Assembly: GCA_000004985.1 (NCBI GenBank) | Contig: GG738869.1 | DNA length: 64,000 nt | Source of the DNA: Naegleria gruberi | Taxonomy: Eukaryota | Strand: one strand, 5' to 3' | Translations under genes and position numbers: made by a program | In this document: positions 1 through 64,000 of the stretch, piece by piece | Layout of the letters: each line of letters opens with the position of its first letter | Numbering within the stretch: position 1 is the stretch's first letter | The notes under the pieces: generated by a model | The model's database searches: none | What the model saw: only the letters and a program-made list of their open reading frames with translations | Told to the model about the DNA's origin: nothing

Positions 1-1037
1 ATTTTGAGGGTATTCTTGAATAGTTCACTTTCGCATAATTTCATGATTGTTTGAGATTTGATAGGATTTTTTGAAAGATCTAGCTCTGTAAGCTTTTTAC
101 AACCACTGAACATATCTCCAACATCAGAGCAACTGATATAATTATCCCTCAACTTAAGAACCATTAAATTTGAAAAGGTTGGATTTTTACAAAGAATTTC
201 CAACGAATTCTTTACACAATTTCCTTCATTGTAATTTTGCATTACACTTGTAAAATCCAAATATGTTAAATTGGTCAAAGTTTGCGAATTTGCAAAGAAA
301 GAAACCATTTCATTTGTTAACCTATTCAATGAAATTGTCAATTTCTTTAACTTTTTCAAATGAGGACTTTTTGCCAATGCTTGAATTCCCAATAATTGAA
401 ATTTAGTAGCTGTTAAATTCAACTCTGATAAATTTTTACAAATTACTGCACTATTTACAAGTGAAATAACACCCTTATCTCCCAAATTATTCTCATTCAA
501 TTTCAAAAATTCCAATTTTGGGAAATTCTTATTTCTAGTAAATGGAATAATATTCACTGAATCCAATATATTGAAAGGAATATCCAAAATCCTCAAATTT
601 CTCAAAGTTTTACAAGATCCTAGAATGGAAGGTAAATTTTCATTTCGATCCCAAATTTCCAAATGATAAACTCCATTCAAATATTTGCATTTCAATATAT
701 TTTCAATATTCTTACTGCCAGATAATTTGATTGGTAGGGAACTACCTATTCTCAACCACTGACGACCCACCAGTACGAAACTTTTGAATAATTCAATGAA
801 ACTTTCGTCCGTGATGATATAACTAAAAATCTCTAAAAGGATATCATCAGCAAAAACTTGATGTTCATATAATTGATAATCTGTACGTGGTGATGTTGGT
901 GATGATGGCGATTCGCTGACATTTATTGCATTCTCTTCTGCATCTTCTTTAGTTTCATGTAAGTTAGAAATTTCGTCTACTTTCTTTTTTTCGGAAACAA
1001 CATTTCTATCATTAATTTTGCCTTTTGCATTTCCCAT
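1..1037 (-). CDS. F-box-like / leucine-rich-repeat (RNI-like) protein, 3' part cut by window edge; N-terminal MGNAKGK (possible N-myristoylation site)
   Basis: Reverse strand reads ATG at 1037..1035: MGNAKGKINDRN...; F-box-like stretch DDILLEIFSYI is followed by repeated ~24-aa LxxLxLxxN units (LRNLRILDI, LEFLKLNENNLGDKG, LSELNLTATK...). The ORF stays open to position 1 and is absent from the ORF track because it has no stop in the window. Confidence 0.6.
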   Translation of the reverse strand, partial: MGNAKGKINDRNVVSEKKKVDEISNLHETKEDAEENAINVSESPSSPTSPRTDYQLYEHQVFADDILLEIFSYIITDESFIELFKSFVLVGRQWLRIGSSLPIKLSGSKNIENILKCKYLNGVYHLEIWDRNENLPSILGSCKTLRNLRILDIPFNILDSVNIIPFTRNKNFPKLEFLKLNENNLGDKGVISLVNSAVICKNLSELNLTATKFQLLGIQALAKSPHLKKLKKLTISLNRLTNEMVSFFANSQTLTNLTYLDFTSVMQNYNEGNCVKNSLEILCKNPTFSNLMVLKLRDNYISCSDVGDMFSGCKKLTELDLSKNPIKSQTIMKLCESELFKNTLK

Positions 1038-1348
1038 TTTTTTTTCAGTATTCTACAAATATTATACCCTTCAATACTACCAACTAAAATCATCATCACA
1101 GCTCATCAAATAAATTTAAAATCATCATCACGAATATTCAATTTTCTGTGATGATGAACATCTACAGCGCTAAAAAATGAGCCGTTAAAACCAGAAAAAA
1201 GTTGAAATAAAAAAAATGGTAATGCACCACGGGTTGTAGAGAAGAGAACAATTTTCATATTTAAAACTTTAAAAACACAGCCGAGTCGAGTCTCTCTACC
1301 AAATATTTTGTACTTTACGGAATATAAGTTGTTTGTGCAAGTCATTCA

Positions 1349-2953
1349 ATGCCGCCACCACCACATCGTGAATCATCAACATCAACATCATTAATTAGAA
1401 ATACCTTACCTATTTGTATTAGTACTCATAATAATTTTAATAGCCGGAAACCTGAAATAACAATCATGGGTATTGGTTCATCTTCACCTACTCCACCTCC
1501 TTCAACCAACATCCCCATCAATAAGAAGAATTATTCAAAATCAACACCATCCACTTCATCACAGGTGTTATTATCAGTGAAAGAAAAAACAATTTCATTG
1601 CCACCACAGAAAACTAGTTTTACTTCGACGACAACAACAACATTTAAACCACAAAATGCAAAATTCAAGGAAATACCAATGAAACCTTTGAGTGAGTTGA
1701 AGAATATGCTTTCTTATTATGATGATTTCGGAAGTCTTTATTTCAACTCTAATTTAATCAAAGACTATGCAAAGGAAATAACAATTTTATTGACATATTC
1801 CATACATAATGAATACATTTCTAATATCAAAGATAACCTTGATAAGGCACTTATCAAGTTCTTATCGATGGATGGACATGCAAAAAACAATAACGATATA
1901 GAAGAGTTTTTGGATGATTTCAAGTCACTTCATTTACAATGTTTCAAAATTCAAAAAGCTACCGAGGAGAAACAATCTGCAAATTATCTGCATTTATTCA
2001 CACAAACAGTTGCTAAAAACCACGACATGTCAATATCGGATTTAATTGGTTGTGTAAAGAAATTTGCGGACGAATTACCAAAATATACTGAGCTGCATGC
2101 AAGATCTAAGAAAAAGAGGAAAATAGATGTAGTGTCGGATGAAAAAACAGAATGTATAACGAGGATGAATGAATCCCTGACGAGGGCTGAAAAGTATATG
2201 AAAAAGTCCAAGACTGAAATTACCGATTATGCATCACATTTACTGGATGTTGCTCCTTCACCTACTGTTCAATTTCATACCCATTCCACGGAAGAGTGTG
2301 ACAAGTTTTTATTTCCATTCAGAGGGGATGTATTGGAATTGGATAAATATCAGTATCCAACACTATTTGAATGGTCTCAAGAAACTAAATTACATATGCA
2401 ACAAGATCTGAGTGGAAAAATCTCCTCTTTTGGAGTACCTTCAATAGAGAAGGGCATGGAATTTTGTGTGAGATTTACATGTGAACAACTTTCTCCAAAA
2501 GTAACTGGAAAACCTCTCCCTGTACATTTACAAAAACTATTGAATTATTTTGATGAAATTGATTCTCTATCTAATACAATAACAGACAATGAAACTTCTA
2601 AGAATACAAGACACATTGCTGACGTTTCTGATTTAATTCTGCACGATCCTGTGGAAAATAAGATGAAATTAATGCACCCCTACTACCAATATTACTACTA
2701 TCACTACTATCTTTCACTTTACAACTCATTTGAGAATGAAAAACCAGAATCAGAAGAGAATCCATTCCTGAGTATGGCTCCTCCTAAAACAAAACCTCTC
2801 AATCGTCCACTATTTGGAAAGAGAGTAAGAAATATGAGAAATGCTCATCCTGACGAAACTCCCACACTCGAATCTTTTCCCTCTTTTGAATTTGGATTTC
2901 CCTATAATTTATCTAGGAATAATTTACAAACAGATCAAGGACATACTCACTAA
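1349..2953 (+). CDS. hypothetical Ser/Thr/Pro-rich protein (534 aa), no recognisable domain
   Basis: Long uninterrupted ORF starting at ATG 1349; low-complexity N-terminus (PPPPHRESSTSTS), YYQYYYYHYY run, basic KKKRK stretch; TAA stop. Confidence 0.45.
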   Translation: MPPPPHRESSTSTSLIRNTLPICISTHNNFNSRKPEITIMGIGSSSPTPPPSTNIPINKKNYSKSTPSTSSQVLLSVKEKTISLPPQKTSFTSTTTTTFKPQNAKFKEIPMKPLSELKNMLSYYDDFGSLYFNSNLIKDYAKEITILLTYSIHNEYISNIKDNLDKALIKFLSMDGHAKNNNDIEEFLDDFKSLHLQCFKIQKATEEKQSANYLHLFTQTVAKNHDMSISDLIGCVKKFADELPKYTELHARSKKKRKIDVVSDEKTECITRMNESLTRAEKYMKKSKTEITDYASHLLDVAPSPTVQFHTHSTEECDKFLFPFRGDVLELDKYQYPTLFEWSQETKLHMQQDLSGKISSFGVPSIEKGMEFCVRFTCEQLSPKVTGKPLPVHLQKLLNYFDEIDSLSNTITDNETSKNTRHIADVSDLILHDPVENKMKLMHPYYQYYYYHYYLSLYNSFENEKPESEENPFLSMAPPKTKPLNRPLFGKRVRNMRNAHPDETPTLESFPSFEFGFPYNLSRNNLQTDQGHTH

Positions 2954-3212
2954 ATTATTATAAACATATTTGTAAATATTATTTTTCATGAGTTGTGAAT
3001 CTGTTTCATTTAAAACATAAAATTTTGCTTTTAAATTTGGCGCCAAAGCATTTCTTGCTAACACAAGAATTTAAAAAAATACTCAACACAACTTCCACTA
3101 AAAACCATCATCACACTTTCAGAGTTTTACTTTGATAAACATTTTTATTCCGAACAAGTCAACACTCTTTGAAGAACTCACACTTAAATAATTAGTGGAT
3201 AATTATTTCGAG

Positions 3213-6200
3213 ATGAGCTCCCACATAGTAACATTGAATACTCAAGAGGTTAGAGAAAGAAACAAGAATCGGAATGATAAACCAAAAGAAATTGAACAAA
3301 GAAATCCGTTTTACGACCAAGGACAAAGTTTGATCAGGTCCAGTCTAATGAAACTTCAACAGGAAGAAATTAATACTTATGAATTCAAGTATTTTTCGAA
3401 CAAACCAAAGAAGGTTTTCAGTACATCGTTTAGTATATCTTTGAGAAATGATATTTTACGGTTTTCAGGAGAGGACACTCTTTTTACACCAACATTTTTA
3501 GGAAAAAGAATGACTGAGGATGAATCATCAGATGAATCATCTGAGGAAGGTACAAAGATAATTATTGAAGTAGGCAGTAGTAGTGACGAAGAAGAGGAAT
3601 TTGCATTTAATGAAACAGAAGTTGATGGTCGACCAATTATGGAAGCAATGGATTATAGCAGTACTAGTGGATCAGATGAAGAGGAAAGCGAAGAAGAAGG
3701 AACAAGTGAAAGTGATGAAGAAACAATATCTAGGACTAGTAGGAAACGCACTCTTGATGAAAGAGTAACCTATCCAACCTATGATAGAGACTCATTCAAA
3801 TTCACTCCTATTCAGACTAGTGAGGAATTGTATCAGGAACTTACCTTAAAGGATTACCAATTGGAAGCCATCAACTTTTTATTCAATAATTACTGTGAAA
3901 ATAGGCCATCCTGTCTTGCCCATGAAATGGGTTTAGGAAAAACAATTATATCACTTTCAACACTAAACATAATGTACAAGAAATTAGGAGTATTTGGACC
4001 ATTTTTGATAGTTGTACCTTTAATTACTTTGCCTAACTGGGAAAGAGAGGCAAAGAAATGGTTGCCTCAATTTAAATGTCATACAGCTTGGGGAACTGCT
4101 GTAAATGGCACCAAAGCTAAAGCTCTTGAAGACACATCTAAATTATATTCTGAATCAGTATCTGAACAGACCCCTTTACTTGTATTGACGACATACGAAT
4201 TTTTGAAAGAAACTACTGTGACCAGAAAAAAATGGGCTTGTGTTATTTTCGATGAAGCTCACAAACTCAAATCTCAAAAAACTCAAGCAAGAAAAAACGC
4301 TGAGAAATTGAAGAAGGAATATTTTTTTCTTTTAACTGGTACTCCAATGCAGAATTCTCCAGAAGAGCTATGGAGCTTGTTGAATTTACTGGATCCCCGA
4401 GCGTTTCCTAGCTATAAGTTATTTGAGGAAAAATATGGAGAGTTGGAGACCGAAACTGCTATTACAAACCTTAAAACAGCAATTGCACCTTACTTGATAA
4501 GAAAGACGAAAGCACAAGTTTTGCATGCAGAAATGCCACCAAAAGAAGAAATCCTTATTGAAATTGAATTGAGTTCAATTCAAAAGTCTGTATATAGAGC
4601 TATTGTTGAGAGAAAAGTGAACTTTTTTAGAAAACAGTTTGCCTCTAAACAAGATTTAACATACATTGTAAATAGTCTGAGATATTGTTGCAATCACCCT
4701 TGTCTCATATCTGGAATGGAAGAATATCTGAGAGATGAACAAAAACGTGATGATAAGGGTATTCTCATTTATAGCTCTTCTAAAATGGTTGTGGTTCACA
4801 AACTTCTTAAGAAATTTAGGGATGCCAATGAAAAGACATTGATACTCTCTCAATTTTTGGAAATGTTGGATGTTTTGGAAAGTTATTTACAATCAGAACA
4901 AATATCATATGTTAGAATAGATGGATCTTGCCCTTCAGAGGAACGACAACGTTACATTGACAAATTTCAAACAGATTCTGAATGTAGAGTTTTTCTACTC
5001 TCTACCAAAATAAGTCAAGGTATTAATTTAACAGCTGCAAATCATGTGATTATTTATGACTCTGATTTTAATCCTTTCAACGATTCACAAGCAGCAGCAA
5101 GAGCTCATAGAATAGGTCAAACAAAGAAAGTATTTGTTTACAGATTGGTAACAAAGGATTCCTATGAAAAATATATTATTTCTAGGGCTAGTAAAAAGTT
5201 AGGAAGAGAAAAATTAGTTTTGGCAGAATCAGATAAATCAGATGAAGATATTACTGCAGAAGAAATGCAGAGAATGATAAAATATGGAGTCTACTCACTG
5301 TTTTTGAATAAGGAACAAAATATCAATAAGGACAATGAATTGATGAACACAGATATTGATAAGATTCTGGAAAGATCCAGTAAAATTGGAGTTGAAGGAG
5401 AAGAGGATGGTTCCTTAGTAGATGTTATTAATCGAGTTACTGGTAATGATAAATCAATAGAAAAACAAACATCGAACGAGGTTATTAAGAGTGTATACTT
5501 TGTTCCCGTAGAGGAGGTTAGTGATGTTGCATTAGATGATCCAAACTTTTGGGATAAGACATTTCCTGATTACTGTGACATTTATACACTGGAATCCAGA
5601 TTAGAAAATGTTAAACCATTTGAAGCTCATGAATTTGAGAGCTATTTCAAAAAATTGGTCCATGTTGCGACCGAATCTATCAATAGAAGACAAAAGGTTT
5701 CTGAAGAGACAGAGAAGCTCTCTCGAGTTGTTGAAGAAGACAAAAGAGGCTTGCCAACAAAAAATCAATTACATACTTTTTTACTCAAACTTAACTCTCA
5801 AAGATACAATCACCACTATCACAGTCTACAAAAAGATCACCTAGACCAAGTTCAGAAATGGATAGATCAACTAGAAACAAAAACTCTTAGAAATAAGAAA
5901 GTGTGGGCTTCTAGTTCAGATAACATTAAGAAGCAGGAAAAAAGATCTTCATCCAATGTTAATGATCATTTAGATTCTGATGCTGAGTTTGATGGATCAG
6001 ATAGTGATGATGGAGATAATACTGATGACGAATTTGAGTGTGACCAGAATGAATTGGTGAGAGAATCTGAAAGTTTACATAACATTAATATCAAGACTGC
6101 ACCTCCCAAAAAGAAACAGAAAACAACCCGTAGTAATAGAGGTATTCGAGAGAAGTCTTCTGAAAATGAATCAGAAAGACCACACAAAAAACCAACAACT

Positions 6201-6383
6201 CATAAGAAAGAACTCAAGTTTGAAAAAAGTCAAGTTTCAAATCATTTACCTCCACCAACAACAAGACAGGACACAATGAAACAGCAACCAACAACAGGTT
6301 TTTGGCCCAGCCATATGCAGAACACTCCTCTTCAATTGTTTCATCCAGTGGAAGCTCCTCTACAAATCCTTGTTCAGCACTAA
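3213..6383 (+). CDS. SNF2-family chromatin-remodelling ATPase (DEXH helicase N-lobe plus helicase C-lobe)
   Basis: Motifs LKDYQLEAINFL, GLGKT (Walker A), DEAH, LLTGTPMQNSPEELWSLLNLLDP, helicase-C block QAAARAHRIGQTKKVFVYRL. First ATG in frame is 3213; the track ORF begins at an upstream GTG at 3195. Confidence 0.85.
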   Translation: MSSHIVTLNTQEVRERNKNRNDKPKEIEQRNPFYDQGQSLIRSSLMKLQQEEINTYEFKYFSNKPKKVFSTSFSISLRNDILRFSGEDTLFTPTFLGKRMTEDESSDESSEEGTKIIIEVGSSSDEEEEFAFNETEVDGRPIMEAMDYSSTSGSDEEESEEEGTSESDEETISRTSRKRTLDERVTYPTYDRDSFKFTPIQTSEELYQELTLKDYQLEAINFLFNNYCENRPSCLAHEMGLGKTIISLSTLNIMYKKLGVFGPFLIVVPLITLPNWEREAKKWLPQFKCHTAWGTAVNGTKAKALEDTSKLYSESVSEQTPLLVLTTYEFLKETTVTRKKWACVIFDEAHKLKSQKTQARKNAEKLKKEYFFLLTGTPMQNSPEELWSLLNLLDPRAFPSYKLFEEKYGELETETAITNLKTAIAPYLIRKTKAQVLHAEMPPKEEILIEIELSSIQKSVYRAIVERKVNFFRKQFASKQDLTYIVNSLRYCCNHPCLISGMEEYLRDEQKRDDKGILIYSSSKMVVVHKLLKKFRDANEKTLILSQFLEMLDVLESYLQSEQISYVRIDGSCPSEERQRYIDKFQTDSECRVFLLSTKISQGINLTAANHVIIYDSDFNPFNDSQAAARAHRIGQTKKVFVYRLVTKDSYEKYIISRASKKLGREKLVLAESDKSDEDITAEEMQRMIKYGVYSLFLNKEQNINKDNELMNTDIDKILERSSKIGVEGEEDGSLVDVINRVTGNDKSIEKQTSNEVIKSVYFVPVEEVSDVALDDPNFWDKTFPDYCDIYTLESRLENVKPFEAHEFESYFKKLVHVATESINRRQKVSEETEKLSRVVEEDKRGLPTKNQLHTFLLKLNSQRYNHHYHSLQKDHLDQVQKWIDQLETKTLRNKKVWASSSDNIKKQEKRSSSNVNDHLDSDAEFDGSDSDDGDNTDDEFECDQNELVRESESLHNINIKTAPPKKKQKTTRSNRGIREKSSENESERPHKKPTTHKKELKFEKSQVSNHLPPPTTRQDTMKQQPTTGFWPSHMQNTPLQLFHPVEAPLQILVQH

Positions 6384-7897
6384 GTGCTAATAATCAACAA
6401 CCAGCTCAAATAGTAAATGCTCAAAGCCCAGCCACGAACCAAACAAATAGACAAAGGAGAACAAACAAGAAACCAACACAAACTCAACCAGTTCCACAAC
6501 AAGCAAGCTCTTCGAACACACCAACAAACCAAACACATGGTTACCCCTTACTGCCACCAACAAGTAATCAACCTTCAATAATGTTTGGTCATCCAAATTA
6601 TAGGGAACAACCACCAAGTCAACCATTGGTCTCACTAACAACTCTTTCACCTGAAATACTTAGTCGTCTATCTCAAGCACTACAAACTGTTCCGAAGCCT
6701 ATTCTACAACCACAATCAACCAATAGTTACCAAAAACTTGTAGCTCAACAACAACAGCCAACTTACCTAAAATCCACAACACCAAATCCTCCAAAAAATG
6801 TTCCAACACTTGGTCAGCAACAAATGGGCATACCACAACCAACAACAACAAAATTAATGGATCATTTAGCACATACTCAAATGCCTCCAACTCAAAAACC
6901 TCCCCAACCAGTGGCAAGCTCCTCTACAATCAGAGCTAATAATCAACAACCAGCCCAAACAGCACGTCTATCAAGTGTGTCATCCTCATTTAATCACCAT
7001 AGTACCACCCAATCACAAAATCAAATACATAATCCAACACCACAACCATTTTCGACCGATTTCGATTTGGGTGATCGTAGAACAAATCAGCCAACACATG
7101 GTCGTCCAGTACCATTCAATTATCAACCACCAATGAATCAGAATGCTAGTTATCCAACAACAGAACAATCTACAAATTTGTTCCGTGACGTTAGACAGAA
7201 TCCTGCTTCATTCCAACAAATGGTACAAACAATGAATTTGAACACTATTAAGGCATTAGGTGTACAATATTTAAGATACCTTTCAGCCTTAAAAAGTAAC
7301 TATTGGGGTAATGACAAGCAACAACTGGTTTCGAATTGTATCAATCTGTTGACCATCATCAAGACGCAATGCAACAAGATTGTTTCACAACAGCAGCAGC
7401 AACAGCAACAACAAAACAATCCATACAATAATCCTTTCCATACAAATCCATTTCCTCCTCAAAATGTCAACAATATTCCAACAACTACAAATACTTCTAC
7501 CTATCAAGCATATTACACACAAAGTACGCAAAGGGACGGCACAAGAACAATGACCTCTACCACTACTACAACCTTCCAAAATACACCCCTCCATAATCTA
7601 TCAATGATACCTAACAATCCAAATACTGCACTTCAAACACAACACCAACAGCACGGCCGTGTAGGCATTGAATACTATAGGTCAATAATTTCACAAGCCA
7701 ATAATCAAACTGCTCAATCTTCAACAATGACCCGAGTTCAAACCACCTCTTCACCAATCAACAATAACACAACAACACTCCAACTACCTCCCCAACCAAC
7801 AACGTCGACATCTTCCTCTACAGTAGTACAACCGTCCTTGGTTGACTTAAATGATAATACAGACTATATCAATAACTGGTTCAACTTTGAACATTAA
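6302..7897 (+). CDS. Gln/Asn/Pro/Thr-rich low-complexity (prion-like) ORF; 5' end unresolved; may be the C-terminal extension of the SNF2 gene
   Basis: ORF is open from 6302, where it overlaps the SNF2 ORF by 82 nt in another frame; first in-frame ATG only at 6581. Contains a poly-Q run of 9 residues (QQQQQQQQQ) near 7385 and is Q/N/P/T-rich throughout. Confidence 0.4.
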   Translation: MAQPYAEHSSSIVSSSGSSSTNPCSALSANNQQPAQIVNAQSPATNQTNRQRRTNKKPTQTQPVPQQASSSNTPTNQTHGYPLLPPTSNQPSIMFGHPNYREQPPSQPLVSLTTLSPEILSRLSQALQTVPKPILQPQSTNSYQKLVAQQQQPTYLKSTTPNPPKNVPTLGQQQMGIPQPTTTKLMDHLAHTQMPPTQKPPQPVASSSTIRANNQQPAQTARLSSVSSSFNHHSTTQSQNQIHNPTPQPFSTDFDLGDRRTNQPTHGRPVPFNYQPPMNQNASYPTTEQSTNLFRDVRQNPASFQQMVQTMNLNTIKALGVQYLRYLSALKSNYWGNDKQQLVSNCINLLTIIKTQCNKIVSQQQQQQQQQNNPYNNPFHTNPFPPQNVNNIPTTTNTSTYQAYYTQSTQRDGTRTMTSTTTTTFQNTPLHNLSMIPNNPNTALQTQHQQHGRVGIEYYRSIISQANNQTAQSSTMTRVQTTSSPINNNTTTLQLPPQPTTSTSSSTVVQPSLVDLNDNTDYINNWFNFEH

Positions 7898-8566
7898 TAC
7901 TGGGATAAAGAATATTTTGAGTATTGTTTATAATATGTAATATAATCGTTATTTGCTCATTGGTAAGTTTGGGAATAGTACTTTCATCTGAAGAGATATC
8001 ACTTGCTTTCTTCAATTCATGCTTTACTATGATGTTCTCCTTCCTGTGTGTTTTATATAAAGGATTCTTTATCTTAGTAAATAAGCACAACTAAATATTA
8101 TGCAGAAGTTGAAAAACAAGCCGAGAATTTGAAAGTGCTCAATTATCAAGTCACAATATTTTTCTTCAACACTATACGAATGTTTCCCGTAATGGACATT
8201 TGCAAGCCATTGATAGTACTTTTTCCAAGAACATTTCTACATCGAATGAAACATATCTTACTCAGTAACGGCCCTTAGTTGACTTTTCAAATGATAACAC
8301 AAAATCAACTTGAACAGTATTTGTGTGAAATAGGTACTCATGGCTTCTAATTCAACTCCTTGGTTCTGTCCGTAAATAAGGAATTCAAAGATGAACAATT
8401 AGATTGTCTACTCTTGACACATAACGTATAATTAGAACTTGAATTAGAACCTGATCAACAATATTATTAAAAAAATTCCTAGAGTAAATCTTCTCCGTGA
8501 TAGCAAATACATCATCAAAAAACAACAACACGTGTTCTTTACTCTCTGAAACAAACTGTACATAAA

Positions 8567-11197
8567 ATGTCTTACTTCAAGCCTTTGGAAATTAAGAGTA
8601 TTTTGACTAAAAAGACTGACCAATTGGATCTTGTCAGACCATTAACAAAATTTATTTCGATACAATATGGAGAACATATTTTGAAAGATTATGAAACTCC
8701 AATCTCTGCCCTTCAACAACGTAGAAATGAAATGAGAAATTTACAAGAGAAGAGTGAAGGATCAAGGGATTTATGTATTAGGTAAGGTTATTGTTCCGAT
8801 GACAATATTTATTAATATTATTATTATTTCGTGATTAGATATGCTGTTGATATGATGCAAGTTGCTAGCCATTTCCCAATTGATACAGGTGTTCAACGTA
8901 TACAAGTACAATTCTCTTGGTATGACAGTCTTAGTCGTGCTAGAACAACACAAGGAAATTCAAATTTTGAAATTGCAAACGTTTTATTTAATAGTGCTGT
9001 TTTATCTCATCAACTTGGTACATCACAAAATAGAAATTCCGAAGAGGGTTGTTTGGAAGCAGCCAAACACTTCCAAAGTGCTGCCGGAATGTTTACCTAT
9101 ATTCAAAAGAAGGTGTGTCCAAATATTGTAGAAAAACTTAATCAAGATTTAACAAACGAAGCTTTGGAAGCATTAGTTTTAATTTGCTTAGCCAATGCTC
9201 AACAATGTATTTGCGAAAAAGCTCACAAGAAGAATATGAAAGGAGCAATTTTATCAAAGTTATATATGGGTGCTAGTCATAGTTACAAGCTTGCTGCTGA
9301 AGTTATTGATGCCTCCAACACTACAAAGAATCTCTTTGACAAGACATGGAAGTCCTATCTCAGATTTTGTCAACACTACTTTGAAGCTTTGGCATCCTAT
9401 CTTATTGCTTTAGATCTTCATGAGGAAATGTGCATTGGCAAGGAAATTACAAGAATTATCCATGCTCAAAATTGTCTTGTTGATTGTTCCGAGCAAAGAG
9501 TGACTGGTAATTTAAAGCTTGTTATGGATGAATTGGATCAAGTACTCAACAATTTGTTAAAGACTGCTCAACATGAAAATTCAAAGATTTATCACGATCG
9601 TGTTCCTGAATTGAAGGATTTGGAACTTGTTGAAGCCAAGACAATGTCAAAGATTCAAGAAGTTAATGAAATTTCCGATTTATTGAAGGAAAAGATTGCT
9701 GATCCATTCTTTAACCTCTTCCCTATTCCAGTTATGGAAGCCAAGCAAAAGTATGAAGAAAATATCAAGAAGAGAATGAATGAAGTTTTTGTTCAAGCTC
9801 GTCAACATCGTGAATATATTAGAAATGAACTTTCAAAGATGGGACTCCCTGGATCAATTTTGATGGTTGACCAAAAGTCAGGATTCCCAGATGAGGTTCA
9901 CCACAAGATCTCCAAGATCAACTTGGAAGGAGGTATCAATAGATTATTTGAATTGAAGCAAACATTGGATGAAATGTCTGGTGAAACCAAGAATCAACTC
10001 GATTCCATCACTAAAAAGCTCGATGAAGAACAAAAGGAAGATGATGAATGTCGTATGCAATACGGAGCTAACAGATGGCCAAGATTGGAAAGCGCCAAGC
10101 TTACTAGCAATTTGAGAAAGCAAATAACTGACTATCAACAAAAGCTGAAGATTGCCATCAACTCTGATAGTTTGATTGATAAGAAGATTTCTGAAAACTC
10201 TGAAGGATTCAAATGGTTCTCTCTCGATAGTAAGACTTTGAATGACAAGATGCCACAAAGTCTCTCTCAAATCATGGAACCAAGCTCACAATTTGGCAAG
10301 TCATATTCTGACCTCAAGTTATATTTGGCACAACTTGACGATATTCTTGAACAAGAACTTGCCATTGAGTCCAACATTTCCAATTCATTCAAATTACAAG
10401 ATAAGGAGATTGAACTCAAACTTTTAGCTTCTCAAAGTAATTTGGAATCTTCTGTACAACAATTATTACAAGAACAAGAAGCCAAGTTTAAGGAACTTTT
10501 GGTTGATTTCCCACAAAAAGAAAATACCTATCTCCAATCCATTCAAGAAGCAAACAGAACTTTTGAACAACACAAGTCTCAAAATTCTATTCAAAGTCAA
10601 AGAGAACAAATTTTACAATTCATTTACAATGCTATCAACAAGTATAATGAAATTAGTGCCAATTTGCAAGAAGGTATCAATTTTTATACAACAATGCAAG
10701 AAATTACCAAGAAACTTGCTAATCGTATTGATGACTTTGTTTTTGCCAGAAGAACAGAAAAACAAGATATTATGGTCAATATTCAACAACAAATTAGTGG
10801 TGTTACAATTGATCCACAATATAATTATTCCTCTTCACAACAACCAAAACCAGTCCATGGTTCAAACACTCCTGTATATTCATCATCCACTATAACTTCT
10901 CAACCAACAACCACCAATACAACCAGCTCATCGCAATACCAACCTCAATATCAATACCAACCAAACGCTTATCAACAACCACCACAACAATATCAACCAC
11001 AAGTTGCCTACCAACAACAACCTCAATACCAACAAGCACAACCATATATGCAAGGAAGTGGTAGCTTTACTCAACCTCAATTCCAATACGTACAACAACA
11101 ACAACAACAACAACCTTACTACAATCCAAACGCTCAATACCAACAACAACAACAACCTTCGTATCAGAATCCTAATCAACCCCAATACAGAAGATAA
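8567..11197 (+). CDS. ALIX/Bro1-domain protein (BRO1 + V domain + Pro/Gln/Tyr-rich tail); 2 exons: 8567..8781, 8839..11197; intron 8782..8838 (57 nt)
   Basis: Exon 1 (MSYFKPLEIK...DLCI) and exon 2 (YAVDMMQVASHF...) align with ALIX, e.g. IYHDRVPELKDLE and the V-domain. The GT..AG intron restores the frame (ag + a = AGA Arg). C-terminal YxxP/QYQP repeats. Confidence 0.85.
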
Positions 11198-11487
11198 ATA
11201 AGCTCGTACCATATTAATATCAATTAAACCCATTAAACCGCACCAGTGTAGTCTCAATTAGCTCAATATTTTAATATCGTAATACATAATTACTAGCAAG
11301 AGAGAATAAATATTTTGTGGGTGCCGTGACCATTCCAAGACACGATACAATATCATCTCCTTTTTTCAGATTTCTGTCTCCTTCCAAAAAAGTCTTTGTT
11401 ATTGCACTTGAAGTACCAAGCTACTTTTTTCTAGCTAATTGCTTTTCCATTTACATCACAACAAAAAAACAACATAACATTCTCTTT

Positions 11488-12444
11488 ATGATTGTGCCAA
11501 CCTCACCTCGTTCGCAACCATCATTGATTCTTGGTAAAAGAGGAGAATCCCTCCTCTCCTCCAACTCTGTGCACCAAAACACTGATCACCAAACAAATAA
11601 TGCCTTCAAACAATCCCTTCTTGATAAGAAACATCATTACCTACCACCACAACAACAAGTGTTTTTATGTTATGAGAGAATGCCTTCATCACTGCCTGTT
11701 TTTCAACAATTAGATCAAAATTCAACTTGGCCTACAATAGAAAACAATTCTTGTAATTGTCCTTCACCACCAGCTATTATACCTCCTCCTAAGAATACAT
11801 ATTATAATAACAACCCTAATAGAAACTCATCGATACCAACCACTACAAATAATCATCACCACTCAATAACCAATTGTTATGCTGCCCAGCAAATCCCCTC
11901 TTTTGGTAATATGGTTCACCATATTGTAGAAAAGGGATTTCACCACCACAACCCAAATAACAAACGAACAAGGGATGATAATCAAGATGATGCCAATAGC
12001 ACAGATGATAACCGACAATACCAATCAGATATTGTGCCAATGACCAATACTCAAAAGAGAAAGATTGATAATTCCTCCTCGACACTTAAATCTGAACCAA
12101 CAGGATATCAACCTTTGGAAGATTCTACTCTTCTCTTTTTGATGGATCTTGTATGTAAAGTCGTTGAAAAGAAGGAACCTGTACATTCACCCAATTTCAA
12201 TTTGTCCTCGGATCTGATATCGTGTAGTGTAAGCAGTAATAATAGTCATTGCTCAAGTCCACAAACAACACGATCAGTTAAATCCTCTCCAATACCTATT
12301 GCCAATGATGAGTATTCAAATCATGCTAGTAACAATGATGCTGTATCTCATCAGTCATCATCTTTATCATCTTTACAAGAACAGAACAGAAGCAAAAAGC
12401 CACACCGAACAAGTGTCTTGACAATAAAAGAGTTGTTGAACTAA
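11488..12444 (+). CDS. hypothetical low-complexity nuclear protein (putative NLS KRTRDD / QKRKID)
   Basis: ORF open from GTG 11317; first ATG 11488; N/S/H-rich; no domain recognised. Confidence 0.4.
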   Translation: MIVPTSPRSQPSLILGKRGESLLSSNSVHQNTDHQTNNAFKQSLLDKKHHYLPPQQQVFLCYERMPSSLPVFQQLDQNSTWPTIENNSCNCPSPPAIIPPPKNTYYNNNPNRNSSIPTTTNNHHHSITNCYAAQQIPSFGNMVHHIVEKGFHHHNPNNKRTRDDNQDDANSTDDNRQYQSDIVPMTNTQKRKIDNSSSTLKSEPTGYQPLEDSTLLFLMDLVCKVVEKKEPVHSPNFNLSSDLISCSVSSNNSHCSSPQTTRSVKSSPIPIANDEYSNHASNNDAVSHQSSSLSSLQEQNRSKKPHRTSVLTIKELLN

Positions 12445-12675
12445 GATTCTTAAAACCTTTCTGATAATCTCTTCCATACTCATGTGGTGATGTTTGATAA
12501 CTTTTTCCTAATACTCATAAGAGATTTGTCTCTTTCCAATGTGCTTTAGAACTATTCTTGATTGAGGCTTTTGAATTTTTCCACTGAAAGAAAGAGATTA
12601 TACCTTTGCACTGCACCTTTTTAATATCTCAACTCAATTCATCATCATTTAAAAGAATAAAACAGTAAAATAAAG

Positions 12676-13332
12676 ATGCAACAGCCAGTGATTCTTGAAT
12701 CATTCATGATTTTGAATAGAAAAAAAACCTTCAACTCAATCATGAACGTGAACAATCAACATACTGCAACGACAGCTTCAACTGATGTTGAGCATGACCA
12801 TGAAGAAAGTGAGACAATTTCAGTGATTTCAGTCATTATGCCAAATATCCACGAAGATAACAGTAAAAGAGAATTGGATTACTCGAATACCAAGCACCAA
12901 TATAAGCAATGTGATATGTTTGGAAGAAAACATGACTTTCAGTGTGGGAAGAATGTTGAGCCGAAGTTGCGAAAGTACGAGGTTGAACCTTTTTTTAGTA
13001 CACACAATGATTCGAAATATCAGAAATCATTAAAAAGAATGTCACCAAAGCAAACAACTGGCAAAATCAAGAAGGAGAAACATAGAATGCGCACAAGCAA
13101 AATCACTACGATAGCTTTGAGTCCTGTTGTGGAAAAAGAAGAGAAAGAAAACGAAACATTGAATCAAGAGGATACTCCTCAACCAGAACAAACTAATCTC
13201 AATTCAGTTAACAAGGAGAATGAAAAGATGGTAATTGATTCCACCACAAGTTTTGATGTTTTCATGATCATGTTTCTAGTTGGATTATATACAAGCAGAA
13301 AATATGGACAAAAACACAACTCTAATTCATAA
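12676..13332 (+). CDS. hypothetical protein with C-terminal hydrophobic segment (possible tail-anchored membrane protein)
   Basis: ATG 12676; 218 aa; charged K/E-rich body then FDVFMIMFLVGLYTS near the C-terminus. Confidence 0.4.
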   Translation: MQQPVILESFMILNRKKTFNSIMNVNNQHTATTASTDVEHDHEESETISVISVIMPNIHEDNSKRELDYSNTKHQYKQCDMFGRKHDFQCGKNVEPKLRKYEVEPFFSTHNDSKYQKSLKRMSPKQTTGKIKKEKHRMRTSKITTIALSPVVEKEEKENETLNQEDTPQPEQTNLNSVNKENEKMVIDSTTSFDVFMIMFLVGLYTSRKYGQKHNSNS

Positions 13333-13420
13333 CAACTTGCAATAATAAACAACACACTGATTAATAGATTAGTATAATATTTCTTTTTATTTCGAAGAAA
13401 TGGAATTATTGGAATCTGGG

Positions 13421-14702
13421 CTAAAGGTTAAAATCGAATTGTTCCTTATTGCATTCATTGCAAGTTGGAGTTTCAGGAACACCTTTCAAATTCGAAACAA
13501 AATGACTAATCAAAGCTGCATACCACATTACTGCACGATTATTAACCTGTTGAAGACAACTCAATGCAATATAAGGACAATACTTTTTACGTGGAAAGAT
13601 AATATGCTTGGGTTGTACCTTTATATTGTCGGTTTGATCTAGTTTCATTCCAACAATAATCACTTCACATTCAGGTTCCACTCGTTTGATAGCTCTGAAC
13701 CAATTTGGCGTATTTTTATAAGTGATTCTACTCGTAAGATCAAAGCTAATGATACACGCTGAAGCATTTACATAATAGGCATCTCTGAGTGCACCAAATT
13801 TTTCAGGACCAGCTGTTTGGAGTTAAATCTTCTCATTTCAAATCGAATGAAAACTTACCTGTATCCCATAAATTGAGATTTGTTTCCAAATTGCCAATTT
13901 TCAATTGGTACGAATTGACTTCACATCCCATAGTTACTAGATATCGTTTATCAAACTGAAAATCATCATTCATTGATCTGCAAAATGTAGTTTTTCCAAC
14001 TAGAAATTATTAGATTGTGAAATATTTCACAAATTACAACTTACCTCCACCATCTCCAATAATCAAAATCTTTTTCGTTTCAGTATTGTTGTTTAAAGTT
14101 GATGAAGAGTCAACCAATTGATCCTTATGTTGAAATAAGGAAGAAACTATGGAAATTTGCTTGTTAGTTGATTCACTTGCATTCACACTTGGTAATTTCC
14201 TATAGAAATGTGAAAAGTAAAAGTTGAACAGTTCCAATCTCGATTGAAATAATTCCATTAAACGTTGATTCTCAATTGTGGAACCCTCATTCATTGATTT
14301 AGTATCATCAACAACTATATTTTCCTGATTATTGGAATTTCTTGATACTTGATTCTTCTTTAAAATTCCCTCTCTTGTCAATGAATTTTCATACTTTACA
14401 ATAAATTTCAATAATTCATCTCTAATAATATATCGAACTTGTCTAATTGAAAAATTATCAATCAAATGGACTTGTTTAATTTCCTCCCCTTGATCATCAT
14501 CCATTTTCTTCACCTCTCCGAATCTTCTTTTCAAATATTCATTCGCCAATTCATATCGAAAAACCTTACAAACTCTTCCCACTGAAAAAATCATATCAAG
14601 AACATCAAAATATTCGCAGATTTGATAGAGCCAAATCTCTTTCGGAAGATTGATTGCCACTGTGGCAAGAATGTTTGATTCTTCTTCTTCTTGTTGTTCC
14701 AT
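13421..14702 (-). CDS. Ran-like small GTPase with ~210-aa N-terminal extension carrying an F-box-like motif; 3 exons (minus strand): 14702..14045, 13999..13859, 13812..13421; introns 14044..14000 (45 nt) and 13858..13813 (46 nt)
   Basis: Spliced product reads ...KKILIIGDGGVGKTTFCRSMNDDFQFDKRYLVTMGCEVNSYQLKIGNLETNLNLWDTAGPEKFGALRDAYYVNASACIISFDLTSRITYKNTPNWFRAIKRVEPECEVIIVGMKLD..., colinear with Ran (GDGGTGKTTF...WDTAGQEKF...NKVD). Donors are GTAAGT and acceptors TAG/CAG. N-terminus has LPKEIWLYQICEYFDVLDMIFSVGRVCKVFR (F-box-like). First ATG is the 8th codon of the track ORF. Confidence 0.75.
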
Positions 14703-15015
14703 TTTATTTTGTTTTGAGATCAAAGAGTTTTTGAAGAAAATGGAATTTTAATGGAAAGATTAGAAATTCCCGCCAAGAGAATTCAAACGATGAAGGATCG
14801 TGGGTTCGAGACCCATTGGTGGTATCAAATTTTTAGTAACTAATAATTAATTATATCAAAATTAATGAAACAATTTGCAATACTTATTCCAATATTGGAA
14901 TCAATGTATTGAATATATTTCAATATCTTTTTACAAAGACCTATGAGGTCAGTTGAATATTATCTTTCGAATGTCTCTCTCAATGATTATGATAACTAAA
15001 ATTCATCCAAAAAAA

Positions 15016-15918
15016 ATGTCAAAAGTCATCTTCTTGATTTTACTCTTGTGTTTCATCGGTGTCATTAACGCTTCTGGTTCTATTTTCAACCCAACCGATG
15101 CAGAAATTGATCAAATTATCGAAATGTCAGACTCTGAATTTTCTTCTGGCACCAAATTCGCATCCCTCACAACTTTAAATGTTCGTGAAGGTCCTTGCAC
15201 TGATAAGAAAATTGTTACCACACTCGGATCTGATGTTGTTGTTACCTATACTGGTAAATCCATCACTGCCTGTGGTCATACTTGGTTCTCAGTTTCTGGA
15301 ACTTTTGGACAAGGTTATGCCTCATCAACCTATTTGAGACAAGTTGTTAATCCTGGAGCTGGATCTGCTTTTAGAAATTCTGCTGCTCAATGGGCTGCTT
15401 CAAAGGCTGGAAGTTGTTATTCACAAGCCAATAGATATGGAAATCCATGTTATGATTGTTCTAGTTTGGTAGGTTGTTGTGGAGGTTGAATGGTGATTGG
15501 TGGAATAATCTAATTTTTTTATTGATTGATTGATATATTTGAATGTTTCTTGCGCCTATATTAGGTTCATCTTGCTTATAAACAATCTGGTAAGCCTAAT
15601 GTTCCACTCACTACCAGATTGTATCCTAATAGTGCTGTTAAGGAAATTAGTAAGAATGAAATTGCTGCTGGTGATATTTTGTGGAGAGAAGTAAGTAGTA
15701 AGAGTGAAAACAATTGTTCTGAACTCTAGCTCAATTATTATTAATATTAATATTTATATATTTATATTGAATGAAAATTGAAATTTTTGATTAATTAGGG
15801 ACATGTTGGCATGTATCTTGGCAATGGACAAGTGGTTAATGCTGAAAATGAAAAGAATGGTGTTAAAATCAGAACTTTTGCCAATTTCAGATATACCAAG
15901 ATTTATAGAGTTCTTTAA
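15016..15918 (+). CDS. secreted bacterial-type SH3b + NlpC/P60 (CHAP-like) cysteine peptidase / peptidoglycan hydrolase; 3 exons: 15016(alt. ATG 14971)..15468, 15565..15690, 15799..15918
   Basis: Signal peptide MSKVIFLILLLCFIGVINASG; SH3b-like block LNVREGPCTDKKIVTTLGSDVVVTY...WFSVS. NlpC/P60 catalytic Cys motif NPCYDCSSLV ends exon 1, exon 2 continues HLAYKQSGKPNVPLTTRLY...AAGDILWRE, and exon 3 has the His motif GHVGMYLGNGQVVNA. Introns are 96 and 108 nt (GTAGGT..TAG and GTAAGT..TAG). Confidence 0.8.
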
Positions 15919-16030
15919 ATAAAAACTCAATTTATCTACCAAAAGAGAGAACTAAATTCTTATTCTCGGCCTGTTTGAAAAGCTGATGATAATGAGGCTG
16001 TTATACAGCAAAATTTTACTTATATGTGAA

Positions 16031-16111
16031 GCAGGGGTTCCCGAGTGGTCAAAGGGGGTAGACTCAAGTTCTACTGCGCAAGCTTCGTGGGTTCAAATCC
16101 CACCTTCTGCA
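16031..16111 (+). tRNA. tRNA-Leu (anticodon CAA), type II with long variable arm
   Basis: Cloverleaf: acceptor GCAGGGG/CTTCTGC, D-arm, anticodon stem GTAGA/TCTAC with loop CTCAAGT (CAA), variable arm, T-arm GTGGGTTCAAATCCCAC. T-rich tract downstream acts as Pol III terminator. Confidence 0.85.
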
Positions 16112-17324
16112 AATTTTGTATTTTTCTCCTTCAACTTTTTGCCCTCATCTCCTTTTAATATATCACTATCTTCAATATCATGTATAGTATCTACTCTGAA
16201 AATATTGTCTAATGATATAAAGTAGTCACCAAGAAATTCAACAATGATTACAAGCACCTCAAAATCCGTTCAATTAATGCAAATGAAACTTTACAACGAT
16301 TGTAAAACATTCACAATTAGGAATGATAAAATCCAAAACTAATTCAACTGTTCGTTCAATAATTATTTCACCCTTTTGGAATTCGACAAACTGTTTGAGT
16401 TCATTGTATTTCCAATACTTTATACAATCGACAACTTTCTATCGGAATCTCACAACACATGAATGTATACAACATTAGTGAATTATCCAATTCCAAGCCC
16501 ATTCACAAAATGAGAAAGAAAATTCAAATTAGCATTTAGAAGATTCACTTTTTTTAATTAATTGCTCTGAAAAGTCTTTTGGAAACTATTCGAAATTCCA
16601 AAATGTCGTATCAAGTTCAATAATTTGTCATCAAACAAGGATCCAAAATTAACACTTCAGGAATAAAACGAGTCTCTTCCGGAATATCAATGATATTCAT
16701 CCCAGATTTCTATTCGAAAGGCTCTTTAATAACTCGTTACAAAATAGTATCTGAAAAATATTCATGTGTTAACAGAACACCATAAAAAGAGATGATCCAT
16801 GAAATACAAAACATAATGAAAGCACTCTAATGTTGAATTATTGTTGAATTGTACACCTTTCGAATAGTATCAAACCTTTCGTCTACCATCTTGTTCACTT
16901 TTAAAAACACAGTAGACGAAACATGGATTACAACAATATAAGGATTCTGTTCAAAACATGGGTTTAGCATACTTTAATGGATTAAAAAACTCAACACCTT
17001 CCATCATTCCAACACTTTCCATTCAAATTAGTCAAGAATCCACTTTATTTATTCTAATCTTCCAATTTCAAGTAACATGTAACCATTCATTCCTTAAAAT
17101 TCAACACTTTCCAACTTCCTAATCCAGATTCATCTTTCCAAACCGAGTCACCGAGCGAATTGGTAATATGAACGGTTCTTGGGATTTGATTGTCAATTTA
17201 AATTAAAGAATACAAAAACAATCAGAGGTTTCTAAATGAAAATATGCAAAACGTTTGTTGCTAGCAAGAAGTATTTAATCGGATATCAGATTGTTGTTTT
17301 CACTTTCAAAAAAAAAATAACAAA

Positions 17325-18007
17325 ATGACAAGTGGCATGTTAATGACTATTAGTTCGAGTGTAGCTTCTCCAAAGAGGACAAGTGAAAGAAGATTACCGA
17401 ATGGATCTTTGAAGAAAAGTGAAGAACTTTCTCTTGATTCATCTTCAAGTAATTCGAATAGCTCCAATTCGAAAGGAATTTCAAAGAAGAGAAAGACTAG
17501 ATGTTGCAGAACTTTAGATAAAGAAGAAATAATCAAATACTTTTCAGTGAAAGAAGAAGAAGCAGCACAATTATTGAACGTTTCCAAGTCAAAACTCAAA
17601 AGAATTAAAAAAGGTAAGTTGATTTAATTTTTACAAATATAGAAAGTAACTATTATCATTCTGCAGAGATGGGTATTTCACGATGGCCATACAGAAGACT
17701 TGAAGCTCTCAAACAAGAACTCCACGACATTGAAGAAAGAATCAAAAATGTCAACATTCAATCCATCAAACCAACTTATTCGACATCTACTCAATTTTCC
17801 TCCTCCCCAATTTCATCATCTCAGCAACACCAACACCAACACCAACATCAGCAACTTTCCTTACAATTAGAAGAATCGATATTGAAGGGTTCTATCGAAC
17901 TCATTCATCACATCCCAAATATTATTGTAAAACATAGCAATGAACATATTAAGGAAATTGCTAGAAAAACCCAAAGAATTTCCCTCTCTAATTTGCTCAA
18001 CCTGTAA
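17325..18007 (+). CDS. RWP-RK domain transcription factor (~210 aa); exons 17325..17613 and 17667..18007; intron 17614..17666 (53 nt, GTAAGT..CAG)
   Basis: After splicing: ...LDKEEIIKYFSVKEEEAAQLLNVSKSKLKRIKKEMGISRWPYRRLEALKQ, matching the RWP-RK consensus (L..YF......AA..LGV..T.LK..CR..GI.RWP.RK). The intron falls inside the motif. His/Gln-rich linker (QQHQHQHQHQQ). Confidence 0.75.
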
Positions 18008-18968
18008 TTCTACCATTCCTCTGATTCATCCCATTTCATTATTTCTACCCATTCCCATATTAATAAATTTAAATAGTTCGAGTTTACTGAAAATCTCTCT
18101 GAAAATGCGCCAATTTTGCGATCTACATAATTTACAGTGGACAGTTCATGGTTTTTATTAGGAAGTCAAGATTCTGATTGGGTGAAGAGTTTCCTAATTC
18201 TTTCTATTCAGAGTTCTAGATAAAAACCTTATAAACATTCAGAAACCTTATTATTCAGTATGTATCGAATTAAACTTGTTGAATTTACACTGTCTATGAG
18301 GCAATGATTCTACTCTTCCTCGTACTCTGTGAAAGGTTTGTCCACGTGTCTACTGCTGGATATTCAACTTGTTTCATTACAATCAATGAAGTATTGAAAC
18401 GTGTTGATTAGTGTGGAATTGAAAATGGCCACAAATGTCCAATTTTGAATTGGCTTTTGATTTTGATAAAAAACTCTTTAGAATTGGAAAGTAATCGACA
18501 ATAGAAGACCTGAATTGACTTCTATTGATAGAAAATCCACAAAGACTAGATCTTCCCATATATGAAAACGTGCACGATTGCGTGTTATCTAAAATTGTTG
18601 AGTAAACCGAAGTAAGATTCGAAGAACGTCGTAACATTGGAAACTGTAGTTTTACAATGAAATCATTAAAAATCATTTGCACCATTTTGATCTACAGTAA
18701 AGAGTTAATTTAATTTGTTGAATTGTTCAAAAAACTGATGGACATGACAATTGAAACAAGAAAATAGTCCAGTAGCAAAAAATGTCATCCATTCATCACA
18801 AAGACACACCCACATTCTCTCAAGCAACTAGCCAATCAACCACCTCATCAAGTTGGCGAGAAGGAAATTGCAGCCCATCAAAATTCCATTAGCAAGGAAC
18901 GTCAAATTATCAAGGAAAGTATACGAAATTACAACAGTGGCAATGATCGAGATGACAAGAGATTACCA

Positions 18969-20048
18969 ATGGCCAATTGGTTCGATCAAGATTTAATAGT
19001 GGCCAATGTTTTTCTGAATTTAAATCCAATGGAAGTTTTTCATCCACACAGTGGTTGTTTGATGGTTTGTAAGGATTGGAATCAGATTATTTGCAGTGCA
19101 GAATTTGCAAAATATTACTTTGAAACTTCTTTTTGTGTTTCGACTCCTTTTTTCAATGATGAAAATTGTCAAGAATTTGATAATCTTGACTCCCCAATTG
19201 AGCATAATTTAGAGGAAGCAATTGAGAGGTACATTCTTGGCTTGGAACACAAAATTGATGATGAATATGAGGAAGAAGTCAATGATGATGAACAAACAGT
19301 TGATGCATTGGATTGTGTGAAATTGTTTGAAAATGAGCTTGGAACCAAAACTAAATTAATGTGGAAAAACAATTTTTATAGAAAGTTTCTGACACTTGTT
19401 TCAATAATGGAAAGAGGTGATTATCCTCCACTCTGTAATTCAGATTCAGTCTCAGATACAACTCCCCTCCACGAACAGATTGGAAAATTATTGAAACCTT
19501 TAAATCAAAATCAAATCGACAAATTGAATATTATTTTGAAGAAATTGCAATTTTCCAAATTGTTGACCAACTCTATCAAAACAAGATCAGGAAAAGTTGT
19601 AATATTCCATGACTCGGGTTTGCCCTATATTCTATCATCTTTTTACGCAAATGTTTGTCTTGGCAGTATTGTTGTGTTAAATGTCGAAAGGCAATTTAAA
19701 AGTCAACTGTCTATTTTCCTTCCCCCATGCAGTGCAGAGGAGGAGACAACATTTAGAGATGTTCTCTGTGGACTATTATCTCCAATATTGAATATTATTA
19801 AGGAACGGAAATCCAATATCAGAAGACCTCTCAATACATACATGCTATTTTCTCAACAAAAAGTGAATGAGATAAAACTAAAAAATCCAACATTGAAAAT
19901 AATAGAGCTAGCAAGGATAATTGTCAACTGTTGGGAAAATTTGAATGAAAATGAACAACAACTATTTGTTGAAGAGGAAAACAAACTGAAAATGGAATAT
20001 CAGAGACAGTTGGAAAATTTCCAGTACATTATTTCAGGTTTAAACTAA
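18969..20048 (+). CDS. HMG-box DNA-binding protein (C-terminal MATA/Sox-like HMG box)
   Basis: ATG 18969, 359 aa; C-terminal KRPLNTYMLFSQQKVNEIKLKNPTLKIIELARIIVNCWENLNENEQQLFVEEENKLKMEYQRQLENF fits the HMG-box pattern (RP.NA(Y/F)M.(F/W)...W..L....K..Y). Confidence 0.65.
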   Translation: MANWFDQDLIVANVFLNLNPMEVFHPHSGCLMVCKDWNQIICSAEFAKYYFETSFCVSTPFFNDENCQEFDNLDSPIEHNLEEAIERYILGLEHKIDDEYEEEVNDDEQTVDALDCVKLFENELGTKTKLMWKNNFYRKFLTLVSIMERGDYPPLCNSDSVSDTTPLHEQIGKLLKPLNQNQIDKLNIILKKLQFSKLLTNSIKTRSGKVVIFHDSGLPYILSSFYANVCLGSIVVLNVERQFKSQLSIFLPPCSAEEETTFRDVLCGLLSPILNIIKERKSNIRRPLNTYMLFSQQKVNEIKLKNPTLKIIELARIIVNCWENLNENEQQLFVEEENKLKMEYQRQLENFQYIISGLN

Positions 20049-21618
20049 TCATTTAGAATAAATAACTAATAAATAGTATGCACATTGTTCTTAAAATGAT
20101 GATACTAATTGGAAACTATGTGAAACTCCCCTCCAATATTAATTTCTTTCCATGTATAAATTTAAGAACATGTGCTCATTAGAATCAATTCAAAGTTAGT
20201 CATTTAGAACATTTTAGAAATGTTCATATAATCAGATAAATTCCCAACAAAGAAATACTTTTGGAATCGATTTGAAAACTTTGAAATTAGAAAGTTTACA
20301 AAATATTTGAATCGAGCATATTTCCCAATTCAATGCTTAATCCATAAATGTTTTAAATTCTTCCAAATCCACTATTTGATGATTATGAAAATTCGCTAAA
20401 ATTCATCCAAAGACCAAATCTGGAGACTAATCATTTTAATACTTCTCCAAAACAAGTATCTTACAAATCCAAACTCATTGCCCATTTTACAAATATCGAA
20501 GTGTTTAGCCAATATAACTGATTTTTAGTCATACTTTCCCTCAATAATCAACAGTAAACATTCCAATTATCATATTTACCCATTAAGCCATAGCAACATT
20601 GGTTTTTTCGTTGAATTAATGCACTCCTCTTATTATTCTCCTATTTTCACAGTTTTTGGTGAGGCATTTACTTTTGTGAATGGATCGTAATGGCTTCCCA
20701 ATTATGACCAACAAACAACATTTTGACTGGCCACAACAATAGAGAGGTTCATTTCACTTACAATAAAATTATAGTTACTACAGTAATGTGATGATGGTAC
20801 TATTTGCATTGCATACATTACAATAGACACTTCATTGAAGAAGGTTCTTATCTCTCGGAAAGTTTTTTCTCTCTTATCTTCCGAAAATAAATTTGTCCAT
20901 CAAATAAATTAATATTGGTGATGATTAATAATTGTATTGGTGATGATAAAGTACTAGTGTTAGAAAGAAGAAGGTTGTTGGTCAATTTGTTTGTCAGGAT
21001 GAAGAGTTTAGTTCATCATTCATCTTGAAATTTTTTATTCTTGCAGGAGTTTCGTTTGTTGTGAAAAAGTTGTGTGGAATTTCATGATGATTAGAAAGCA
21101 AGCCAAAACATTTGTTCTCTTTAATATACGAAACAAGCCTAACTCCACCAACAGATTGAACAGTTTTTTGAAATTGCCAATGCACATTCCAAATATCCCA
21201 ACATTGCATGCACCTCCACAATGCCACTATCATTCAATGATGTGCTTTCTTTTCCATCAAATATTACATAATATTCAACATTTTGAAGTAGTTGTATCAT
21301 CATAGACGGCGACATGAAACTCTTTAAATTTTGTGTGTTGTGATGATAGTTAGTTGAAACATCAAGTCTACAATGCAAGAATCCTCATATGGTCTTTGCA
21401 TACTTCATAAGCCTTCTCACTCTCTGGACGTGTTGCAAGCCTGCTTATGACTTGTTATTGTAAATACATTCCGAACAAGTCAACCATATTTCAAGCCAAC
21501 CGCAAAGCACGATTTTGCCGTTGTAATTTTCATCGCTTGCTTTAAAAATGCTTTCGTCAGCGTTCTTTAATAATTTTCGTTTCGAAAAAAACAAGCATCA
21601 TACCAACTAACAATCAAA

Positions 21619-22950
21619 ATGGGTAAGGAAAAGTCACACATTAACGTTGTCGTCATTGGTCACGTCGACGCTGGTAAGTCAACTACTACTGGTCACTTGA
21701 TCTACAAGTGTGGTGGTATTGATAAGAGAGTCATTGAAAAGTTCGAAAAGGAAGCTGCTGAAATGGGTAAATCCTCATTCAAGTATGCTTGGGTTTTGGA
21801 CAAGTTGAAGGCTGAAAGAGAAAGAGGTATCACTATTGATATTGCTCTCTGGAAGTTCGAATCTAAGAAGTACGTCTTCACCATCATTGATGCTCCAGGT
21901 CACAGAGATTTCATTAAGAACATGATTACTGGTACCTCCCAAGCTGACGTTGCTATCTTGGTTGTTGACTCAACTAACGGTGGTTTCGAAGCTGGTTTCT
22001 CCAAGGATGGTCAAACTAGAGAACACGCTTTGCTCGCCTACACTTTGGGTATTAAGCAAATGATTGTCTGTATGAACAAGTTCGATGATGAATCTGTCAA
22101 ATACTCTGATAAGAGATATGAAGAAATCAAGTCTGAAGTTGGTAGATACTTGAAGTCTTTGGGTTTCCAAACTGAAGAAGGTAAGCCAAACTGTGTCCAA
22201 TTCGTCCCAATTTCTGGTTGGACTGGTGACAACATGATTGAAAAGTCTGACAAGATGCCATGGTACAAGGGACCATGTCTTTTGGATGCTTTGGATAACT
22301 TGGTTGAACCTGTTAGACCAACTGATAAGCCATTGAGATTGCCACTCCAAGATGTTTACAAGATTGGTGGTATTGGTACTGTCCCAGTCGGTAGAGTTGA
22401 AACTGGTAAATTGAAGCCAGGTATGGTTGTTCACTTTGCTCCAGGTCAAGCTGCTGATACTGAAGTTAAGTCTGTCGAAATGCATCACACTTCTGTCCCA
22501 GAAGCTGGTCCAGGTGACAATGTTGGTTTCAACGTTAAGGGTTTGTCCACCACTGATATTAAGAGAGGTTATGTTGCTTCTGATGCTAAGAATGATCCAT
22601 CCAGAGAAGCTGTTTCTTTCAATGCTCAAGTTATTATCATGAATCACCCTGGTGAAATCAGAAACGGTTACACTCCAGTTTTGGATTGTCACACCTCCCA
22701 CATTGCTTGCAAGTTCGAAACTATCATTGAAAAGATTGATAGAAGATCTGGTAAGACTCAAGAAGCTAACCCAGAAAAGATCAAGAAGGGTGACTCTGCT
22801 ATCGTCAAGATTGTTCCAACCAAGCCAATGTGTGTTGAAGGTTTCGTTGAATATCCACCTTTGGGTAGATTCGCTGTCAGAGACATGAAGCAAACTGTCG
22901 CTGTCGGTGTTATTAAGTCTGTTGAAAAGAAGGAACCTTCCAAGAAGTAA
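21619..22950 (+). CDS. EEF1A: translation elongation factor 1-alpha (EF-1alpha), intronless, 443 aa
   Basis: GHVDAGKST (G1), [12 protein letters not shown] (variant of NKMD), [31 protein letters not shown]. Lacks the 12-aa opisthokont insertion after WYKG. Closest by eye to kinetoplastid, stramenopile and plant EF-1alpha ([45 protein letters not shown]). Confidence 0.97.
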
Positions 22951-23162
22951 ATTTTTTGAACGGCTTACTAATAAAATCCAAATAGTGATAAAAAAATTTC
23001 TAAAAAACAATAGTTCAATTTCTTTTGTAAAATATCAGAAAACTAAATAATTCTCAAAATTATCATAATAAGAGGTCTGGGATTATAAAAGGGTGAATGA
23101 TTCGTGTTGGTGCACATGTGTGGGGTGGTTGGATTTGATATCATCTTTTAAAAAATACCACA

Positions 23163-25150
23163 ATGACTATCAAGCGAGGAATAATATCTTCAAACATGAT
23201 TTTGCAAAAACTGATAATGATGATCATTATAATTGGATTATTCATAAATTCCGAGATGATCAATGCCAATAGAGTTAACGTTCAGGAAATTAGGGAGGCA
23301 AGAAGTGGAATTAAACTTGCTCCTCTTCCGAATAGTAATTCTATGGAGGAATTAAAAGCCTTCAGAGAGGAAAATTATAAATTACTCAAGATTTGGAATC
23401 AAAAGAGAAAATTGAGAAATTCAAAGAGAGGATTTTATTCATCAGATGATTTTCAAATTAGACATGTTCATTTGGCATATACTCAACAACCAAATGAATT
23501 AGTAGTTCAATTTCATACATTTTCCTATCATGATAAATTGGGAAAACCACTGGTGAGGATTGGAAAGTCAGTCAATCAATTAAATGCTGTCTATCATGTT
23601 GGTGCTGTCACAACTGGATACGGAGATACCAATCATACAGGATTTGATCATGCAATTTTGATGAATAATTTGGAATTTGATACTACCTATCATTATCAAG
23701 TTGGGTTGGGAGTTGTGTCACCAAATGGTGTTCCACTCTTTACTGTCCAATCACCAGTCTATAATTTTACTACAAGAAGTGAAGATCCAGATGAAATTAC
23801 TCTTCTCTCCTTTGCTGATATGGGTGTTGTTTTTTCACCGCTCAATGTTAAGAGAATTCAGCAAAGAGTTAGAGAACATGCTGGTAATGGAAACTTTTTC
23901 ATTTGGCATGCAGGTGATATTTCTTATGCTGATTTTTACTTTGGGTTCATGTACCAATTTATTTGGAATTTATGGTTTGAGTACATGGAAGAAATCATGC
24001 CTTATGTTCCTTACATGGTTTCAGTTGGTAGGTTTTCATTTTAGAATAATAACTGATAATTTATGCATTACATTCAAATATGCAACATTGTTGTAACATT
24101 ACATTCAAATGAATACAGGTAATCATGAATATCAACCACGTCATCCTGATGTAGGTCAAGAGTACGAGGTGAGTATAATCTCTCAACGAATTTATCTGTA
24201 ATTTATCAATCATGTTAATAGTTTAATTTTGCCGCATTTAATCACAAGTTTTGGATGCCTTTGCGTAATGATTCTAGTTATGGACACAATATGTGGTATC
24301 ATTTTGATTTTGGTCCAGTAAGATTTGTCTCTCTCGATACAGAAACCAATTTTAAACATGCGCCATTTCCTCCAGTTTTCAATGGAGATCACGTCTCTTA
24401 TATAACCAATTCCTTAAAATCTACTAATAAGGACCAGACACCTTTTGTAATGGTAATTGGTCATAGACCTATTTATTCTGCTGTTCACGACTTTAGTGAT
24501 GCAAGTGGAAATGTTATTGGTCAATCAAAGGTTTATCAAAAGTTGTGGGAAGAATTGTTCCGTGAGACAACCGACTTGTTTATGGCTGGTCACGTACATG
24601 CTTACGGTAAGTAGAAGCAGTTGAGAGGTGCAGACATGACTTAGCACGACCTTAATAATTTTTTAAATTGGATTACACTCACTTCCTTATTCGTATTATT
24701 GGATTTCCAAAGAGAGACAATATCCAGTCTTTAATCAGACAATATATCCCATGCCTGATCCTCAACATTTAGTCTCACCTAATGTTACCATTCACATTAT
24801 TAATGGAAGTGGTGGATGCTTGGAAGGTTTGGAAGAGACTCAGTAAGTTTAAATTTTCACACTCTTTGTAATCTTTGTGTTCCATCGACCTGTTCCATGA
24901 TTCAACTCATGAATCTTGACTAATTTAATCTTTTTTGAAACCAATTTAATGGATTAATGCGACTACATTGTCTAGATGGTACAATAAGAATATTCCTTGG
25001 AATTACAAAATGTTTAATGGTGATGAAGGATATGCAATCTTAAAAGTCCAGAGAAATAGACAAACCAGGCAAGTCACAGCAGAGTGGAAATTTCACACAG
25101 CCACTGAACAACAGGTGATTGATTCGTTTACTTTGGTCAAAAAATATTAA
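23163..25150 (+). CDS. purple acid phosphatase (metallophosphoesterase) with N-terminal signal/TM; 5 exons: 23163..24027, 24119..24168, 24249..24606, 24713..24842, 24976..25150
   Basis: The seven-residue metal-ligand set is spread over the exons: GDISYAD (exon 1), GNHEY (exon 2), VIGHRP and GHVHAYER (exons 3/4), then C-terminal INGSGGCLEG...WKFH. Junctions restore frame: g+gt=Gly, g+ag=Glu, ca+a=Gln. Introns 91, 80, 106, 133 nt, all GT..AG. Confidence 0.85.
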
Positions 25151-25951
25151 ACCATTTTTGAAATTTTGTATTACCAGACTCTCAATACCACATTTATTTT
25201 CAAGAATATAGGCTCTAATTAATATTATTGAATAATAGATTGAATCAGTGAAATTTTATCTTGATCACTTGAATATTGAATCGTTCAATAAAATCACTGA
25301 ATGGAAATGAATATTATTCAGTAAATATCCTAACAAGGATGAGCGTACAATCAATAGGAACTTTTGTTTTACTCCTTATATGAATTTTGAATACTGTAAT
25401 TCTAAATAAGTTCGGCATCATGGCTCCAGTCCAAAATCGAGAAAGCACGCCAAACTTGGCTTACCCAGCAAATTTGTTTCTCAACCTCAACAAACGCTGG
25501 TAATCTTTGCGACTCAAAAAGACGCACACACAAGAAGGAAGTGAAGAGGTGCATCTCTGCCTCTCACGCACTTGTACCTTCATACTCTCAACCTCAAGTG
25601 CAGAATTAAGGCGGCAATTTTGAATACAACTCGAAAAAAAAGACAACAAACAACACACAACCCTCTCAAACATTGTACCTCCTTAGCAAGAGTTCCATCA
25701 CTGAACAAGCAAGAGGGCATTATCTGAATAGACATAATCACTAACACCTTAATCACATCAACAACAAGTGTTTGAAGCACTTCACCCTACTCTGAATACA
25801 TCCGTTCGTGTTAATTATATACCAAGTTAACACTTCAATATTCACTCAAACTATTATTAGCCAATCAGTTTGATATCATTATTGCACCTCCACTACTCGA
25901 TTTCACAAGTGAAAAAAAGTGCAATAGACACCCAACACTGAATCTGGTTTT

Positions 25952-26893
25952 ATGTTTGTGAAGAAAGTTCCCAATCTATCCTACATCGAAAAGATACGAG
26001 TAGTAAATCAATTACAAACTCAATCCTCTAGCAATACAAGCCTATCTGCTATACAACCAACCAATACTACTATAACAAGTACTAGTAACAACAATACCTC
26101 TAAACAGTCTAGTAATAAGCCTACAAGCTCTCTCTCAAATATGCTTTTAACACGCACCTACAACAATACTACTAATAACTATCACTACGGACACTATATG
26201 CCTCACAAAACAACATCAAACAAGACATCCAATGTGCAATTAATGGACCATCCAAACATTCCTCCATACTTGTTGGCAATGGCCAAGAACAGCCAAATTG
26301 TTCAACACGAGAAGGAATCTGAAAGAGTCAATGCATTCCAAAAGCTTACTATTCAAACTCCAACAACAACCCTCCAAACCAACTACTCAAGCTCCTCTCT
26401 CAATGTACTTGCTCAATCACCATGTAGTCCTTCCTCAATGCTTGACTCATCTCCAACACCAAACACCAAGAGTGATTCCAAATCTGTCAAGCGTTTCATT
26501 GCTCACTCTCAAACTCACAACTTGATCCAAAGGAATGATCTCGTCTTTATCAATATTGATGAAGAGTTGTCAATTCTTAATATGATTGATCCACTCTTCC
26601 ACGGAAAGATTGGTATCATTTCTGAGATTAGAGAAGACGATTGTGTCATTGAAGTAGTTGAGAATAATCAAAAGAATAATGATGACAATATGTGCTTTAT
26701 GAACATGACAGTCAATCAACCAATTTCACACAGCTTCCAACCTCAATCAATGTTAAGAAAGGAATTGAACAAGTCTTCTCGTCCTAGTGTGAGACCTTTG
26801 AAGAGAAAGATTGTTGTTCCAATCTTCTGTTTGTGCTTGGAAGATGCTGTTCTCAAGGAAAGACTCGCCAATAACAATGGATATCAAAGGTAA
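25952..26893 (+). CDS. hypothetical Ser/Thr/Asn-rich protein (313 aa)
   Basis: ATG 25952; long S/T/N low-complexity N-half and more ordered C-half (LVFINIDEELSILNMIDPLFHGKIGIISEIREDDCVIEVVEN); no domain recognised. Confidence 0.45.
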   Translation: MFVKKVPNLSYIEKIRVVNQLQTQSSSNTSLSAIQPTNTTITSTSNNNTSKQSSNKPTSSLSNMLLTRTYNNTTNNYHYGHYMPHKTTSNKTSNVQLMDHPNIPPYLLAMAKNSQIVQHEKESERVNAFQKLTIQTPTTTLQTNYSSSSLNVLAQSPCSPSSMLDSSPTPNTKSDSKSVKRFIAHSQTHNLIQRNDLVFINIDEELSILNMIDPLFHGKIGIISEIREDDCVIEVVENNQKNNDDNMCFMNMTVNQPISHSFQPQSMLRKELNKSSRPSVRPLKRKIVVPIFCLCLEDAVLKERLANNNGYQR

Positions 26894-27568
26894 CCCTCAA
26901 CACAGTCTGTTTCAACTAGATTGTTGAACTGTAATTTGGTGTTAAAATACGGTGGATGGATCATGTTGAGTTCTCACTCTTGAGATTGAAAATCAGCAAT
27001 ATTCGCATGACCAAAGAAAACCAATAGATAAAGTAAGAAATAAAGTCCTCTTATCAAAATATAGAAATCAATTGTTCAAATCAAAGATGAGGGAGCACAA
27101 AGGAGTTTTACACGAACTCTAAATATTTGTGCATGTTACAGGTTCATCAACTTATTGAGGTTGAAGAATCCTCTATCAATTTTGAGAAGCTGTCGCAGAT
27201 TGTGTCCTGTAAGGTTCAATATTTCATGGTGGATACTTGAGTACAGGTTCAGGTCCATAACACCACCCCGACTCTTAATGGACGAGTATCCAATTATATC
27301 CTTTTCCTTTTGTAATGAAAAATAAGAAACAAAAGAATCGTGCTTAAGGCTAACTGGAATAAGAATCCTAAATAAACTGTTATCCAGTACGGATTCTTAG
27401 TGATTCATTGTATAAATTTTGATACAACGTATACTGCAATGAAAATATTCAAAATCTTAATATTCATTTCTAATTTCACTTATTAGAAACCTCTCTTACA
27501 ACTCACGTTTCACATTACATTGAAAATTGCAATATTTAATTTTTTAAAATTAAATAATTAATATAAAA

Positions 27569-29011
27569 ATGTCCAAACCGCCTTCATCACGTTATTGTCT
27601 CATTCAATATCGTGAAATTCCCAGTGAAATTTGGTATTGGATCATTTCATATTCGGATCATGATGAATTATGTAATTTGGAGAAGACTTGTAAATATTTT
27701 CGGAATGAATTGTTATCCAATGAAGGCTACATTCGTCTCATTGTCAATAATTTAATTTTAAATGATGAACAAGAGGATGATACAAAGTCTAAACGAAAAA
27801 CCTCTTCAATTTTGGATGATATTGATTCACCACTTTCTTCACCATCATCATACAATTTTAATAATAATTTTAATAAGGAAAGGATGCAAAATCAATTTAA
27901 AGAAGCCTCCGAAAGGATTATTCATGAAATTATGGCAGGACACTCGACACGATCCAAACAAATATTGAAGGAATATATTTTCGATAGAATTATGAAGGAA
28001 AATGTTTCGGAGAAGAGGAGGGAAGAGTTGATTAATTATTTGGTGGTTGATGAATTCAAGTTTCAATCGGTGAGGGATTTGTATATTGCATGTCATTTGT
28101 ATAATATTAATCCTTTCATTTCGTGGAAACAAACAATTCCATCAACAAGTAATGATGATACCTATAATAGAGCTCTTGTGAATAATTATGAGAGAATTAA
28201 GAGTGGGGATTTGTGTGTTCATTGGAAAGGAGTGGTCATACAGAATAGTCAAAATCTTCTCACTTGTTATTTGATTGATGATGATTTGTTCAATGTGGAA
28301 TTTTCATGTTTACCAATTGTAACATTGACCAATGTTAGGAATATTCAGAATTTTAATTATTTGGAAACCATAGAGTTTATTGGCAGAATTGATTCAATTC
28401 CCTACACGAATAGAACCAATAATAAGGTCATTGGATATATTCAGGGAGTTCACTCACTGGTAGATCAATTCAGTGGGTTAGTTTCTTACTATGTGCCAGC
28501 CTATTCTACAGTGGATCAATCATTCAAAAACAAACTTTATACACTGCTCACAATTCAAGGAAGTGGAACTCTCATAAGAAAGGTTTTATCCAACAGAATT
28601 GAGAATAGAAATCTGTCAATTTCAAAGTACAAACTATCATCGAAACACTATCTAGGAAATGTTATCAAGTGGAATAGTCAAATATTATGGAAGGTCGTTT
28701 TCAATTCTCACAAATACATGTTGGTGAGATCATTTGATAGAAATGACTCTCTGTTGCATATTGTTCATTGTGGAGGTAGTAGTGAAACTCTTCCAACACC
28801 TGGTCAGATAGTTTCACTCAAAGCTACAGCTGTCAATGATCGATTTTTCATTTTAAAAAGTATTGAACAGCTATCAGAAGAAGAGAATGATCAAGCCAAT
28901 GAAAATTTAAGATTCTCCCCAATTGTTAAAATAATTCTAGGATTATTTTGGCTATTTTATGTTTGCATTGCATGGATTGTTTCTCTAATAAGTGGATGGA
29001 AATTATTTTAA
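27569..29011 (+). CDS. F-box-like protein with C-terminal transmembrane helix (480 aa)
   Basis: N-terminal IWYWIISYSDHDELCNLEKTCKYFRNEL (F-box-like); C-terminal ILGLFWLFYVCIAWIVSLISGW hydrophobic helix; ATG 27569. Confidence 0.5.
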   Translation: MSKPPSSRYCLIQYREIPSEIWYWIISYSDHDELCNLEKTCKYFRNELLSNEGYIRLIVNNLILNDEQEDDTKSKRKTSSILDDIDSPLSSPSSYNFNNNFNKERMQNQFKEASERIIHEIMAGHSTRSKQILKEYIFDRIMKENVSEKRREELINYLVVDEFKFQSVRDLYIACHLYNINPFISWKQTIPSTSNDDTYNRALVNNYERIKSGDLCVHWKGVVIQNSQNLLTCYLIDDDLFNVEFSCLPIVTLTNVRNIQNFNYLETIEFIGRIDSIPYTNRTNNKVIGYIQGVHSLVDQFSGLVSYYVPAYSTVDQSFKNKLYTLLTIQGSGTLIRKVLSNRIENRNLSISKYKLSSKHYLGNVIKWNSQILWKVVFNSHKYMLVRSFDRNDSLLHIVHCGGSSETLPTPGQIVSLKATAVNDRFFILKSIEQLSEEENDQANENLRFSPIVKIILGLFWLFYVCIAWIVSLISGWKLF

Positions 29012-29152
29012 ATAAACCATTGTCATAGATTACAATTTCCAATTTATTGCAACAAAACATTAGTTTAAATCAAAGAAAAAAATGCAAATCTCACAAAATC
29101 TTCCTTCTGCTGAATCGTATCACAAATTAATCTCTTCAATATTGGTAAACTT

Positions 29153-30079
29153 GATGAGGCCGTATCCATCTTCTCCGAAGGTATTTCATTGCATCCACAA
29201 GAACCAGAATTATATTGCAATAGAGCTAATTGTTTCCTCCGATTAGGAGATGTTCAAAATGCTCTCCAAGATTACAATCACAGTTTAAAAATCAAACCAG
29301 ACTATGCAGAAGGTTTCGGCAATAGAGGAATGCTCTATTATCGAATGAAAGAATTCAATGGGGCATTTGATGATTTCACACGAGCTATTCAACTCAATCC
29401 AAATGATCCTATTCACTATTACAATAGGGGGAATATTTCAAGAAGGAGAGGCAATTATTCAGAGGCACTTAAGGATTATGATCGAGCATTGGAATTGAAT
29501 GCCAATTTTTCACAAGTACTAACAATGAGAGGTGCCACTTACTTTGAAATTGAAGAGTTTGAGAAGGCCATTGCTGATTGTGAGAGGAGTATTGCTTTGG
29601 ATCCAAGTGATAATTGTAATTTGTTGGTGAGGGGAAAGTCGTATTTCAAGAGTGGAAATTTAATTGCTGCCTTTGCTGATTTGATGGATTATTTGAAAAC
29701 TGAGCAGAATAATTCTGATGCTTTAAGTTATTTGGTCAAGCTCTACAAGATTATGAAGCAATTTGATACGGCCTATGAGTTTTTGCTTCATATTGGAGAG
29801 ATTGAGGGATTGAGCTTTGAGAATGTTTATGAGAGAGCTGAATGCTTGGAGGAAATGAAGAATTATCCTCTTGCTATCAAACATTGGACTGCAATCATGG
29901 ATAATGAGCCTCAAAATCCACGAATTATGGAAATCCTTTTGAGAAGAGGACAATGCTACATGGAAAATAAGGAATTTTCTAATGCTATTAAGGATTTCCA
30001 ATCAGTAATTGAGTCAACAAGTTCAGAAAATGAATTGAAGGAAAGTGCTAAACAGCTCATCCAAGCTTGTGAACAATAA
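29153..30079 (+). CDS. TPR-repeat protein (at least 6 TPR units); 5' end and start codon uncertain because of an apparent 1-nt frameshift at 29158-29161
   Basis: 34-residue repeats with the ..YxNRG....G.Y..A..DY..AL.L.P.. pattern (PDYAEGFGNRGMLYYRMKEFNGAFDDFTRAIQLN, PNDPIHYYNRGNISRRRGNYSEALKDYDRALELN, etc.). ATG 29153 is in frame; the preceding TPR half-repeat LFNIGKLDEA sits in the +1 frame immediately upstream. Confidence 0.6.
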   Translation, partial: DEAVSIFSEGISLHPQEPELYCNRANCFLRLGDVQNALQDYNHSLKIKPDYAEGFGNRGMLYYRMKEFNGAFDDFTRAIQLNPNDPIHYYNRGNISRRRGNYSEALKDYDRALELNANFSQVLTMRGATYFEIEEFEKAIADCERSIALDPSDNCNLLVRGKSYFKSGNLIAAFADLMDYLKTEQNNSDALSYLVKLYKIMKQFDTAYEFLLHIGEIEGLSFENVYERAECLEEMKNYPLAIKHWTAIMDNEPQNPRIMEILLRRGQCYMENKEFSNAIKDFQSVIESTSSENELKESAKQLIQACEQ

Positions 30080-30163
30080 TTCAAATATTTTCCACTTTGG
30101 TTGTAATTATAATTCCACAATTGTTTCTACATTCAATAAATTAATTTATTCTCATATTACTAT

Positions 30164-30540
30164 TTACATTACAATACACCATCCACTTTCCTTTTCTTCT
30201 TCCTTTTCCTCCTTCTTTTCAGCCTTCTTTTCAGCTGTTTTAATTCCAAATGTTCCTTTCACTATTTAATTATTTTCATATTAATTAATATTTAAAATAT
30301 TGTAATAAATAATATTTAAATATTAATATATTAACTTCATCATGATCAAAACCTACCAAAATTCATAGTTTTATGATAAGGACACTTGCTCACATCGGAA
30401 GCTCCTGCTGCTTTATGTAATTTTTGTAATTTTGTTTCATCCTTTGAATTATTTGCCACTAATTGAGCCAAATCATTCTTTTTCTGCGAAGAAGCACTCG
30501 ATGATGATGAAGAAACGGTTGCAACGTTCGTTGAAGACAT
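30164..30540 (-). CDS. small protein (93 aa if spliced) ending in CaaX box CIVM; exon 1 30540..30357, putative intron 30356..30262 (95 nt, GTAGGT..ATAG), exon 2 30261..30164. Unspliced alternative is 64 aa ending ..NFGRF, 30346..30540
   Basis: Minus strand ATG at 30540: MSSTNVATVSSSSSSASSQKKNDLAQLVANNSKDETKLQKLHKAAGASDVSKCPYHKTMNFG. Strong donor GTAGGT directly after Gly. The spliced continuation VKGTFGIKTAEKKAEKKEEKEEEKESGWCIVM* ends in a farnesylation-type CaaX box. Confidence 0.4.
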
Positions 30541-31451
30541 TGTTTTTTTTGATTGAATTGTTTCCCGCCAAGCACACCAGTAAATTTTTCAATTTTAAAA
30601 AAAAAACAAAAAACACAACTTCAGTCCGTTTATTGAGGACAAATAGAATTGAATGCGATCATTACCTCATAATGATGATTTAATGATGAAGAATTGGGAA
30701 AGAAATTGTGAGAAGGAAAATATTAAGGAAATAATGTAATTTGATTGGATAATTAATATTTTATGCAATTAATTTGGGATAATGGGCTCAAGCGGAAGGA
30801 GAAGAATGGAATTGGTTCTTTTCTTACTTGTTATTACTTTAATTTATAATCAATTAATTTTAATTATTTATTATATATTTTGTTTGGAGAGTTTGGCTAG
30901 TGTTTGGACTACAGTGAAGAATTTGCAAAATGATATTAGAAATTGAATACACTTTGTGAAATTATGTATCCTAATGTGATGTAATGGAATAAATGACTGA
31001 AATCGCTAAATATGAATTAAATAAGAAGAACTAGCTTCATGGTTTGATGGAATTGTCACCACTTTCCAATAATCTCTCTTGAAATTTATCCTAAACTCAG
31101 ATGCAAATAGAAACAAAGATTCCAAAACCAACAATCGGCGAATATTGTACTACTCTCTTAACACTATTGTATTAAATTACAATGGAGACATTACAATTTT
31201 TGGAACTAGGATTATTCCTTCTTCAGGATTCGCTTTCGTTCTTGCTTCCATTTTTACGATTCACTTTCCAATAAAAATTAAAGAGTTCGGGCCTGCTACC
31301 AAATTTCACCATTAATATCACAATTGTAAAGACATGTCAAATCGATTCCCCACATCTATTTCTCACTTTCCATCTTGGCAATTAATTAGGTGCCAAGAGT
31401 CAAGTTTTTTCGCGGCCAAACAGGTTTCGATAATAAACAATTATTAAAAAA

Positions 31452-33554
31452 ATGGGTCAAACAATAACTGCACCATTATGTTCTCTAACACTATTCCTCA
31501 TCCTTCTTTCTCATTGTTTCGTATTGTCATCAGAAATTGCCTCCTTTCAGTCAGTTTCGTTTCCAGTTCTCAATGCAAACATTTTCAAACCAGTTCAAGT
31601 TAAGAATTTCGTTTTCATTCCACCTTACGATTCTCCAAGCTTGGATTTCTGTGCACCATTCGATGAGAAACAAAATTCCTCAGTAAAATTACTTGTAAGC
31701 AAAGTTTCTCGATCCAAGTTTCCAACACAAAACATGATTGAACGAAACTGTTTCAGATATTTTTGCACTCTATCTAACGAAACATCATATGAGCATTATA
31801 ATGCAACTCAGAGAATGTCAAAGAATGAATTATATAGAAGTGAAGTATGTTTTTTAAGAAATAGTCTCATTTCTCACACAGTTTAGTTTGCTTTCCTTTT
31901 TAATTATTGTTTCTTATGCAATAGTTCAGAGGCAAGAACCTTCAGAGAGGCCATTTCCACTACAGAAAGGCCTACGTGTAGAGAGTTTCCCTCCACACAT
32001 CATCAAATGGTTTCACTCATGAATGAACATTGCATTTCTGCTTCTGGCTTACAGAATGAAAATAATTTAACTCAACCAAATATGGATTATTCAAATAGTG
32101 GAAAGGGAATACATTTTGGTATAATGGATGCTCGATTTTTTGAGGCAACTAGTGTTTATTCTCAAACTCTTGCCAAGATTATACCTAAAGATTGGTCAAC
32201 AGACAATTTGGCTTATTTTTTCAAGTCAATGTTTCCAATAGAGTCAACAGGATCACAATTTACATCAAGTGAAATGCCAATGTTCTGCCATTGTGGTAAA
32301 ACCAATGATTTTTCATTTAGATGTTATGACGTTAATCACATGTTTCTAACTCCGTACAGATACCAAACGTCACCAATCATTTTCCTATTCTTTTCCATCG
32401 TGTCAAGTATTTTCTTTGTTTTGGGAGTTGTCATTCCAAGATGCAAGGTAACATTCTCAATATTAACTCAAAAACCAGATTTCAAAAAGGATGAAAATTT
32501 CTATTTTGGAACTTCTGAAGCAACTCATATCATTCTCAGATATTTGAGAGCTATTTGGTTGATTACATTTGGTGATATCAAATTCCATTCGATATTTTGG
32601 AATTCACTCCTCTTGATTTTAATGTACTTGGTAGAAATTACCTACTTTGCAAGAGCATTCACTGAACCAATTTTGAATTTCACAATTGATGACACAGGTG
32701 GAACGATTAGAGCAATTGCATTCGTGTCATTGGCATTGTGTTTCAGTTCAATGATTGTCCATTGGAGTCATACTTTGGATTTAATTAAGAAAGCCAAGTC
32801 TAAGGGAGCTCTTTCCATTTTGAATAGCTCAATTACTTTATCATTTTACTTGTTCATGATTGCATTCTTGGTGGTTGGATTGATTGTGGCTGTGGTCACG
32901 AATGTATTGTCCATGTTTTTCTTTTTCCTTTCTATATTGTATACTACCTTGTCATTAATATTTTGTGTTGTTTTCACACTGGTTGGCGTGACTATTCTTA
33001 TTAGATTGAGAAAAGGAAAGACAAATGTGATTGGTGTCAAGTTGACTAAATCTACCATGGTAATGAATGCTATTAATTTCTTACTAGTCTTGTCAACAGG
33101 TATTTCAATGCCAACATTTTTCATTGGATGGGACATTTTCAGTGTGGAATTGGGGTTATTAAGAGGAACTGTCTTTGACATCTTTTTGCTATTGGCCTCT
33201 AACTGTGTCACTTACATTTTGTACACTCCATTAGAAGGTAAAACTGTTTATGGAGAGACATGTAGTGATACAGTTCATAGAATTCTCAATTGTGAGTGCC
33301 GTTTTCTAATGAGAAGTGAGGATGAGGATGGAAATATTGAGAATGCAAAGAGTTCATCATCAAGAAGTGGACATTTGAGGAATAAGAATGTTGAACATGT
33401 GAAGAAGAATGAACCCATGCCACACTTTGGTTCTCCAAGTTCTAGTCAATCAGATTTGTCAAATGCTTCGATAGATTGTCCTATCGTTCCTCAAGAGGAA
33501 GGTACAGAAATGATGGAGGTTAGTCCTAAAGAATCCAAAGAAGTTATTGAATAA
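31452..33554 (+). CDS. seven-transmembrane receptor-like protein with signal peptide and Cys-containing N-terminal ectodomain; exons 31452..31844 and 31887..33554 (42-nt GTATGT..TTTAG intron; an alternative acceptor at 31949 gives a 105-nt intron)
   Basis: Exon 1 has signal peptide MGQTITAPLCSLTLFLILLSHCFVLS. Exon 2 has seven hydrophobic helices (PIIFLFFSIVSSIFFVLGVVI ... VFDIFLLLASNCVTYILYT) and a C-terminal S-rich cytoplasmic tail. The two track ORFs are in compatible phase. Confidence 0.55.
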
Positions 33555-33614
33555 ATTCCTTCAATCTCTATTCTGATCATATTTGTTCATAAAGTATTTG
33601 GTCAAGAATTAACT

Positions 33615-34728
33615 TTATTGTTGTGGATTCTTGATATCAAATTGAGCCTTGACGTGTCCCTTGTGATTAATAAATGAAACGCTCATGGATGATTTGGTCA
33701 ATTGAACAGCTGTGAATGCAGATTCTTCCAAATAATATTTCAATCCAGGATGAGTTGGATCAATTTCACCCTTATGGACCTTACTTCCACCTCCACTGAC
33801 AATTTGATGCATACAATTATTTCCATTACAATCAAATCCATTCAAATATTGTAAATTGTGATCGTGTCCAGATAAGTAAACATAAAATCCATTCTTTTGA
33901 AGGAATGGTTCCAACTTTTTGGTAATATCAATATTGTCTCCATGTTTACCAGCAGACTTGATTGGATGGTGACCAACAGCAATCTTGAAACTAATTTGGT
34001 TTTCTCTAGAAATACTATCAATAGTTTGTTGCATGAATGCAAGTTGTCTATTGATGTCCTTTTGAAGAACAAGTGCAGTCATATTGACCTTGGAACTGGC
34101 ATAATATGATTCAATCATTGGACTTGTATCAAAAACAGCAAGTAGAATATTCAAATTACCAACCGAAATCACTCTAGCATAATATTCATTAGGCAAATAA
34201 AACTTGCTCGAATGTTTCTCTCCATTATTATACCTCAAACTGTACTCCACTTCAGCATGAGCATACCCATAATATTCATGATTTCCTAATGCATTATAAA
34301 ATTGGTTACCAAAAGCATGACGAGGTCTATAAACATCTTCAAAACTTGATTGAAATTGTGAATCATGAATTCCAGAAACTCCATTCGGATAGAAATTATC
34401 ACCCACTCCAAGAGAGAAATCACAACTTGGAGCCACACTTGTACACCATTTAGCCATTTGTTGGGCAACCTCAAGCTATTTCCAAATTGGAATTATTATC
34501 CAAATTATTTAATTTATATAAATTTACCTGATTATCACCTCCATTTCTTCCATAATCTCCAATCACTGTAAAATAGGCTACATTTCCATCATCGGATGCT
34601 GATAATACTTTCTTATTTCCAACTCCAACCTTCAAATGAAAGCCTTCAACACCCGAACGGATAAAGTTCAACACGACAACAACAAGCAGAACAACCAAGA
34701 GAAAAAATCTATCAACTTGTTGAGACAT
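33615..34728 (-). CDS. tartrate-resistant (type 5)-like acid phosphatase / metallophosphoesterase with signal peptide; exons 34728..34528 and 34469..33615; intron 34527..34470 (58 nt)
   Basis: FTVIGDYGRNGGDNQ | VAQQMAKW..SLGVGDNFY...GNHEY...VGHHP...SGHDHNLQY follows the ACP5 motif order (GDWG, GDNFY, GNHD, GH..., GHDH). Intron boundaries GTAAAT..TTGAG keep the frame. Confidence 0.8.
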
Positions 34729-34848
34729 TTTTTTGTAATGATTTTTTAAAATAGATTATAAGAGGTGTTTCATGGTGAGGAGTTAATTTTTCCAAATAAA
34801 GAAGATTGTAAAAAGATTTTTCATTGAAATACAGTGAATATTGATGAA

Positions 34849-35433
34849 CTAATTAAAAGCACCTCTGATGAGAATTGGATTTTTGGATGCTTGTTTTCTT
34901 CTTGGACAGGCATACTTGGTAATAATCTTGAATTCATAGGTGTACTCCTTTTTCAAGAGTTTTTTACTCTTTCCAATGTAATGTCCATTAAAGTCAACCT
35001 TCTCATCACAAACTAGTTCAAATTTAGCTCCTGATAATTCATTATTTGAACTGAGAATCATGTCAAATTCCACAACAATTCCATGGGCAATATTTGATGG
35101 ATCAAAAAGTGAAATTTTAGGTCCTGGTTTACCAATATTTAAACATCTGTGAAAATAATTATCAATGTAAACAATTTGATAGGATCCATGATTGGTGGCA
35201 CATGTAGCATTGGTTGGAATGACTGGTTTGCATAGATTTACCATATAATATGATCCTGGAATGTAGTCTGGTACTTGCCATCCCGATTGACCGTTATCGG
35301 ATTGGGACAAGTCAACAATCATTCCATCCTTTTCAATAGAACAATCTTGAGAGTAAACTAAACTAACGGAAGAAGAAAGAATAGCACAGAGCAGTAATAA
35401 ACAGCAAAAAGTAACAGTTGAAGTGAAATGCAT
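34849..35433 (-). CDS. secreted protein with MRH-like (mannose-6-phosphate receptor homology) cysteine pattern, 194 aa
   Basis: Signal peptide MHFTSTVTFCCLLLLCAILSSS; spacing DCSIEKDG...YYMVNLC...CATNHGSYQIVYIDNYFHRCLNIG...ELVCDE...YEFKIITKYACP resembles MRH domains of glucosidase II beta/GNPTG/OS-9. This is a family-level guess only. Confidence 0.45.
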   Translation of the reverse strand: MHFTSTVTFCCLLLLCAILSSSVSLVYSQDCSIEKDGMIVDLSQSDNGQSGWQVPDYIPGSYYMVNLCKPVIPTNATCATNHGSYQIVYIDNYFHRCLNIGKPGPKISLFDPSNIAHGIVVEFDMILSSNNELSGAKFELVCDEKVDFNGHYIGKSKKLLKKEYTYEFKIITKYACPRRKQASKNPILIRGAFN

Positions 35434-35673
35434 TTTTTTTTTCGAAAAGAAAACGAGACGAATCTTGTTGAACTGGAAGGGCTTTTAGTTTAACCTTTCG
35501 TAAATGATGACAAGCATCATCTTTTGTAAACGAAACCTTAGAAATCAAGCAATATCAGTGCGACCTTACTGTAAAGCGCACTTTTTCCACTTTTACTTTT
35601 TCAACAATGCAAGCTTCTTACTAATTCATCAAAACCAAACAAGCACTGGCATATTAAAGACTCCTTAAAAAAA

Positions 35674-38600
35674 ATGTCGCGCCCGATTTCTTTCTCAAAT
35701 CGACACAATGTTCGAGGGGTGGCGATGTTGTATGTTGGTGGCTTATTGATGATGTTGATGATGATGATAGTTTTGGGATTTGGTGTTCAGGAGGGATCGT
35801 GTACGGTGTATGAAGTGAGAAATTCGACTTCCTTGTGGGACATTGTTCATGGAAATAAGTTGGTACCTGGTGATGAAGGTAAGTATCATGATTTATTCAT
35901 CATTCAATTTGGATGATATGGTGATTAGTGGTATTGAGAGAGGGCAATTATACATGCTATTATCAAAGTACTTGGTATAGAAATATTGTATTGAAAGGTC
36001 TTACTAATGCTCCTATTACTATTAGAGCTGCCAGTGGAGAGAAGGTTTTGGTCGAAGGAGATTTGAATGCTAGTCAAAATTTGTTGAATTTTAATGTAGA
36101 AAACTTTATTCTGAAAGGTATTGAATTTAGATATGGTGATAGAGGACTGAGATTTTTTGGTGCTAGCAATGTTCTATTGGAAGATTTACACATTCATGAT
36201 ACCAGTGATGTTGGTATGGCAATGAACGATCGTGATGTTACCTATTCTAATGTTACAATTAGGGAAGCTTTTGTGTTTTTACTTTATTAGAAACTGGATG
36301 AAAACAGACACGTTCAAATCCACCACACTCATGGTACTGGAGAGTGCTTCTACTTGGGCTGTAATGATGATGCTTGTCGTTTGATTAATTCACTTATTGA
36401 ATATAATTATTGCCATCATACATGTTGCGTTCAAGGTGATGGTATCGAAGTGAAGAGAGGTTCCTACAATAATGTTATTCGCCACAATGTCATTCACGAT
36501 ACTCACTATCCTGGAATTATTGTGTACGGTGCCAACAATGGTATTCCAAATATTATTGATTCCAACATTATTTGGAACGCTGGTGATAATGGTATTCAAA
36601 TTGCTGCTAATACCATTGCTCGTAACAATATTGTACTCAACTCAAAGATGAATGGTATTAGTATTCAACCTAATCAAGGCAATCCAACAGCTGTTATTTT
36701 GGAACATAACACTGTCATTGGAGCTCTCAGTGGGTCGTGTCTCTCTACTTATAGTACATACATTGGTTCAGAGTTTGTGATTGCAAACAATGCATTCTAT
36801 TGTGAGAATGCTAGTGCAATTTCTGAAACCAATGCAAACTCCAAAACTGTCTATCTTTCTAATGTTGTGAAAGGAAAAGTTACAAGCCAATATGCCAGCA
36901 ATATTATTTATGGAACTGGGTTGAGGGATTTTACCAGTACTGCTTCTCTTCCTTTCAACACTTATCCTTCCCTTGGTTCGTCCTTACTTGGAGTTTCAAC
37001 CTACATGGCTAATACATCAACTCCTTTGGATTTTGATGGTCGTGACAGAAGTGCAGCCTCACGTATTGATGCAGGTGCTTATCAACGGGTTGCTCAAAAC
37101 TCACCAACATGGATTCCAGTAGCTGGTTTCAAAGATGGTTGGAGCAGTCCTGCTCAATCAACTTCTCCAAAGCGTGTAAAGCCTGTTCCTTCAGATAATG
37201 CACATTACAATAGAACAACTTTTATCATCACTCCACAAAATGGTTCTTCATTATTTGACTTGATGAGCACTTTACAACCTGGAGACACCTTATTGGTACG
37301 AGCAGGCACTTATCCTGTTAAATTTGCCAATGCTTGGTTTACCAAGATTGTCCTCTCTGGATCTCCATCAAATCCAATTACTGTTTCTGCATGGCCTGGT
37401 GAAAGAGTTGTTTTGTATGGTGATCCATACGGATCTCAAAACATAATCAACTTGGAAGTTATGTACTTTGTCTTCAGAGGTTTTGAAATGGTTTATGGTT
37501 CCAGAGGAATTAGACTTCATGAATCCTCTCATTCAATCTTTGAAGACTTGAACGTGCACCACACTTGGGCAAATGCAATCTCTGCAAATGATAAGGGTGT
37601 TCATTATCAAAATATTACATTCAGAAATAATCGGGTTGCTCATACTCATGGTACTGGAGAATGTTTTTATTTGGGTTGCCAAGATGCTGCTTGTATCTTT
37701 TCAGATTCTCTCATTGAAGGAAATCTATGTGAATACACGTGTTGTGAACAAGGTGATGGTATTGAACTAAAGCATGGTTCTTACAATAACATAGTTAGAA
37801 ATAACGTTGTTCACGACACACCATATCCAGGTATTACCACTTATACTACTGGGGGCAATGCTCCAAATATTATTGAGGGAAATTTCATTTTTAATACTGG
37901 TGATAATGGTATTCAATGTACATCAGGTCAAATTATTCGAAACAATATCATTGTCAATGCAAGCATCAATGGTATTGATATTCACGATGATGGAGCTGTT
38001 TCTGATCTTACCATCACTCATAACACTGTAATTAACGCCAAAATTGCTTGTTTTTCTGCTGGTGGTTTACAAACAGCTTCAAACGTAATTATTGCAAACA
38101 ATGCTTTGTTTTGTAAGTTTCATACTTTAAATGATTAACTAATCATTATAGGTGACAACTCTCAATACGGATATTATGAGAGATATTTATCTGATAAGAA
38201 GACTAGCACTTTTTATTCGGCAAGAAACTATTATTCAGGAAAAACAAATGGTGTTGGCATTGATTTGGTAAAGGTCAATAACAGTTCTCATGACATACTG
38301 TTGGGTATTGATTTACTGAATGCCTATCCAACATCGATCAGTAACCTTATTGGAGCGGGTAGCCTAAAGTATTCAACACCTTTGGATTTTAATGGAAATT
38401 CCAGATCATCAACTCCAGATGTTGGCGCTTATCAATATTCAACCCCTTCAAATCCAGGTTGGGTTGCTAAAGGATGGTTCAAGAATGGATATAACTCAGT
38501 ATCCGTGTCAGGAAATTGGGAATATCCAAAGAATGTCCTTATTCCTCAAGACGACGATTCTTATATTGGAATGGTTTATCACATCACAGAAGCCAATTAT

Positions 38601-40077
38601 TCATCTTCAAACTGCAAGTATGAAAATATATGGAAAACCATGGCATTGTTGAAACCTGGAGATACTATGATTTTCCATTCAGGAACATTACTAACCCAAG
38701 TCTGTGGGCATGGTTCTTTCTACAGAAGATTAACGGTTATTGGTAGCCCAAATCGTCCAGTGGTAATTAAGGTTGCGGATGGAGAAAGTGTAACAATTCA
38801 AGGCGACATCGGTCAGTCACAAAATATCATGGATGTTGCTTTTTACAATGTCCTTTTTAAAGGATTCAATATGAAATATGGATCCAGAGGTCAGTATCAT
38901 TTTTGAGAAATATTAACTTTTGACAGGTCTTAGAGTCTATGAAGCCCAAAACACAACATTTGAAGGATTGGAAATTTCTGAAACAGCAGATGTTGCTTTC
39001 GCAGGAAACGATCTAAGAGGAGATTACAACAATGTAACTATCAGAAGAGTTAAAGTTCACCACACGCATGGTACAGGGGAATGTTTCTATTTGGGTTGTA
39101 ATTTTGGTGAGTGCATTTGGAGAAATTCCATCATTGAGTACAACCATTGTTCGTAAGTTTCATTGTTTTTTTGAGATACTAAGAAAAAATCATTTAGACA
39201 CACTTGTTGTGAACAAGGTGATGGTATAGAATTAAAGGCTGGTTCGTATGGAAATATTATTCGCCACAATGTAATTCATGATACTATCTATCCTGGAATC
39301 ACATTGTACACTCCAATGGAGGGCAAGCCACCAAATGTTGTCTATGGTAATATTGTGTGGAATACTCAAGATAATGGAATACAAGTAACAGGAAATACAA
39401 TTCTCATGAATAATATTGTAATGAATGCCAAATATTATGGAATTTCAATTCAAGAAAATCAACAGAGGGTGAACGGACTTGGTAACATTGAAAATGTTGC
39501 AATTCTCCACAATACAGTTGTTGGGGTAAGCTCTAAAACCAGTGGAGCTTGTTTTGCCACTAGTGGAACAAATTCTGGAAAAGGAAACATTGTAATTGCT
39601 GGAAATGCCTTTTACTGTTCAGATGCCAAGGCAACACGTGAAGTTAATGTTCATCCAAACACTAAGTATGGTATTAATGTTGTTAGCGGAACCAGTACAA
39701 TGTCAGGTACCTTAATTGGCGACTTGGTGTCAGACTTTTTGGATGTTTCTTCAATTCCTTACAATTTGTATCCAAGAAAGGGAGGGAAATTATATGGCTC
39801 ATCAAATCTCACAATTTACGATCTAGTTTCAAAAGATTTCAATGGTCTTGTTAGATCTTCACAAAGAATGGATGTTGGTGCCCTTCAATATATTGAAGGA
39901 AAAGATAACAACCCAGGTTGGATTCCAAAGGATGAATTCAAACCATTTACTGATCTTTCGCCTCTTGCAAGTCAGTCCACCAATACCACAATGTCCGATG
40001 CCCAAATAATTCTCAATAATGTAACTCTCAACTATTTTTTGGTCATTCTAATGGTATTTGTTTCAATTTGCTTATAA
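35674..40077 (+). CDS. ~1400-aa secreted, probably GPI-anchored protein built from three tandem right-handed parallel beta-helix (PbH1 / pectate-lyase-fold) modules; 6 exons: 35674..35878, 35929..36274, 36308..38112, 38152..38889, 38927..39152, 39198..40077
   Basis: N-terminal signal/TM (LLMMLMMMIVLGFG). Each module has an N-terminal block L..G.T....PITI.A..GE.V...GD, then HTHGTGECFYLGC, CC.QGDGIE.K.GSYNN..R.NV.HDT.YPGI, then NxGDNGIQ PbH1 repeats and PLDF.G..RS...D.GAYQ. C-terminus is Ser/Thr-rich followed by hydrophobic tail NYFLVILMVFVSICL, a GPI-signal-like arrangement. Introns of 50, 33 (putative), 39, 37 and 45 nt all keep the frame (g+tg=Val, t+gt=Cys, g+gt=Gly, tc+a=Ser). Confidence 0.7.
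35929..39990 (+). repeat. three tandem intragenic ~430-codon modules (approx. 35929-37190, 37190-38520, 38520-39990) of the beta-helix gene
   Basis: The blocks HTHGTGECFYLGC / EYN.C..TCC.QGDGIE.K.GSYNN / NxGDNGIQ recur three times at ~1.3-kb spacing in the same reading direction, about 50-60% identical by eye. Confidence 0.6.
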
Positions 40078-40131
40078 TACTCTATCTGTTTGAAATAAAC
40101 TTTACAATTTTCTGAACAATAAAGCAAAAAA

Positions 40132-41535
40132 ATGTCATCACAACTTCTCTACTCGATGTATTGCATTTTGGAGGGCAACTTTCCAATGGATAAACAACAT
40201 ATTCAGGACTTCAACCAAAGAAAATCACCCGATTGGATGAATCTTTCTAAACCGTTAATTAGCAAGACCAATATTTGGCATCAGGCCTCAAGTTTTCATC
40301 AATTACAAATTAAATCAACACTCTGTGGATCAACGTGCACCGAATTAATTTCAGTGCTGGATTTTGAGGATACTTCATGTTGTTCTCTCTTTTTAATATT
40401 CGGAGGAAGATCTTCCGAAATCAGGGAAGGTACTTGCATGGTAAATGATGAAAAACAATTGTATTTGATAGAGATGGTTGATAATGAATTTTCCACATGT
40501 TTGAGCTATGTCTATGATGAAAATGTGTTGAATGAAAAACAAATTCCACAGGCACGATACGGCCATTCTAGTGTCTTTGATAAAGATAGAAAGTTAATGT
40601 ATGTCTTTGGTGGGATGGCTGGAGGGAAGTGTCATAATGATTTGGCAATTTTTGATGTAGTGACAAGTTTGTGGACAATTGTTAATTTTGCAAATGTTGG
40701 ATGCTTGATTCTTCCACAAGAAAGATATGGACATAATTGTGCCATTTACAAAAATTGGATGTTTGTTTGTGGAGGAAGGGATAGCTCAGGAAATATTTTA
40801 GGAGGAATTCAAGCTATGGATTTGGATCGTTGTTTATGGATGAATATTCAAGTGGAATCATTGAGTGGAAGAAGTTTCTTTACTATGGACGTGATTGAGA
40901 GAAGAGATGATAAAATTGAGATGATCATTGCTGGAGGAATTAGAAAAGATCTCAACGAAAAACCACTACAAAGACTTACCATCACTGTTGGGAATGAAAG
41001 ATCTATACACTGCTCAGTTAATCCAATAGAAAATCAAGAACTGACTTGGGATAAGTACGGACATTGCTCTGTATTCAAAAATCAAACCTTGCTATTGGTA
41101 GGAGGTCAGAATCAAGATCACTCTCTAGATTGTAATAGCTTGGAATTTAGTATTGAGAGTGAAACCTTCTCCTCATTCTCATACTTTCTACAGCCATCTA
41201 CACATTGCAGTTTGTCGTTCCTGAACATTTCGCAAGATCTTGATGTCAATCAGAATGATGGATTCTATTTTGCTTCATTACTTTATGACAGCACTTTGAA
41301 TTGCTATGTTGTTGGGGGAAATTCGATAGCTACTTATAGAACTACACCATCAATAGATGTTTCAGAAAACGTTATCAGTGATACGTGGGTAAAGATTGTC
41401 AGCTTTTTGAATTACGATGACTTGAAGAAATTATGTCTAGTTTCCAAACGATTCTACACAATATTTACTGCAGATGTGATTTGGAAGCCAATTCTGTTTA
41501 AATTCTTTGCAGAAAAATTGATAATACCCGTATAA
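40132..41535 (+). CDS. kelch-repeat (beta-propeller) protein with C-terminal F-box-like motif (467 aa)
   Basis: Kelch-type units with GG doublets and ARYGHS / ERYGHNC / DKYGHCS motifs; C-terminal DTWVKIVSFLNYDDLKKLCLVSKRFYTIFTADVIW; ATG 40132. Confidence 0.7.
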   Translation: MSSQLLYSMYCILEGNFPMDKQHIQDFNQRKSPDWMNLSKPLISKTNIWHQASSFHQLQIKSTLCGSTCTELISVLDFEDTSCCSLFLIFGGRSSEIREGTCMVNDEKQLYLIEMVDNEFSTCLSYVYDENVLNEKQIPQARYGHSSVFDKDRKLMYVFGGMAGGKCHNDLAIFDVVTSLWTIVNFANVGCLILPQERYGHNCAIYKNWMFVCGGRDSSGNILGGIQAMDLDRCLWMNIQVESLSGRSFFTMDVIERRDDKIEMIIAGGIRKDLNEKPLQRLTITVGNERSIHCSVNPIENQELTWDKYGHCSVFKNQTLLLVGGQNQDHSLDCNSLEFSIESETFSSFSYFLQPSTHCSLSFLNISQDLDVNQNDGFYFASLLYDSTLNCYVVGGNSIATYRTTPSIDVSENVISDTWVKIVSFLNYDDLKKLCLVSKRFYTIFTADVIWKPILFKFFAEKLIIPV

Positions 41536-41606
41536 TATGTGATTATAAGAAACAATTTCAGAAACTCATTCAAGACAAAATTTCTTCAATTAATGATAAT
41601 AACAAG

Positions 41607-42230
41607 TTGTCCAATAAGGTGTGGCCTTTCAAAAGGAGATCATATTACGAGAGGGAAATCAACTTTACTCCACCAAATATCACATGCCCAATAAGGACTT
41701 TCAAAATTTCAGTTGTAGGAGAACCATTTATGGTGAAAGCATTTATTTCCAAAATTACAGGTAAAGATGTGAACAAGATAACTGAGGAGGAACCAATTCA
41801 CATGGTGCAATTTTATTTCCATCACAATATCTATCACTTCTTGATGGATACTAGAACTAATGACATTCCAGAAGATCAACAGCAATCGTTCAGCCTCAAA
41901 TTAGTTTGCATTCGATTAGGAAGAGCTAATCAATCTATCGCAAATTCTCATGATGTTACCTGTCCTACTATAGTTCTAGGTCTCGAAGAAGAGCTTTACA
42001 AGTTTTCAATATTTAAAAAGAGTTACAATAGTCAATACTTTCAACATGTGCTACCATTCGCAACTAGTAAGGATTTGACTTTAATATTCAAACAAATTAC
42101 TTCAATTGGAGCATTTGAGAAGATTTCAACAGAGACTGGTTTTGGAATGTATCAGTTATTGGAATTCTTTCTTGATTGTATCAAAAATGATCCAACACAA
42201 TCTTCAACCTCTGGTTGTGAACTTAATTGA
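41607..42230 (+). CDS. hypothetical protein with degenerate small-GTPase-like core (possible pseudo-GTPase); true start unresolved (track ORF begins at TTG, first ATG ~41727)
   Basis: KISVVGEPFMVKAFISKITGKDVNK...HMVQFYF...FLMDTRTND parallels the P-loop/switch I/DTAG layout of the Ran-like gene at 13421..14702, but lacks GK[ST] and the catalytic Gln. Confidence 0.3.
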   Translation: MSNKVWPFKRRSYYEREINFTPPNITCPIRTFKISVVGEPFMVKAFISKITGKDVNKITEEEPIHMVQFYFHHNIYHFLMDTRTNDIPEDQQQSFSLKLVCIRLGRANQSIANSHDVTCPTIVLGLEEELYKFSIFKKSYNSQYFQHVLPFATSKDLTLIFKQITSIGAFEKISTETGFGMYQLLEFFLDCIKNDPTQSSTSGCELN

Positions 42231-42524
42231 ATCAGAACAACAAATAGCACCAATTTCTAGGGTATAGCTATGCTTTATATGAGCCGTTAGAGAGAGACAT
42301 CACGATTGGTATGTAATAGATATCCATTGGATGAGCCAACGGAGTGTAGGATAGCTGTTGTAAGATACTTGTCCTTGTAGTTTGGTACAGTAGTTTCCTG
42401 TAATCTCAACGTTTCACTGATATTCATTTAAAAACACCAAAGATATTGAGCGCTGCAAATTCATTTAAGAAAAATTCACTTCAACAATATTACTTGAAGG
42501 ACTTTCCAGTAGAATATTAAGAAA

Positions 42525-43091
42525 ATGGGTTTGAAATTAAGTATTGATGCAGTTGAGGAAATGTTGATTCCTCCACCAGGAATGCGTATCACTCCAGTTC
42601 TTTTCACTGCCTTATTCTGTGGAGCATTCCTAGTATTGAAATTGATCATTCAGGACATTATTCTATTTGTAATGAAGAGAAGAAGCAAATATTTAGAGGT
42701 TGAGGAAGGGGAAGGATCATCAAACGATGCAGCATTACCAATGAGTACATTCGCACTCGTTCAGAAAATGCAACAAGATGACAAGAATTCCATTTTCACC
42801 TTTCTTATTGTTTTGATTCCATACTTGATCTACTCTCAATCCAGTTACTTTAATTACACCTACTCATCTATTGATAAGCAAGTTTATTGGAGTTATACAT
42901 GCATTGCCAATAGCATTTTTGGATGTCTTTTCATTTGCATCTTTACAATTTTAAGAGTCGTTCATTCAATTATTCTCAAAGTTGCTCCAAAATTGAATAT
43001 TGGTTTTTGGCTTGCAAATCATGTCCTATCCATTCTCTTTATTTTGTATGCAATCAGTCTTGCCTTTACCTATCATTACACATTCATGTAA
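42525..43091 (+). CDS. hypothetical polytopic membrane protein (about 4 TM helices), N-terminal MG
   Basis: ATG 42525; hydrophobic helices VLFTALFCGAFLVLKLIIQDIILFV, IFTFLIVLIPYLIY, IFGCLFICIFTILRVV, VLSILFILYAISLAF. Confidence 0.45.
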   Translation: MGLKLSIDAVEEMLIPPPGMRITPVLFTALFCGAFLVLKLIIQDIILFVMKRRSKYLEVEEGEGSSNDAALPMSTFALVQKMQQDDKNSIFTFLIVLIPYLIYSQSSYFNYTYSSIDKQVYWSYTCIANSIFGCLFICIFTILRVVHSIILKVAPKLNIGFWLANHVLSILFILYAISLAFTYHYTFM

Positions 43092-43544
43092 ATTTCACAT
43101 GCAACACGTTCAATGAAAGATGTGAAATTGTTCAACACAAAATAAATTTTTAATTTCCACCTCAAACCATAATTAATAATCTGCAATTCTAGAACATTGC
43201 GAGCTTGATATTGACAAGCAAGTATCCCTTCCAGAATAAATCAGTGATGCCTTAGCATTCTCATAAGCAAACAATGTCTTTCGCCTTTTACTAAAGACAT
43301 CCGTGTGAGTGTGTAATCATGGGCTTCACGAATTTTTCTGCCACTTTCTCGAGTGGACAATCTTAATAGAAAACAAGCATTACTATTATATTCAACATTA
43401 GAATGAGAATTTTGATTATGTTCCTTCATCGCAACTCCTCTAAATAATGTATTGTAAAGTAATATTATCGGATTTCCCTTCGAAAAACCATTTTGGGAAG
43501 ATTTAAATGACCTATCACAAGAAGAATCCAAGCTCTTTTTAAAA

Positions 43545-44285
43545 ATGTCTCAACACCACCAATGCAACACCTACACTGAAGCTCTTGATCAGATTCATCT
43601 GCAATCCCTCGAATATTATCAAGAAGTTGTCGATCAACAAGGAGGTTGGGAGAATTACAAAGTCACACCAGAACAAGCTCGATACTACATCAATAAGAAG
43701 AAGCATACTTATCATATTTGGATGGGTGAGATGAAGAATGTTCATTTGGGAGAATCTGTTGTGAAGGATTTGAGAGATTTCATCAAGTATTTGGATCATG
43801 AGGAGGTGAGATTATTGTGGGATGAAGAATTGGTCAAGAGTCAAACTATTCACGAAACAATTGCAAAAAATTGTAAAGAAAGTTGTAAGCATGATGATTT
43901 GAAAGTTTTTTATAGAGAGTTTAGTTCTGGAAGTAAGGCCATTTCGAATCGTGAATTTGTAGTTTCTAGAAATATTTATCAAGATCCCAAATTGGAAAAT
44001 GTGATGTGGTTGTGTACTCATACACCAATGGACTTTCCAGATTATGAACACAAGAATGCACCAAAGAATTCATCATGTGTAAGAGGAAAGGTCATGCTGA
44101 CTTCATGGAGATTTGAAAAGTTACCATCCACTATTGAAGGAAAATCATGTTTTAACATTTCTATAATGACACATTCAGAACCTGGAGGTTGGGTAACTGC
44201 TTCTTTGTTTAATAATAGTGCAGGTGATAGACCAGCAGCAACAGTTTCGAGATTGGTTAAATATTTACAAACAACCAAACAATAA
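43545..44285 (+). CDS. START (StAR-related lipid-transfer / Bet v1-like) domain protein, 246 aa
   Basis: GW..Y.....Y...KK..Y.....G......V..L.DF....E.R..WD..L.....I.......ISNREFVVSRN...D.....V....T.......VRG......W.F..LP.....SC; the ISNREFVVSRN motif is diagnostic for START domains. Confidence 0.7.
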   Translation: MSQHHQCNTYTEALDQIHLQSLEYYQEVVDQQGGWENYKVTPEQARYYINKKKHTYHIWMGEMKNVHLGESVVKDLRDFIKYLDHEEVRLLWDEELVKSQTIHETIAKNCKESCKHDDLKVFYREFSSGSKAISNREFVVSRNIYQDPKLENVMWLCTHTPMDFPDYEHKNAPKNSSCVRGKVMLTSWRFEKLPSTIEGKSCFNISIMTHSEPGGWVTASLFNNSAGDRPAATVSRLVKYLQTTKQ

Positions 44286-44344
44286 ATAGCTAAAATATGT
44301 TTATTAAGGCGAAGTAAGGAATGATAAATTCATTTGGTGTAATC

Positions 44345-44400
44345 GGGCGTGGTATAGTGGTAGCATTCCAGACTGTCACTCTGGCGACCCGGGTTCAATT
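44345..44400 (+). pseudogene. 3'-truncated tRNA-Asp(GUC)-like fragment (acceptor 5' half, D-arm, anticodon arm and T-loop present; 3' T-stem and acceptor strand missing)
   Basis: GGGCGTG GT ATAGTGGTAG ... CCAGA CTGTCAC TCTGG CGACCCGGGTTCAATT matches eukaryotic tRNA-Asp up to the T-loop, then diverges (TTATGTAG...). Lies 60 nt downstream of the START-domain gene stop. Confidence 0.4.
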
Positions 44401-45161
44401 TTATGTAGTTTTAGGTTTTGGAAATTTTAAATGAAAATTTATGTTCCAGCCTTTGTGGTCAATAAATACTAATCGTATTTAATTATGAATTAAGAGTTGC
44501 TCCAGAGGATCATGAAATGTTATATCATGATTAAATCCAATGGAAATGTTTGAATTCTTCATTCATAGAAGATGAAAAATGTGTTTAGGTGGTATTGTTG
44601 TTCTATTAATTAATAAAAATTGAAATTTAAGGTACCAATCTGCATGTTCACAAATCCCCCATTCACAAACCATGGCTGGAAAGGAATGCAGCAATCATCT
44701 ATGAACGAGGAAACCTACAGCGAAGCATGTTTCCAGTTCGATATCATGCTCAAGATATGTGACTACAGAGTCTTCATCTTGGTTAACCTCAAAGGTCAGA
44801 TTGACTCAAAAAAGTCGAGTTTATGTATTCCTACAGAAAAGATCCTGTAGAAGTACAGTCAATGGTTTTATCAATCTTGCATCCTCAATGATGTTATATC
44901 GGTTGTGAAAGTGAGAAATGTTGTGAGGAAAAGTTATGGTTAAAAAATTGAGAAAAATTAGAAGACATATTCAAGAAAATATTTGAATGAGTTGGAGAAA
45001 CACAAGGTCGTTTTTTAGTTGAGAATTTACAAATTTTGGTTGTTTAATTTGTAAATTGGAGAATTACTCTGTTGGAAGAAAATGATAAATAACTAAAAAC
45101 GACCTTGTGTGATTATTGATCTATTCCCATATGAAAATCAAGTTTGTTTCCCAAACATGAA

Positions 45162-45242
45162 GCAGGGGTTCCCGAGTGGTCAAAGGGGGTAGACTCAAGT
45201 TCTACTGCGCAAGCTTCGTGGGTTCAAATCCCACCTTCTGCA
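45162..45242 (+). tRNA. tRNA-Leu (anticodon CAA), second copy, 81/81 nt identical to 16031..16111
   Basis: Identical sequence GCAGGGGTTCCCGAGTGGTCAAAGGGGGTAGACTCAAGTTCTACTGCGCAAGCTTCGTGGGTTCAAATCCCACCTTCTGCA. Both copies are preceded by TGAA and followed by a related TTTCTCC(T/C)TCAA..TTTTT flank. Confidence 0.85.
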
Positions 45243-45596
45243 GCTTTTGCTTCTTTCTCCCTCAATATTTTTGGTAATACCACCAGTTTCCTATTTTTAT
45301 TGTGCGTATGACGTCTAGTTTCTATGGTAAAAGTTTGATTCAATTCCGTCAAGGCTCTATGAAGATAATCAATAAAGATAACACTGACCTCAAATATTCC
45401 AGTAAAAATACCTTTAAAAATTTCAAACAAACCAAAGATTGAGAAACAGCCGCTCATAGTTATTCTCTGAATGAAATGCCTTCTAGGAGCTACAGATCCA
45501 TATTGTTACAGCGGAATAAGGTTTTTGTGAATGACAACATGGAGAACATTTTGGAAATGAAAAGTTTAAAATATTAATTTGCTTTTCAAGTTCTAT

Positions 45597-46430
45597 TTAT
45601 TTCCACAGATTTTTCAATGGAAAATTAAATTCTTTCGATTTTTCTATAAGTGAATGGATGATTGACTTGTCAATTGAATCATTTTTGATGAGAACTTGGA
45701 GTGGATCTACCCTTTCAAATAAGGATATAAAATACAACAAATAAATTCCATTTTCTATTGATAGTAACTTATCTGAATATAATTTGATGAAAGAGTCCAT
45801 AATTGGATAGGATCTGTTCAATGTGTATACAAGTTGTGTTTTTTTGAACAATTGGAAATAATCTGGTAAGACTTTACACAATCTTTCCAATAGTGGGATT
45901 GTAAAATTGTTGGAAAGCAATAATTGGTCAAAATATCTTGGGACAGCAATCAATAAACACACTATAGTTCTGTGGTTTGTTTGAATTTTGTAAGCACCAA
46001 TCCATTTTAAATGATTTTCAAAGTAGGTCATATAAATTGACAGTTCCTTCTCCCGACATGCAAGTTCTGTATTCAATTCAAACCACCATGCACTCATCAA
46101 TATTTTGATTCTGTGATAGTGAAACTTTTTCATTAGTACTTCTTTTTCATTTTGATTTTTTGGGATAGTCTGAGATAGAATAATCAATTGTTGGCAATTT
46201 TCTTTTGGAAGTGGTATTTTGTTCCTTCTCACTCTTGACAATAAAACAAATTTAGGATTATTTGATTCGGAGATCATTGATGTGAAGGCATTCAGTAAAT
46301 CATTGGTAGTGATTAATTGACAAAATTGAGGTTCATTCTTCAAAAGTGTATACAGTTCGGAAAAAGGCAAGAATTTCAATATTAAAGATAGTATTTCCGT
46401 GGGTAAGCTAGTTACATAATAAATACACAT
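45597..46430 (-). CDS. F-box-like protein (277 aa), otherwise uncharacterised
   Basis: Minus strand ATG at 46430; N-terminal LPTEILSLILKFLPFSELYTLLKNEPQFCQL (F-box-like); rest helical/leucine-rich with no recognised domain. Confidence 0.5.
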   Translation of the reverse strand: MCIYYVTSLPTEILSLILKFLPFSELYTLLKNEPQFCQLITTNDLLNAFTSMISESNNPKFVLLSRVRRNKIPLPKENCQQLIILSQTIPKNQNEKEVLMKKFHYHRIKILMSAWWFELNTELACREKELSIYMTYFENHLKWIGAYKIQTNHRTIVCLLIAVPRYFDQLLLSNNFTIPLLERLCKVLPDYFQLFKKTQLVYTLNRSYPIMDSFIKLYSDKLLSIENGIYLLYFISLFERVDPLQVLIKNDSIDKSIIHSLIEKSKEFNFPLKNLWK

Positions 46431-46513
46431 TTTTTAATGTTGCGTAAATCCTCCCAAAAGATTGCACTTTGGTGTTTAATATCTTTGAAACTTGTTGCTG
46501 GTAAAAATTAAAA

Positions 46514-46634
46514 GACTACAGCACCACAGGTTCCCAAGTTGTCTCCAACCTCAGTACTGATGTGGCTCGACGATGCTTAACTTCTCAAATCGGACGGGAT
46601 GAGGTGCATTCATCGTGATATGGCCGTAGCCGTC
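46514..46634 (-). rRNA. 5S ribosomal RNA gene (~121 nt), dispersed copy, Pol III T-run terminator at 46510-46513
   Basis: Reverse complement reads GACGGCTACGGCCATATCACGATGAATGCACCTCATCCCGTCCGATTTGAGAAGTTAAGCATCGTCGAGCCACATCAGTACTGAGGTTGGAGACAACTTGGGAACCTGTGGTGCTGTAGTC followed by TTTT. This matches universally conserved 5S blocks (GGCCATA, CCCGTCCGAT, GTTAAGC, GGGA(A/G)). Ends are +/- 3 nt. Confidence 0.8.
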
Positions 46635-46883
46635 TACTTCATTAAAATCACTCTTTTATTCCTTCCTCAACTTTAAGTATTGCTTAACCATCATCCTTGT
46701 TAAAACTCCTTCTTATTCTCCTCCTGTCAGCTTCATCTTGCAAATGCACGTTATCCAAATTATCAAATCTCAAGAAATCGCTTCAATAAATTACTACAAC
46801 ATGAACGTTGAAGCCTTTTTGAGCGTTTTTAAAAAGAATATTCAAAACACTTCACGAATAAGCTCAAAAAAAAAATATCAAAG

Positions 46884-47471
46884 ATGCCAGCCTACAAGAA
46901 AGCACAACAATACGATTCCGACGACTCTGAAGAACAACAAGAAGAACAAGAAGTCATTGAAGAAGCTGAAGAAGAAATTCAAGACGTTAACGATGCTTCT
47001 GAAGATGAAAATGCTGATTCTGATGATGATATGCCAAAGAATAAGCCATTGAAGAAGCACGGTTTCAATGGTGGTAACCGTGGAGGTTTTGGTGGTGATA
47101 GAGAAGGTGGCCGTGGTGGCTTCAGAGGTGGAAGAGGTGGCCGTGGTGGTCGTGGAGGATTCAACAGAGATGGTCCACGTGGTATTGAAAAGCAAGATAA
47201 GATGGGAGGTGGTTTCAGAGGTGGCCGTGGTGGTTTTGGTGGCGATAGAGGTGGCCGTGGTGGTCGTGGTGGCTTCAGAGGAGGTCGTGGTGGTAGTTTT
47301 GGTGGTGATAGAGATGGAGGAAGAGGTGGTTTCAGAGGAGGTAGAGGTGGTGGCCGTGGTGGTGGCAGAGGTGGTTTTGGTGGTGATAGAGGTGGCCGTG
47401 GTGGTGGTCGTGGAGGATTCAGAGGAGGTAGAGGTGGTCGTGGTGGTAGAGGTGGTTTCAACAGAGATTAA
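46884..47471 (+). CDS. GAR/RGG-repeat nucleolar-type protein: acidic Ser/Asp/Glu N-terminus followed by ~130 aa of RGG/FGG repeats (195 aa)
   Basis: MPAYKKAQQYDSDDSEEQQEEQE... then GGNRGGFGGDREGGRGGFRGGRGGRGGRGGFNRDG repeated. Resembles GAR domains of nucleolin, fibrillarin and Gar1 but has no RRM or catalytic core. ATG 46884, TAA 47469-47471. Confidence 0.65.
   Translation: MPAYKKAQQYDSDDSEEQQEEQEVIEEAEEEIQDVNDASEDENADSDDDMPKNKPLKKHGFNGGNRGGFGGDREGGRGGFRGGRGGRGGRGGFNRDGPRGIEKQDKMGGGFRGGRGGFGGDRGGRGGRGGFRGGRGGSFGGDRDGGRGGFRGGRGGGRGGGRGGFGGDRGGRGGGRGGFRGGRGGRGGRGGFNRD
47095..47465 (+). repeat. imperfect tandem GGT/GGA/AGA codon repeats encoding the RGG/FGG array
   Basis: Periodic ggtggccgtggtggt / agaggtgg units. 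Explains the long spurious ORFs on the opposite strand and other frames (46878..47195, 46979..47461, 47068..47673). Confidence 0.7.
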
Positions 47472-48111
47472 TTTCTTTATTCACCCTAGAACCATTTCAA
47501 AAGAACCTATAGTTGTAGTGCTATCATTCCTGTTATCTTTGTGGAGTGAATTAATACTGCTGCAATGGTTCTTTTCTCTATTGTTACCAAGATTTTTGGT
47601 GACATTTTCTCTCAACACTTGTTTATACACTTTAGGTCCAACTCAAATTCCCTCAACAAACTTGAAAGTCTGAGATGAGCCTGTCTCAGCTAAATTGAAA
47701 CAGGTCTATTTAATAACTAGGTCTGATTGGTCTTACTTGTTTGCTTGACCCATGCTAAATATTCATTTATTATAATATTATCAAGTTTGTTCATTATTTT
47801 AAAAAGCCACACACAGTTCGTATGTATGAGGGAAGCTATGAATTGATTCAAATATCAATCTAGCACAAAATCGCAAGTCAGATATCATGGCTGACAACAA
47901 GCAAACAGACCAATGTTATGTTTCAACGAGTTGGATGAATGTGGTGTGAATAGTTGGGAAATATGTCCAATGTTTGAATAGGCAATAATGTGGAATATTT
48001 GGAAGTTGGCAAGATAGCAACTTGAATTGTTCGGAAAGTTTGTTGTGGAATTACTCGAGGAAATATTCACAAATTAGGATTTTGTTAGGAATTTATTAGG
48101 AGGATAATTGG

Positions 48112-49950
48112 TCAACAGAATTCTGGATGTCTGACATAGTCCATTGGTTCGGCTCCACAACGTTCATTCATTTTGGCATAAGGTTTAATTGTGGAAAAGT
48201 TGTCCAATTTCCAATACCAAGGTCCAGCTACTTGACAGTAAGGTAGATTATCATTGTTGACATTACACTTTTCAGGTCTCCAATTCAAATCCCATATTCC
48301 CAATTGGTATATATCCTTTGGGGTAAACTCACCACTTTCTAATTGGTTAGTCAAATTTCCAAATATTCCAGCAGCCTTTAACAAATTCATATACATTACT
48401 GAACATACCATCATTGGCTTGCCGTCATAAAGCCATCCATCTTTTTCAGGTAATGTAAGAGCATAATTGATTGTAATGTTCAATTTGTTCAAATAATCGA
48501 ATACACACATAACTTCCGTACAATTAGCATTAATTCCATAATAATGTTTGAGTCTTTGATTCATTCCTTTAAGGAAGAGCAAATTAATTGCAGAACCAGC
48601 ATACCAATTGTTAAATAGAACAAAAGTGGCACCAATCATATCTCCAGAGAGTGGGTGTGGATAATTATCTTCTTCAGTATCTATCCATGCATAGGCAATA
48701 TTTACAAAACCATATTCATTTCCTTCCAAAGTTTTAAACAACTCTACAGCTGCAGATTCATTATAGAGTTTTCTATATTCTGGAGCTAATCTTGCAATAA
48801 TAATGGTAGAATCAACTTGAGAAGCAGTGTACCATGCTGGCCATGGAGTTCTTCTGACTCCTTCCTCAGTCGACTCGACAACGTATTTAACACCATCAAT
48901 CTTTAAAATAGACGCAATATGTCCAGTTCTGGCTCCAGTTCCGTACATTAATAAACAATCCAATCCACTCAATTGAAGTTGCATGACAACATCACCACTT
49001 TCTAGCTCATAATCTTCCAAGTAAATTTGTTTGATAGGTCTTTCATTGAATTCAAAACCCATATCTTCTTTCAAGAAACTCATCTTATCCTTCTCAAAAT
49101 ACATGCCAGCAAGTAATTTTCCAGCATTGAAAGCATCAATAATGGTTTGGAAAATGGCATCTTTGAAATAAAACATTCTCAACCCATTTTGTAAAACGTC
49201 TTCCCATTCTCCGTCATCTTTCAAGTGTTCCAAAATCAGTTCATGTTTTCCGTGTGTGAATAGAACCTTGACAAAGTAATTTTCTCTTGTTGTAATAAAA
49301 TACCAATCATAACAGAGGTAAGATACTGGTCCACTTGTCTCAAATTCCAAAGTGACGGATTTCTTTGCAGAATCAATTTTGGTAATTCTGGCAGATGTGT
49401 TTTGGAAACAAGGAGCATAGGACCAACTAATTGGCTTGCCATCAATTTTAGCATTTCCAATAAATGATGGAACCCAATTTCTTCTATGATCTGGAGGCAT
49501 TGGATCTGAGCTACTTTTTCCAAATTGTGTCTTGATTGACTTGTTATTTTCTTTTGACAATTGCCACAATGCCTTCCAACTCATTCTCTTCATAGTTCTA
49601 GCAATTGATCTCGTTCTCACAAAATCACCCTTCCTTTCCACAAGCATGGTCTCCGTCTTGTGATAGAGTGATTCACTCTCAGTATAATATCCATTACTTG
49701 GTGATGCATAAATATTTCCTCTCTCGTGATGTTCTTTATGATGATGAATATTATTGTTACTATTCAATAATTGTTGGGTAAACTTATTAAAAGTTTCCTT
49801 GTTAGAAGTTACATAGGTGAGTGAAGCCTCTTCATGATGATGATCAAACATCGGAATGGTTAATTTTGCATTTACAATTACAATTGATAGAATCAATAGT
49901 ACAATATTTATCCAATTATAAATAATAAAATTCTTCCCCCGCAACATCAT
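48112..49950 (-). CDS. secreted hypothetical protein (612 aa) with N-terminal signal peptide and His-rich segment; no domain confidently recognised
   Basis: Minus-strand ATG 49950 (MMLRGKNFIIYNWINIVLLILSIVIVNA), TGA stop at 48112-48114; contains HHHEE / HHHKEHHE and several conserved Cys. Uninterrupted ORF. Confidence 0.5.
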   Translation of the reverse strand: MMLRGKNFIIYNWINIVLLILSIVIVNAKLTIPMFDHHHEEASLTYVTSNKETFNKFTQQLLNSNNNIHHHKEHHERGNIYASPSNGYYTESESLYHKTETMLVERKGDFVRTRSIARTMKRMSWKALWQLSKENNKSIKTQFGKSSSDPMPPDHRRNWVPSFIGNAKIDGKPISWSYAPCFQNTSARITKIDSAKKSVTLEFETSGPVSYLCYDWYFITTRENYFVKVLFTHGKHELILEHLKDDGEWEDVLQNGLRMFYFKDAIFQTIIDAFNAGKLLAGMYFEKDKMSFLKEDMGFEFNERPIKQIYLEDYELESGDVVMQLQLSGLDCLLMYGTGARTGHIASILKIDGVKYVVESTEEGVRRTPWPAWYTASQVDSTIIIARLAPEYRKLYNESAAVELFKTLEGNEYGFVNIAYAWIDTEEDNYPHPLSGDMIGATFVLFNNWYAGSAINLLFLKGMNQRLKHYYGINANCTEVMCVFDYLNKLNITINYALTLPEKDGWLYDGKPMMVCSVMYMNLLKAAGIFGNLTNQLESGEFTPKDIYQLGIWDLNWRPEKCNVNNDNLPYCQVAGPWYWKLDNFSTIKPYAKMNERCGAEPMDYVRHPEFC

Positions 49951-51119
49951 CTCTCTCTTATATTGTATTAAAAAAGTGATGTTGTTGTTTTTTGCTTTGG
50001 AGTTTTTAAGATTTTTTTTAAAATTAGAATTGATTTGGATTCTTGAAGGAAGTTGTTTTACAAAATGGTTTGTTGTAAAGTAGAGTCCAATTTAGCTGTT
50101 TGTATACAATGTGATATTTCAAATATAGAGAATAGGGAATGTATTCAATAAAGATTTTTTCCCATCTAGCAAGGAAACCAAAGAGTTCTTTAAATTGTAA
50201 TAATTGTTAGTTCCGTAATTAATGTTTCCAATAGTTATTGAAGCTTTACATTTCTGAGATTTCCAATACTGGCTTGAACTAATTTACAATCTTCTTCAGA
50301 AATTGGAGTTAAATGCTTTTTATATTTGGAAAAAATCTTTTGTATTACGAAAATAATCATCAACTTCCTTATCAATAAATATTTTGGTTTTATCCTCTAA
50401 TCAATCATATGCTTTTGGTCTCTTTTCAAAGTCCGTTGCTATTTCATAATCTATTGAAAAGGAAACACGATTGATTGATACGCTTGTTGGGAAACTAGTT
50501 GTGAGTTTTCTTATTTGGAGAGCTAGTATTCATTTCTTGGGTTTGTTCGGTAGTGAGATATTTCTCAACTTGATCAACTTGTGGATACCATAAATTTGAA
50601 ATTAGTATAGAAACAAGATCTATTCTTTTCTTTAGGTTAAAGTGACTATATGAACCAAAATATGACAAGGTATAAGCCAGCTTAATGTTTTCATCAACAG
50701 GACATACAAATTGCACTTTGTTGGTTTTCCAGTCACGCCTAATATTTGTAATTCTTTGTGCCATTCCTCAAGTGGGCTCTTTATCAATTTTCTTGCAGTA
50801 AACGCCAAAGTCAATTGCAGGTCCAGTAATTAAAGGGATGAAATCTTTGTGCAAAGAGTGACGGCTGTACGAAACAGACGAATCTTACCTAATTAGTTTG
50901 ATAAATTTATGGTTTTTGTACTCATCAATTGATAAACGAATTTTCTTATCATTAATAAATAAACCAACATGTTCCAATCCTTTTCTCAATTCCTGCAAAT
51001 TGTTGTTCTTAAAAATGGTTGTAAACTTTTGTAGTTTTATTTGCCCTAATCTGCTGTTTTTTAAAAGAAATATCGTTTGGAATTCACAACAGAAACACGG
51101 AATTGTAAATTCGAAAAAA

Positions 51120-54100
51120 ATGGAGGAAAAAATTCCTGCGATTTTTCATCGAGAAGTAATCACAAAATTTGATTTTCTACCCAAGCTAAAGCATTCGACT
51201 ATTGCAAGACATTCAGAATTTCAAAAATTCCTATCAAATTTTCTACGCGAATACAATTCTTCAAAGAACCAAATTCCTTCAAGACGATATGGTAAATATG
51301 CAACCACTAAAGAAGTGAGTGCCATCATCAAGGAAATTCTAGAGTGGTACTGGCTAGATACGGAGGAGGAGAAGGATAGCACTGCTCTTGGATTAATTCT
51401 GGAGAGAATGGGATTTCCGAATCATGTGATTAGTTAAGGTCTGGAAGTGTGTAATTTTATTGGTCATTTCCATTTGGATACTTGTTTGGTTTTCTTGTTA
51501 TCTTCTTATAAGTGGTTGCTGAATGAATCCTTTTTCAAGAAACAACAACACAATAGCAATTTCATGGGCAAGATTAATGATGGTGAATGTGTTAATGCTT
51601 TCAATTATGTTAGAGATTTGGAACGTGCAAGAGAACAGTTTGATTCATCGTATTCGGAAAGAACAACTTCTATTGGTGATGATGAAATTCAACATGTTCT
51701 TGATGGACATATGGTCAATTGGATTTTATTACTCCAAAGAGTGTTAAAGATGAGACCAGAATTGCAGAGGCAGATAAAGGAGGATGGAGGTGCTGATTGG
51801 TTGGTTCGTGCAGTGTCTTTAAAAACACATCACCCAGTAATTCATAATATGGCAAGTGCTAAGAAGTTTCTCCAATTAATGAAGAAATTTACAACTTTAC
51901 AAGGTCAACCGTATGCAGAAATGAATTTTGATGAAAAATTTGAAATGCTCAAGGTTGTGACAAGAACATTTCTTGTTACAATGAATGGTTTAGAGCAAGT
52001 CCACAAATGGTTTTTGGATGGTAATCAGGATTTATCTGTGAATCAACTAGAGAATGATAGAGATCACTTTCGTATAAGAATAGTTGAAATTTGCATTAGA
52101 AATTCAACAAGCTTACAAGGACTTGCAGGAGACTTATACTCAGACAATAGTGATCCAAGAGCAATTGTCAAACTCAGAAGTTCACCGAAAGGAAAATACT
52201 CAAAGAGTCGTTATAGATTATATTTTGGTGTTAACACAACCTTGACTGTATTATTTTCCTTTCCAAGAATGGGATTGACATCTCAATTATTTCTTTCAGA
52301 AAATTCAGATTTGGAAAGTTTAAAGGATTTGAAAACTGTTGCAGGAAATTATTGGGGAGAAGAAACAGTTCTCAAGATTAAGCAAGATTTTTGTAATAGC
52401 ATCAATAATGGTAAAAAGCCAACAGTTTCAAAGCAAGATTTTTCAAAATGCAAACATTTGGAAAGAATTTCACAAGAATTTAGAGCTGCTCGAGTTTTGA
52501 AAAGTTATCAAGATTCTCCAATTACAATTGCCGGTTATTCATTTCATCAATTATGTCAAAATACCAGTGGAATGCATTCGTATAAGTATACTTATTATTG
52601 TGGAGATTTGGCTGATGAATTGCCATTGGGAGTGGAAGATGTGAAGGAGTTTTTTATTCCTAGTCATCTCAATCCAGATTTGTACAAACCAGAAAATCAA
52701 TTGAAATTAACAGTTCGTTTATCGCTCTTAAATACTCCAATATCTCCTACGATTAATATTTCAGAATATCAAGTTATTGAAGATGTTGGTCTTTTCACAG
52801 ATGGTTGTGGTTTCATTTCTCCTGATTTAGCAAGAGAAATTTATAGAAAAATTAAACAGGCAGAATCTAGAGAGAAAGTTCACGTATTTGAGAATGCACA
52901 ATACATGGTTGATGTACAGATGATTTATCAAGATTCTGATCCAGTTGAGGATGATATGGATGATAATGTTCCTTCAGCATTTCAGATTCGTTTTAGAGGA
53001 GCAAAAGGCATGCTCCTACAAAATCCAAATGTGAAAGGAATTGTATTAAGAGAATCTATGGTTAAATTCAACGTAGATTTAGATGAAGATCTCGATGAGG
53101 AAGACGAAAGTCTTTCGAATATCCATGTAGTCGGTTATTCAGAACCATCTAATTTTGCATTCGCCAACTCAACAATTTTGTACATGATGAGTGGATGTGT
53201 TGATGGAGGTGAGAAATTTGAGGGAATAATTATGAATATGTGGAAGGATTATGTTAATGACATTTTAAAAACCTATTCTAATGAAGATACTTCCCAATTG
53301 ATGAAGAAATATTTCAAAGAAGGCGATTTTCATGCCTTAAACATTTTCGGATTGACCAAAGATGTTGCACTCGCTTTCCTTGCAGGACCATTCAGAACTC
53401 AATTGTTGAATCTTAAACTCCCTATTCAAAATGCTCGGAGAGTTTACGGAGTTTGTGATCCACTCGAAGTGTTAGAACCAGATGAAGTTTTTGTTAGAAT
53501 TAGAATGGAAGATGGCACTTTGAAAACCTTGGAAGGAACTATTGCCATCACTAAAGAGCCATGTCTTCATAGAGGTGATTTACGTTTGCTGAAAGCTAAG
53601 AAAATAGAGAGTTTAGAATATCTTTCAGAAGTAATTGTTTTTCCTATTAAGGGAGAAAAAAGACCTATTCCTAACATGATTACAGGAAGTGATTTGGATG
53701 GTGACAAATATCTTGTCATTTGGGATGAACCTCTTGTTTCATCTTTCGTCCAACAATTCGAACCTGGAAACTTTGATGAAGAAATTGAAGGAGAAAAACG
53801 TAATTTCGAACCAGATGTTTTTAAGGACTGGATAGGATTGAGACATTCCTATGTAGATTCGTATGGATATGAATGGAGTAAAGGTGAGAATTGGAAAACC
53901 ATGCAAAGACTTTCAGATATTGTAAATATGGCTGTCGATGCACCTAAAAAGGGGAAAACATTCAAGGCAGGTGCAATGGAGAAGGATATTGTTAGAAACT
54001 TTCCGAAATATCCTCATTTCCATAATTCAAAGACAAAGGAAGCTGTTAGAGTGAGTACTTCAGTTGTTGGGAAAATGTATGATTTTGCAATTGATAGAGT

Positions 54101-56555
54101 TACTGAGCGTTTTAAATTTCAGCCAGTTACTGACAAGCGTCAAACATCAACTGACGACAAGGAATATTTATTCTTGGATAATTTATACCAAGTATTGCGA
54201 AGGAATAAGGATATTTCAGTCAATCAGTTTTTGAACTTTATTTGGAAACATTTTTCAAACATTTTATTGAGAAGCACTACAATTCAATTTGCTTCTGAGT
54301 TTTTAGATTCGTTTTGGAGATTCTTATGTATGTTGACAATACGAAAAGAGAAAACTATTATATTGTGTTGTCTTAACACAACTGTTGATAAGGTTAATAA
54401 CAGTTCTATGAATGCAATTATTAGCGAAATGACAAAGAGCGATAATTTAGTACTAATGGTTCAAGGAATATCCGAAACTAAACTCAAATTCAAAGAAGAT
54501 TTGCAAAATGACAAGATACATGACTCCTCTGCATGTTCTTTATTCAAATTTTCCAACTCGAATGTTGAATTTATTCATTTCCTTTTTTATGAAATATTCT
54601 TTGATGCAGCTTCAAGAATCCAAATTGATCTAGGGTACAATTTGCTTACCAATTATACCCTATCTCAAACCCTATTTGAAAATATTGTAGAACCATCGAC
54701 TTTGAATCCAGTTCTCTTTAAAAAACCAAAAACTATCTTTGAAATAATTTACAAAGCTTGCAATGGCAAAGACTCAGATAGAAAGAAGCATGCATTGTAC
54801 ATTGTTGGACTTTTATTCAAGAATGGTATAATTTTACCTAGAAACTATGATTTGGCTATCAAATGCTTTAAACTGGCACTTTCAAAAGAGAACAATATCC
54901 GAATTGGATTTATACCATATTTGTATAATAGTGAAAAACGACCTGTAATGAAAGAATTGAAGATTCTGGCAAAGGCAGGATATGCTGAAGCACAATACAA
55001 CTTGGGAAGATTAAGCTATTTTGATGGCGATCAATGGTCTGCTTTGGAATGGTTGAAAAAAGCTGCTTTTCAATGTGTTCTTAATATTGAAAACAGAGGA
55101 TTGGATAAGAAGAACACTCTTTACTTTTTATCAAATCTCTACAGGGATGGTACTATTGTTGAGTGGAATAATGATAGATATCTTCAATTATTGGAAGAAT
55201 CTGCTAAATTAGGATCTATTGATGCAATGTACAAGATTGGAAGAAGGATGGAGTTGACCAAACAGTATTCATTTGCTTGTTTTTGGTATGAGAGAGCAGC
55301 CTATGAGGGAATATTAGAAAATTATTTGCAAGGTTATGGAATGAAAAACTCTTGTCGATTCAGCTTGGAAATTGATGAATATGGAATTGATTCAATGAAT
55401 AGATTGCCACCTCTTCCATTGCAAAATGATCTACAAGTTGAAATTCAACTTGATATTTCAATAGAAAGTCCTCTCTTGAAGAAAAATATGCTATTTGTGC
55501 AGAGTTCAAATCCAGTTTTCCAAACTTTTTGTAATGATGGAACAATTATTCCACCAAACGAAATTGAAGAATTTACCAAGATTCTCCCAAGTTCTAATAT
55601 ATTACAAAAGAAATATGAAAGGAAATATGAAAGCATCCATGACTCAGCAAAGAGAACTATGGAAAAAGCAGAAAAAATGCTGAAATTGGCTAACCAAACT
55701 ATTGCTCATATAGATAGAATTTTAAACAAGGGAAAGAGTTCAGATTCGAAAGAATCTCCTCTTGAAAATGAGAGTAAAGAAGAAGTAGAAGAAATATCTA
55801 CTGAACAAATATCAACTGAACAAGAAGATACAAAAGAATCTATTATTCCACACACAAAATGGAAACTGATTTATAGAGGAAGTAAGGATGGATACGAATC
55901 TAATGATTTCCATAGAAAGTGTGATGATAAAGGTTCCACTTTCATCATAGTCAAGACTAAAGAGGACGAAATATTTGGAGGATATACAACCCAAACTTGG
56001 AAAATTCCCCAAGCAAATATCTTTGGACACACACAACGAAACGATGAAAATGCATTCTTATTCATTCGTTCCAAGAGTCGCAAATATTTTAAACTTCCAA
56101 TCACAAATCAACCAAGTATTGATTGTACTCACGCAAGATTAATTGACTTTCTTGATTTTACCATACCAAATAATTGTGATATAATTCCAGGACATACTAA
56201 TTTCGGAATGAATTATCAACTTCCAAAATGGTCTAAGGGAAATGGATTCAGTTTTAGTGAATCTCTTGATAATAGAAGAAGTTTTTATGTGGAAGAAATT
56301 GAAGTTTATTCATTAATAGATTCTGAAGATGAAAATAGTCCACTCATGTCTGGATCAATCAATCTTTCTCAGATAAGAACAGATGGTCCTATGTTTAATT
56401 GGGATGATTATTTGAGCTACGTTAGAGCACGAAATAGTGATCCTTATGGTACAAGAGCATACACAGAAAGTGTAAGACAAGCAAGAATTTCAAGTGATGA
56501 AGGAATTGAAAGATTGAAAGACAAGTTGCGTCTAATGGGAGTTTTCAAGGAATAG
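51120..56555 (+). CDS. RNA-dependent RNA polymerase (cellular RDR/QDE-1 family) with C-terminal Sel1-like repeats and a TLDc domain; core ORF 51564..56555 is certain. A possible 5' exon 51120..51425 would be joined through an in-frame 87-nt intron 51426..51512
   Basis: Catalytic RDR signature ITGSDLDGDKYLVIWDEP at ~53680-53735 (DLDGD = DbDGD motif) within a ~900-aa RdRP core. Sel1-like repeats (AKAGYAEAQYNLGRLSYFDGDQWSALEWLKKAAFQ; ESAKLGSIDAMYKIGRRME) at ~55100-55350. C-terminal TLDc-like domain (WKLIYRGSKDGYESNDFHRKCDDKGSTFIIVKTKEDEIFGGYTTQTW...AFLFIRSK...SFYVEEIEVYSL) at ~55870-56370. TAG stop at 56553-56555. Confidence 0.85.
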
Positions 56556-57144
56556 TGTATTTATTTAAAGTTTAAAAGGATTCATTCCAAAACAAAGATA
56601 CCTTCTCTTCCCTCTCTGAAGAATGTCATGAAGAATATTTCAATTTCCAGTGATTTGCAATGTCTGTGCTCCAATCTACAAATAAAATTACAAAAATCTG
56701 AATCAAATCCATGAGACTGATCAATTAAAAAACACTAATCGGACCGAGTGTGAAATTCCTGACAATTCAATGGATGGAAATTTTGGAATTTGTACAGCGT
56801 TACGTTTCTTTTCCCCAAATGTAAAGAATCAAATTAGAAAGTTAGACCTGACTGATTCCATACATCTATTGAAATCCCTTGAATTGAATGAACACCCATT
56901 TATGTGTAATAATCATTCCTAACTTGTGAAATATTTTGGCGTGAAGATTGATTCCTTGATGCGTGGGGGCATTTTTTCCTTAATTCCTTACAGGAACAAC
57001 AGTAAAGTGAATGTTGAAAAATTGCTTTGATGAAGAATATAAAATAAACCTAGGGGATTCACAATGAAATAGTTCACGATTGTATTAATTTCTTGTTTTG
57101 TATCAGGGAAAAAACTGTTAATAGAACTATTTCAAGAAATCCAG

Positions 57145-58812
57145 TTACTCATATTCAATCCCAGTTAAAGATTGCATTTCTGTACCAAAGCTTTTAATGA
57201 TTCGAATCTCTTGAGAAGTAAGATTCGATTGATTCAAATGGTTTAATCTGTCCTTGGCCTTCTCTATTTGAAGATCAATTGTCCTTTGATTGTCTTCTGC
57301 TAGGATCGTAATCTGTTCAATATTTGATTTAATCTCCTCCAACTGGTGTTTATGTGTGTCCTCAAAAGATGATGACAGAATAGATGTTAAATAGTGATCT
57401 TTAAAATCTTTGGGTTGCTGCCTTGCACTAATCTTGTTTTGAAGAAGTTGTAAGTTCTCAATAACTTTCTTCCATAAAAACTGTAAGAATCTATTGTTGA
57501 TATTTTTGAAATAGAAACAATTCTCAGCTGCAGGATATTTGAGAGTAGTGAGGTCTGTCAACAAGTTGTAAAATTGAAAAACAGAAAAGTAATACAAATC
57601 GAAGCAGAGAGTATTGCTTCCACTAACAGGCATCGATTCTGAAGAGTGGGAAATGTGTGAAAAGGACTGTGTTTCAAAAACAAGATGGAAATTATGAATA
57701 CAGACTAACAAAGCATTCAACAACTCATTTCTATCCATTTCTAACTTATTCTTGACAACAAGTTGACAAACTAATGCCAGTTTGTGAGCTTTGGTTTGGA
57801 AAGAATCAATTGAAAGGAATGTACTGTTGATGGTTTTGTACAAACTTAACATCTGCTGGTTTGAGTCGTTAGAGTTTCCAATTCGTAATAAATCCTCAAG
57901 GAAATTTTGTGATTTGAACTCTTTTCGTGATACACATTTTAAATCTTCACCAAACTTGAAAGAAGATGAAGGAATAATATCTGGTCTTAGGTTTCTTGTA
58001 ATATTACTATACAGTATTTCACAAAAAGTGTCAGAAGAGAACAACAATGACCCCAAATTTGAAGTTGATATCCTTCTAGAAAGAAACTCTACAAGTTGGG
58101 ATAACAGTGGAGAAAATGTCTGTTTGAATTTTACAATGAATGAATTTCCTATCTGCAACATGAGAGTTTCAGCTCCCAGAGGATCAACTACACTTGCAAA
58201 ACTGGAAAGTATAAAAGCATCTCCAAGCAATTCTAAACAAGGTTGTTTCTTATAGATATTAAAGAGAATCATGGCCATGCAAGTAAGATCACTAGGTTCT
58301 AGCTTATCTGAGTTATAGAGCATCAAGTCACAATGTTCAATGCATTGTTCAACCTGATCAAGGGATGGTTTATCAATATAGTTAAATGCAAGTAAAACCA
58401 TGAGAGCAGATGTTCTCTCAAAATTCTCAAAAGAAACTTTTACGGCATCCATTCTTTCTAATAGATTTGTTGTTGGTTTTACGGTTGTTCCATCCCGTTT
58501 TGATATTTCAATTGAGAGGAGGCATTCAGCAAGTTTACACAGAGTTCCCTGCTCTTCAAGTGAAGAGTTTGATTCAATCAATTTGGAAAGACTCATTAGT
58601 ATTGGGAACAGTGATGTAAGCTCTTGAGAAACCATCTTGGAGATGATACTACCGTCTTGTGGTATCCTCTGGAATTTGATAACCAAAGAAAGAGATTGAT
58701 TCAAAACATGGTTCATGTGACTGTGGAATAAGTTGTCGTCCTCTGATGATTCGGGTGCTTGCCTGAAATTGTTGCTTCCATGAATAAATCCATCACTATA
58801 CACCTTCTTCAT
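57145..58812 (-). CDS. hypothetical alpha-helical protein with C-terminal coiled coil (~555 aa)
   Basis: Minus-strand ORF; first ATG is the 4th codon of the track ORF (MKKVYSDGF...). C-terminal heptad-like IEQITILAEDNQRTIDLQIEKAKDRLNHLNQ; no domain recognised. Confidence 0.45.
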   Translation of the reverse strand: MKKVYSDGFIHGSNNFRQAPESSEDDNLFHSHMNHVLNQSLSLVIKFQRIPQDGSIISKMVSQELTSLFPILMSLSKLIESNSSLEEQGTLCKLAECLLSIEISKRDGTTVKPTTNLLERMDAVKVSFENFERTSALMVLLAFNYIDKPSLDQVEQCIEHCDLMLYNSDKLEPSDLTCMAMILFNIYKKQPCLELLGDAFILSSFASVVDPLGAETLMLQIGNSFIVKFKQTFSPLLSQLVEFLSRRISTSNLGSLLFSSDTFCEILYSNITRNLRPDIIPSSSFKFGEDLKCVSRKEFKSQNFLEDLLRIGNSNDSNQQMLSLYKTINSTFLSIDSFQTKAHKLALVCQLVVKNKLEMDRNELLNALLVCIHNFHLVFETQSFSHISHSSESMPVSGSNTLCFDLYYFSVFQFYNLLTDLTTLKYPAAENCFYFKNINNRFLQFLWKKVIENLQLLQNKISARQQPKDFKDHYLTSILSSSFEDTHKHQLEEIKSNIEQITILAEDNQRTIDLQIEKAKDRLNHLNQSNLTSQEIRIIKSFGTEMQSLTGIEYE

Positions 58813-59156
58813 GTGTTGCAAAAATTGGGACCACTATCTTGGGAAGATGTTTTTGTTCCTTCAGCAAAACACGCCTCAAAGAAATCACTAATAACTGGCG
58901 AACGATCACACAAATACATTTTGAGTATGTTGGGTGTGGACTTAATTTTTTTTGAAAATTTAATTATTTGAAATAAGCTAATAAGAGGAATGATACTTGT
59001 GTGCTGATAAAAAACTGTTAGGTAAGAGGAGTCTTTTCAATAGATGTTGGCCAAGGTAGTGCTCTCTTTCATTGCCCTTAATTATATTCTTTCCTTCAAT
59101 GACTGTATCGAGCTCATGAACTTCTTCCTTTTTCTTTCACGAACTTGTTGAGAACA

Positions 59157-59978
59157 ATGAAATGGCTGAAGACAAACACAGGTCATCACAAACATCTCCA
59201 ACTAAAAAAAATGTTCAAAAAGATCTTCTCTCGAGTTTCGAATAATGAAGCCGATGATGACTTGTCCTCTCTTCCCTCCACAAAACACAACATCTTTAAA
59301 GAAACTCTCAGCACGGAATTAATTTTAATAATTGCACAATATTTACCAATTGGAGATTTGAATTCTTTTGCGAGAAGTGATGAATATTTATTGGAAATGA
59401 TTTTTGATTTGACTGTTGAAAAAGTGGAGGCCATTGCAAAGAGAAAACAAGAATTGTTGCAACTTGACCTTGAAAGTAGGATTGTATCGGTCAAAGATCA
59501 GTATAAAGAAAACGAAACTGCACTTGCTCAGACACTTTTGTGGAAACCACTTGTACTTTATTACTTTCCAAATTATTCAGCAAGTTTGAATGTCAAGAAT
59601 TGGATGCATGTCATGAGAAGGAGAGTCATCCATTTACAAAACAAATTTCCACAAGAATTACCACTTTCGAAAATAATTAAAGAAGAATCTGGACCTTTAG
59701 GATCAACATTTAGAAAGAATAAGGACAGACAATTTATTGAGAATTGTGATTGGGAATATGAATGTCCATTGAAGAAGTCTACTGCTTTTAGACATGTTTC
59801 GAAAGGAGTTTCGTTTTGTGCTGTTTGTAAAGAAAATGTTTATGAAGTAATTAGTGACAATGATTTTGAACATCATGTAAAACAAGGTCATTGTGTTTCA
59901 TTCTCCAAATATTTGGTTGAGGAGAAACGTCCACTAATGCGAGGAAAGATTGCATACAGGCCTGCAAACAATCATTAA
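59157..59978 (+). CDS. F-box-like protein with C-terminal Cys/His-rich (zinc-finger-like) region
   Basis: ELILIIAQYLPIGDLNSFARSDEYLLEMIFD (F-box-like); C-terminal CDWEYECPLKK...FRHVSKGVSFCAVCKENVYEVISDNDFEHHVKQGHC. ATG 59157 (track ORF begins at TTG 59145). Confidence 0.5.
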   Translation: MKWLKTNTGHHKHLQLKKMFKKIFSRVSNNEADDDLSSLPSTKHNIFKETLSTELILIIAQYLPIGDLNSFARSDEYLLEMIFDLTVEKVEAIAKRKQELLQLDLESRIVSVKDQYKENETALAQTLLWKPLVLYYFPNYSASLNVKNWMHVMRRRVIHLQNKFPQELPLSKIIKEESGPLGSTFRKNKDRQFIENCDWEYECPLKKSTAFRHVSKGVSFCAVCKENVYEVISDNDFEHHVKQGHCVSFSKYLVEEKRPLMRGKIAYRPANNH

Positions 59979-60206
59979 ACTAAACTACTAATGCTTTACA
60001 ACATTTTCTGTTCTATTTAAATCTAACTAATCATTTTCAAATCATTCTCTACAAAATCAATCTCAATATTATAACATCGTATAATAAAACCAATGAATCA
60101 TCGCAATAGGACACCTAGGAAGTACGAGGATATCGACACAAATATGGAGAGGAAATCTTTACAATCACCCCAATTATAAATCCTACATTTCCTACACATT
60201 AAAAAA

Positions 60207-60940
60207 ATGTCTTCAGTTGAATTTCTCAAAGCACCTCTTCATGATTTGTTTGCTTGGGCACGTGTTGGTTCCATGTGGCCAGTAACCTTTGGTTTGGCAT
60301 GTTGTGCAGTGGAAATGATGCATGCTTCTGCTTCTGTAAGTTTAACTAATTTCACATTCGAAACCAAGGTTGATTTCTCTCTAATATATAGAGATATGAC
60401 TTGGAAAGAAAGGGTATCTTCTTTAGACCTACTCCTCGTCAAGCTGATGCCATGATCATTGCTGGAACTTTGACAAATAAGATGGCACCAGCTCTTCGTA
60501 AAGTTTGGGATCAGATGGCTGAGCCACGTTACTCAATTTCAATGGGAAGTTGTGCAAATGGAGGTGGTTATTATCACTTCTCATATCATGTTGTCAGAGG
60601 TGCTGATCAAATTGTTCCTGTGGATGTTTATGTACCTGGTTGTCCTCCAAGTAAGTTTAATTTCATTTAGAATTGTTTGTTGGATTGAGAATGGTGAATT
60701 TGCACAATGTGAATTTCGATGGTTGATAGCTTGTGTGAGTATTTTTTATTGAAAATTTGATGAAATGTTTACAATGAATTTATGGAACTTTAGGAAGCTT
60801 TGATTTATGGTATTTACATGCTTCAAAAGAAGATTAAGAGAAATCCATACAAGCCAGAGATTATGGAGCAAGATTTCAACATGCCAGGAAAAGTGTATCG
60901 TCCAACTGATTCTAATAATCATCATTTGAATCAATTGTAA
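60207..60940 (+). CDS. NDUFS7: NADH:ubiquinone oxidoreductase (complex I) 20-kDa PSST subunit, NDUFS7/NuoB homologue; exons 60207..60335, 60392..60650, 60798..60940 (the last acceptor is uncertain by 4 nt)
   Basis: [27 protein letters not shown] | [86 protein letters not shown] | ..[15 protein letters not shown] aligns along its whole length with PSST/NuoB. The CC..E and C...GGGYY Fe-S (N2) ligands are present. Introns 56 and 147 nt. Confidence 0.85.
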
Positions 60941-61456
60941 AGAGTTTATTCGAATCTGTAATGGGCTTGTCCCAACACAATCAATATGGGAATTTGAAAA
61001 CTGCTTGTGTCAACAGCAAATTAGAATAATAAAAATTGAAAATTTTCTTTAAATTAACAAATTACCTAATCTCAATTTGAAAGATTACAAAAAATTTCTT
61101 TCGTTCTCTTGCCATCCTTCTCCATTTTCAACCAAACCAACCTTTCTCCACAGATTCACACAAGCAAAAACTCTATTTCTATAACCACGCAATACCAAAT
61201 CCAAAACAGCGCCAACAATTTTTGACCTGTAGTTCATCCTCAAAATAGTTAATTCTTCCGATCCATTTGCGTCCGCCAACAAGAATAGAAAGTTTGGAAA
61301 AAATTGAAAAAAAAATCAAAACAACAACAAACCTTTTTCAAAGCCTTTTTTTTGAAAGAACGAATTCAAGTGGTTATCATTCTCTGTTCCGAGCATTGAT
61401 TCTTTTTGTAAATAAGAAATAACAACAATTAAGAGAGAATATAAATTATTAGATAC

Positions 61457-63303
61457 ATGATGGTGGTGAATAGAAGGATATGTGTAATACAATTATTACT
61501 AATTGTTATTATTGGCTTGATTGTTTCGATAGGCTTGTTTGTAAATTGTTCAGAAGCATCAGCGTTGTTATCATCATCATCGGAATCTTTGGATAATGAA
61601 ACTTTAAGTGATAATAATCAACTTGACTGGCAATATGTTGATTCATATTTTAATAGGGAATGTAATGTTACAGCACAATGCGGAAGTCAATTGGTTTGTG
61701 TGAATGGAAGTTGTAATGCTTGCCAGGTGGATGGTGATGATGAATGTAATGATCATCCATATGTTATTTGTCAATATTCTAATGTTTCTGTGCCAATTAG
61801 AAATTCATCCATGTTTGAGAATCGTGTTATTGGATTGTGTGACACAAAATCATTGTTTCCTATTAGTGTTTGGGATATTTTGGCAACATTTTTTTCATCA
61901 TTTGGAGGTATTGCTGCTGCAGCATCTGGTGTAGGTGGTGGTGGAGTGTACGTTCCAGTTATGTTTCTCATTGGTAGATATCCAGCTCAAGTTTCAGTTG
62001 CCTTGTCAACTGTTATGATTTTCGGAGCTTCAACAAGTGTTTACTTGATGCTTATTCCTAAAAGACATCCATTTTCAAGTAGTAGACCACTCATTGATTA
62101 TCATGCTGCCTTAATTACTGAACCTATTATTTTGGCTGGATCGATTGTTGGTGTCTTTCTCAATGTTTGGTTTCCTAATTGGTTTTTGACAATTCTCCTA
62201 TTGGCCATTCTGTTATTTGTTGCATGGAGATCGATAGTTAAGGGAAGACAACAATGGAAGAAAGAAAATGAAGAAAGAAGAAAGAAAGAAGAAGCCACGA
62301 CTAAGGCAAGTGCTGCTGCTGAGGAAGATACAGCCCAAATTGTAGAGAATAAGGAAGTGGAATTGAATGAAGAAGTGAAAGAAGAAGAAGAAGCAGTTGT
62401 TGATAACTCTCAACAAGAAGTTGACCCAAATGAAACTCCAAAAGAAAATTTGGGTGAGTCATTAGTTGTGAAATCTGAAGAAAATAACAAATTATTAGAA
62501 AGGATTAAGAAATTGGAATTAGTTGCCTTCCCATCAATTTCATGGATCTTGCTGTTGATCAGTTGGGCTATTGTGTTTGTGTCATCATTCTTGAAGGGTG
62601 GTAAATCTTTCCCATCCGTAGTTGGAGTCCAGAGATGTTCTCCTGAATGTAAGTATATTGTAACAAAACCATTATAACATTTTAAAGATTGGGGAATTGT
62701 TGGATCTTCATTTCCACTTTTATTAATCATGTCAGGAATTGCAGCCATTTTCTTGAGATATTTGCACCACAAGAAGGTTCAATCAAATTATGAATTCTTA
62801 GAGGGAGATATCAAGTGGACCACAAAATATGTCACTCTCATTCCTCTCATCTTTTTCACAGCTGGTCTAGTTGCCGGTTTATTAGGTATTGGTGGAGGTC
62901 TTGTCGTTGGTCCATTGCTTCTTGAAATGGGAGTCAATCCACTTGTCAGCGTTGCTACATCAAGCTTTACAGTCTTACTGACTGGGTCCTCAACTGCCAT
63001 TCAATTCTTAATTATGGGAGTGGTTTCTTGGGACTATTTCATTTGGTATTTTGTTGCAGGTATTTTGGTATGTTTTCTATTTTCATTTGCTAACTAAGTT
63101 TTCTTTTGTACAAATAGAGTGGTACTGCTGGTCAAATTGTTGTTGCTCTTATTATGAAGAAATTTGGTAGACCAAGTATTATTGTATTCATTATTGCTTT
63201 ATTTATTGCCATCTCCTCTGTACTGACTGGAGCTATGGGAATTACATCATTAGTTACCACTTTAACTAAGGGTGGTAATTTAGGATTTAACAATATTTGT
63301 TAA
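61457..63303 (+). CDS. TSUP/TauE-SafE (DUF81) family membrane transporter with N-terminal Cys-rich ectodomain and charged K/E-rich loop; exons 61457..62648, 62688..63067, 63118..63303; introns 39 and 50 nt
   Basis: Two TSUP half-repeats: FGGIAAAASGVGGGGVYVPVMFLIGRYPAQVSVALSTVMIFGASTSVYL and LVAGLLGIGGGLVVGPLLLEMGVNPLVSVATSSFTVLLTGSSTAIQF (family signature GxGGG...P.L......A.ATS). Junctions t+at=Tyr and phase 0 restore the frame. Confidence 0.75.
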
Positions 63304-63324
63304 TAAATTATATTCGAAAATATT

Positions 63325-63996
63325 TTACAAATTCTCATTCAAGAGTTCCAAAAGTGGATTGGTAAAACACATATCATTATCAATACATCTAACAAGTCTC
63401 TCGTCAGTTAACAAAAAGGTATGAACTCTCATACATAAAAAGCCAAACAATCCAACAAAAGTATAGTCATCTATTGCCGAAGAAGCATCCTTTCCCAAAA
63501 TTTGGTTCTTGAATTGTGGATCGACAGTAGCTATCCTCTCGAAATCATTCTGCGAGAAATCAATCAGAATTGACTTGTCCTTTTGATTAATTAATTTGAA
63601 AGTTATTGATCTGGAATGATAACCTTGAACATCTGACAGATTTGCCTCCACTATTAATTTGGAATTTTCACATTGTAGAGTTGCCTCCGTAAAACTTCTC
63701 GATTGAGTAACATACTCTCCAATAGTAACAAAGAATCCAGTGGAATTTTCAGTTTTGAGTATAGTGGATTTGATAATTTCTACATAACCTAAAAAATCCT
63801 CAGATACGTCAGTACCAAAATTGGATTTCGAGCAAACATCTAAAACAATCCTTCTCAAAGAAACTAGGTCCATATAGATTTGTGAAATGCTCTTGTTTTG
63901 ATGACAACATTTGGAAAGTAAACCATCCATAAAGATTTTCCCTGATTTTTCCTGCTCTAAATTAATTTCGTCTCCTTCATAATTAAATAGTCTCAT
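63325..63996 (-). CDS. hypothetical protein (223 aa), no recognised domain
   Basis: Minus-strand ATG at 63996, uninterrupted ORF to TAA; moderately conserved-looking globular composition. Confidence 0.4.
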   Translation of the reverse strand: MRLFNYEGDEINLEQEKSGKIFMDGLLSKCCHQNKSISQIYMDLVSLRRIVLDVCSKSNFGTDVSEDFLGYVEIIKSTILKTENSTGFFVTIGEYVTQSRSFTEATLQCENSKLIVEANLSDVQGYHSRSITFKLINQKDKSILIDFSQNDFERIATVDPQFKNQILGKDASSAIDDYTFVGLFGFLCMRVHTFLLTDERLVRCIDNDMCFTNPLLELLNENL

Positions 63997-64000
63997 TGGT

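What the first reader, a model, noticed from the sequence alone, without database searches (positions are those of the whole stretch)
13421..14723. Ran-like GTPase with F-box-like N-terminal extension and predicted GTPase-dead catalytic site
The spliced G-domain is clearly Ran-like across all five G-box regions, but three things set it apart from housekeeping Ran. The switch II catalytic glutamine is Pro (WDTAGPEKF instead of WDTAGQEKF). The guanine-specificity motif NKVD is MKLD. The protein is preceded by a ~210-aa extension containing an F-box-like motif (LPKEIWLYQICEYFDVLDMIFSVGRVCKVFR). This predicts a permanently GTP-bound or nucleotide-free Ran paralogue recruited to an SCF-type or other scaffolding role. 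A second, more degenerate GTPase-like ORF lies at 41607..42230. A 3' tRNA-like fragment (GTGGGTTCGAGACCCATTGGTGGTA, 14788-14835) sits in its promoter region.
Basis: partly seen in the sequence, partly recalled or inferred. Interest (0 to 1): 0.6.

Follow-up and report, generated by a model that had tools for sequence, protein, structure and literature searches.

The report
Published Naegleria F-box–Ran-like GTPase gene
This is a real, spliced gene of the amoeba Naegleria gruberi that joins an F-box (a handle for a ubiquitin ligase) to a Ran-derived GTPase domain lacking its catalytic glutamine, but the gene model and its F-box–Ran layout were already published in 2021.

Summary
The core observation holds. 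A three-exon gene on the minus strand (ATG 14702, stop 13421, GT..AG introns of 45 and 46 nt) encodes 396 aa: a divergent F-box (aa 18-60), a helical linker carrying a conserved FYFSHF motif, and a Ran-derived G domain. That domain has an intact P-loop and switch I Thr, WDTAGPEKF (Pro in place of the catalytic Gln), MKLD in place of NKxD, and no acidic Ran tail.

It is not new. The translation is 100% identical to the corrected model of N. gruberi XP_002677020.1 in Table S8 of Herman et al. 2021 (PMC8296547), listed there as "Ran" with an extra "F-box" domain. That paper already proposes GTPase-dependent ubiquitination. N. gruberi also has canonical Ran genes and two further paralogues of this type.

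What I add:
- The Pro is conserved in three Naegleria species.
- No family member keeps the canonical DTAGQ motif.
- Both halves evolve under purifying selection.
- The same N-terminal module is joined to Rab-like G domains in two environmental eukaryotes.

"GTPase-dead" and SCF recruitment remain untested predictions. The "second GTPase-like ORF" (41607-42230) has no support. The tRNA-like fragment is only a T-arm-like 22-mer.

The parts
13421..14702 (-). Whole gene, ATG to stop: N. gruberi F-box-Ran-like GTPase, 396 aa (corrected model of XP_002677020.1)
   Evidence: Splicing and translation; 396/396 identity to the Table S8 sequence; table entry
14045..14702 (-). Exon 1: aa 1-219 plus the first base of codon 220 (N-terminal extension and first half of the P-loop)
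   Evidence: a continuous ORF from the ATG into GDGG
14523..14651 (-). Divergent F-box, aa 18-60 (LPKEIWLYQICEYFDVLDMIFSVGRVCKVFRYELANEYL)
   Evidence: Pfam F-box-like 13.9 bits, E 0.047. Relatives pass the PF00646 cutoff. hhalign against an F-box profile gives 93.9%, E 1.6e-7. The top two PDB profile hits are the cyclin F and FBXW7 F-boxes, at non-significant E 0.14 and 0.19. Annotated as F-box in PMC8296547 Table S8.
14205..14222 (-). FYFSHF motif (aa 161-166) in the predicted helical linker; F161, Y162, S164, H165 and F166 are invariant and position 163 is nearly so (F, or M in P0124) across all seven aligned family sequences
   Evidence: Alignments A3 and A4
14000..14044 (-). Intron 1, 45 nt, GTAAGT..TAG, phase 1, inside the P-loop (Val220 codon)
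   Evidence: The N. lovaniensis and L004 orthologues lack this intron and read GDGGVGKT / GDGGIGKT without a break.
13859..13999 (-). Exon 2: end of the P-loop, switch I (KRYLVTMGCEV) up to WDT
13813..13858 (-). Intron 2, 46 nt, GTAAGT..CAG, phase 1, in the Ala codon of DTAG; position and phase conserved in N. lovaniensis (77 nt) and L004 (70 nt)
13421..13812 (-). Exon 3: switch II to the stop codon; no acidic Ran C-terminal tail
13805..13807 (-). CCT codon for Pro269, at the position of the catalytic Gln69 of Ran
   Evidence: Pro is also found in N. lovaniensis, L004 and P0122.
13637..13648 (-). G4 motif MKLD (aa 322-325) in place of NKxD
   Evidence: Relatives have TKLD, TKSD, MQSD or NKND.
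14803..14824 (+). T-arm/B-box-like 22-mer GGTTCGAGACCCATTGGTGGTA in the intergenic region upstream of the gene; not a tRNA gene, and probably not part of the gene
   Evidence: Unique in the window, 0 expected by chance. No ARAGORN tRNA. No Rfam tRNA at E<=10. Unrelated to the window's tRNA-Leu genes beyond the T loop.

Best explanation
The locus is the Naegleria gruberi gene whose corrected model (XP_002677020.1*) is already published as an 'F-box + Ran' protein. It is one of three N. gruberi paralogues of a small family specific to Naegleria and related amoebae. The layout is that of an F-box substrate receptor: an N-terminal F-box, then a helical linker with a conserved FYFSHF motif, then a Ran-derived G domain in the position where WD40, LRR or Kelch domains sit in classical F-box proteins. 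Shown: the gene structure, the Ran ancestry of the G domain, F-box homology of the N-terminal motif, conservation of Pro at the catalytic-Gln position, and purifying selection on both halves. Inferred: the F-box docks on Skp1 (in an SCF ligase or a non-SCF Skp1 complex). The G domain still binds guanine nucleotide, because the P-loop, switch I Thr, DxxG, and the Lys and Asp of G4 are intact. It probably cannot be switched off by a RanGAP-type mechanism, which depends on the GTPase's own Gln. It would therefore act as a largely GTP-locked binding module that brings partners to the ligase, or lets GTP binding gate their ubiquitination. I put the identity and architecture at about 0.95 and this mechanism at about 0.4.
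For: Identity: the spliced translation equals the Table S8 sequence, 396/396. Ran ancestry: Ran/Gsp1 at 5e-38 against Rab at about 1e-19. Ran-specific stretches are kept: GDGGxGKTTF, WDTAG.EKFG.LRD.YY, FDLTSRITYKN.PNW.R and FPRKK. F-box: relatives pass the Pfam cutoff, hhalign gives 93.9%, and the top PDB profile hits are the cyclin F and FBXW7 F-boxes in the right register, though not significant. Family and selection: exhaustive HMM searches with the N-terminal module find only this small family. dN/dS between N. lovaniensis and L004 is 0.19 overall (N-terminal part 0.23, G domain 0.14). The intron position is conserved. Non-canonical G3 motif in every member: DTAGP in three Naegleria species, DTVGQ, DWAGG, DQCGP and DTNSQ in the others. 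Published interpretation: 'GTPase-dependent ubiquitination'. Precedents: RhoBTB, also present in Naegleria, and TbFRP, a FYVE-F-box-GTPase.
Against: There is no biochemical or expression evidence for this gene. The F-box scores below the Pfam threshold in this very protein (13.9 against 24.3 bits). The Naegleria copies carry an extra Trp in helix 1, and N. lovaniensis has LS instead of LP, so Skp1 binding is not assured. AlphaFold gave no usable model (pLDDT 38.6). The close paralogue XP_002672613.1 retains Gln (DTVGQ), so loss of hydrolysis is not uniform in the family. Met at the first G4 position may lower nucleotide affinity (inference). No partner is known, and the Ran basic patch is only partly conserved in the family (PRKK, PINK, LSRK).
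Confidence: 0.55

Rival explanations
1. The F-box serves mainly to make the GTPase itself short-lived through SCF-dependent self-turnover. The G domain would be a signalling GTPase with its own slow or unconventional cycle, not a substrate-recognition module.
For: This is the reading proposed for the experimentally studied FYVE-F-box-GTPase TbFRP, which is rapidly cleaved and turned over. F-box proteins are commonly autoubiquitinated (my knowledge).
Against: The order F-box, linker, C-terminal domain, and the rigidly conserved linker motif, are typical of substrate receptors. Nothing here tests turnover.
Confidence: 0.2
2. The N-terminal motif is a relic F-box that no longer binds Skp1. The 205-aa extension would be a lineage-specific helical domain that regulates or localises the Ran-like domain, for example by intramolecular autoinhibition.
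For: Sub-threshold Pfam score in the window protein and in both Naegleria relatives that were scanned full-length. A Trp insertion in helix 1, and LP changed to LS in N. lovaniensis. No PDB hit with the whole N-terminal profile.
Against: The motif is the best-conserved part of the extension across the family (invariant L, D, F, G, C, K, R). It is under purifying selection and matches F-box profiles in register.
Confidence: 0.15
3. The F-box binds Skp1 in a non-SCF complex, as yeast Rcy1 does, and the protein acts as a scaffold in trafficking or nuclear transport without any ubiquitination.
For: Non-SCF F-box/Skp1 complexes working with small GTPases exist (my knowledge). The same N-terminal module is joined to Rab-like G domains in two environmental eukaryotes.
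Against: No direct evidence. It cannot be told apart from the SCF model by sequence.
Confidence: 0.08
4. The locus is a decaying, non-functional Ran duplicate.
For: Substitutions at catalytic and G4/G5 positions. The published survey notes birth-and-death evolution and pseudogenes among Naegleria GTPases.
Against: The spliced ORF is intact with canonical splice sites. Orthologues with the same architecture and intron position exist in other Naegleria species. dN/dS is 0.19. The Pro is conserved rather than random.
Confidence: 0.02

Closest known systems
N. gruberi XP_002677020.1 (corrected model), 'Ran' with 'F-box', Table S8 of Herman et al. 2021, BMC Biol 19:142 (PMC8296547)
   Same: Identical protein, 396/396 aa. 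The same exon structure is implied, with the same F-box + Ran annotation and the same proposed link to ubiquitination.
   Different: Nothing differs in the sequence. I found no mention of 'catalytic', 'glutamine' or 'GTP hydrolysis' in the supplementary GTPase text or table, so the Gln-to-Pro and NKxD changes appear not to be discussed there.
In-genome paralogues XP_002672613.1 (P0001) and XP_002681167.1*
   Same: Same F-box-linker-Ran-like layout. Identity is 66-70% depending on the alignment and 23% full-length, E 1e-29. Both have a non-canonical G3 motif.
   Different: XP_002672613.1 keeps Gln but has DTVGQ, GNGG and TKLD. XP_002681167.1* has DWAGG and MQSD and is not flagged as F-box in the table.
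Canonical Ran/Gsp1
   Same: Closest G-domain relative (5e-38), about 39% identity over the G domain. Same P-loop, switch I Tyr and Thr, and switch II context.
   Different: Gln69 is Pro, NKVD is MKLD, SAK is LSC. There is no C-terminal helix or DEDDDL tail. A 205-aa N-terminal F-box extension is added.
RhoBTB (atypical Rho GTPase fused to BTB domains, a Cul3 adaptor)
   Same: An atypical small-GTPase domain fused to a cullin-ligase adaptor domain. It is also present in Naegleria. It is the best functional analogy (my knowledge of RhoBTB biology).
   Different: A different GTPase family (Rho, not Ran), a different adaptor (BTB/Cul3, not F-box/Skp1-Cul1) and the opposite domain order.
TbFRP (FYVE-F-box-Rab-like GTPase of Euglenozoa; PMC3593210)
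   Same: An F-box upstream of a small GTPase domain in another discoban lineage (lineage placement is my knowledge); the function of its F-box is likewise unresolved.
   Different: TbFRP has a FYVE domain and a Rab18-like G domain. No FYVE domain is found here, and the authors found no N. gruberi orthologue.

Membership tests
Ran family (Ras superfamily) | G domain most similar to Ran rather than to other Ras-superfamily branches | tested here: met
   Ran/Gsp1 at 5e-38, 134 bits, against the best Rab at about 1e-19, 74 bits. The same holds for the N. lovaniensis orthologue.
Ran family (Ras superfamily) | Canonical G1-G5 motifs, including catalytic Gln69 and NKxD | tested here: not met
   G1 GDGGVGKT and the G2 Thr are intact. 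G3 is DTAGP (Gln to Pro), G4 is MKLD and G5 is LSC.
Ran family (Ras superfamily) | C-terminal extension ending in the acidic DEDDDL tail | tested here: not met
   Alignment A6: the protein ends about 35 residues after the last G-domain helix and has no acidic tail.
Ran family (Ras superfamily) | Function in nucleocytoplasmic transport; regulated by RCC1 and RanGAP | not testable with these tools
   Needs biochemistry. Canonical Ran genes exist elsewhere in the genome.
F-box proteins (PF00646 / PF12937) | Sequence match to the F-box profile at the curated threshold | tested here: inconclusive
   The window protein scores 13.9 bits against a cutoff of 24.3. Homologous relatives P0122 (29.2 bits) and P0124 (24.0 bits) pass PF00646. 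hhalign of the family motif against an F-box profile gives 93.9%, E 1.6e-7. Annotated as F-box by Herman et al..
F-box proteins (PF00646 / PF12937) | Binds Skp1 | not testable with these tools
   No usable structural model. Needs a pull-down, two-hybrid assay or complex prediction.
PseudoGTPases / constitutively GTP-bound atypical GTPases | Lack of nucleotide hydrolysis (or binding) shown experimentally | not testable with these tools
   Only the sequence prediction is available: Pro at the catalytic position, conserved in three Naegleria species.
TbFRP family | N-terminal FYVE domain plus F-box plus Rab-like GTPase | tested here: not met
   No FYVE hit at E<=1, and the G domain is Ran-like.
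Naegleria 'F-box + Ran' group of Herman et al. 2021 | Listed member; F-box-like N-terminus plus a Ran-like G domain | tested here: met
   Exact sequence identity to the table entry.

The most novel reading that the evidence does not exclude
The family could be a set of GTP-locked 'Ran mimics' used as substrate receptors. The Ran-like switch surface would capture Ran-binding proteins (karyopherins, RanBP1-type proteins) and deliver them to an SCF ligase. The F-box + FYFSHF-linker cassette would be a mobile module that different amoebae have fused to either Ran-type or Rab-type G domains, making small-GTPase effector surfaces a general class of degron readers.
Probability: 0.12. Interest if true: 0.6.

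Novelty: already known. Interest (0 to 1): 0.3.

Why it matters
If F-box-GTPase fusions do act as ubiquitin-ligase receptors, Naegleria would show a way of coupling small-GTPase-type recognition to protein degradation that animals, fungi and plants use only marginally (RhoBTB). That idea and this very gene model are already in the literature (Herman et al. 2021, supplementary text and Table S8). The finding is therefore a correct rediscovery. The modest additions here are that replacement of the catalytic Gln is conserved and family-wide, that both halves are under purifying selection, and that the N-terminal cassette also occurs with Rab-like domains. These sharpen the hypothesis and identify the mutants to test, for example P269Q.

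Tried and rejected
- AlphaFold2 on the 7-sequence family alignment gave pLDDT 38.6. On the second ORF as a single sequence it gave 32.9. Both models are unusable, so no fold searches were run.
- A profile of the whole N-terminal extension found nothing in PDB sequences.
- An apparent tblastx chain suggesting synteny with the N. lovaniensis locus was rejected. The window's neighbours are ALIX/BRO1, a secreted SH3_3 protein, an HMG-box protein and an SNF2 protein. The N. lovaniensis neighbours are Ras, RRM, MBOAT and a guanylate cyclase.
- N. gruberi gene calls are not in the contig index, so the original GenBank models around the locus could not be inspected.
- The second ORF was tested as a GTPase with Pfam, PDB, BLASTP against a Naegleria F-box-Rac (43), a homologue search (65) and a Ran HMM with filters off (69). 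All were negative.
- The tRNA idea was tested with ARAGORN (5), Rfam at E<=10 (37) and alignment to the window's tRNA-Leu genes (76). No tRNA was found.
- An alternative splice that would restore Gln was considered and rejected, because the CCT codon lies inside exon 3 and two orthologues also encode Pro.
- Literature searches for 'Ran-like' with 'F-box domain' found no dedicated study.

Full report
**1. What is in the sequence**

The region 13421-14723 carries a minus-strand gene.
- The first ATG is at 14702. The 14723 boundary is only the TTG chosen by the bacterial-style ORF lister.
- Exon 1 (14045-14702) is one open frame. It runs from the ATG through about 205 residues of non-GTPase sequence into the first half of a P-loop (…KKILIIGDGG).
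- A 45-nt intron (14000-14044, GTAAGT…TAG) and a 46-nt intron (13813-13858, GTAAGT…CAG) join it to exon 2 (13859-13999) and exon 3 (13421-13812, stop TAG).
- The product is 396 aa. If intron 1 is retained, the frame stops after GDGGGKL.
- The window has about 34% G+C and short GT..AG introns, so it is eukaryotic.

**2. The gene model is right**

- The N. lovaniensis orthologue (P0002, locus L001) has a single 77-nt intron at exactly the position and phase of window intron 2, after the first base of the Ala codon of DTAG. It reads GDGGVGKT without interruption where the window has intron 1.
- A third Naegleria contig (L004, from SRR29240419) has a 70-nt intron at the same place.
- The Pro codon (CCT, 13805-13807) lies five bases inside exon 3. 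Both orthologues also encode WDTAGPE(K/R)F. The Pro is therefore not a splicing artefact.

**3. What the domains are**

- The G domain (aa about 205-375) hits Pfam Ras at 3.7e-31.
- Among solved structures it matches Ran/Gsp1 far better than anything else: 5e-38, 134 bits, against about 1e-19, 74 bits, for Sec4 and Rabs.
- Aligned to canonical Rans, it keeps GDGGxGKTTF, the switch I Tyr and Thr (KRYLVTMGCEV), WDTAG-EKFG-LRD-YY, FDLTSRITYKN-PNW-R and F-RKK.
- It has Pro for the catalytic Gln, MKLD for NKVD and LSC for SAK. It lacks the C-terminal helix and the acidic DEDDDL tail.

The N-terminal motif (aa 18-60) is a divergent F-box.
- On its own it scores only 13.9 bits (E 0.047) against Pfam F-box-like, where the cutoff is 24.3. 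The paralogue P0001 scores 17.5 bits.
- Two more distant members of the same family pass the curated PF00646 threshold: P0122 at 29.2 bits and P0124 at 24.0 bits.
- A 6-sequence profile of the motif ranks the F-boxes of cyclin F and FBXW7 first among all PDB sequences, in the right register but not significantly (E 0.14 and 0.19).
- hhalign of that profile against a profile I assembled matches at 93.9% probability, E 1.6e-7. My profile combined F-box segments listed as such in Naegleria GTPases, the window's own Kelch-F-box protein and FBXW7.
- I therefore accept the F-box as homologous. Whether it still binds Skp1 is untested.

**4. It is already published**

A full-text search led to Herman et al. 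2021 (BMC Biol 19:142, PMC8296547).
- Additional file 10 (Table S8) prints, under N. gruberi "Ran", a corrected model for XP_002677020.1* with extra domain "F-box". My conceptual translation is identical to it over all 396 residues. The window is therefore N. gruberi NEG-M.
- The top database hit P0001 (66% identity by BLASTP; 69-70% in the alignments) is XP_002672613.1, the next row of the same table, also "F-box". It is a paralogue, not an orthologue.
[quoted passage not shown] It says the F-box is the most frequent extra domain, found with Rab, Rho, Ran and Gα domains. It says this points to "GTPase-dependent ubiquitination".
- Canonical Ran genes are listed separately: XP_002679238.1 and XP_002682548.1.
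- A further row, XP_002681167.1*, is not flagged as F-box. It aligns end to end with the window protein (E 1e-29) and carries the same N-terminal motif, with DWAGG and MQSD. N. gruberi thus has three members of this family.
- The words "catalytic", "glutamine" and "GTP hydrolysis" do not occur in the GTPase text or table. The active-site substitutions seem not to have been discussed.

**5. What I can add**

(a) The family is small.
- An exhaustive HMM search of 1.84 billion representative proteins with the N-terminal profile gave five hits: P0001, P0121 (the same gene as L004), P0122, P0124 and one weak hit.
- A second, word-indexed search gave three.

(b) The Pro is conserved.
- DTAGP occurs in the window gene, N. 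lovaniensis and L004. DQCGP occurs in P0122.
- No member has the canonical DTAGQ. The others are DTVGQ, DWAGG and DTNSQ.
- Departure from a normal hydrolytic switch II is therefore a family trait.

(c) G4 is TKLD, TKSD, MKLD or MQSD in the Naegleria members, and NKND in L003.
- The Lys is kept in all but one member and the specificity Asp in all.
- TKxD is the normal motif of Rac-type GTPases (my knowledge).
- "Loss of guanine specificity" is therefore not warranted. Met at this position may weaken nucleotide affinity (inference).

(d) Both halves are constrained. dN/dS between N. lovaniensis and L004 is 0.19: 0.23 for the N-terminal part and 0.14 for the G domain. dS of about 1.3 is near saturation, so these values are rough.

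(e) The N-terminal cassette (F-box plus linker with FYFSHF) is not tied to Ran.
- In P0122, an intronless gene on a compact eukaryotic metagenome contig (L002), the G domain is Rab8/Rab1-like with no Ran among the top 60 hits.
- In L003 the cassette is followed, across an intron in the P-loop, by a Rab-like domain with WDTNSQERF and GNKND.

**6. How it most likely works**

The order F-box, helical linker, C-terminal domain is that of SCF substrate receptors (my knowledge of Skp2, Fbw7 and β-TrCP). Here the C-terminal domain is a Ran-derived G domain with a complete nucleotide-binding core but no catalytic Gln.
- RanGAP supplies no arginine finger and relies on Ran's own Gln69 and Tyr39, and Ran Q69L is GTPase-deficient (my knowledge).
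- I therefore infer a mostly GTP-bound domain that RanGAP cannot switch off, presenting a Ran-like switch surface.
- Tethered through Skp1, it would recruit partners for ubiquitination, or make recruitment depend on GTP loading. This matches the authors' suggestion and resembles RhoBTB/Cul3.
- Every step after "F-box-like motif + Ran-like domain lacking Gln" is inference.
- The rivals cannot be excluded by sequence: self-turnover as proposed for TbFRP, a relic F-box with a regulatory helical domain, or a non-SCF Skp1 complex. A pseudogene is unlikely (section 5d).

**7. Side remarks of the finding**

ORF 41607-42230 exists, but nothing supports a GTPase.
- Tests run: no Pfam family at E<=1, no PDB sequence at E<=10, no similarity to a Naegleria F-box-Rac, no homologue at all, -1 bit against a Ran HMM with filters off, and an unusable AlphaFold model.
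- What is notable is its context. The upstream ORF 40132-41535 is a Kelch β-propeller with a C-terminal F-box (PF00646, 22.3 bits).
- A 32-nt GT..AG interval (41530-41561) would join it in frame to this ORF. That splice is my inference and is unverified.

The "tRNA-like fragment" is a unique 22-mer with T-arm/B-box character at 14803-14824 on the plus strand. It lies 101-122 nt upstream of the ATG. It is not a tRNA gene.

**8. Verdict**

This is a correct and careful observation of a real, unusual gene, but the gene model and its F-box-Ran architecture are already in the literature.
- Novelty: already known.
- The residual interest (0.3) lies in the conserved, family-wide loss of the canonical catalytic motif and the modular reuse of the N-terminal cassette. 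Both make the "GTPase-dependent ubiquitination" idea more directly testable.

Noticed in passing
window 40132-42230 (+): ORF 40132-41535 encodes a Kelch beta-propeller with a C-terminal F-box (PF00646, 22.3 bits). A 32-nt GT..AG interval (41530-41561) would join it in frame to ORF 41607-42230, giving a protein of about 688 aa. Its last 222 residues have no detectable relative in Pfam, PDB or the 5.8-billion-protein index.
   Followed up: partly
L002 2130-3212; L003 101-1300: Two environmental eukaryotic contigs carry the same F-box + FYFSHF-linker cassette fused to Rab-like, not Ran-like, G domains. Their G3 motifs are also non-canonical (DQCGP, DTNSQ). This suggests exchange of the G domain on a conserved N-terminal module.
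   Followed up: partly
window 16027-16140 and 45158-45271 (+): Two tRNA-Leu(CAA) genes lie 29,131 bp apart within a 114-nt direct repeat (93% identity). No larger duplicated segment was detected around them.
   Followed up: no
window 14803-14824 (+): An isolated T-arm/B-box-like sequence (GGTTCGAGACC + TGGTGGTA) sits in the roughly 250-nt divergent intergenic region between the Ran-like gene and ORF 14953-15489. It could be a tRNA relic or a solo TFIIIC-type site; neither possibility was tested.
   Followed up: partly
window 14953-15489 (+): A small ORF with a signal-peptide-like start (MSKVIFLILLLCFIGVINASG) and a bacterial-type SH3 domain (PF08239, 27.9 bits), transcribed divergently from the Ran-like gene.
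   Followed up: no
window 35928-40077 (+): A run of ORFs with three internal repeats about 1.3-1.5 kb apart (111-nt cores at 36417, 37734 and 39199, 68-77% identical). The sequence looks like parallel beta-helix repeats and ends in a hydrophobic tail. It is probably one large repeat-containing surface protein interrupted by introns.
   Followed up: no
window 8831-11197 (+): An ALIX/BRO1-domain protein whose C-terminal part is a Gln/Pro/Tyr-rich degenerate repeat (direct repeats at 10927-11153).
   Followed up: no
Table S8 of PMC8296547, row XP_002681167.1*: This N. gruberi Ran-like protein is not flagged as F-box in the table. It has the same N-terminal motif (INNDVWLFSILEFLNPLDLFFGISKCCKLSRR) and aligns full-length with the window protein (E 1e-29). 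It probably belongs to the same F-box-Ran group.
   Followed up: partly

What the first reader, a model, noticed from the sequence alone, without database searches (positions are those of the whole stretch)
35674..40077. Tri-modular GPI-anchored beta-helix surface protein spliced through ultra-short introns, one removing an in-frame TAG
Six exons encode a ~1400-aa protein consisting of a signal sequence, three tandem ~430-aa modules and a Ser/Thr stalk with a C-terminal hydrophobic GPI-type signal. Each module has an N-terminal block, a HTHGTGECFYLGC / CC.QGDGIE Cys-rich segment, NxGDNGIQ right-handed beta-helix repeats and a PLDF.G..RS...D.GAYQ tail. The architecture suggests a cell-surface carbohydrate-binding or carbohydrate-active protein (pectate-lyase fold) generated by internal triplication. 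The introns are extreme: 50, 39, 37 and 45 nt, plus a candidate 33-nt intron (36275..36307). That 33-nt intron is the only way to remove an in-frame TAG at 36288-36290, which otherwise interrupts module 1 exactly where the paralogous modules read straight through (NVTIRE..HVQIHHTHG versus NITFRNNRVAHTHG and NVTIRRVKVHHTHG).
Basis: seen in the sequence. Interest (0 to 1): 0.65.

Follow-up and report, generated by a model that had tools for sequence, protein, structure and literature searches.

The report
Naegleria beta-helix gene, broken splice site
This is a real Naegleria gruberi gene for a three-module, probably GPI-anchored beta-helix surface protein with ordinary short introns, and its in-frame TAG most likely lies in a fifth, 45-nt intron whose first dinucleotide reads GG instead of GT in this assembly, not in a special 33-nt intron.

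Summary
The window is Naegleria gruberi NEG-M. The gene at 35674-40077 (+) is real. It encodes about 1395 aa: an N-terminal signal-like segment, three ~430-aa right-handed beta-helix modules and a hydrophobic GPI-type tail. It is collinear with two Willaertia magna proteins (54-55% identity over 98% of its length).

Four GT-AG introns (50, 39, 37, 45 nt) are confirmed by that collinearity. Their lengths are normal for this organism, not extreme.

The in-frame TAG at 36288-36290 is real. It also leaves a 4-aa insertion at a tight turn where none of 169 family modules has one.

Homology points instead to a 45-nt unit, 36263-36307 (AG|GGAAGC...AACAG|A). Its removal gives NVTIR|HVQIH, exactly as in Willaertia. 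It looks like a normal intron except for G in place of T at position +2 (36264).

Most likely this is a single-base defect: an assembly error, a null allele or a recent mutation. No N. gruberi protein model for this gene was found. cDNA and resequencing are needed. Interest is modest.

The parts
35674..35878 (+). Exon 1. It holds the start codon (ATG 35674; an alternative ATG at 35722 gives a more typical signal peptide), a hydrophobic signal-like segment and the start of module 1, up to ...LVPGDE.
   Evidence: The junction PGDE|VVLREGNY is collinear with Willaertia PGDELILQEGVY.
35879..35928 (+). Intron 1, 50 nt, GTAAGT...GATTAG.
   Evidence: Removing it restores gap-free alignment to the Willaertia orthologues.
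35929..36262 (+). Exon 2, the N-terminal half of module 1, ending ...YSNVTI(R).
36263..36307 (+). A 45-nt intron-like insert, GGAAGC...TAG(36288-36290)...AACAG, in phase 2 inside an Arg codon (AG|A). Position +2 (36264) is G where T is expected. Excising it gives NVTIR|HVQIH.
   Evidence: With it removed, the alignment to 16 homologous modules is gap-free. None of 169 family modules has an insertion here. GC is 0.31. Termini of the type G.AAG...YAG occur at 13 of 127,906 positions.
36275..36307 (+). It is the only plausible canonical rescue, or cryptic donor, and would leave +4 aa (EAFV).
36273..36290 (+). An 18-nt GT-AG candidate (GTGTTTTTACTTTATTAG). It would leave +9 aa (EAFKLDENR).
36308..38112 (+). 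Exon 3: the rest of module 1 (to ~37148) and most of module 2.
   Evidence: AlphaFold model of 37143-38112, pLDDT 92.
38113..38151 (+). Intron, 39 nt, GTAAGT...ATTATAG.
   Evidence: NNALFC|DNSQYGYYERYL against Willaertia NNALYCEDSYGYYEGYL.
38152..38889 (+). Exon 4: the end of module 2 (to ~38498) and the start of module 3.
38890..38926 (+). Intron, 37 nt, GTCAGT...TTGACAG, phase 1 at GSRG|LRV.
   Evidence: Willaertia P0001 has an intron at the same relative position and phase, but in module 2.
38927..39152 (+). Exon 5, module 3 including HHTHGTGECFYLGC.
39153..39197 (+). Intron, 45 nt, GTAAGT...CATTTAG.
   Evidence: YNHCS|HTCCEQGDG against Willaertia YNYCHHTCCGQGDG.
39198..40077 (+). Exon 6: the rest of module 3 (to ~39945), a short S/T-rich linker, a candidate omega region (MSDA), the hydrophobic tail LNYFLVILMVFVSICL and the TAA stop at 40075-40077.

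Best explanation
The locus is a single Naegleria gruberi gene. It encodes a secreted, probably GPI-anchored protein of about 1395 aa made of three tandem right-handed beta-helix modules. Each module resembles a polysaccharide depolymerase (lyase, hydrolase or epimerase type).

The family is mainly bacterial. Among the two closest bacterial relatives that score above threshold are MYXO-CTERM surface-anchored proteins. The triplication predates the Naegleria/Willaertia split.

The gene has five introns of ordinary Naegleria size. Four are canonical. The fifth is a 45-nt intron (36263-36307) inside an Arg codon, and it contains the in-frame TAG. In this assembly its donor reads AG|GGAAGC instead of AG|GTAAGC.

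I take this as a single-base defect at 36264. It could be a base-call or assembly error, one null haplotype of a heterozygous diploid, or a very recent mutation. The intended mRNA reads NVTIR|HVQIH.

Shown here: the gene, the fold, the orthology, the four canonical introns, the position and intron-like ends of the 45-nt insert, and the absence of a protein model. Inferred: GPI anchoring, carbohydrate-active function, and the cause and consequence of the GG.
For: Organism. Exact protein matches identify N. gruberi NEG-M (EF-1alpha EFC44182, EFC44173, EFC44185, EFC44181, EFC44278, EFC44190).

Orthology. Willaertia P0001 and P0002 are 54-55% identical over 98% of the length. Modules are orthologous one-to-one at 54-60%, against 40-47% between paralogous modules.

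The 45-nt unit. Willaertia reads NITIRHVQIH and NVTIRHVQIH with no intron there. Excising 36263-36307 makes module 1 align gap-free with 16 modules. None of 169 family module instances has a residue inserted at this column. The site is a 2-residue turn after a strand in the model. The ends are AG|G-AAG...CAG|A, and such termini occur at about 1e-4 of positions. Its length of 45 nt falls inside the 37-59 nt range of the 13 introns compared. Its GC is 0.31 against 0.34-0.44 for the exons.

No sign of old decay. All 43 family-invariant residues are kept in all three N. gruberi modules. Module 1 is as conserved as modules 2 and 3. There is no other stop or frameshift in 4.2 kb.

Plausibility of a defective allele or error. 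Naegleria is described as mainly a heterozygous diploid (PMC9928731). The adjacent kelch/F-box gene also carries a single-site frame break. Neither gene has an N. gruberi protein model, although the search tool does return N. gruberi proteins for a neighbouring gene.
Against: No transcript evidence and no independent read-level evidence for base 36264 could be obtained. Metagenome scans and exact look-ups found nothing.

Neither Willaertia orthologue has an intron at this position. The intron is therefore lineage-specific, and no conserved GT can be shown in a relative.

A GT-AG solution that keeps the frame does exist (33 nt). N. fowleri gene models were judged to need a 30-bp minimum intron length (PMC8296547), so 33 nt is not out of range. 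Loops at beta-helix turns can tolerate insertions.

A 45-nt insert with intron-like ends could in principle be an ordinary insertion in a dying gene.

GPI anchoring and enzymatic activity rest on sequence features and fold only.
Confidence: 0.6

Rival explanations
1. A genuine 33-nt GT-AG spliceosomal intron (36275-36307) is the native way this gene is expressed, giving a 1399-aa protein with NVTIREAFVHVQIHH.
For: It is the only canonical, in-frame, stop-free excision that keeps both conserved flanks. It shares the CAG acceptor at 36307 with the 45-nt unit. Minimum intron length in N. fowleri gene models was assessed at about 30 bp. The rest of the gene is intact, which suggests it is still expressed.
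Against: The donor GTTTTT has none of A3, A4 or G5. Those bases are present in 12 of 13 introns compared, counting the window candidates and the Willaertia introns. At 33 nt it is shorter than all of them (37-59 nt). It leaves a 4-aa insertion at a 2-residue turn where 0 of 169 family modules have an insertion. The 12 nt it leaves in the exon (GGAAGCTTTTGT) start with a near-perfect donor that lacks only the T.
Confidence: 0.2
2. A recent pseudogene or null allele. The T-to-G change is real, the intron is retained, and translation stops at TAG after 188 aa (or the mRNA is degraded). The locus no longer makes the tri-modular protein in NEG-M.
For: GG is essentially incompatible with U2-type splicing (general knowledge). 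No N. gruberi protein model exists for the locus, and no N. fowleri or N. lovaniensis homologue was returned, so the gene appears dispensable within the genus. The neighbouring gene is also disrupted and has no model. NEG-M is a long-cultured axenic strain (general knowledge).
Against: There is no second disabling lesion in 4.2 kb. All 43 family-invariant residues are intact in all three modules, and module 1 is no more diverged than the others. Any inactivation must therefore be very recent or confined to one haplotype.
Confidence: 0.25
3. N. gruberi has a class of ultra-short, weak-site mini-introns. On this view an 18-nt intron (36273-36290, GTGTTTTTACTTTATTAG) is removed here, and a 20-nt one (41530-41549, GTATAATATGTGATTATAAG) is removed in the neighbouring kelch/F-box gene. 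Both would have been missed by annotation.
For: Two adjacent unannotated genes are each interrupted at a site where a GT...TWAG|AAAC segment of 18 or 20 nt restores the frame. The two sites share 10 of 11 bases, TTAT[T/A]AGAAAC (read directly from the sequences). For the kelch gene, collinearity with N. lovaniensis favours a short excision.
Against: No introns of 18-20 nt are known from Heterolobosea (my knowledge; nothing was found in the literature searches). All verified introns here are at least 37 nt and have GTAAGT-type donors. The 18-nt solution leaves a 9-aa insertion with no precedent in 169 modules. The kelch break is equally well explained by a 1-nt indel, for example in the A5 run at 41513-41517. 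The shared 11-mer was noticed post hoc in AT-rich sequence; my rough estimate is p~0.04.
Confidence: 0.05
4. The ORF blocks are separate genes, or the TAG is read through or recoded, so no splicing is needed.
For: The frame is identical on both sides of the TAG.
Against: The locus is collinear with single 1366-1373-aa Willaertia genes. The window otherwise uses standard stops, and exact matches to annotated proteins end at TAA, TAG or TGA. The 15 extra codons (EAFVFLLY*KLDEN) have no counterpart in 169 modules.
Confidence: 0.02

Closest known systems
Willaertia magna hypothetical proteins ABK040_001621 (1373 aa) and ABK040_015021 (1366 aa)
   Same: Same architecture: signal peptide, three beta-helix modules and a hydrophobic GPI-type tail. 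They are 54-55% identical over 98% of the length, the modules are orthologous one-to-one, and they carry the same Cys-rich motifs.
   Different: The intron positions are entirely different: 3 introns in module 2 of one gene and 1 in module 1 of the other, all 48-59 nt and GTAAGT. Neither has an intron or an insertion at NVTIR|HVQIH, and neither has an in-frame stop.
Acanthamoeba castellanii ACA1_157590 (right-handed beta-helix region protein, 944 aa)
   Same: It has the same module type (33-39% identity), is secreted and has tandem modules.
   Different: It has two modules joined by a long Pro/Thr/Ser linker. They were duplicated independently (76% identical to each other). It lacks the HTCC cysteine pair.
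Bacterial single-module relatives, including MYXO-CTERM-anchored proteins (for example P0033, P0036)
   Same: They are 41-46% identical over ~290 aa and share the H.THGTGEC.YLGC and QGDGIE.K.GSY.N..R.N..HD motifs. They also have a C-terminal sorting signal for surface anchoring.
   Different: They have a single module. Anchoring is through MYXO-CTERM (TIGR03901) rather than a GPI-type tail. They lack the TCC pair.
Right-handed beta-helix carbohydrate-active enzymes: PL9 Pel9A (1ru4), PL31 alginate lyase (6kfn), PL6 lyases, GH141 BT_1002 (5mqp), RbmB
   Different: Sequence identity is only 14-19%, and there was no sequence hit to any PDB chain. The catalytic residues were not mapped. Lyase, hydrolase, epimerase and adhesin folds score equally, so the activity is undetermined.
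Non-canonical or very short spliceosomal introns in protists (for example the 35-nt CT-AG intron of Giardia, PMC1201135 abstract; ~25-nt introns of Paramecium, PMC5014332 abstract)
   Same: A short intron in an excavate-type protist with a non-GT first dinucleotide would resemble the Giardia case.
   Different: In those organisms the odd sites are conserved and supported by cDNA. Here there is no transcript evidence, all other introns of the gene are canonical, and the oddity is one base away from a consensus donor.

Membership tests
Right-handed parallel beta-helix (Pfam PF13229 / pectate-lyase-like superfamily) | A significant profile match above the curated cut-off | tested here: met
   PF13229 scores E=1e-33, 116.6 bits against a cut-off of 25.9, in six stretches. 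PF12708 scores 29 bits against a cut-off of 27.
Right-handed parallel beta-helix (Pfam PF13229 / pectate-lyase-like superfamily) | A predicted three-stranded right-handed beta-helix fold | tested here: met
Polysaccharide lyase (PL6/PL9/PL31-type) | A Ca2+-binding acidic cluster plus a Lys/Arg Bronsted base placed as in characterised lyases | not tested
   Invariant residues (E, D, E, K, R, H and D in QGDGIE.K...R.N..HD) are compatible with such a site, but no residue-level superposition was available.
Polysaccharide lyase (PL6/PL9/PL31-type) | Sequence membership of a CAZy or Pfam lyase family | tested here: inconclusive
   My Pfam scan of the N. gruberi protein gave only PF13229 and PF12708. 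The homologues carry precomputed PF22842 (Pel9A-like) hits. There was no NCBIfam hit and no PDB sequence hit.
GPI-anchored surface protein | An N-terminal signal peptide | tested here: met
   A hydrophobic segment spans residues ~16-38 (maximum Kyte-Doolittle value 2.64). The orthologues have clean signal peptides. No dedicated predictor was available.
GPI-anchored surface protein | A C-terminal signal: small omega residues, a ~10-aa spacer and a 12-20-aa hydrophobic tail running to the last residue | tested here: met
   The C-terminus reads ...MSDA-QIILNNVTLN-YFLVILMVFVSICL. Willaertia, P0032 and P0041 have the same layout. This was by inspection only.
GPI-anchored surface protein | Release by PI-PLC or detection of the lipid anchor | not testable with these tools
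   This needs an experiment.
U2-type spliceosomal intron: the 45-nt unit 36263-36307 | GT (or GC) at the 5' end | tested here: not met
   The sequence reads GG (36263-36264).
U2-type spliceosomal intron: the 45-nt unit 36263-36307 | AG at the 3' end, the rest of the donor consensus, and a length and composition typical of the species | tested here: met
   It ends ..AACAG. Positions +3 to +5 are AAG, preceded by exonic AG. Its 45 nt lies within the 37-59 nt range and its GC is 0.31.
U2-type spliceosomal intron: the 45-nt unit 36263-36307 | Removal restores frame and collinearity with homologues | tested here: met
   Removal gives NVTIR|HVQIH, as in Willaertia. The alignment to 16 modules is gap-free, and 0 of 169 modules have an insertion here.
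U2-type spliceosomal intron: the 45-nt unit 36263-36307 | A splice junction observed in cDNA | not testable with these tools
   No transcript data were reachable. Look-ups failed.
   The donor is GTTTTT against GTAAGT-type donors in 12 of 13 introns. At 33 nt it is below the 37-nt minimum seen. It leaves +4 aa, which is unprecedented in 169 modules.

The most novel reading that the evidence does not exclude
N. gruberi may really splice this transcript through a non-standard event. That could be a GG-AG 45-nt intron, or ultra-short weak-donor introns of 18-33 nt. The adjacent kelch/F-box gene may use a similar 20- or 32-nt GTATAA...AG element. Such introns would be invisible to gene predictors, which would explain why two large conserved genes lying side by side have no protein models in the reference annotation.
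Probability: 0.12. Interest if true: 0.6.

Novelty: new member of a known kind. Interest (0 to 1): 0.3.

Why it matters
Practically, a 4.4-kb conserved gene and the ~2.1-kb gene next to it appear to lack protein models in the N. gruberi reference. Each is interrupted by a one-site defect, so such lesions, or errors, can hide real genes from annotation.

Biologically, the protein belongs to a beta-helix family shared by bacterivorous amoebae (Naegleria, Willaertia, Acanthamoeba) and by bacteria that include Myxococcota. In both groups the protein carries a C-terminal surface-anchoring signal. It is a reasonable candidate for a surface enzyme acting on bacterial or cyst-wall polysaccharides, and a candidate case of inter-domain gene transfer.

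The splice-site oddity would matter only if transcripts show that it is processed. Otherwise it is a sequencing error, an allelic variant or a pseudogene lesion.

Tried and rejected
1. I looked for an annotated N. gruberi model. The homology search returned none for this gene. I first suspected that the tool hides the source genome, because the neighbouring kelch gene also returned none. A control with EFC44278 returned the N. gruberi protein itself, so I rejected that suspicion. Accession numbering (D2VG19...D2VG22) leaves two slots between the flanking genes. These may belong to other ORFs, for example 42525-43091.

2. Exact look-ups of candidate models (33-, 18- and 39-nt solutions, the truncated 188-aa product, and four kelch variants) found nothing.

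3. I tried to check base 36264 independently, without success. Metagenome protein-pattern and DNA-pattern scans found nothing. A public metagenome (ERR1078381 / ERZ929261) holds contigs 99.4% identical to window 32944-34747, but look-ups of the ORFs around the TAG found no contig.

4. I checked whether the 45-nt insert is a repeat or a local duplication. There was no match in the window at up to 3 mismatches.

5. I enumerated AT-AC and GC-AG alternatives. None keeps the conserved flanks.

6. Synteny with N. lovaniensis around the kelch gene is not conserved, so it was uninformative.

The afdb50 library was unavailable.

8. NCBIfam gave no family name, and PDB sequence search gave no hit.

9. 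The literature held no record of this locus. The N. gruberi genome paper itself could not be read.


Full report
**Origin of the window**

Exact look-ups of single-exon ORFs show that the window is Naegleria gruberi NEG-M, on a 747,259-bp scaffold.
- EF-1alpha at 21619-22950 is EFC44182.
- 1349-2953 is EFC44173.
- 18969-20048 is EFC44181.
- 27569-29011 is EFC44185.
- 34849-35433(-) is EFC44278 and 43545-44285 is EFC44190.

The window has 34% GC.

**The observation**

The sequence is as described. From ATG 35674 to TAA 40075-40077 the + strand carries a chain of long ORFs. Four canonical introns join them:

| Intron | Length | Ends |
|---|---|---|
| 35879-35928 | 50 nt | GTAAGT..TAG |
| 38113-38151 | 39 nt | GTAAGT..TAG |
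| 38890-38926 | 37 nt | GTCAGT..CAG |
| 39153-39197 | 45 nt | GTAAGT..TAG |

TAG 36288-36290 is in frame, and the frame is identical upstream and downstream of it.

The spliced product matches Pfam Beta_helix PF13229 (E=1e-33) and PF12708. It has 30 Cys and 18 N-glycosylation sequons. Hydrophobic segments occur only at residues ~16-38 and in the last ~16 residues.

**One gene, three modules**

The best homologues are two Willaertia magna proteins of 1373 and 1366 aa, 54-55% identical over 98% of the query. They have the same layout: signal peptide, three modules, hydrophobic tail.

In a 17-sequence module alignment, the N. gruberi modules 1, 2 and 3 pair with Willaertia modules 1, 2 and 3 at 54-60% identity. 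Paralogous modules are only 40-47% identical. The triplication therefore predates the Naegleria/Willaertia split. The two-module Acanthamoeba protein ACA1_157590 duplicated independently, its modules being 76% identical to each other.

All four canonical intron junctions are validated by gap-free collinearity with Willaertia:
- PGDE|VVLREG
- NNALFC|DNSQYGYY
- GSRG|LRV
- NHCS|HTCC

All 43 family-invariant residues are present in each N. gruberi module.

**Fold and likely function**

An AlphaFold model of the contiguous exon part of module 2 (37143-38112) has pLDDT 92.2 and pTM 0.90. It is a right-handed beta-helix.

The fold claim is therefore confirmed, but lyase, hydrolase, epimerase and binding functions cannot be told apart.

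An exhaustive HMMER scan found 986 cluster representatives at E<=1e-3 and 192 at E<=1e-30. Nearly all are single-module proteins of 400-600 aa.
- The two closest bacterial relatives that score above threshold carry MYXO-CTERM sorting domains (TIGR03901).
- Two single-module relatives (P0032, P0041) look eukaryotic, with GPI-type tails.

The C-terminus here (...MSDA-QIILNNVTLN-YFLVILMVFVSICL) fits a GPI signal. The 'Ser/Thr stalk' is only about 13 residues long.

**Intron size**

The introns are not extreme for this organism.
- Other likely introns in the window are 39-57 nt with GTAAGT-type donors (8782-8838, 17614-17666, 31845-31886, 34476-34527(-), 62649-62687).
- The Willaertia orthologues have introns of 48-59 nt.
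- N. gruberi averages 1.7 exons per gene. N. fowleri gene models led authors to set a 30-bp minimum intron length (PMC8296547).

Five introns in 4.2 kb is above the average density but unremarkable.

**The TAG**

Only four canonical excisions remove the TAG and keep the frame open:

| Excision | Length | Note |
|---|---|---|
| 36252-36290 | 39 nt | deletes the conserved VTIR |
| 36267-36290 | 24 nt | GC-AG |
| 36273-36290 | 18 nt | |

1. Its donor GTTTTT lacks the A3, A4 and G5 seen in 12 of 13 comparison introns.
2. It is shorter than any of them.
3. It yields NVTIREAFVHVQIHH.

Willaertia reads NITIRHVQIH and NVTIRHVQIH with no intron there. Every one of 16 aligned modules joins the R directly to the next strand. 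In an HMM alignment of 169 module instances from the wider family, none has any inserted residue at that column. In the model the site is a two-residue turn immediately after a beta-strand.

By the same collinearity criterion that validates the other four introns, the non-coding unit is 45 nt: 36263-36307, GGAAGCTTTTGTGTTTTTACTTTATTAGAAACTGGATGAAAACAG. It lies in phase 2 of an Arg codon (ATT AG|...|A CAC). Its features are those of an intron:
- It is preceded by AG and has +1 G and +3 to +5 AAG.
- It ends CAG.
- It is 45 nt long, like intron 5.
- It is AT-rich (GC 0.31) and contains an in-frame stop.

Segments with G.AAG...YAG termini at this spacing occur at 13 of 127,906 positions in the window. 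The only departure from a consensus donor that would prevent splicing is G instead of T at +2 (36264). The insert is not a repeat or a local duplication.

**Interpretation**

The most economical reading is a canonical 45-nt intron with a single-base lesion at its donor. I could not determine which of the following caused it:
- a base-call or assembly error;
- one null haplotype (Naegleria is described as mainly a heterozygous diploid; PMC9928731);
- a very recent fixed mutation.

There is no second lesion in 4.2 kb, and module 1 is as well conserved as modules 2 and 3. This excludes an old pseudogene.

Otherwise the product is a 188-aa fragment.

**Annotation status**

The homology search returned no N. 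gruberi protein for this gene, and none for the adjacent kelch/F-box gene. A control query with the upstream neighbour returned the N. gruberi entry at 100%. The absence is therefore real for the collection searched (NCBI, UniProt, EukProt).

The kelch/F-box gene (40132-42230) is also interrupted. It stops at TAA 41533-41535 and then continues in another frame. The two parts can be joined in only two ways:
- by GTATAA...AG segments of 20, 32, 77 or 89 nt;
- by a 1-nt indel, for example in the A5 run at 41513-41517.

Two neighbouring genes without models, each with a one-site defect, fit either local sequence errors or null alleles that defeated gene prediction. With much lower probability they fit a class of unrecognised mini-introns. 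The two sites share TTAT[T/A]AGAAAC, but I noticed this post hoc.

**What could not be done**

No cDNA or read-level data were reachable.
- Metagenome scans found nothing.
- A public metagenome (ERR1078381) contains contigs 99.4% identical to window 32944-34747, but no contig covering 36264 could be retrieved.
- Candidate gene models are not in the protein collection.

**Verdict**

The gene, its modular beta-helix architecture and its four short introns are real and correctly described. The protein is a new member of a known, mostly bacterial beta-helix family, with clear orthologues in Willaertia.

The claimed special feature, a 33-nt intron rescuing an in-frame TAG, is not the best-supported reading. 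The TAG sits in a 45-nt intron-like insert whose donor is one base away from consensus. Interest is modest (0.3). It would rise only if transcripts show that the GG-AG unit or a sub-35-nt weak-donor intron is really spliced.

Noticed in passing
window 40132-42230 (+), break at 41513-41561: The adjacent kelch/F-box gene stops at TAA 41533-41535 and continues in another frame (ORF 41607-42230). Only GTATAA...AG segments of 20, 32, 77 or 89 nt, or a 1-nt indel (for example in the A5 run at 41513-41517), join the two parts. No N. gruberi protein model was returned for it; the best hit was N. lovaniensis C9374_001329 at 33% identity.
   Followed up: partly
window 36284-36294 and 41543-41553: The two interruption sites share 10 of 11 bases (TTATTAGAAAC and TTATAAGAAAC). 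In each case an AG is followed by AAAC and, 12-17 nt later, by CAG. This may be chance in AT-rich DNA.
   Followed up: no
window 6290-6390 (+): The SNF2-family helicase ORF 3195-6383 and the following ORF 6302-7897 overlap by ~80 nt in different frames, in a low-complexity Q/N/T/S-rich region with no consensus intron. The candidates are GTTTTT..CAG (23 nt) and GTTTCA..AAG (47 nt). This may be a frameshift, a weak intron or two separate genes.
   Followed up: no
window 38890-38926; L001 4703-4759: The N. gruberi intron at GSRG|LRV (phase 1, module 3) lies at the same relative position and phase as an intron in module 2 of Willaertia P0001, which is a paralogous module. This means either parallel gain at an AG|GT site or an intron older than the triplication.
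   Followed up: partly
window 35674-40077; L001 3001-7279; L002 3001-7160: None of the five N. gruberi intron positions is shared with the four introns of its two Willaertia orthologues. This indicates high intron turnover in this gene.
   Followed up: partly
proteins P0033, P0036 (bacterial relatives) versus window 39946-40074: Close bacterial homologues end in MYXO-CTERM sorting domains, while the amoebal ones end in GPI-type signals. The same beta-helix module is thus lipid- or surface-anchored through its C-terminus in both domains of life. This hints at gene transfer between Myxococcota-like bacteria and amoebae.
   Followed up: partly
L004 / L005 (ENA ERZ929261, Logan ERR1078381) versus window 32944-34747: A public 'metagenome' run contains ~1.8-kb contigs 99.39% identical (11 mismatches in 1804 nt) to this N. 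gruberi region. They come from another strain or haplotype and could be mined for the base at 36264.
   Followed up: partly
window 51447-56555 (+): A 1702-aa ORF combines a eukaryotic RNA-dependent RNA polymerase domain (PF05183) with Sel1 repeats and a C-terminal TLDc domain. This is an unusual combination.
   Followed up: no
window 21619-22950 (+): The EF-1alpha protein is identical to two N. gruberi accessions on two contigs (EFC44182 and EFC50231), so the gene is duplicated in the assembly.
   Followed up: no
window 42525-43091 (+): A 188-aa ATG-initiated ORF rich in hydrophobic segments lies between the kelch/F-box gene and the START-domain gene. It may be one of the annotated models that occupy the accession gap D2VG20/D2VG21.
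   Followed up: no

What the first reader, a model, noticed from the sequence alone, without database searches (positions are those of the whole stretch)
51120..56555. RNA-dependent RNA polymerase fused to Sel1 repeats and a TLDc domain
One uninterrupted 1660-1700-codon ORF combines the canonical eukaryotic RDR catalytic core (GSDLDGDKY, the DbDGD motif used by RDR1/2/6, QDE-1 and RRF-1) with two C-terminal modules not part of described RdRPs: several Sel1-like TPR repeats and a terminal TLDc domain. The TLDc match is good (WKLIYRGSKDGYESNDFHRKCDDKGSTFIIVKTKEDEIFGGYTTQTW ... SFYVEEIEVYSL; compare OXR1/NCOA7/TBC1D24). TLDc domains are linked to oxidative-stress protection and V-ATPase or partner binding. 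Attaching one to an RNAi-amplifying polymerase suggests a regulated or localised small-RNA amplification module, or possibly a neofunctionalised RdRP. An in-frame upstream ORF (MEEKIPAIF..., 51120-51437) is separated from the core by a single TAA that a GT..AG intron of exactly 87 nt (51426..51512) would remove, so the protein may be longer still.
Basis: partly seen in the sequence, partly recalled or inferred. Interest (0 to 1): 0.75.

Follow-up and report, generated by a model that had tools for sequence, protein, structure and literature searches.

The report
Naegleria RNA polymerase with TLDc tail
A Naegleria gruberi gene really does encode an RNAi-type RNA-dependent RNA polymerase joined to a Sel1 repeat scaffold and a TLDc domain. 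I found this combination in only one other sequence, its function is untested, and the proposed 87-nt intron is not supported.

Summary
Window 51447..56555 (+) is one 1702-codon ORF (chance about 1e-57). It carries Pfam RdRP (E 3.9e-72, intact GSDLDGDKY), Sel1 and TLDc, all above curated cut-offs. AlphaFold models match only solved Sel1-repeat and TLDc structures. The window is Naegleria gruberi, and the gene is already deposited as an unnamed 1745-aa "predicted protein".

A 66%-identical ortholog on a metagenome contig has the same modules in one uninterrupted ORF. pN is far below pS in the RdRP, Sel1 and TLDc modules, so the fusion is real and selected. Among the best 150 hits of an exhaustive search of 1.84 billion representatives, and all 245 proteins retrieved, only these two combine RdRP with TLDc. 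Paralogs carry RdRP±Sel1, and a Willaertia relative carries RdRP+TPR+MYND. The TLDc therefore looks like a lineage-specific terminal adaptor on a shared scaffold.

The 87-nt intron is not supported. That stretch, and the 198-nt intron of the deposited model, aligns gap-free with coding sequence in the ortholog, and the TAA sits opposite a Val codon.

Any V-ATPase or membrane link through the TLDc is inference only. This is a new variant of a known kind, of moderate interest.

The parts
51120..51434 (+). N-terminal extension, first part: ATG 51120 to the codon before the in-frame TAA. It is specific to this orthogroup and absent from the paralogs.
   Evidence: ORF. It is collinear with the ortholog P0002. 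The first 65 codons are weakly conserved (34% identity). From 51315 onward identity is 54% with pN 0.29 and pS 0.62. No Pfam family matches.
51435..51437 (+). In-frame TAA that interrupts conserved coding sequence.
   Evidence: It aligns with GTT (Val) of the ortholog, in a gap-free block LGLILERMGF..(V/*)(A/G)L(D/E)VC..HLD.CL.FLL. It could be a nonsense substitution, an allele, an assembly error, or be spliced out. This is not resolved.
51315..51512 (+). The stretch removed as a 198-nt intron (GTGAGT..AG) in the deposited 1745-aa model.
   Evidence: P0001 reads ...ATTKE|WLLNES.... The region behaves as coding sequence against the ortholog. Its GC is 39%, higher than the 34% of the downstream exon. 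Both proposed introns are multiples of 3.
51513..52472 (+). Pre-catalytic N-terminal region of the polymerase. The first in-frame ATG after the TAA is at 51564.
   Evidence: 58% identity to the ortholog and pN/pS 0.29/0.68. Its C-terminal half is shared with the paralogs.
52473..54083 (+). RdRP catalytic domain (PF05183, ORF aa 343-879).
   Evidence: Pfam E 3.9e-72. PDB phmmer hits RDR2 7eu0 at E 6.8e-18, plus QDE-1. 80% identity to the ortholog and pN 0.13.
53691..53705 (+). DLDGD catalytic loop (within GSDLDGDKY).
   Evidence: Coordinates. It aligns to GGDLDGDQF of RDR2. It is invariant in all six family members.
54084..54734 (+). Helical linker after the catalytic domain, shared with the RdRP paralogs.
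   Evidence: Local phmmer hits P0002, P0104, P0005, P0003, P0004 and P0006. 66% identity to the ortholog and pN 0.22.
54735..55328 (+). Sel1-like repeat alpha-solenoid of about 5-6 helix pairs (ORF aa 1097-1294).
   Evidence: Pfam Sel1 36.6 bits with best repeat at aa 1115-1146. The AlphaFold model has paired helices H38-H235, with pLDDT 73-88 over most of them. Foldseek hits Sel1-repeat structures LceB 8sxq, LpnE 6deh, HcpC 1ouv and SEL1L 5b26 at E 1e-5 to 5e-4. It aligns with the Sel1 region of paralogs P0004 and P0005.
55332..55469 (+). Predicted disordered spacer.
   Evidence: pLDDT about 30. 48% identity to the ortholog.
55470..55595 (+). First elements of the TLDc domain (…GTIIPPNEIEEFTKILPSS).
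   Evidence: In the ortholog the Pfam TLD match starts at profile position 4 and covers the equivalent stretch. In N. gruberi the match starts at profile position 17, after the insertion. Helices have pLDDT 69-86.
55605..55853 (+). Insertion of about 78-83 aa, specific to N. gruberi, inside the N-terminal part of the TLDc. It is a long predicted helix followed by an acidic, Glu-rich disordered stretch. It contains a 15-nt tandem repeat at 55788-55823.
   Evidence: Absent from the ortholog. It is purine-rich (66%) with no intron-like signals. Tandem repeat. Helix at model residues 325-371.
55857..56318 (+). TLDc core (beta-sandwich).
   Evidence: Pfam TLD E 3.7e-15. pLDDT is mostly above 90. 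The top 16 Foldseek PDB hits are all TLDc domains, at E 2.4e-7 to 7e-5 and target-normalised TM 0.62-0.72 for the isolated-domain structures; the next hit has E 0.2. 48% identity to the ortholog with pN 0.32 and pS 0.73.
56319..56555 (+). C-terminal tail with predicted helices (56400-56534), a conserved last motif G(I/M)ERL..L..(M/L)G(V/L)F, and the stop codon.
   Evidence: Helices have pLDDT 78-87 in the short model and 55-72 in the long one. The tail is only 25% identical to the ortholog (pN 0.50, pS 0.63), apart from the terminal motif.

Best explanation
This is one nuclear gene of Naegleria gruberi. It encodes a cellular, RNAi-type RNA-dependent RNA polymerase (RDR family) that appears catalytically competent.

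Shown:
- The polymerase core is followed by a helical linker and a Sel1-repeat solenoid. Both are shared with other Naegleria RdRP paralogs.
- In this orthogroup only, a TLDc domain and a short helical tail follow the solenoid.
- All modules lie in one reading frame in two species and are under purifying selection.

Inferred:
- The polymerase copies target transcripts into double-stranded RNA for Dicer/Argonaute silencing.
- The Sel1 solenoid is a docking platform for partner proteins.
- The TLDc is a terminal adaptor that decides where or when this particular paralog acts.
- Every TLDc protein whose partner has been determined binds the V1 sector of the V-ATPase. The most specific guess is therefore tethering to, or regulation by, V-ATPase-bearing membranes such as endolysosomes, phagosomes or the contractile vacuole. 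I give that specific step only about 25%.

The N-terminus is separately unresolved. The orthogroup-specific N-terminal extension is ancestral coding sequence that carries an in-frame TAA in this assembly. Neither proposed intron is supported by conservation.
For: - A single 1702-codon ORF (chance about 1e-57).
- All three Pfam domains score above their curated cut-offs.
- The RdRP aligns to RDR2 and QDE-1 with DLDGD intact and invariant across the family.
- The Sel1-repeat and TLDc folds are confirmed by AlphaFold plus Foldseek and by a profile search of the PDB.
- The ortholog P0002 is 66% identical, has the same three domains, and is one uninterrupted ORF on an independent contig without shared neighbours.
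- Module-wise pN is far below pS: RdRP 0.13/0.70, Sel1 0.26/0.68, TLDc 0.32/0.73.
- Paralogs have RdRP±Sel1 and a Willaertia relative has RdRP+TPR+MYND. This fits a common scaffold with variable terminal adaptors.
- N. gruberi has Dicer homologs (PMC4791657; PMC10328071).
- All five mammalian TLDc proteins bind V-ATPase (PMC8608904).
- mEAK-7 binds V-ATPase through its TLDc and a C-terminal helix, and Oxr1p also binds. NCOA7-B is an interferon-induced antiviral V-ATPase binder (PMC9263379).
- The Gly equivalent to Ncoa7 G815 and the GG of IFGGYT are retained.
Against: - There is no expression, activity, localisation or interaction data of any kind.
- This TLDc is only 14-18% identical to the V-ATPase-binding TLDc domains. 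It belongs to the 'FH..CD..G.T' sequence type, typical of stand-alone TLDc proteins of protists and invertebrates, whose partners are unknown.
- The position equivalent to Ncoa7 S817 is not conserved: Glu in N. gruberi and Lys in the ortholog (my reading of the alignment).
- The C-terminal tail, the candidate analogue of the mEAK-7 helix, is poorly conserved at 25% identity.
- The in-frame TAA in the conserved N-terminal extension could mean that the N. gruberi copy is truncated or starting to decay.
- Only two sequences carry the architecture, so selection is inferred from a single pairwise comparison with saturated synonymous sites.
Confidence: 0.6

Rival explanations
1. The fusion is real, but the TLDc has nothing to do with V-ATPase. 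It would be a promiscuous module picked up by domain shuffling. It might bind another partner, or act as an intramolecular or stress (redox) sensor that gates the polymerase. It might also have little function beyond what the Sel1 scaffold already provides.
For: - The closest TLDc relatives are short stand-alone or multi-TLDc proteins from rotifers and uncultured eukaryotes, not Oxr1/NCOA7-type proteins.
- Some hits have 7-8 tandem TLDc stretches, which shows that the domain is evolutionarily mobile.
- A related heterolobosean RdRP carries MYND fingers in the equivalent terminal position, so the terminal module is interchangeable.
- Identity to V-ATPase-binding TLDc domains is only 14-18%.
- The purified TLDc domains of Tbc1d24 and Tldc1 alone did not pull down V-ATPase (PMC8608904).
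Against: - Purifying selection on the TLDc module (pN 0.32 against pS 0.73) argues against a functionless passenger.
- V-ATPase is the only TLDc partner class seen in the solved complexes retrieved here, from yeast to mammals.
Confidence: 0.3
2. N-terminus, model A: the deposited 198-nt intron (51315-51512) or the first reader's 87-nt intron (51426-51512) is really spliced. Formerly coding sequence would then have become an intron that removes the TAA, giving a 1745- or 1782-aa protein.
For: - GTGAGT (51315) is a good donor. GTGATT (51426) is a weaker one.
- Both share a pyrimidine-rich acceptor ending in AG at 51512, and both keep the reading frame.
- The upstream 105-codon ORF is still open. 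This would be expected if it is still translated.
Against: - The whole stretch is gap-free and collinear with ortholog coding sequence and has a coding-type substitution pattern.
- The 'polypyrimidine tract' encodes the conserved LVFLL / LIFLL.
- GC of the stretch is higher than that of the flanking exon.
- Both introns are multiples of three. That is the pattern expected when a predictor calls an intron merely to bypass a stop (general point from PMC1950532, seen only as an abstract).
- No transcript evidence could be retrieved.
Confidence: 0.3
3. N-terminus, model B: there is no intron. Either the TAA is an assembly error, one allele of a heterozygous strain, or read through, so the protein is about 1811 aa like the ortholog. 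Or it is a genuine recent nonsense mutation and translation starts at ATG 51564, giving 1663 aa without the extension.
For: - The stop is a single codon in otherwise intact, conserved coding sequence.
- The read-through length of 1811 codons equals the ortholog's length.
- The paralogs function without this extension, so its loss would be tolerable.
Against: - TAA is generally the least leaky stop codon (my own knowledge).
- Nothing here can test for an assembly error.
Confidence: 0.55
4. Artefact or pseudogene: the long ORF fuses two neighbouring genes, or the locus is decaying.
For: - There is an in-frame TAA in the N-terminal extension.
- There are internal Met codons in the N. gruberi-specific insertion before the TLDc core.
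- The C-tail is weakly constrained.
Against: - A 1702-codon open frame in 34%-GC DNA has a chance probability of about 1e-57.
- The ortholog keeps the Sel1-to-TLDc junction in frame without the insertion.
- pN is far below pS in every major module.
- The catalytic motif is intact.
Confidence: 0.04

Closest known systems
Eukaryotic cellular RdRPs of the RDR family (Arabidopsis RDR2/RDR6, Neurospora QDE-1, C. elegans RRF-1/EGO-1, S. pombe Rdp1)
   Same: The same PF05183 catalytic domain with the DxDGD loop. It aligns to the RDR2 (7eu0) and QDE-1 (2j7n) structures.
   Different: It has about 820 extra C-terminal residues: Sel1 solenoid, TLDc and tail. Among the proteins retrieved, no RDR outside this orthogroup carries a TLDc. 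It also has an orthogroup-specific N-terminal extension.
Naegleria gruberi RdRP paralogs P0004 (1384 aa) and P0005 (1235 aa), and Willaertia magna KAL9647075.1 (P0109, 1870 aa)
   Same: 35-40% identical polymerase cores, the same post-catalytic helical linker, and a C-terminal Sel1/TPR-type repeat extension.
   Different: They end after the repeats, or in Willaertia with two MYND zinc fingers. None has a TLDc or the N-terminal extension.
TLDc proteins that bind V-ATPase (yeast Oxr1p and Rtc5p; mammalian OXR1, NCOA7, TBC1D24, mEAK-7/TLDC1, TLDC2)
   Same: The same fold, with target-normalised TM 0.62-0.72 for the isolated-domain structures, and conserved structural glycines. Like mEAK-7, the TLDc is followed by a C-terminal helical segment. 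Like Ncoa7 and Tldc2, an acidic Glu-rich stretch precedes the TLDc core.
   Different: Only 14-18% identity. It has an insertion of about 80 aa inside the domain. The C-terminal helices are poorly conserved between the two orthologs. The partner domain is an RNA polymerase rather than a TBC, LysM, EF-hand-like or coactivator module. V-ATPase binding is untested.
Sel1-like repeat (SLR) proteins (SEL1L/Hrd3, HcpC, LpnE, LceB)
   Same: Pfam Sel1 above its cut-off and an alpha-solenoid fold matching these structures. This is a generic protein-docking scaffold.
   Different: The repeats are degenerate, with only one (N. gruberi) or two (ortholog) scoring individually. Here the scaffold is an internal module of a polymerase.

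Membership tests
Eukaryotic RDR-type RNA-dependent RNA polymerase (PF05183) | Profile match above the curated threshold over most of the domain | tested here: met
   244.2 bits against a cut-off of 23.8, covering profile positions 51-580 of 582. The ortholog scores 243.7 bits.
Eukaryotic RDR-type RNA-dependent RNA polymerase (PF05183) | Catalytic DxDGD loop with all three aspartates | tested here: met
   GSDLDGDKY at 53685-53711. It aligns to GGDLDGDQF of RDR2 and is invariant in six family members. PMC4791657 states that DLDGD is the key motif.
Eukaryotic RDR-type RNA-dependent RNA polymerase (PF05183) | RNA-templated RNA synthesis | not testable with these tools
   Needs recombinant enzyme assays.
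Sel1-like repeat (SLR) proteins (PF08238) | Profile match above the curated threshold | tested here: met
   36.6 bits against a cut-off of 30.7. The ortholog scores 35.0 bits with two repeats.
Sel1-like repeat (SLR) proteins (PF08238) | Alpha-alpha solenoid fold resembling solved SLR proteins | tested here: met
   The model has paired helices with pLDDT 73-88. Foldseek hits LceB, LpnE, HcpC, SEL1L and Oxalobacter SLR proteins at E 1e-5 to 5e-4. Confidence is moderate because the alignment was shallow.
TLDc domain (PF07534) | Profile match above the curated threshold | tested here: met
   56.7 bits against a cut-off of 24.5. The ortholog scores 73.9 bits.
TLDc domain (PF07534) | TLDc beta-sandwich fold | tested here: met
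   Core pLDDT is above 90. The top 16 PDB matches are all TLDc domains and the next match has E 0.2. A profile search of the PDB finds only TLDc chains below E 0.01.
TLDc domain (PF07534) | Conserved glycines needed for folding and V-ATPase binding in Ncoa7 (G815, G845) | tested here: met
   The Gly of KDG(Y/F) aligns with the Gly of OXR2 KHGMS, and the GG of IFGGYT is invariant. The residue mapping follows PMC8608904. The S817 equivalent is not conserved (Glu/Lys). G896 was not mapped.
V-ATPase-binding TLDc regulators (Oxr1p/mEAK-7/NCOA7 class) | Physical binding to V1 subunits | not testable with these tools
   No complex-prediction or interaction data is available here. Membership of this functional class is not claimed.
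V-ATPase-binding TLDc regulators (Oxr1p/mEAK-7/NCOA7 class) | mEAK-7-type conserved C-terminal alpha-helix after the TLDc | tested here: inconclusive
   Helices are predicted at 56400-56534. The tail is only 25% identical between the orthologs with pN/pS about 0.8. Only the last 15 or so residues are conserved.
UBA domain (considered for the N-terminal extension, by eye) | Profile or sequence match to UBA | tested here: not met
   No UBA hit in Pfam at E<1 to E<10 and no PDB hit at E<10. The fold could not be predicted because the tool rejects the stop-containing translation.
Spliceosomal intron (87 nt, 51426-51512) | Sequence absent from, or unconstrained relative to, the coding sequence of orthologs | tested here: not met
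   It is gap-free and collinear with the ortholog ORF, with a coding-type substitution pattern.
Spliceosomal intron (87 nt, 51426-51512) | Removal from mature mRNA | not testable with these tools
   No transcript data was retrievable.

The most novel reading that the evidence does not exclude
A dedicated RdRP paralog is physically coupled through its TLDc and tail to the V-ATPase on phagosomal or endolysosomal membranes. Small-RNA amplification would then be triggered or confined where foreign RNA (viruses, prey) enters the cell. That would be a protist counterpart of the antiviral V-ATPase binder NCOA7-B, wired directly to RNAi.
Probability: 0.1. Interest if true: 0.75.

Novelty: new variant of a known kind. 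Interest (0 to 1): 0.4.

Why it matters
Cellular RdRPs are normally directed to their templates by separate partner proteins. Here the targeting or regulatory module appears to be built into the polymerase, and related heteroloboseans carry a different module (MYND) in the same position. If the TLDc does tether the enzyme to V-ATPase-bearing membranes, it would link RNA silencing to the endolysosomal system in a free-living amoeba that feeds by phagocytosis. It would also give TLDc domains a partner context outside the OXR1/NCOA7/TBC1D24/mEAK-7 set. More modestly, the locus shows that the deposited N. gruberi gene model probably removes a conserved coding segment as an 'intron' to avoid an in-frame stop.

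Tried and rejected
1. UBA-like reading of the N-terminal block LGLILERMGF...L.VC...HLD.CL.FLL. There was no support from Pfam or PDB phmmer. It is kept only as an untested lead.
2. Folding the N-terminal extension. 
3. More orthologs. Two JGI metagenome scans were run. One used the Sel1-spacer-TLDc junction and found nothing. One used the conserved RdRP motifs and found only relatives at 28-53% identity over short segments, none a close ortholog.
4. The last word-indexed protein search, on the N-terminal alignment, returned nothing and did not even return P0002. I treat it as a tool limitation, not a negative result.
5. Literature. No paper in the searchable library combines RdRP with TLDc in one protein, or TLDc with Naegleria. 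The 2014 comparative-genomics review of RNAi systems that I recalled could not be retrieved. Prior description there cannot be excluded.
6. The N. gruberi-specific insertion before the TLDc core as an unannotated intron. Rejected because it is purine-rich, has no pyrimidine tract or suitable AG, stays open in frame, and contains a slippage-type 15-nt repeat.
7. Anti-phage defence models (PADLOC) gave no hit.
8. Synteny with the ortholog contig. The upstream genes are not shared.
9. Mobile-element or viral origin. The neighbourhood consists of ordinary housekeeping genes.

Full report
**Observation**

The window contains one ORF at 51447..56555 on the + strand. It has 1702 codons counted from an upstream GTG and 1663 from the first in-frame ATG at 51564. 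With the window's composition (34% GC, stop probability 0.074 per codon), an open frame of this length has a chance probability of about 1e-57.

Pfam finds three domains above their curated cut-offs:
- RdRP PF05183 at ORF aa 343-879, E 3.9e-72.
- TLD PF07534 at aa 1460-1623, E 3.7e-15.
- Sel1 PF08238, 36.6 bits against a cut-off of 30.7.

**Identity of the locus**

A homology search returns a 100%-identical 1745-aa 'predicted protein [Naegleria gruberi]' (P0001) with the same three precomputed Pfam domains. The sequence and its automatic domain composition are therefore already in public databases, without a name or a described function.

The neighbourhood is ordinary chromosomal DNA. It includes an SNF2 helicase, BRO1/ALIX, an HMG-box protein, an EF-1alpha-like GTPase, a Kelch/F-box protein, START and TauE. 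There is also a small cluster of U5, U3, tRNA and 5S RNA genes. Nothing suggests a mobile element or a viral insertion.

**Is the fusion real?**

The second-best hit, P0002, is 66% identical and 1811 aa long. It lies on a 12.1-kb metagenome contig (ENA ERZ27315067, locus L001) as a single uninterrupted ORF. It carries the same RdRP, Sel1 and TLD domains. The contig has different neighbouring genes and is 70.5% identical at nucleotide level over the gene.

A family alignment shows that the two proteins are collinear through every module. These are the N-terminal extension, polymerase, helical linker, Sel1 region, spacer, TLDc and a tail ending in G(I/M)ERL..L..(M/L)G(V/L)F.

A Nei-Gojobori comparison shows saturated synonymous sites (pS 0.62-0.78) but much lower non-synonymous divergence in the major modules:

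| Module | pN |
|---|---|
| RdRP | 0.13 |
| Linker | 0.22 |
| Sel1 | 0.26 |
| Spacer | 0.35 |
| TLDc | 0.32 |

Continuity of the frame in two diverged species, together with purifying selection on each module, rules out a gene-merging artefact. It also makes a pseudogene very unlikely.

**Each module**

*Polymerase.* It aligns to the solved structures of Arabidopsis RDR2 (7eu0, E 6.8e-18) and, more weakly, QDE-1. GSDLDGDKY aligns with GGDLDGDQF. The motif is invariant in all six family members. PMC4791657 notes that DLDGD is the key catalytic motif.

*C-terminal half.* AlphaFold models show the following, in order:
- An alpha-solenoid of paired helices at 54735-55328, pLDDT 73-88.
- A disordered spacer.
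- The first TLDc elements.
- A long helix and an acidic disordered stretch. These correspond to an insertion of about 80 aa found only in N. gruberi.
- A high-confidence TLDc core at 55857-56318, pLDDT above 90.
- C-terminal helices.

*Fold matches.* Foldseek against the PDB returns only TLDc structures for the C-terminal domain. These are Skywalker/TBC1D24, OXR2, NCOA7, mEAK-7, Oxr1p and Rtc5p, at E 2.4e-7 to 7e-5, and the next hit has E 0.2. For the solenoid it returns Sel1-repeat proteins: LceB, LpnE, HcpC and SEL1L.

*The insertion.* It is purine-rich and has no intron-like signals. It contains a 15-nt tandem repeat encoding EQIST-EQIST. I read it as a slippage-grown linker inside the TLDc N-terminal loop. 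This explains why the Pfam match starts at profile position 17 in N. gruberi but at position 4 in the ortholog.

**How unusual is the architecture?**

An exhaustive phmmer search with the C-terminal 1063 aa against 1.84 billion representatives found 8407 hits at E<=1e-3, but only 14 at E<=1e-30. RdRP and TLDc co-occur only in P0001 and P0002.

The other family members are built as follows:
- N. gruberi paralogs P0004 and P0005 are RdRP+Sel1.
- N. lovaniensis P0003 and P0108, and several uncultured relatives, are RdRP only.
- Willaertia magna KAL9647075.1 is RdRP+TPR plus two MYND fingers.

The picture is a heterolobosean RdRP family with a shared helical linker. Several members also carry a TPR/Sel1-type scaffold and differ in their terminal adaptor domains. 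The TLDc is the adaptor of one narrow orthogroup. The TLDc is indeed unprecedented among what I could retrieve.

No paper in the searchable library describes it. A 2014 comparative review that I recalled could not be opened, so earlier mention cannot be excluded.

**The N-terminus and the proposed intron**

The deposited model instead removes 198 nt (51315-51512, donor GTGAGT), because P0001 reads ...ATTKE|WLLNES....

Several observations argue that the stretch is coding sequence:
- The ortholog reads straight through this whole stretch without a single gap.
- Over 51315-51527 the two are 51% identical in amino acids, with about a dozen synonymous differences.
- Nucleotide identity by codon position is 0.63/0.72/0.46, which is a coding signature.
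- pN is 0.29 against pS 0.62, like the flanking exons.
- The supposed polypyrimidine tract encodes the conserved LVFLL.
- The stretch is more GC-rich than the downstream exon.
- The TAA lies opposite GTT (Val).

The stretch is therefore ancestral coding sequence, and the stop is a point change within it. I cannot tell what happens in N. gruberi today. The candidates are:
- an assembly error or one allele;
- read-through;
- a recent truncation, with initiation at ATG 51564;
- genuine 'intronisation' using one of the two donors.

The upstream 105-codon frame is still open, which argues that the change is recent or that the segment is still used. No transcript-derived sequences could be recovered. 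The conserved block resembles a UBA domain by eye, but Pfam and PDB searches give no support, and the tool could not fold it.

**Mechanism**

*Shown.* This is a single gene under purifying selection. It encodes an RDR-type polymerase with an intact active site, a Sel1 solenoid and a TLDc domain.

*Inferred from family knowledge.* The polymerase makes complementary RNA for Dicer/Argonaute silencing. N. gruberi Dicers are documented in PMC4791657 and PMC10328071. The Sel1 solenoid docks partner proteins.

*Speculative.* The speculative part is the role of the TLDc. The background is:
- All five mammalian TLDc proteins bind V-ATPase, and conserved glycines are required (PMC8608904).
- mEAK-7 grips V-ATPase with its TLDc plus a C-terminal helix. 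Oxr1p binds V1. NCOA7-B is an interferon-induced antiviral V-ATPase binder (PMC9263379).

Three features here parallel those proteins:
- The equivalents of Ncoa7 G815 and G845 are retained.
- A Glu-rich stretch precedes the core, as in Ncoa7 and Tldc2.
- Helices follow the core, as in mEAK-7.

Four features weaken the parallel:
- Identity to those TLDc domains is only 14-18%.
- The tail is poorly conserved.
- The S817 equivalent is not kept.
- This TLDc belongs to a sequence type typical of stand-alone protist and invertebrate TLDc proteins whose partners are unknown.

I give the V-ATPase or membrane-tethering step about 25%. I give the more general 'terminal adaptor that specialises this RdRP paralog' reading about 60%.

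**Verdict**

The domain interpretation is supported and the intron interpretation is not. The architecture is a new variant of a known kind. It is a genuine, selected, lineage-restricted RdRP-Sel1-TLDc fusion, present in public databases but apparently undescribed. Interest is moderate (0.4). The combination was not seen in any other protein retrieved, and it suggests a testable link between RNA silencing and TLDc/V-ATPase biology. However, it rests on two sequences and no functional data, and domain shuffling of interaction modules onto protist enzymes is common.

Noticed in passing
window 43247-46631: A tight cluster of small RNA genes: U5 snRNA (43247-43357, +), U3 snoRNA (44634-44862, -), a tRNA (45162-45242, +) and 5S rRNA (46513-46631, -). 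All score above the Rfam gathering thresholds.
   Followed up: no
window 16031-16111 and 45162-45242: Two 81-nt tRNA matches with identical Rfam scores (48.7 bits), about 29 kb apart. They may be duplicate copies, possibly containing an intron given their length.
   Followed up: no
window 51435-51437: An in-frame TAA inside coding sequence that is conserved in the ortholog (opposite Val). The deposited gene model appears to avoid it by calling a 198-nt in-frame intron that deletes a conserved 66-aa block.
   Followed up: partly
window 55788-55823: A 15-nt tandem repeat (GAACAAATATCAACT x2.4, encoding EQIST-EQIST) inside the N. gruberi-specific acidic insertion before the TLDc core. It suggests that the linker grew by replication slippage.
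   Followed up: partly
L001 6514-6840 (N-terminus of ortholog P0002): The ortholog has about 110 extra N-terminal residues, including a CPICH...C..C stretch with a weak RING/U-box-like Pfam hit (E 0.18). N. gruberi has no counterpart. The in-frame sequence upstream of ATG 51120 looks non-coding.
   Followed up: no
protein P0109 (Willaertia magna KAL9647075.1): A related heterolobosean RdRP carries TPR repeats and two MYND zinc fingers C-terminal to the polymerase. The terminal adaptor therefore varies between lineages.
   Followed up: partly
alignments A1/A2 (TLDc homologs P0020-P0097): Many TLDc-only proteins of about 240 aa from uncultured organisms align so that the C-terminal half of a TLDc precedes the N-terminal half of another. 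The consensus ends in ...WKLIYRASEHGY...IFGGYTTQSW. This suggests tandem TLDc arrays split by gene calling, or permuted proteins. Some hits have 7-8 TLDc stretches (P0105 and P0107).
   Followed up: no
window 40132-41535: An ORF with Kelch repeats followed by a C-terminal F-box (aa 417-456). This is the reverse of the usual order, F-box then Kelch.
   Followed up: no
window 8831-11197: The BRO1/ALIX-like ORF starts at BRO1 profile position 64. An upstream exon and a real intron probably lie just before 8831. That could serve as a local example of N. gruberi splice signals.
   Followed up: no
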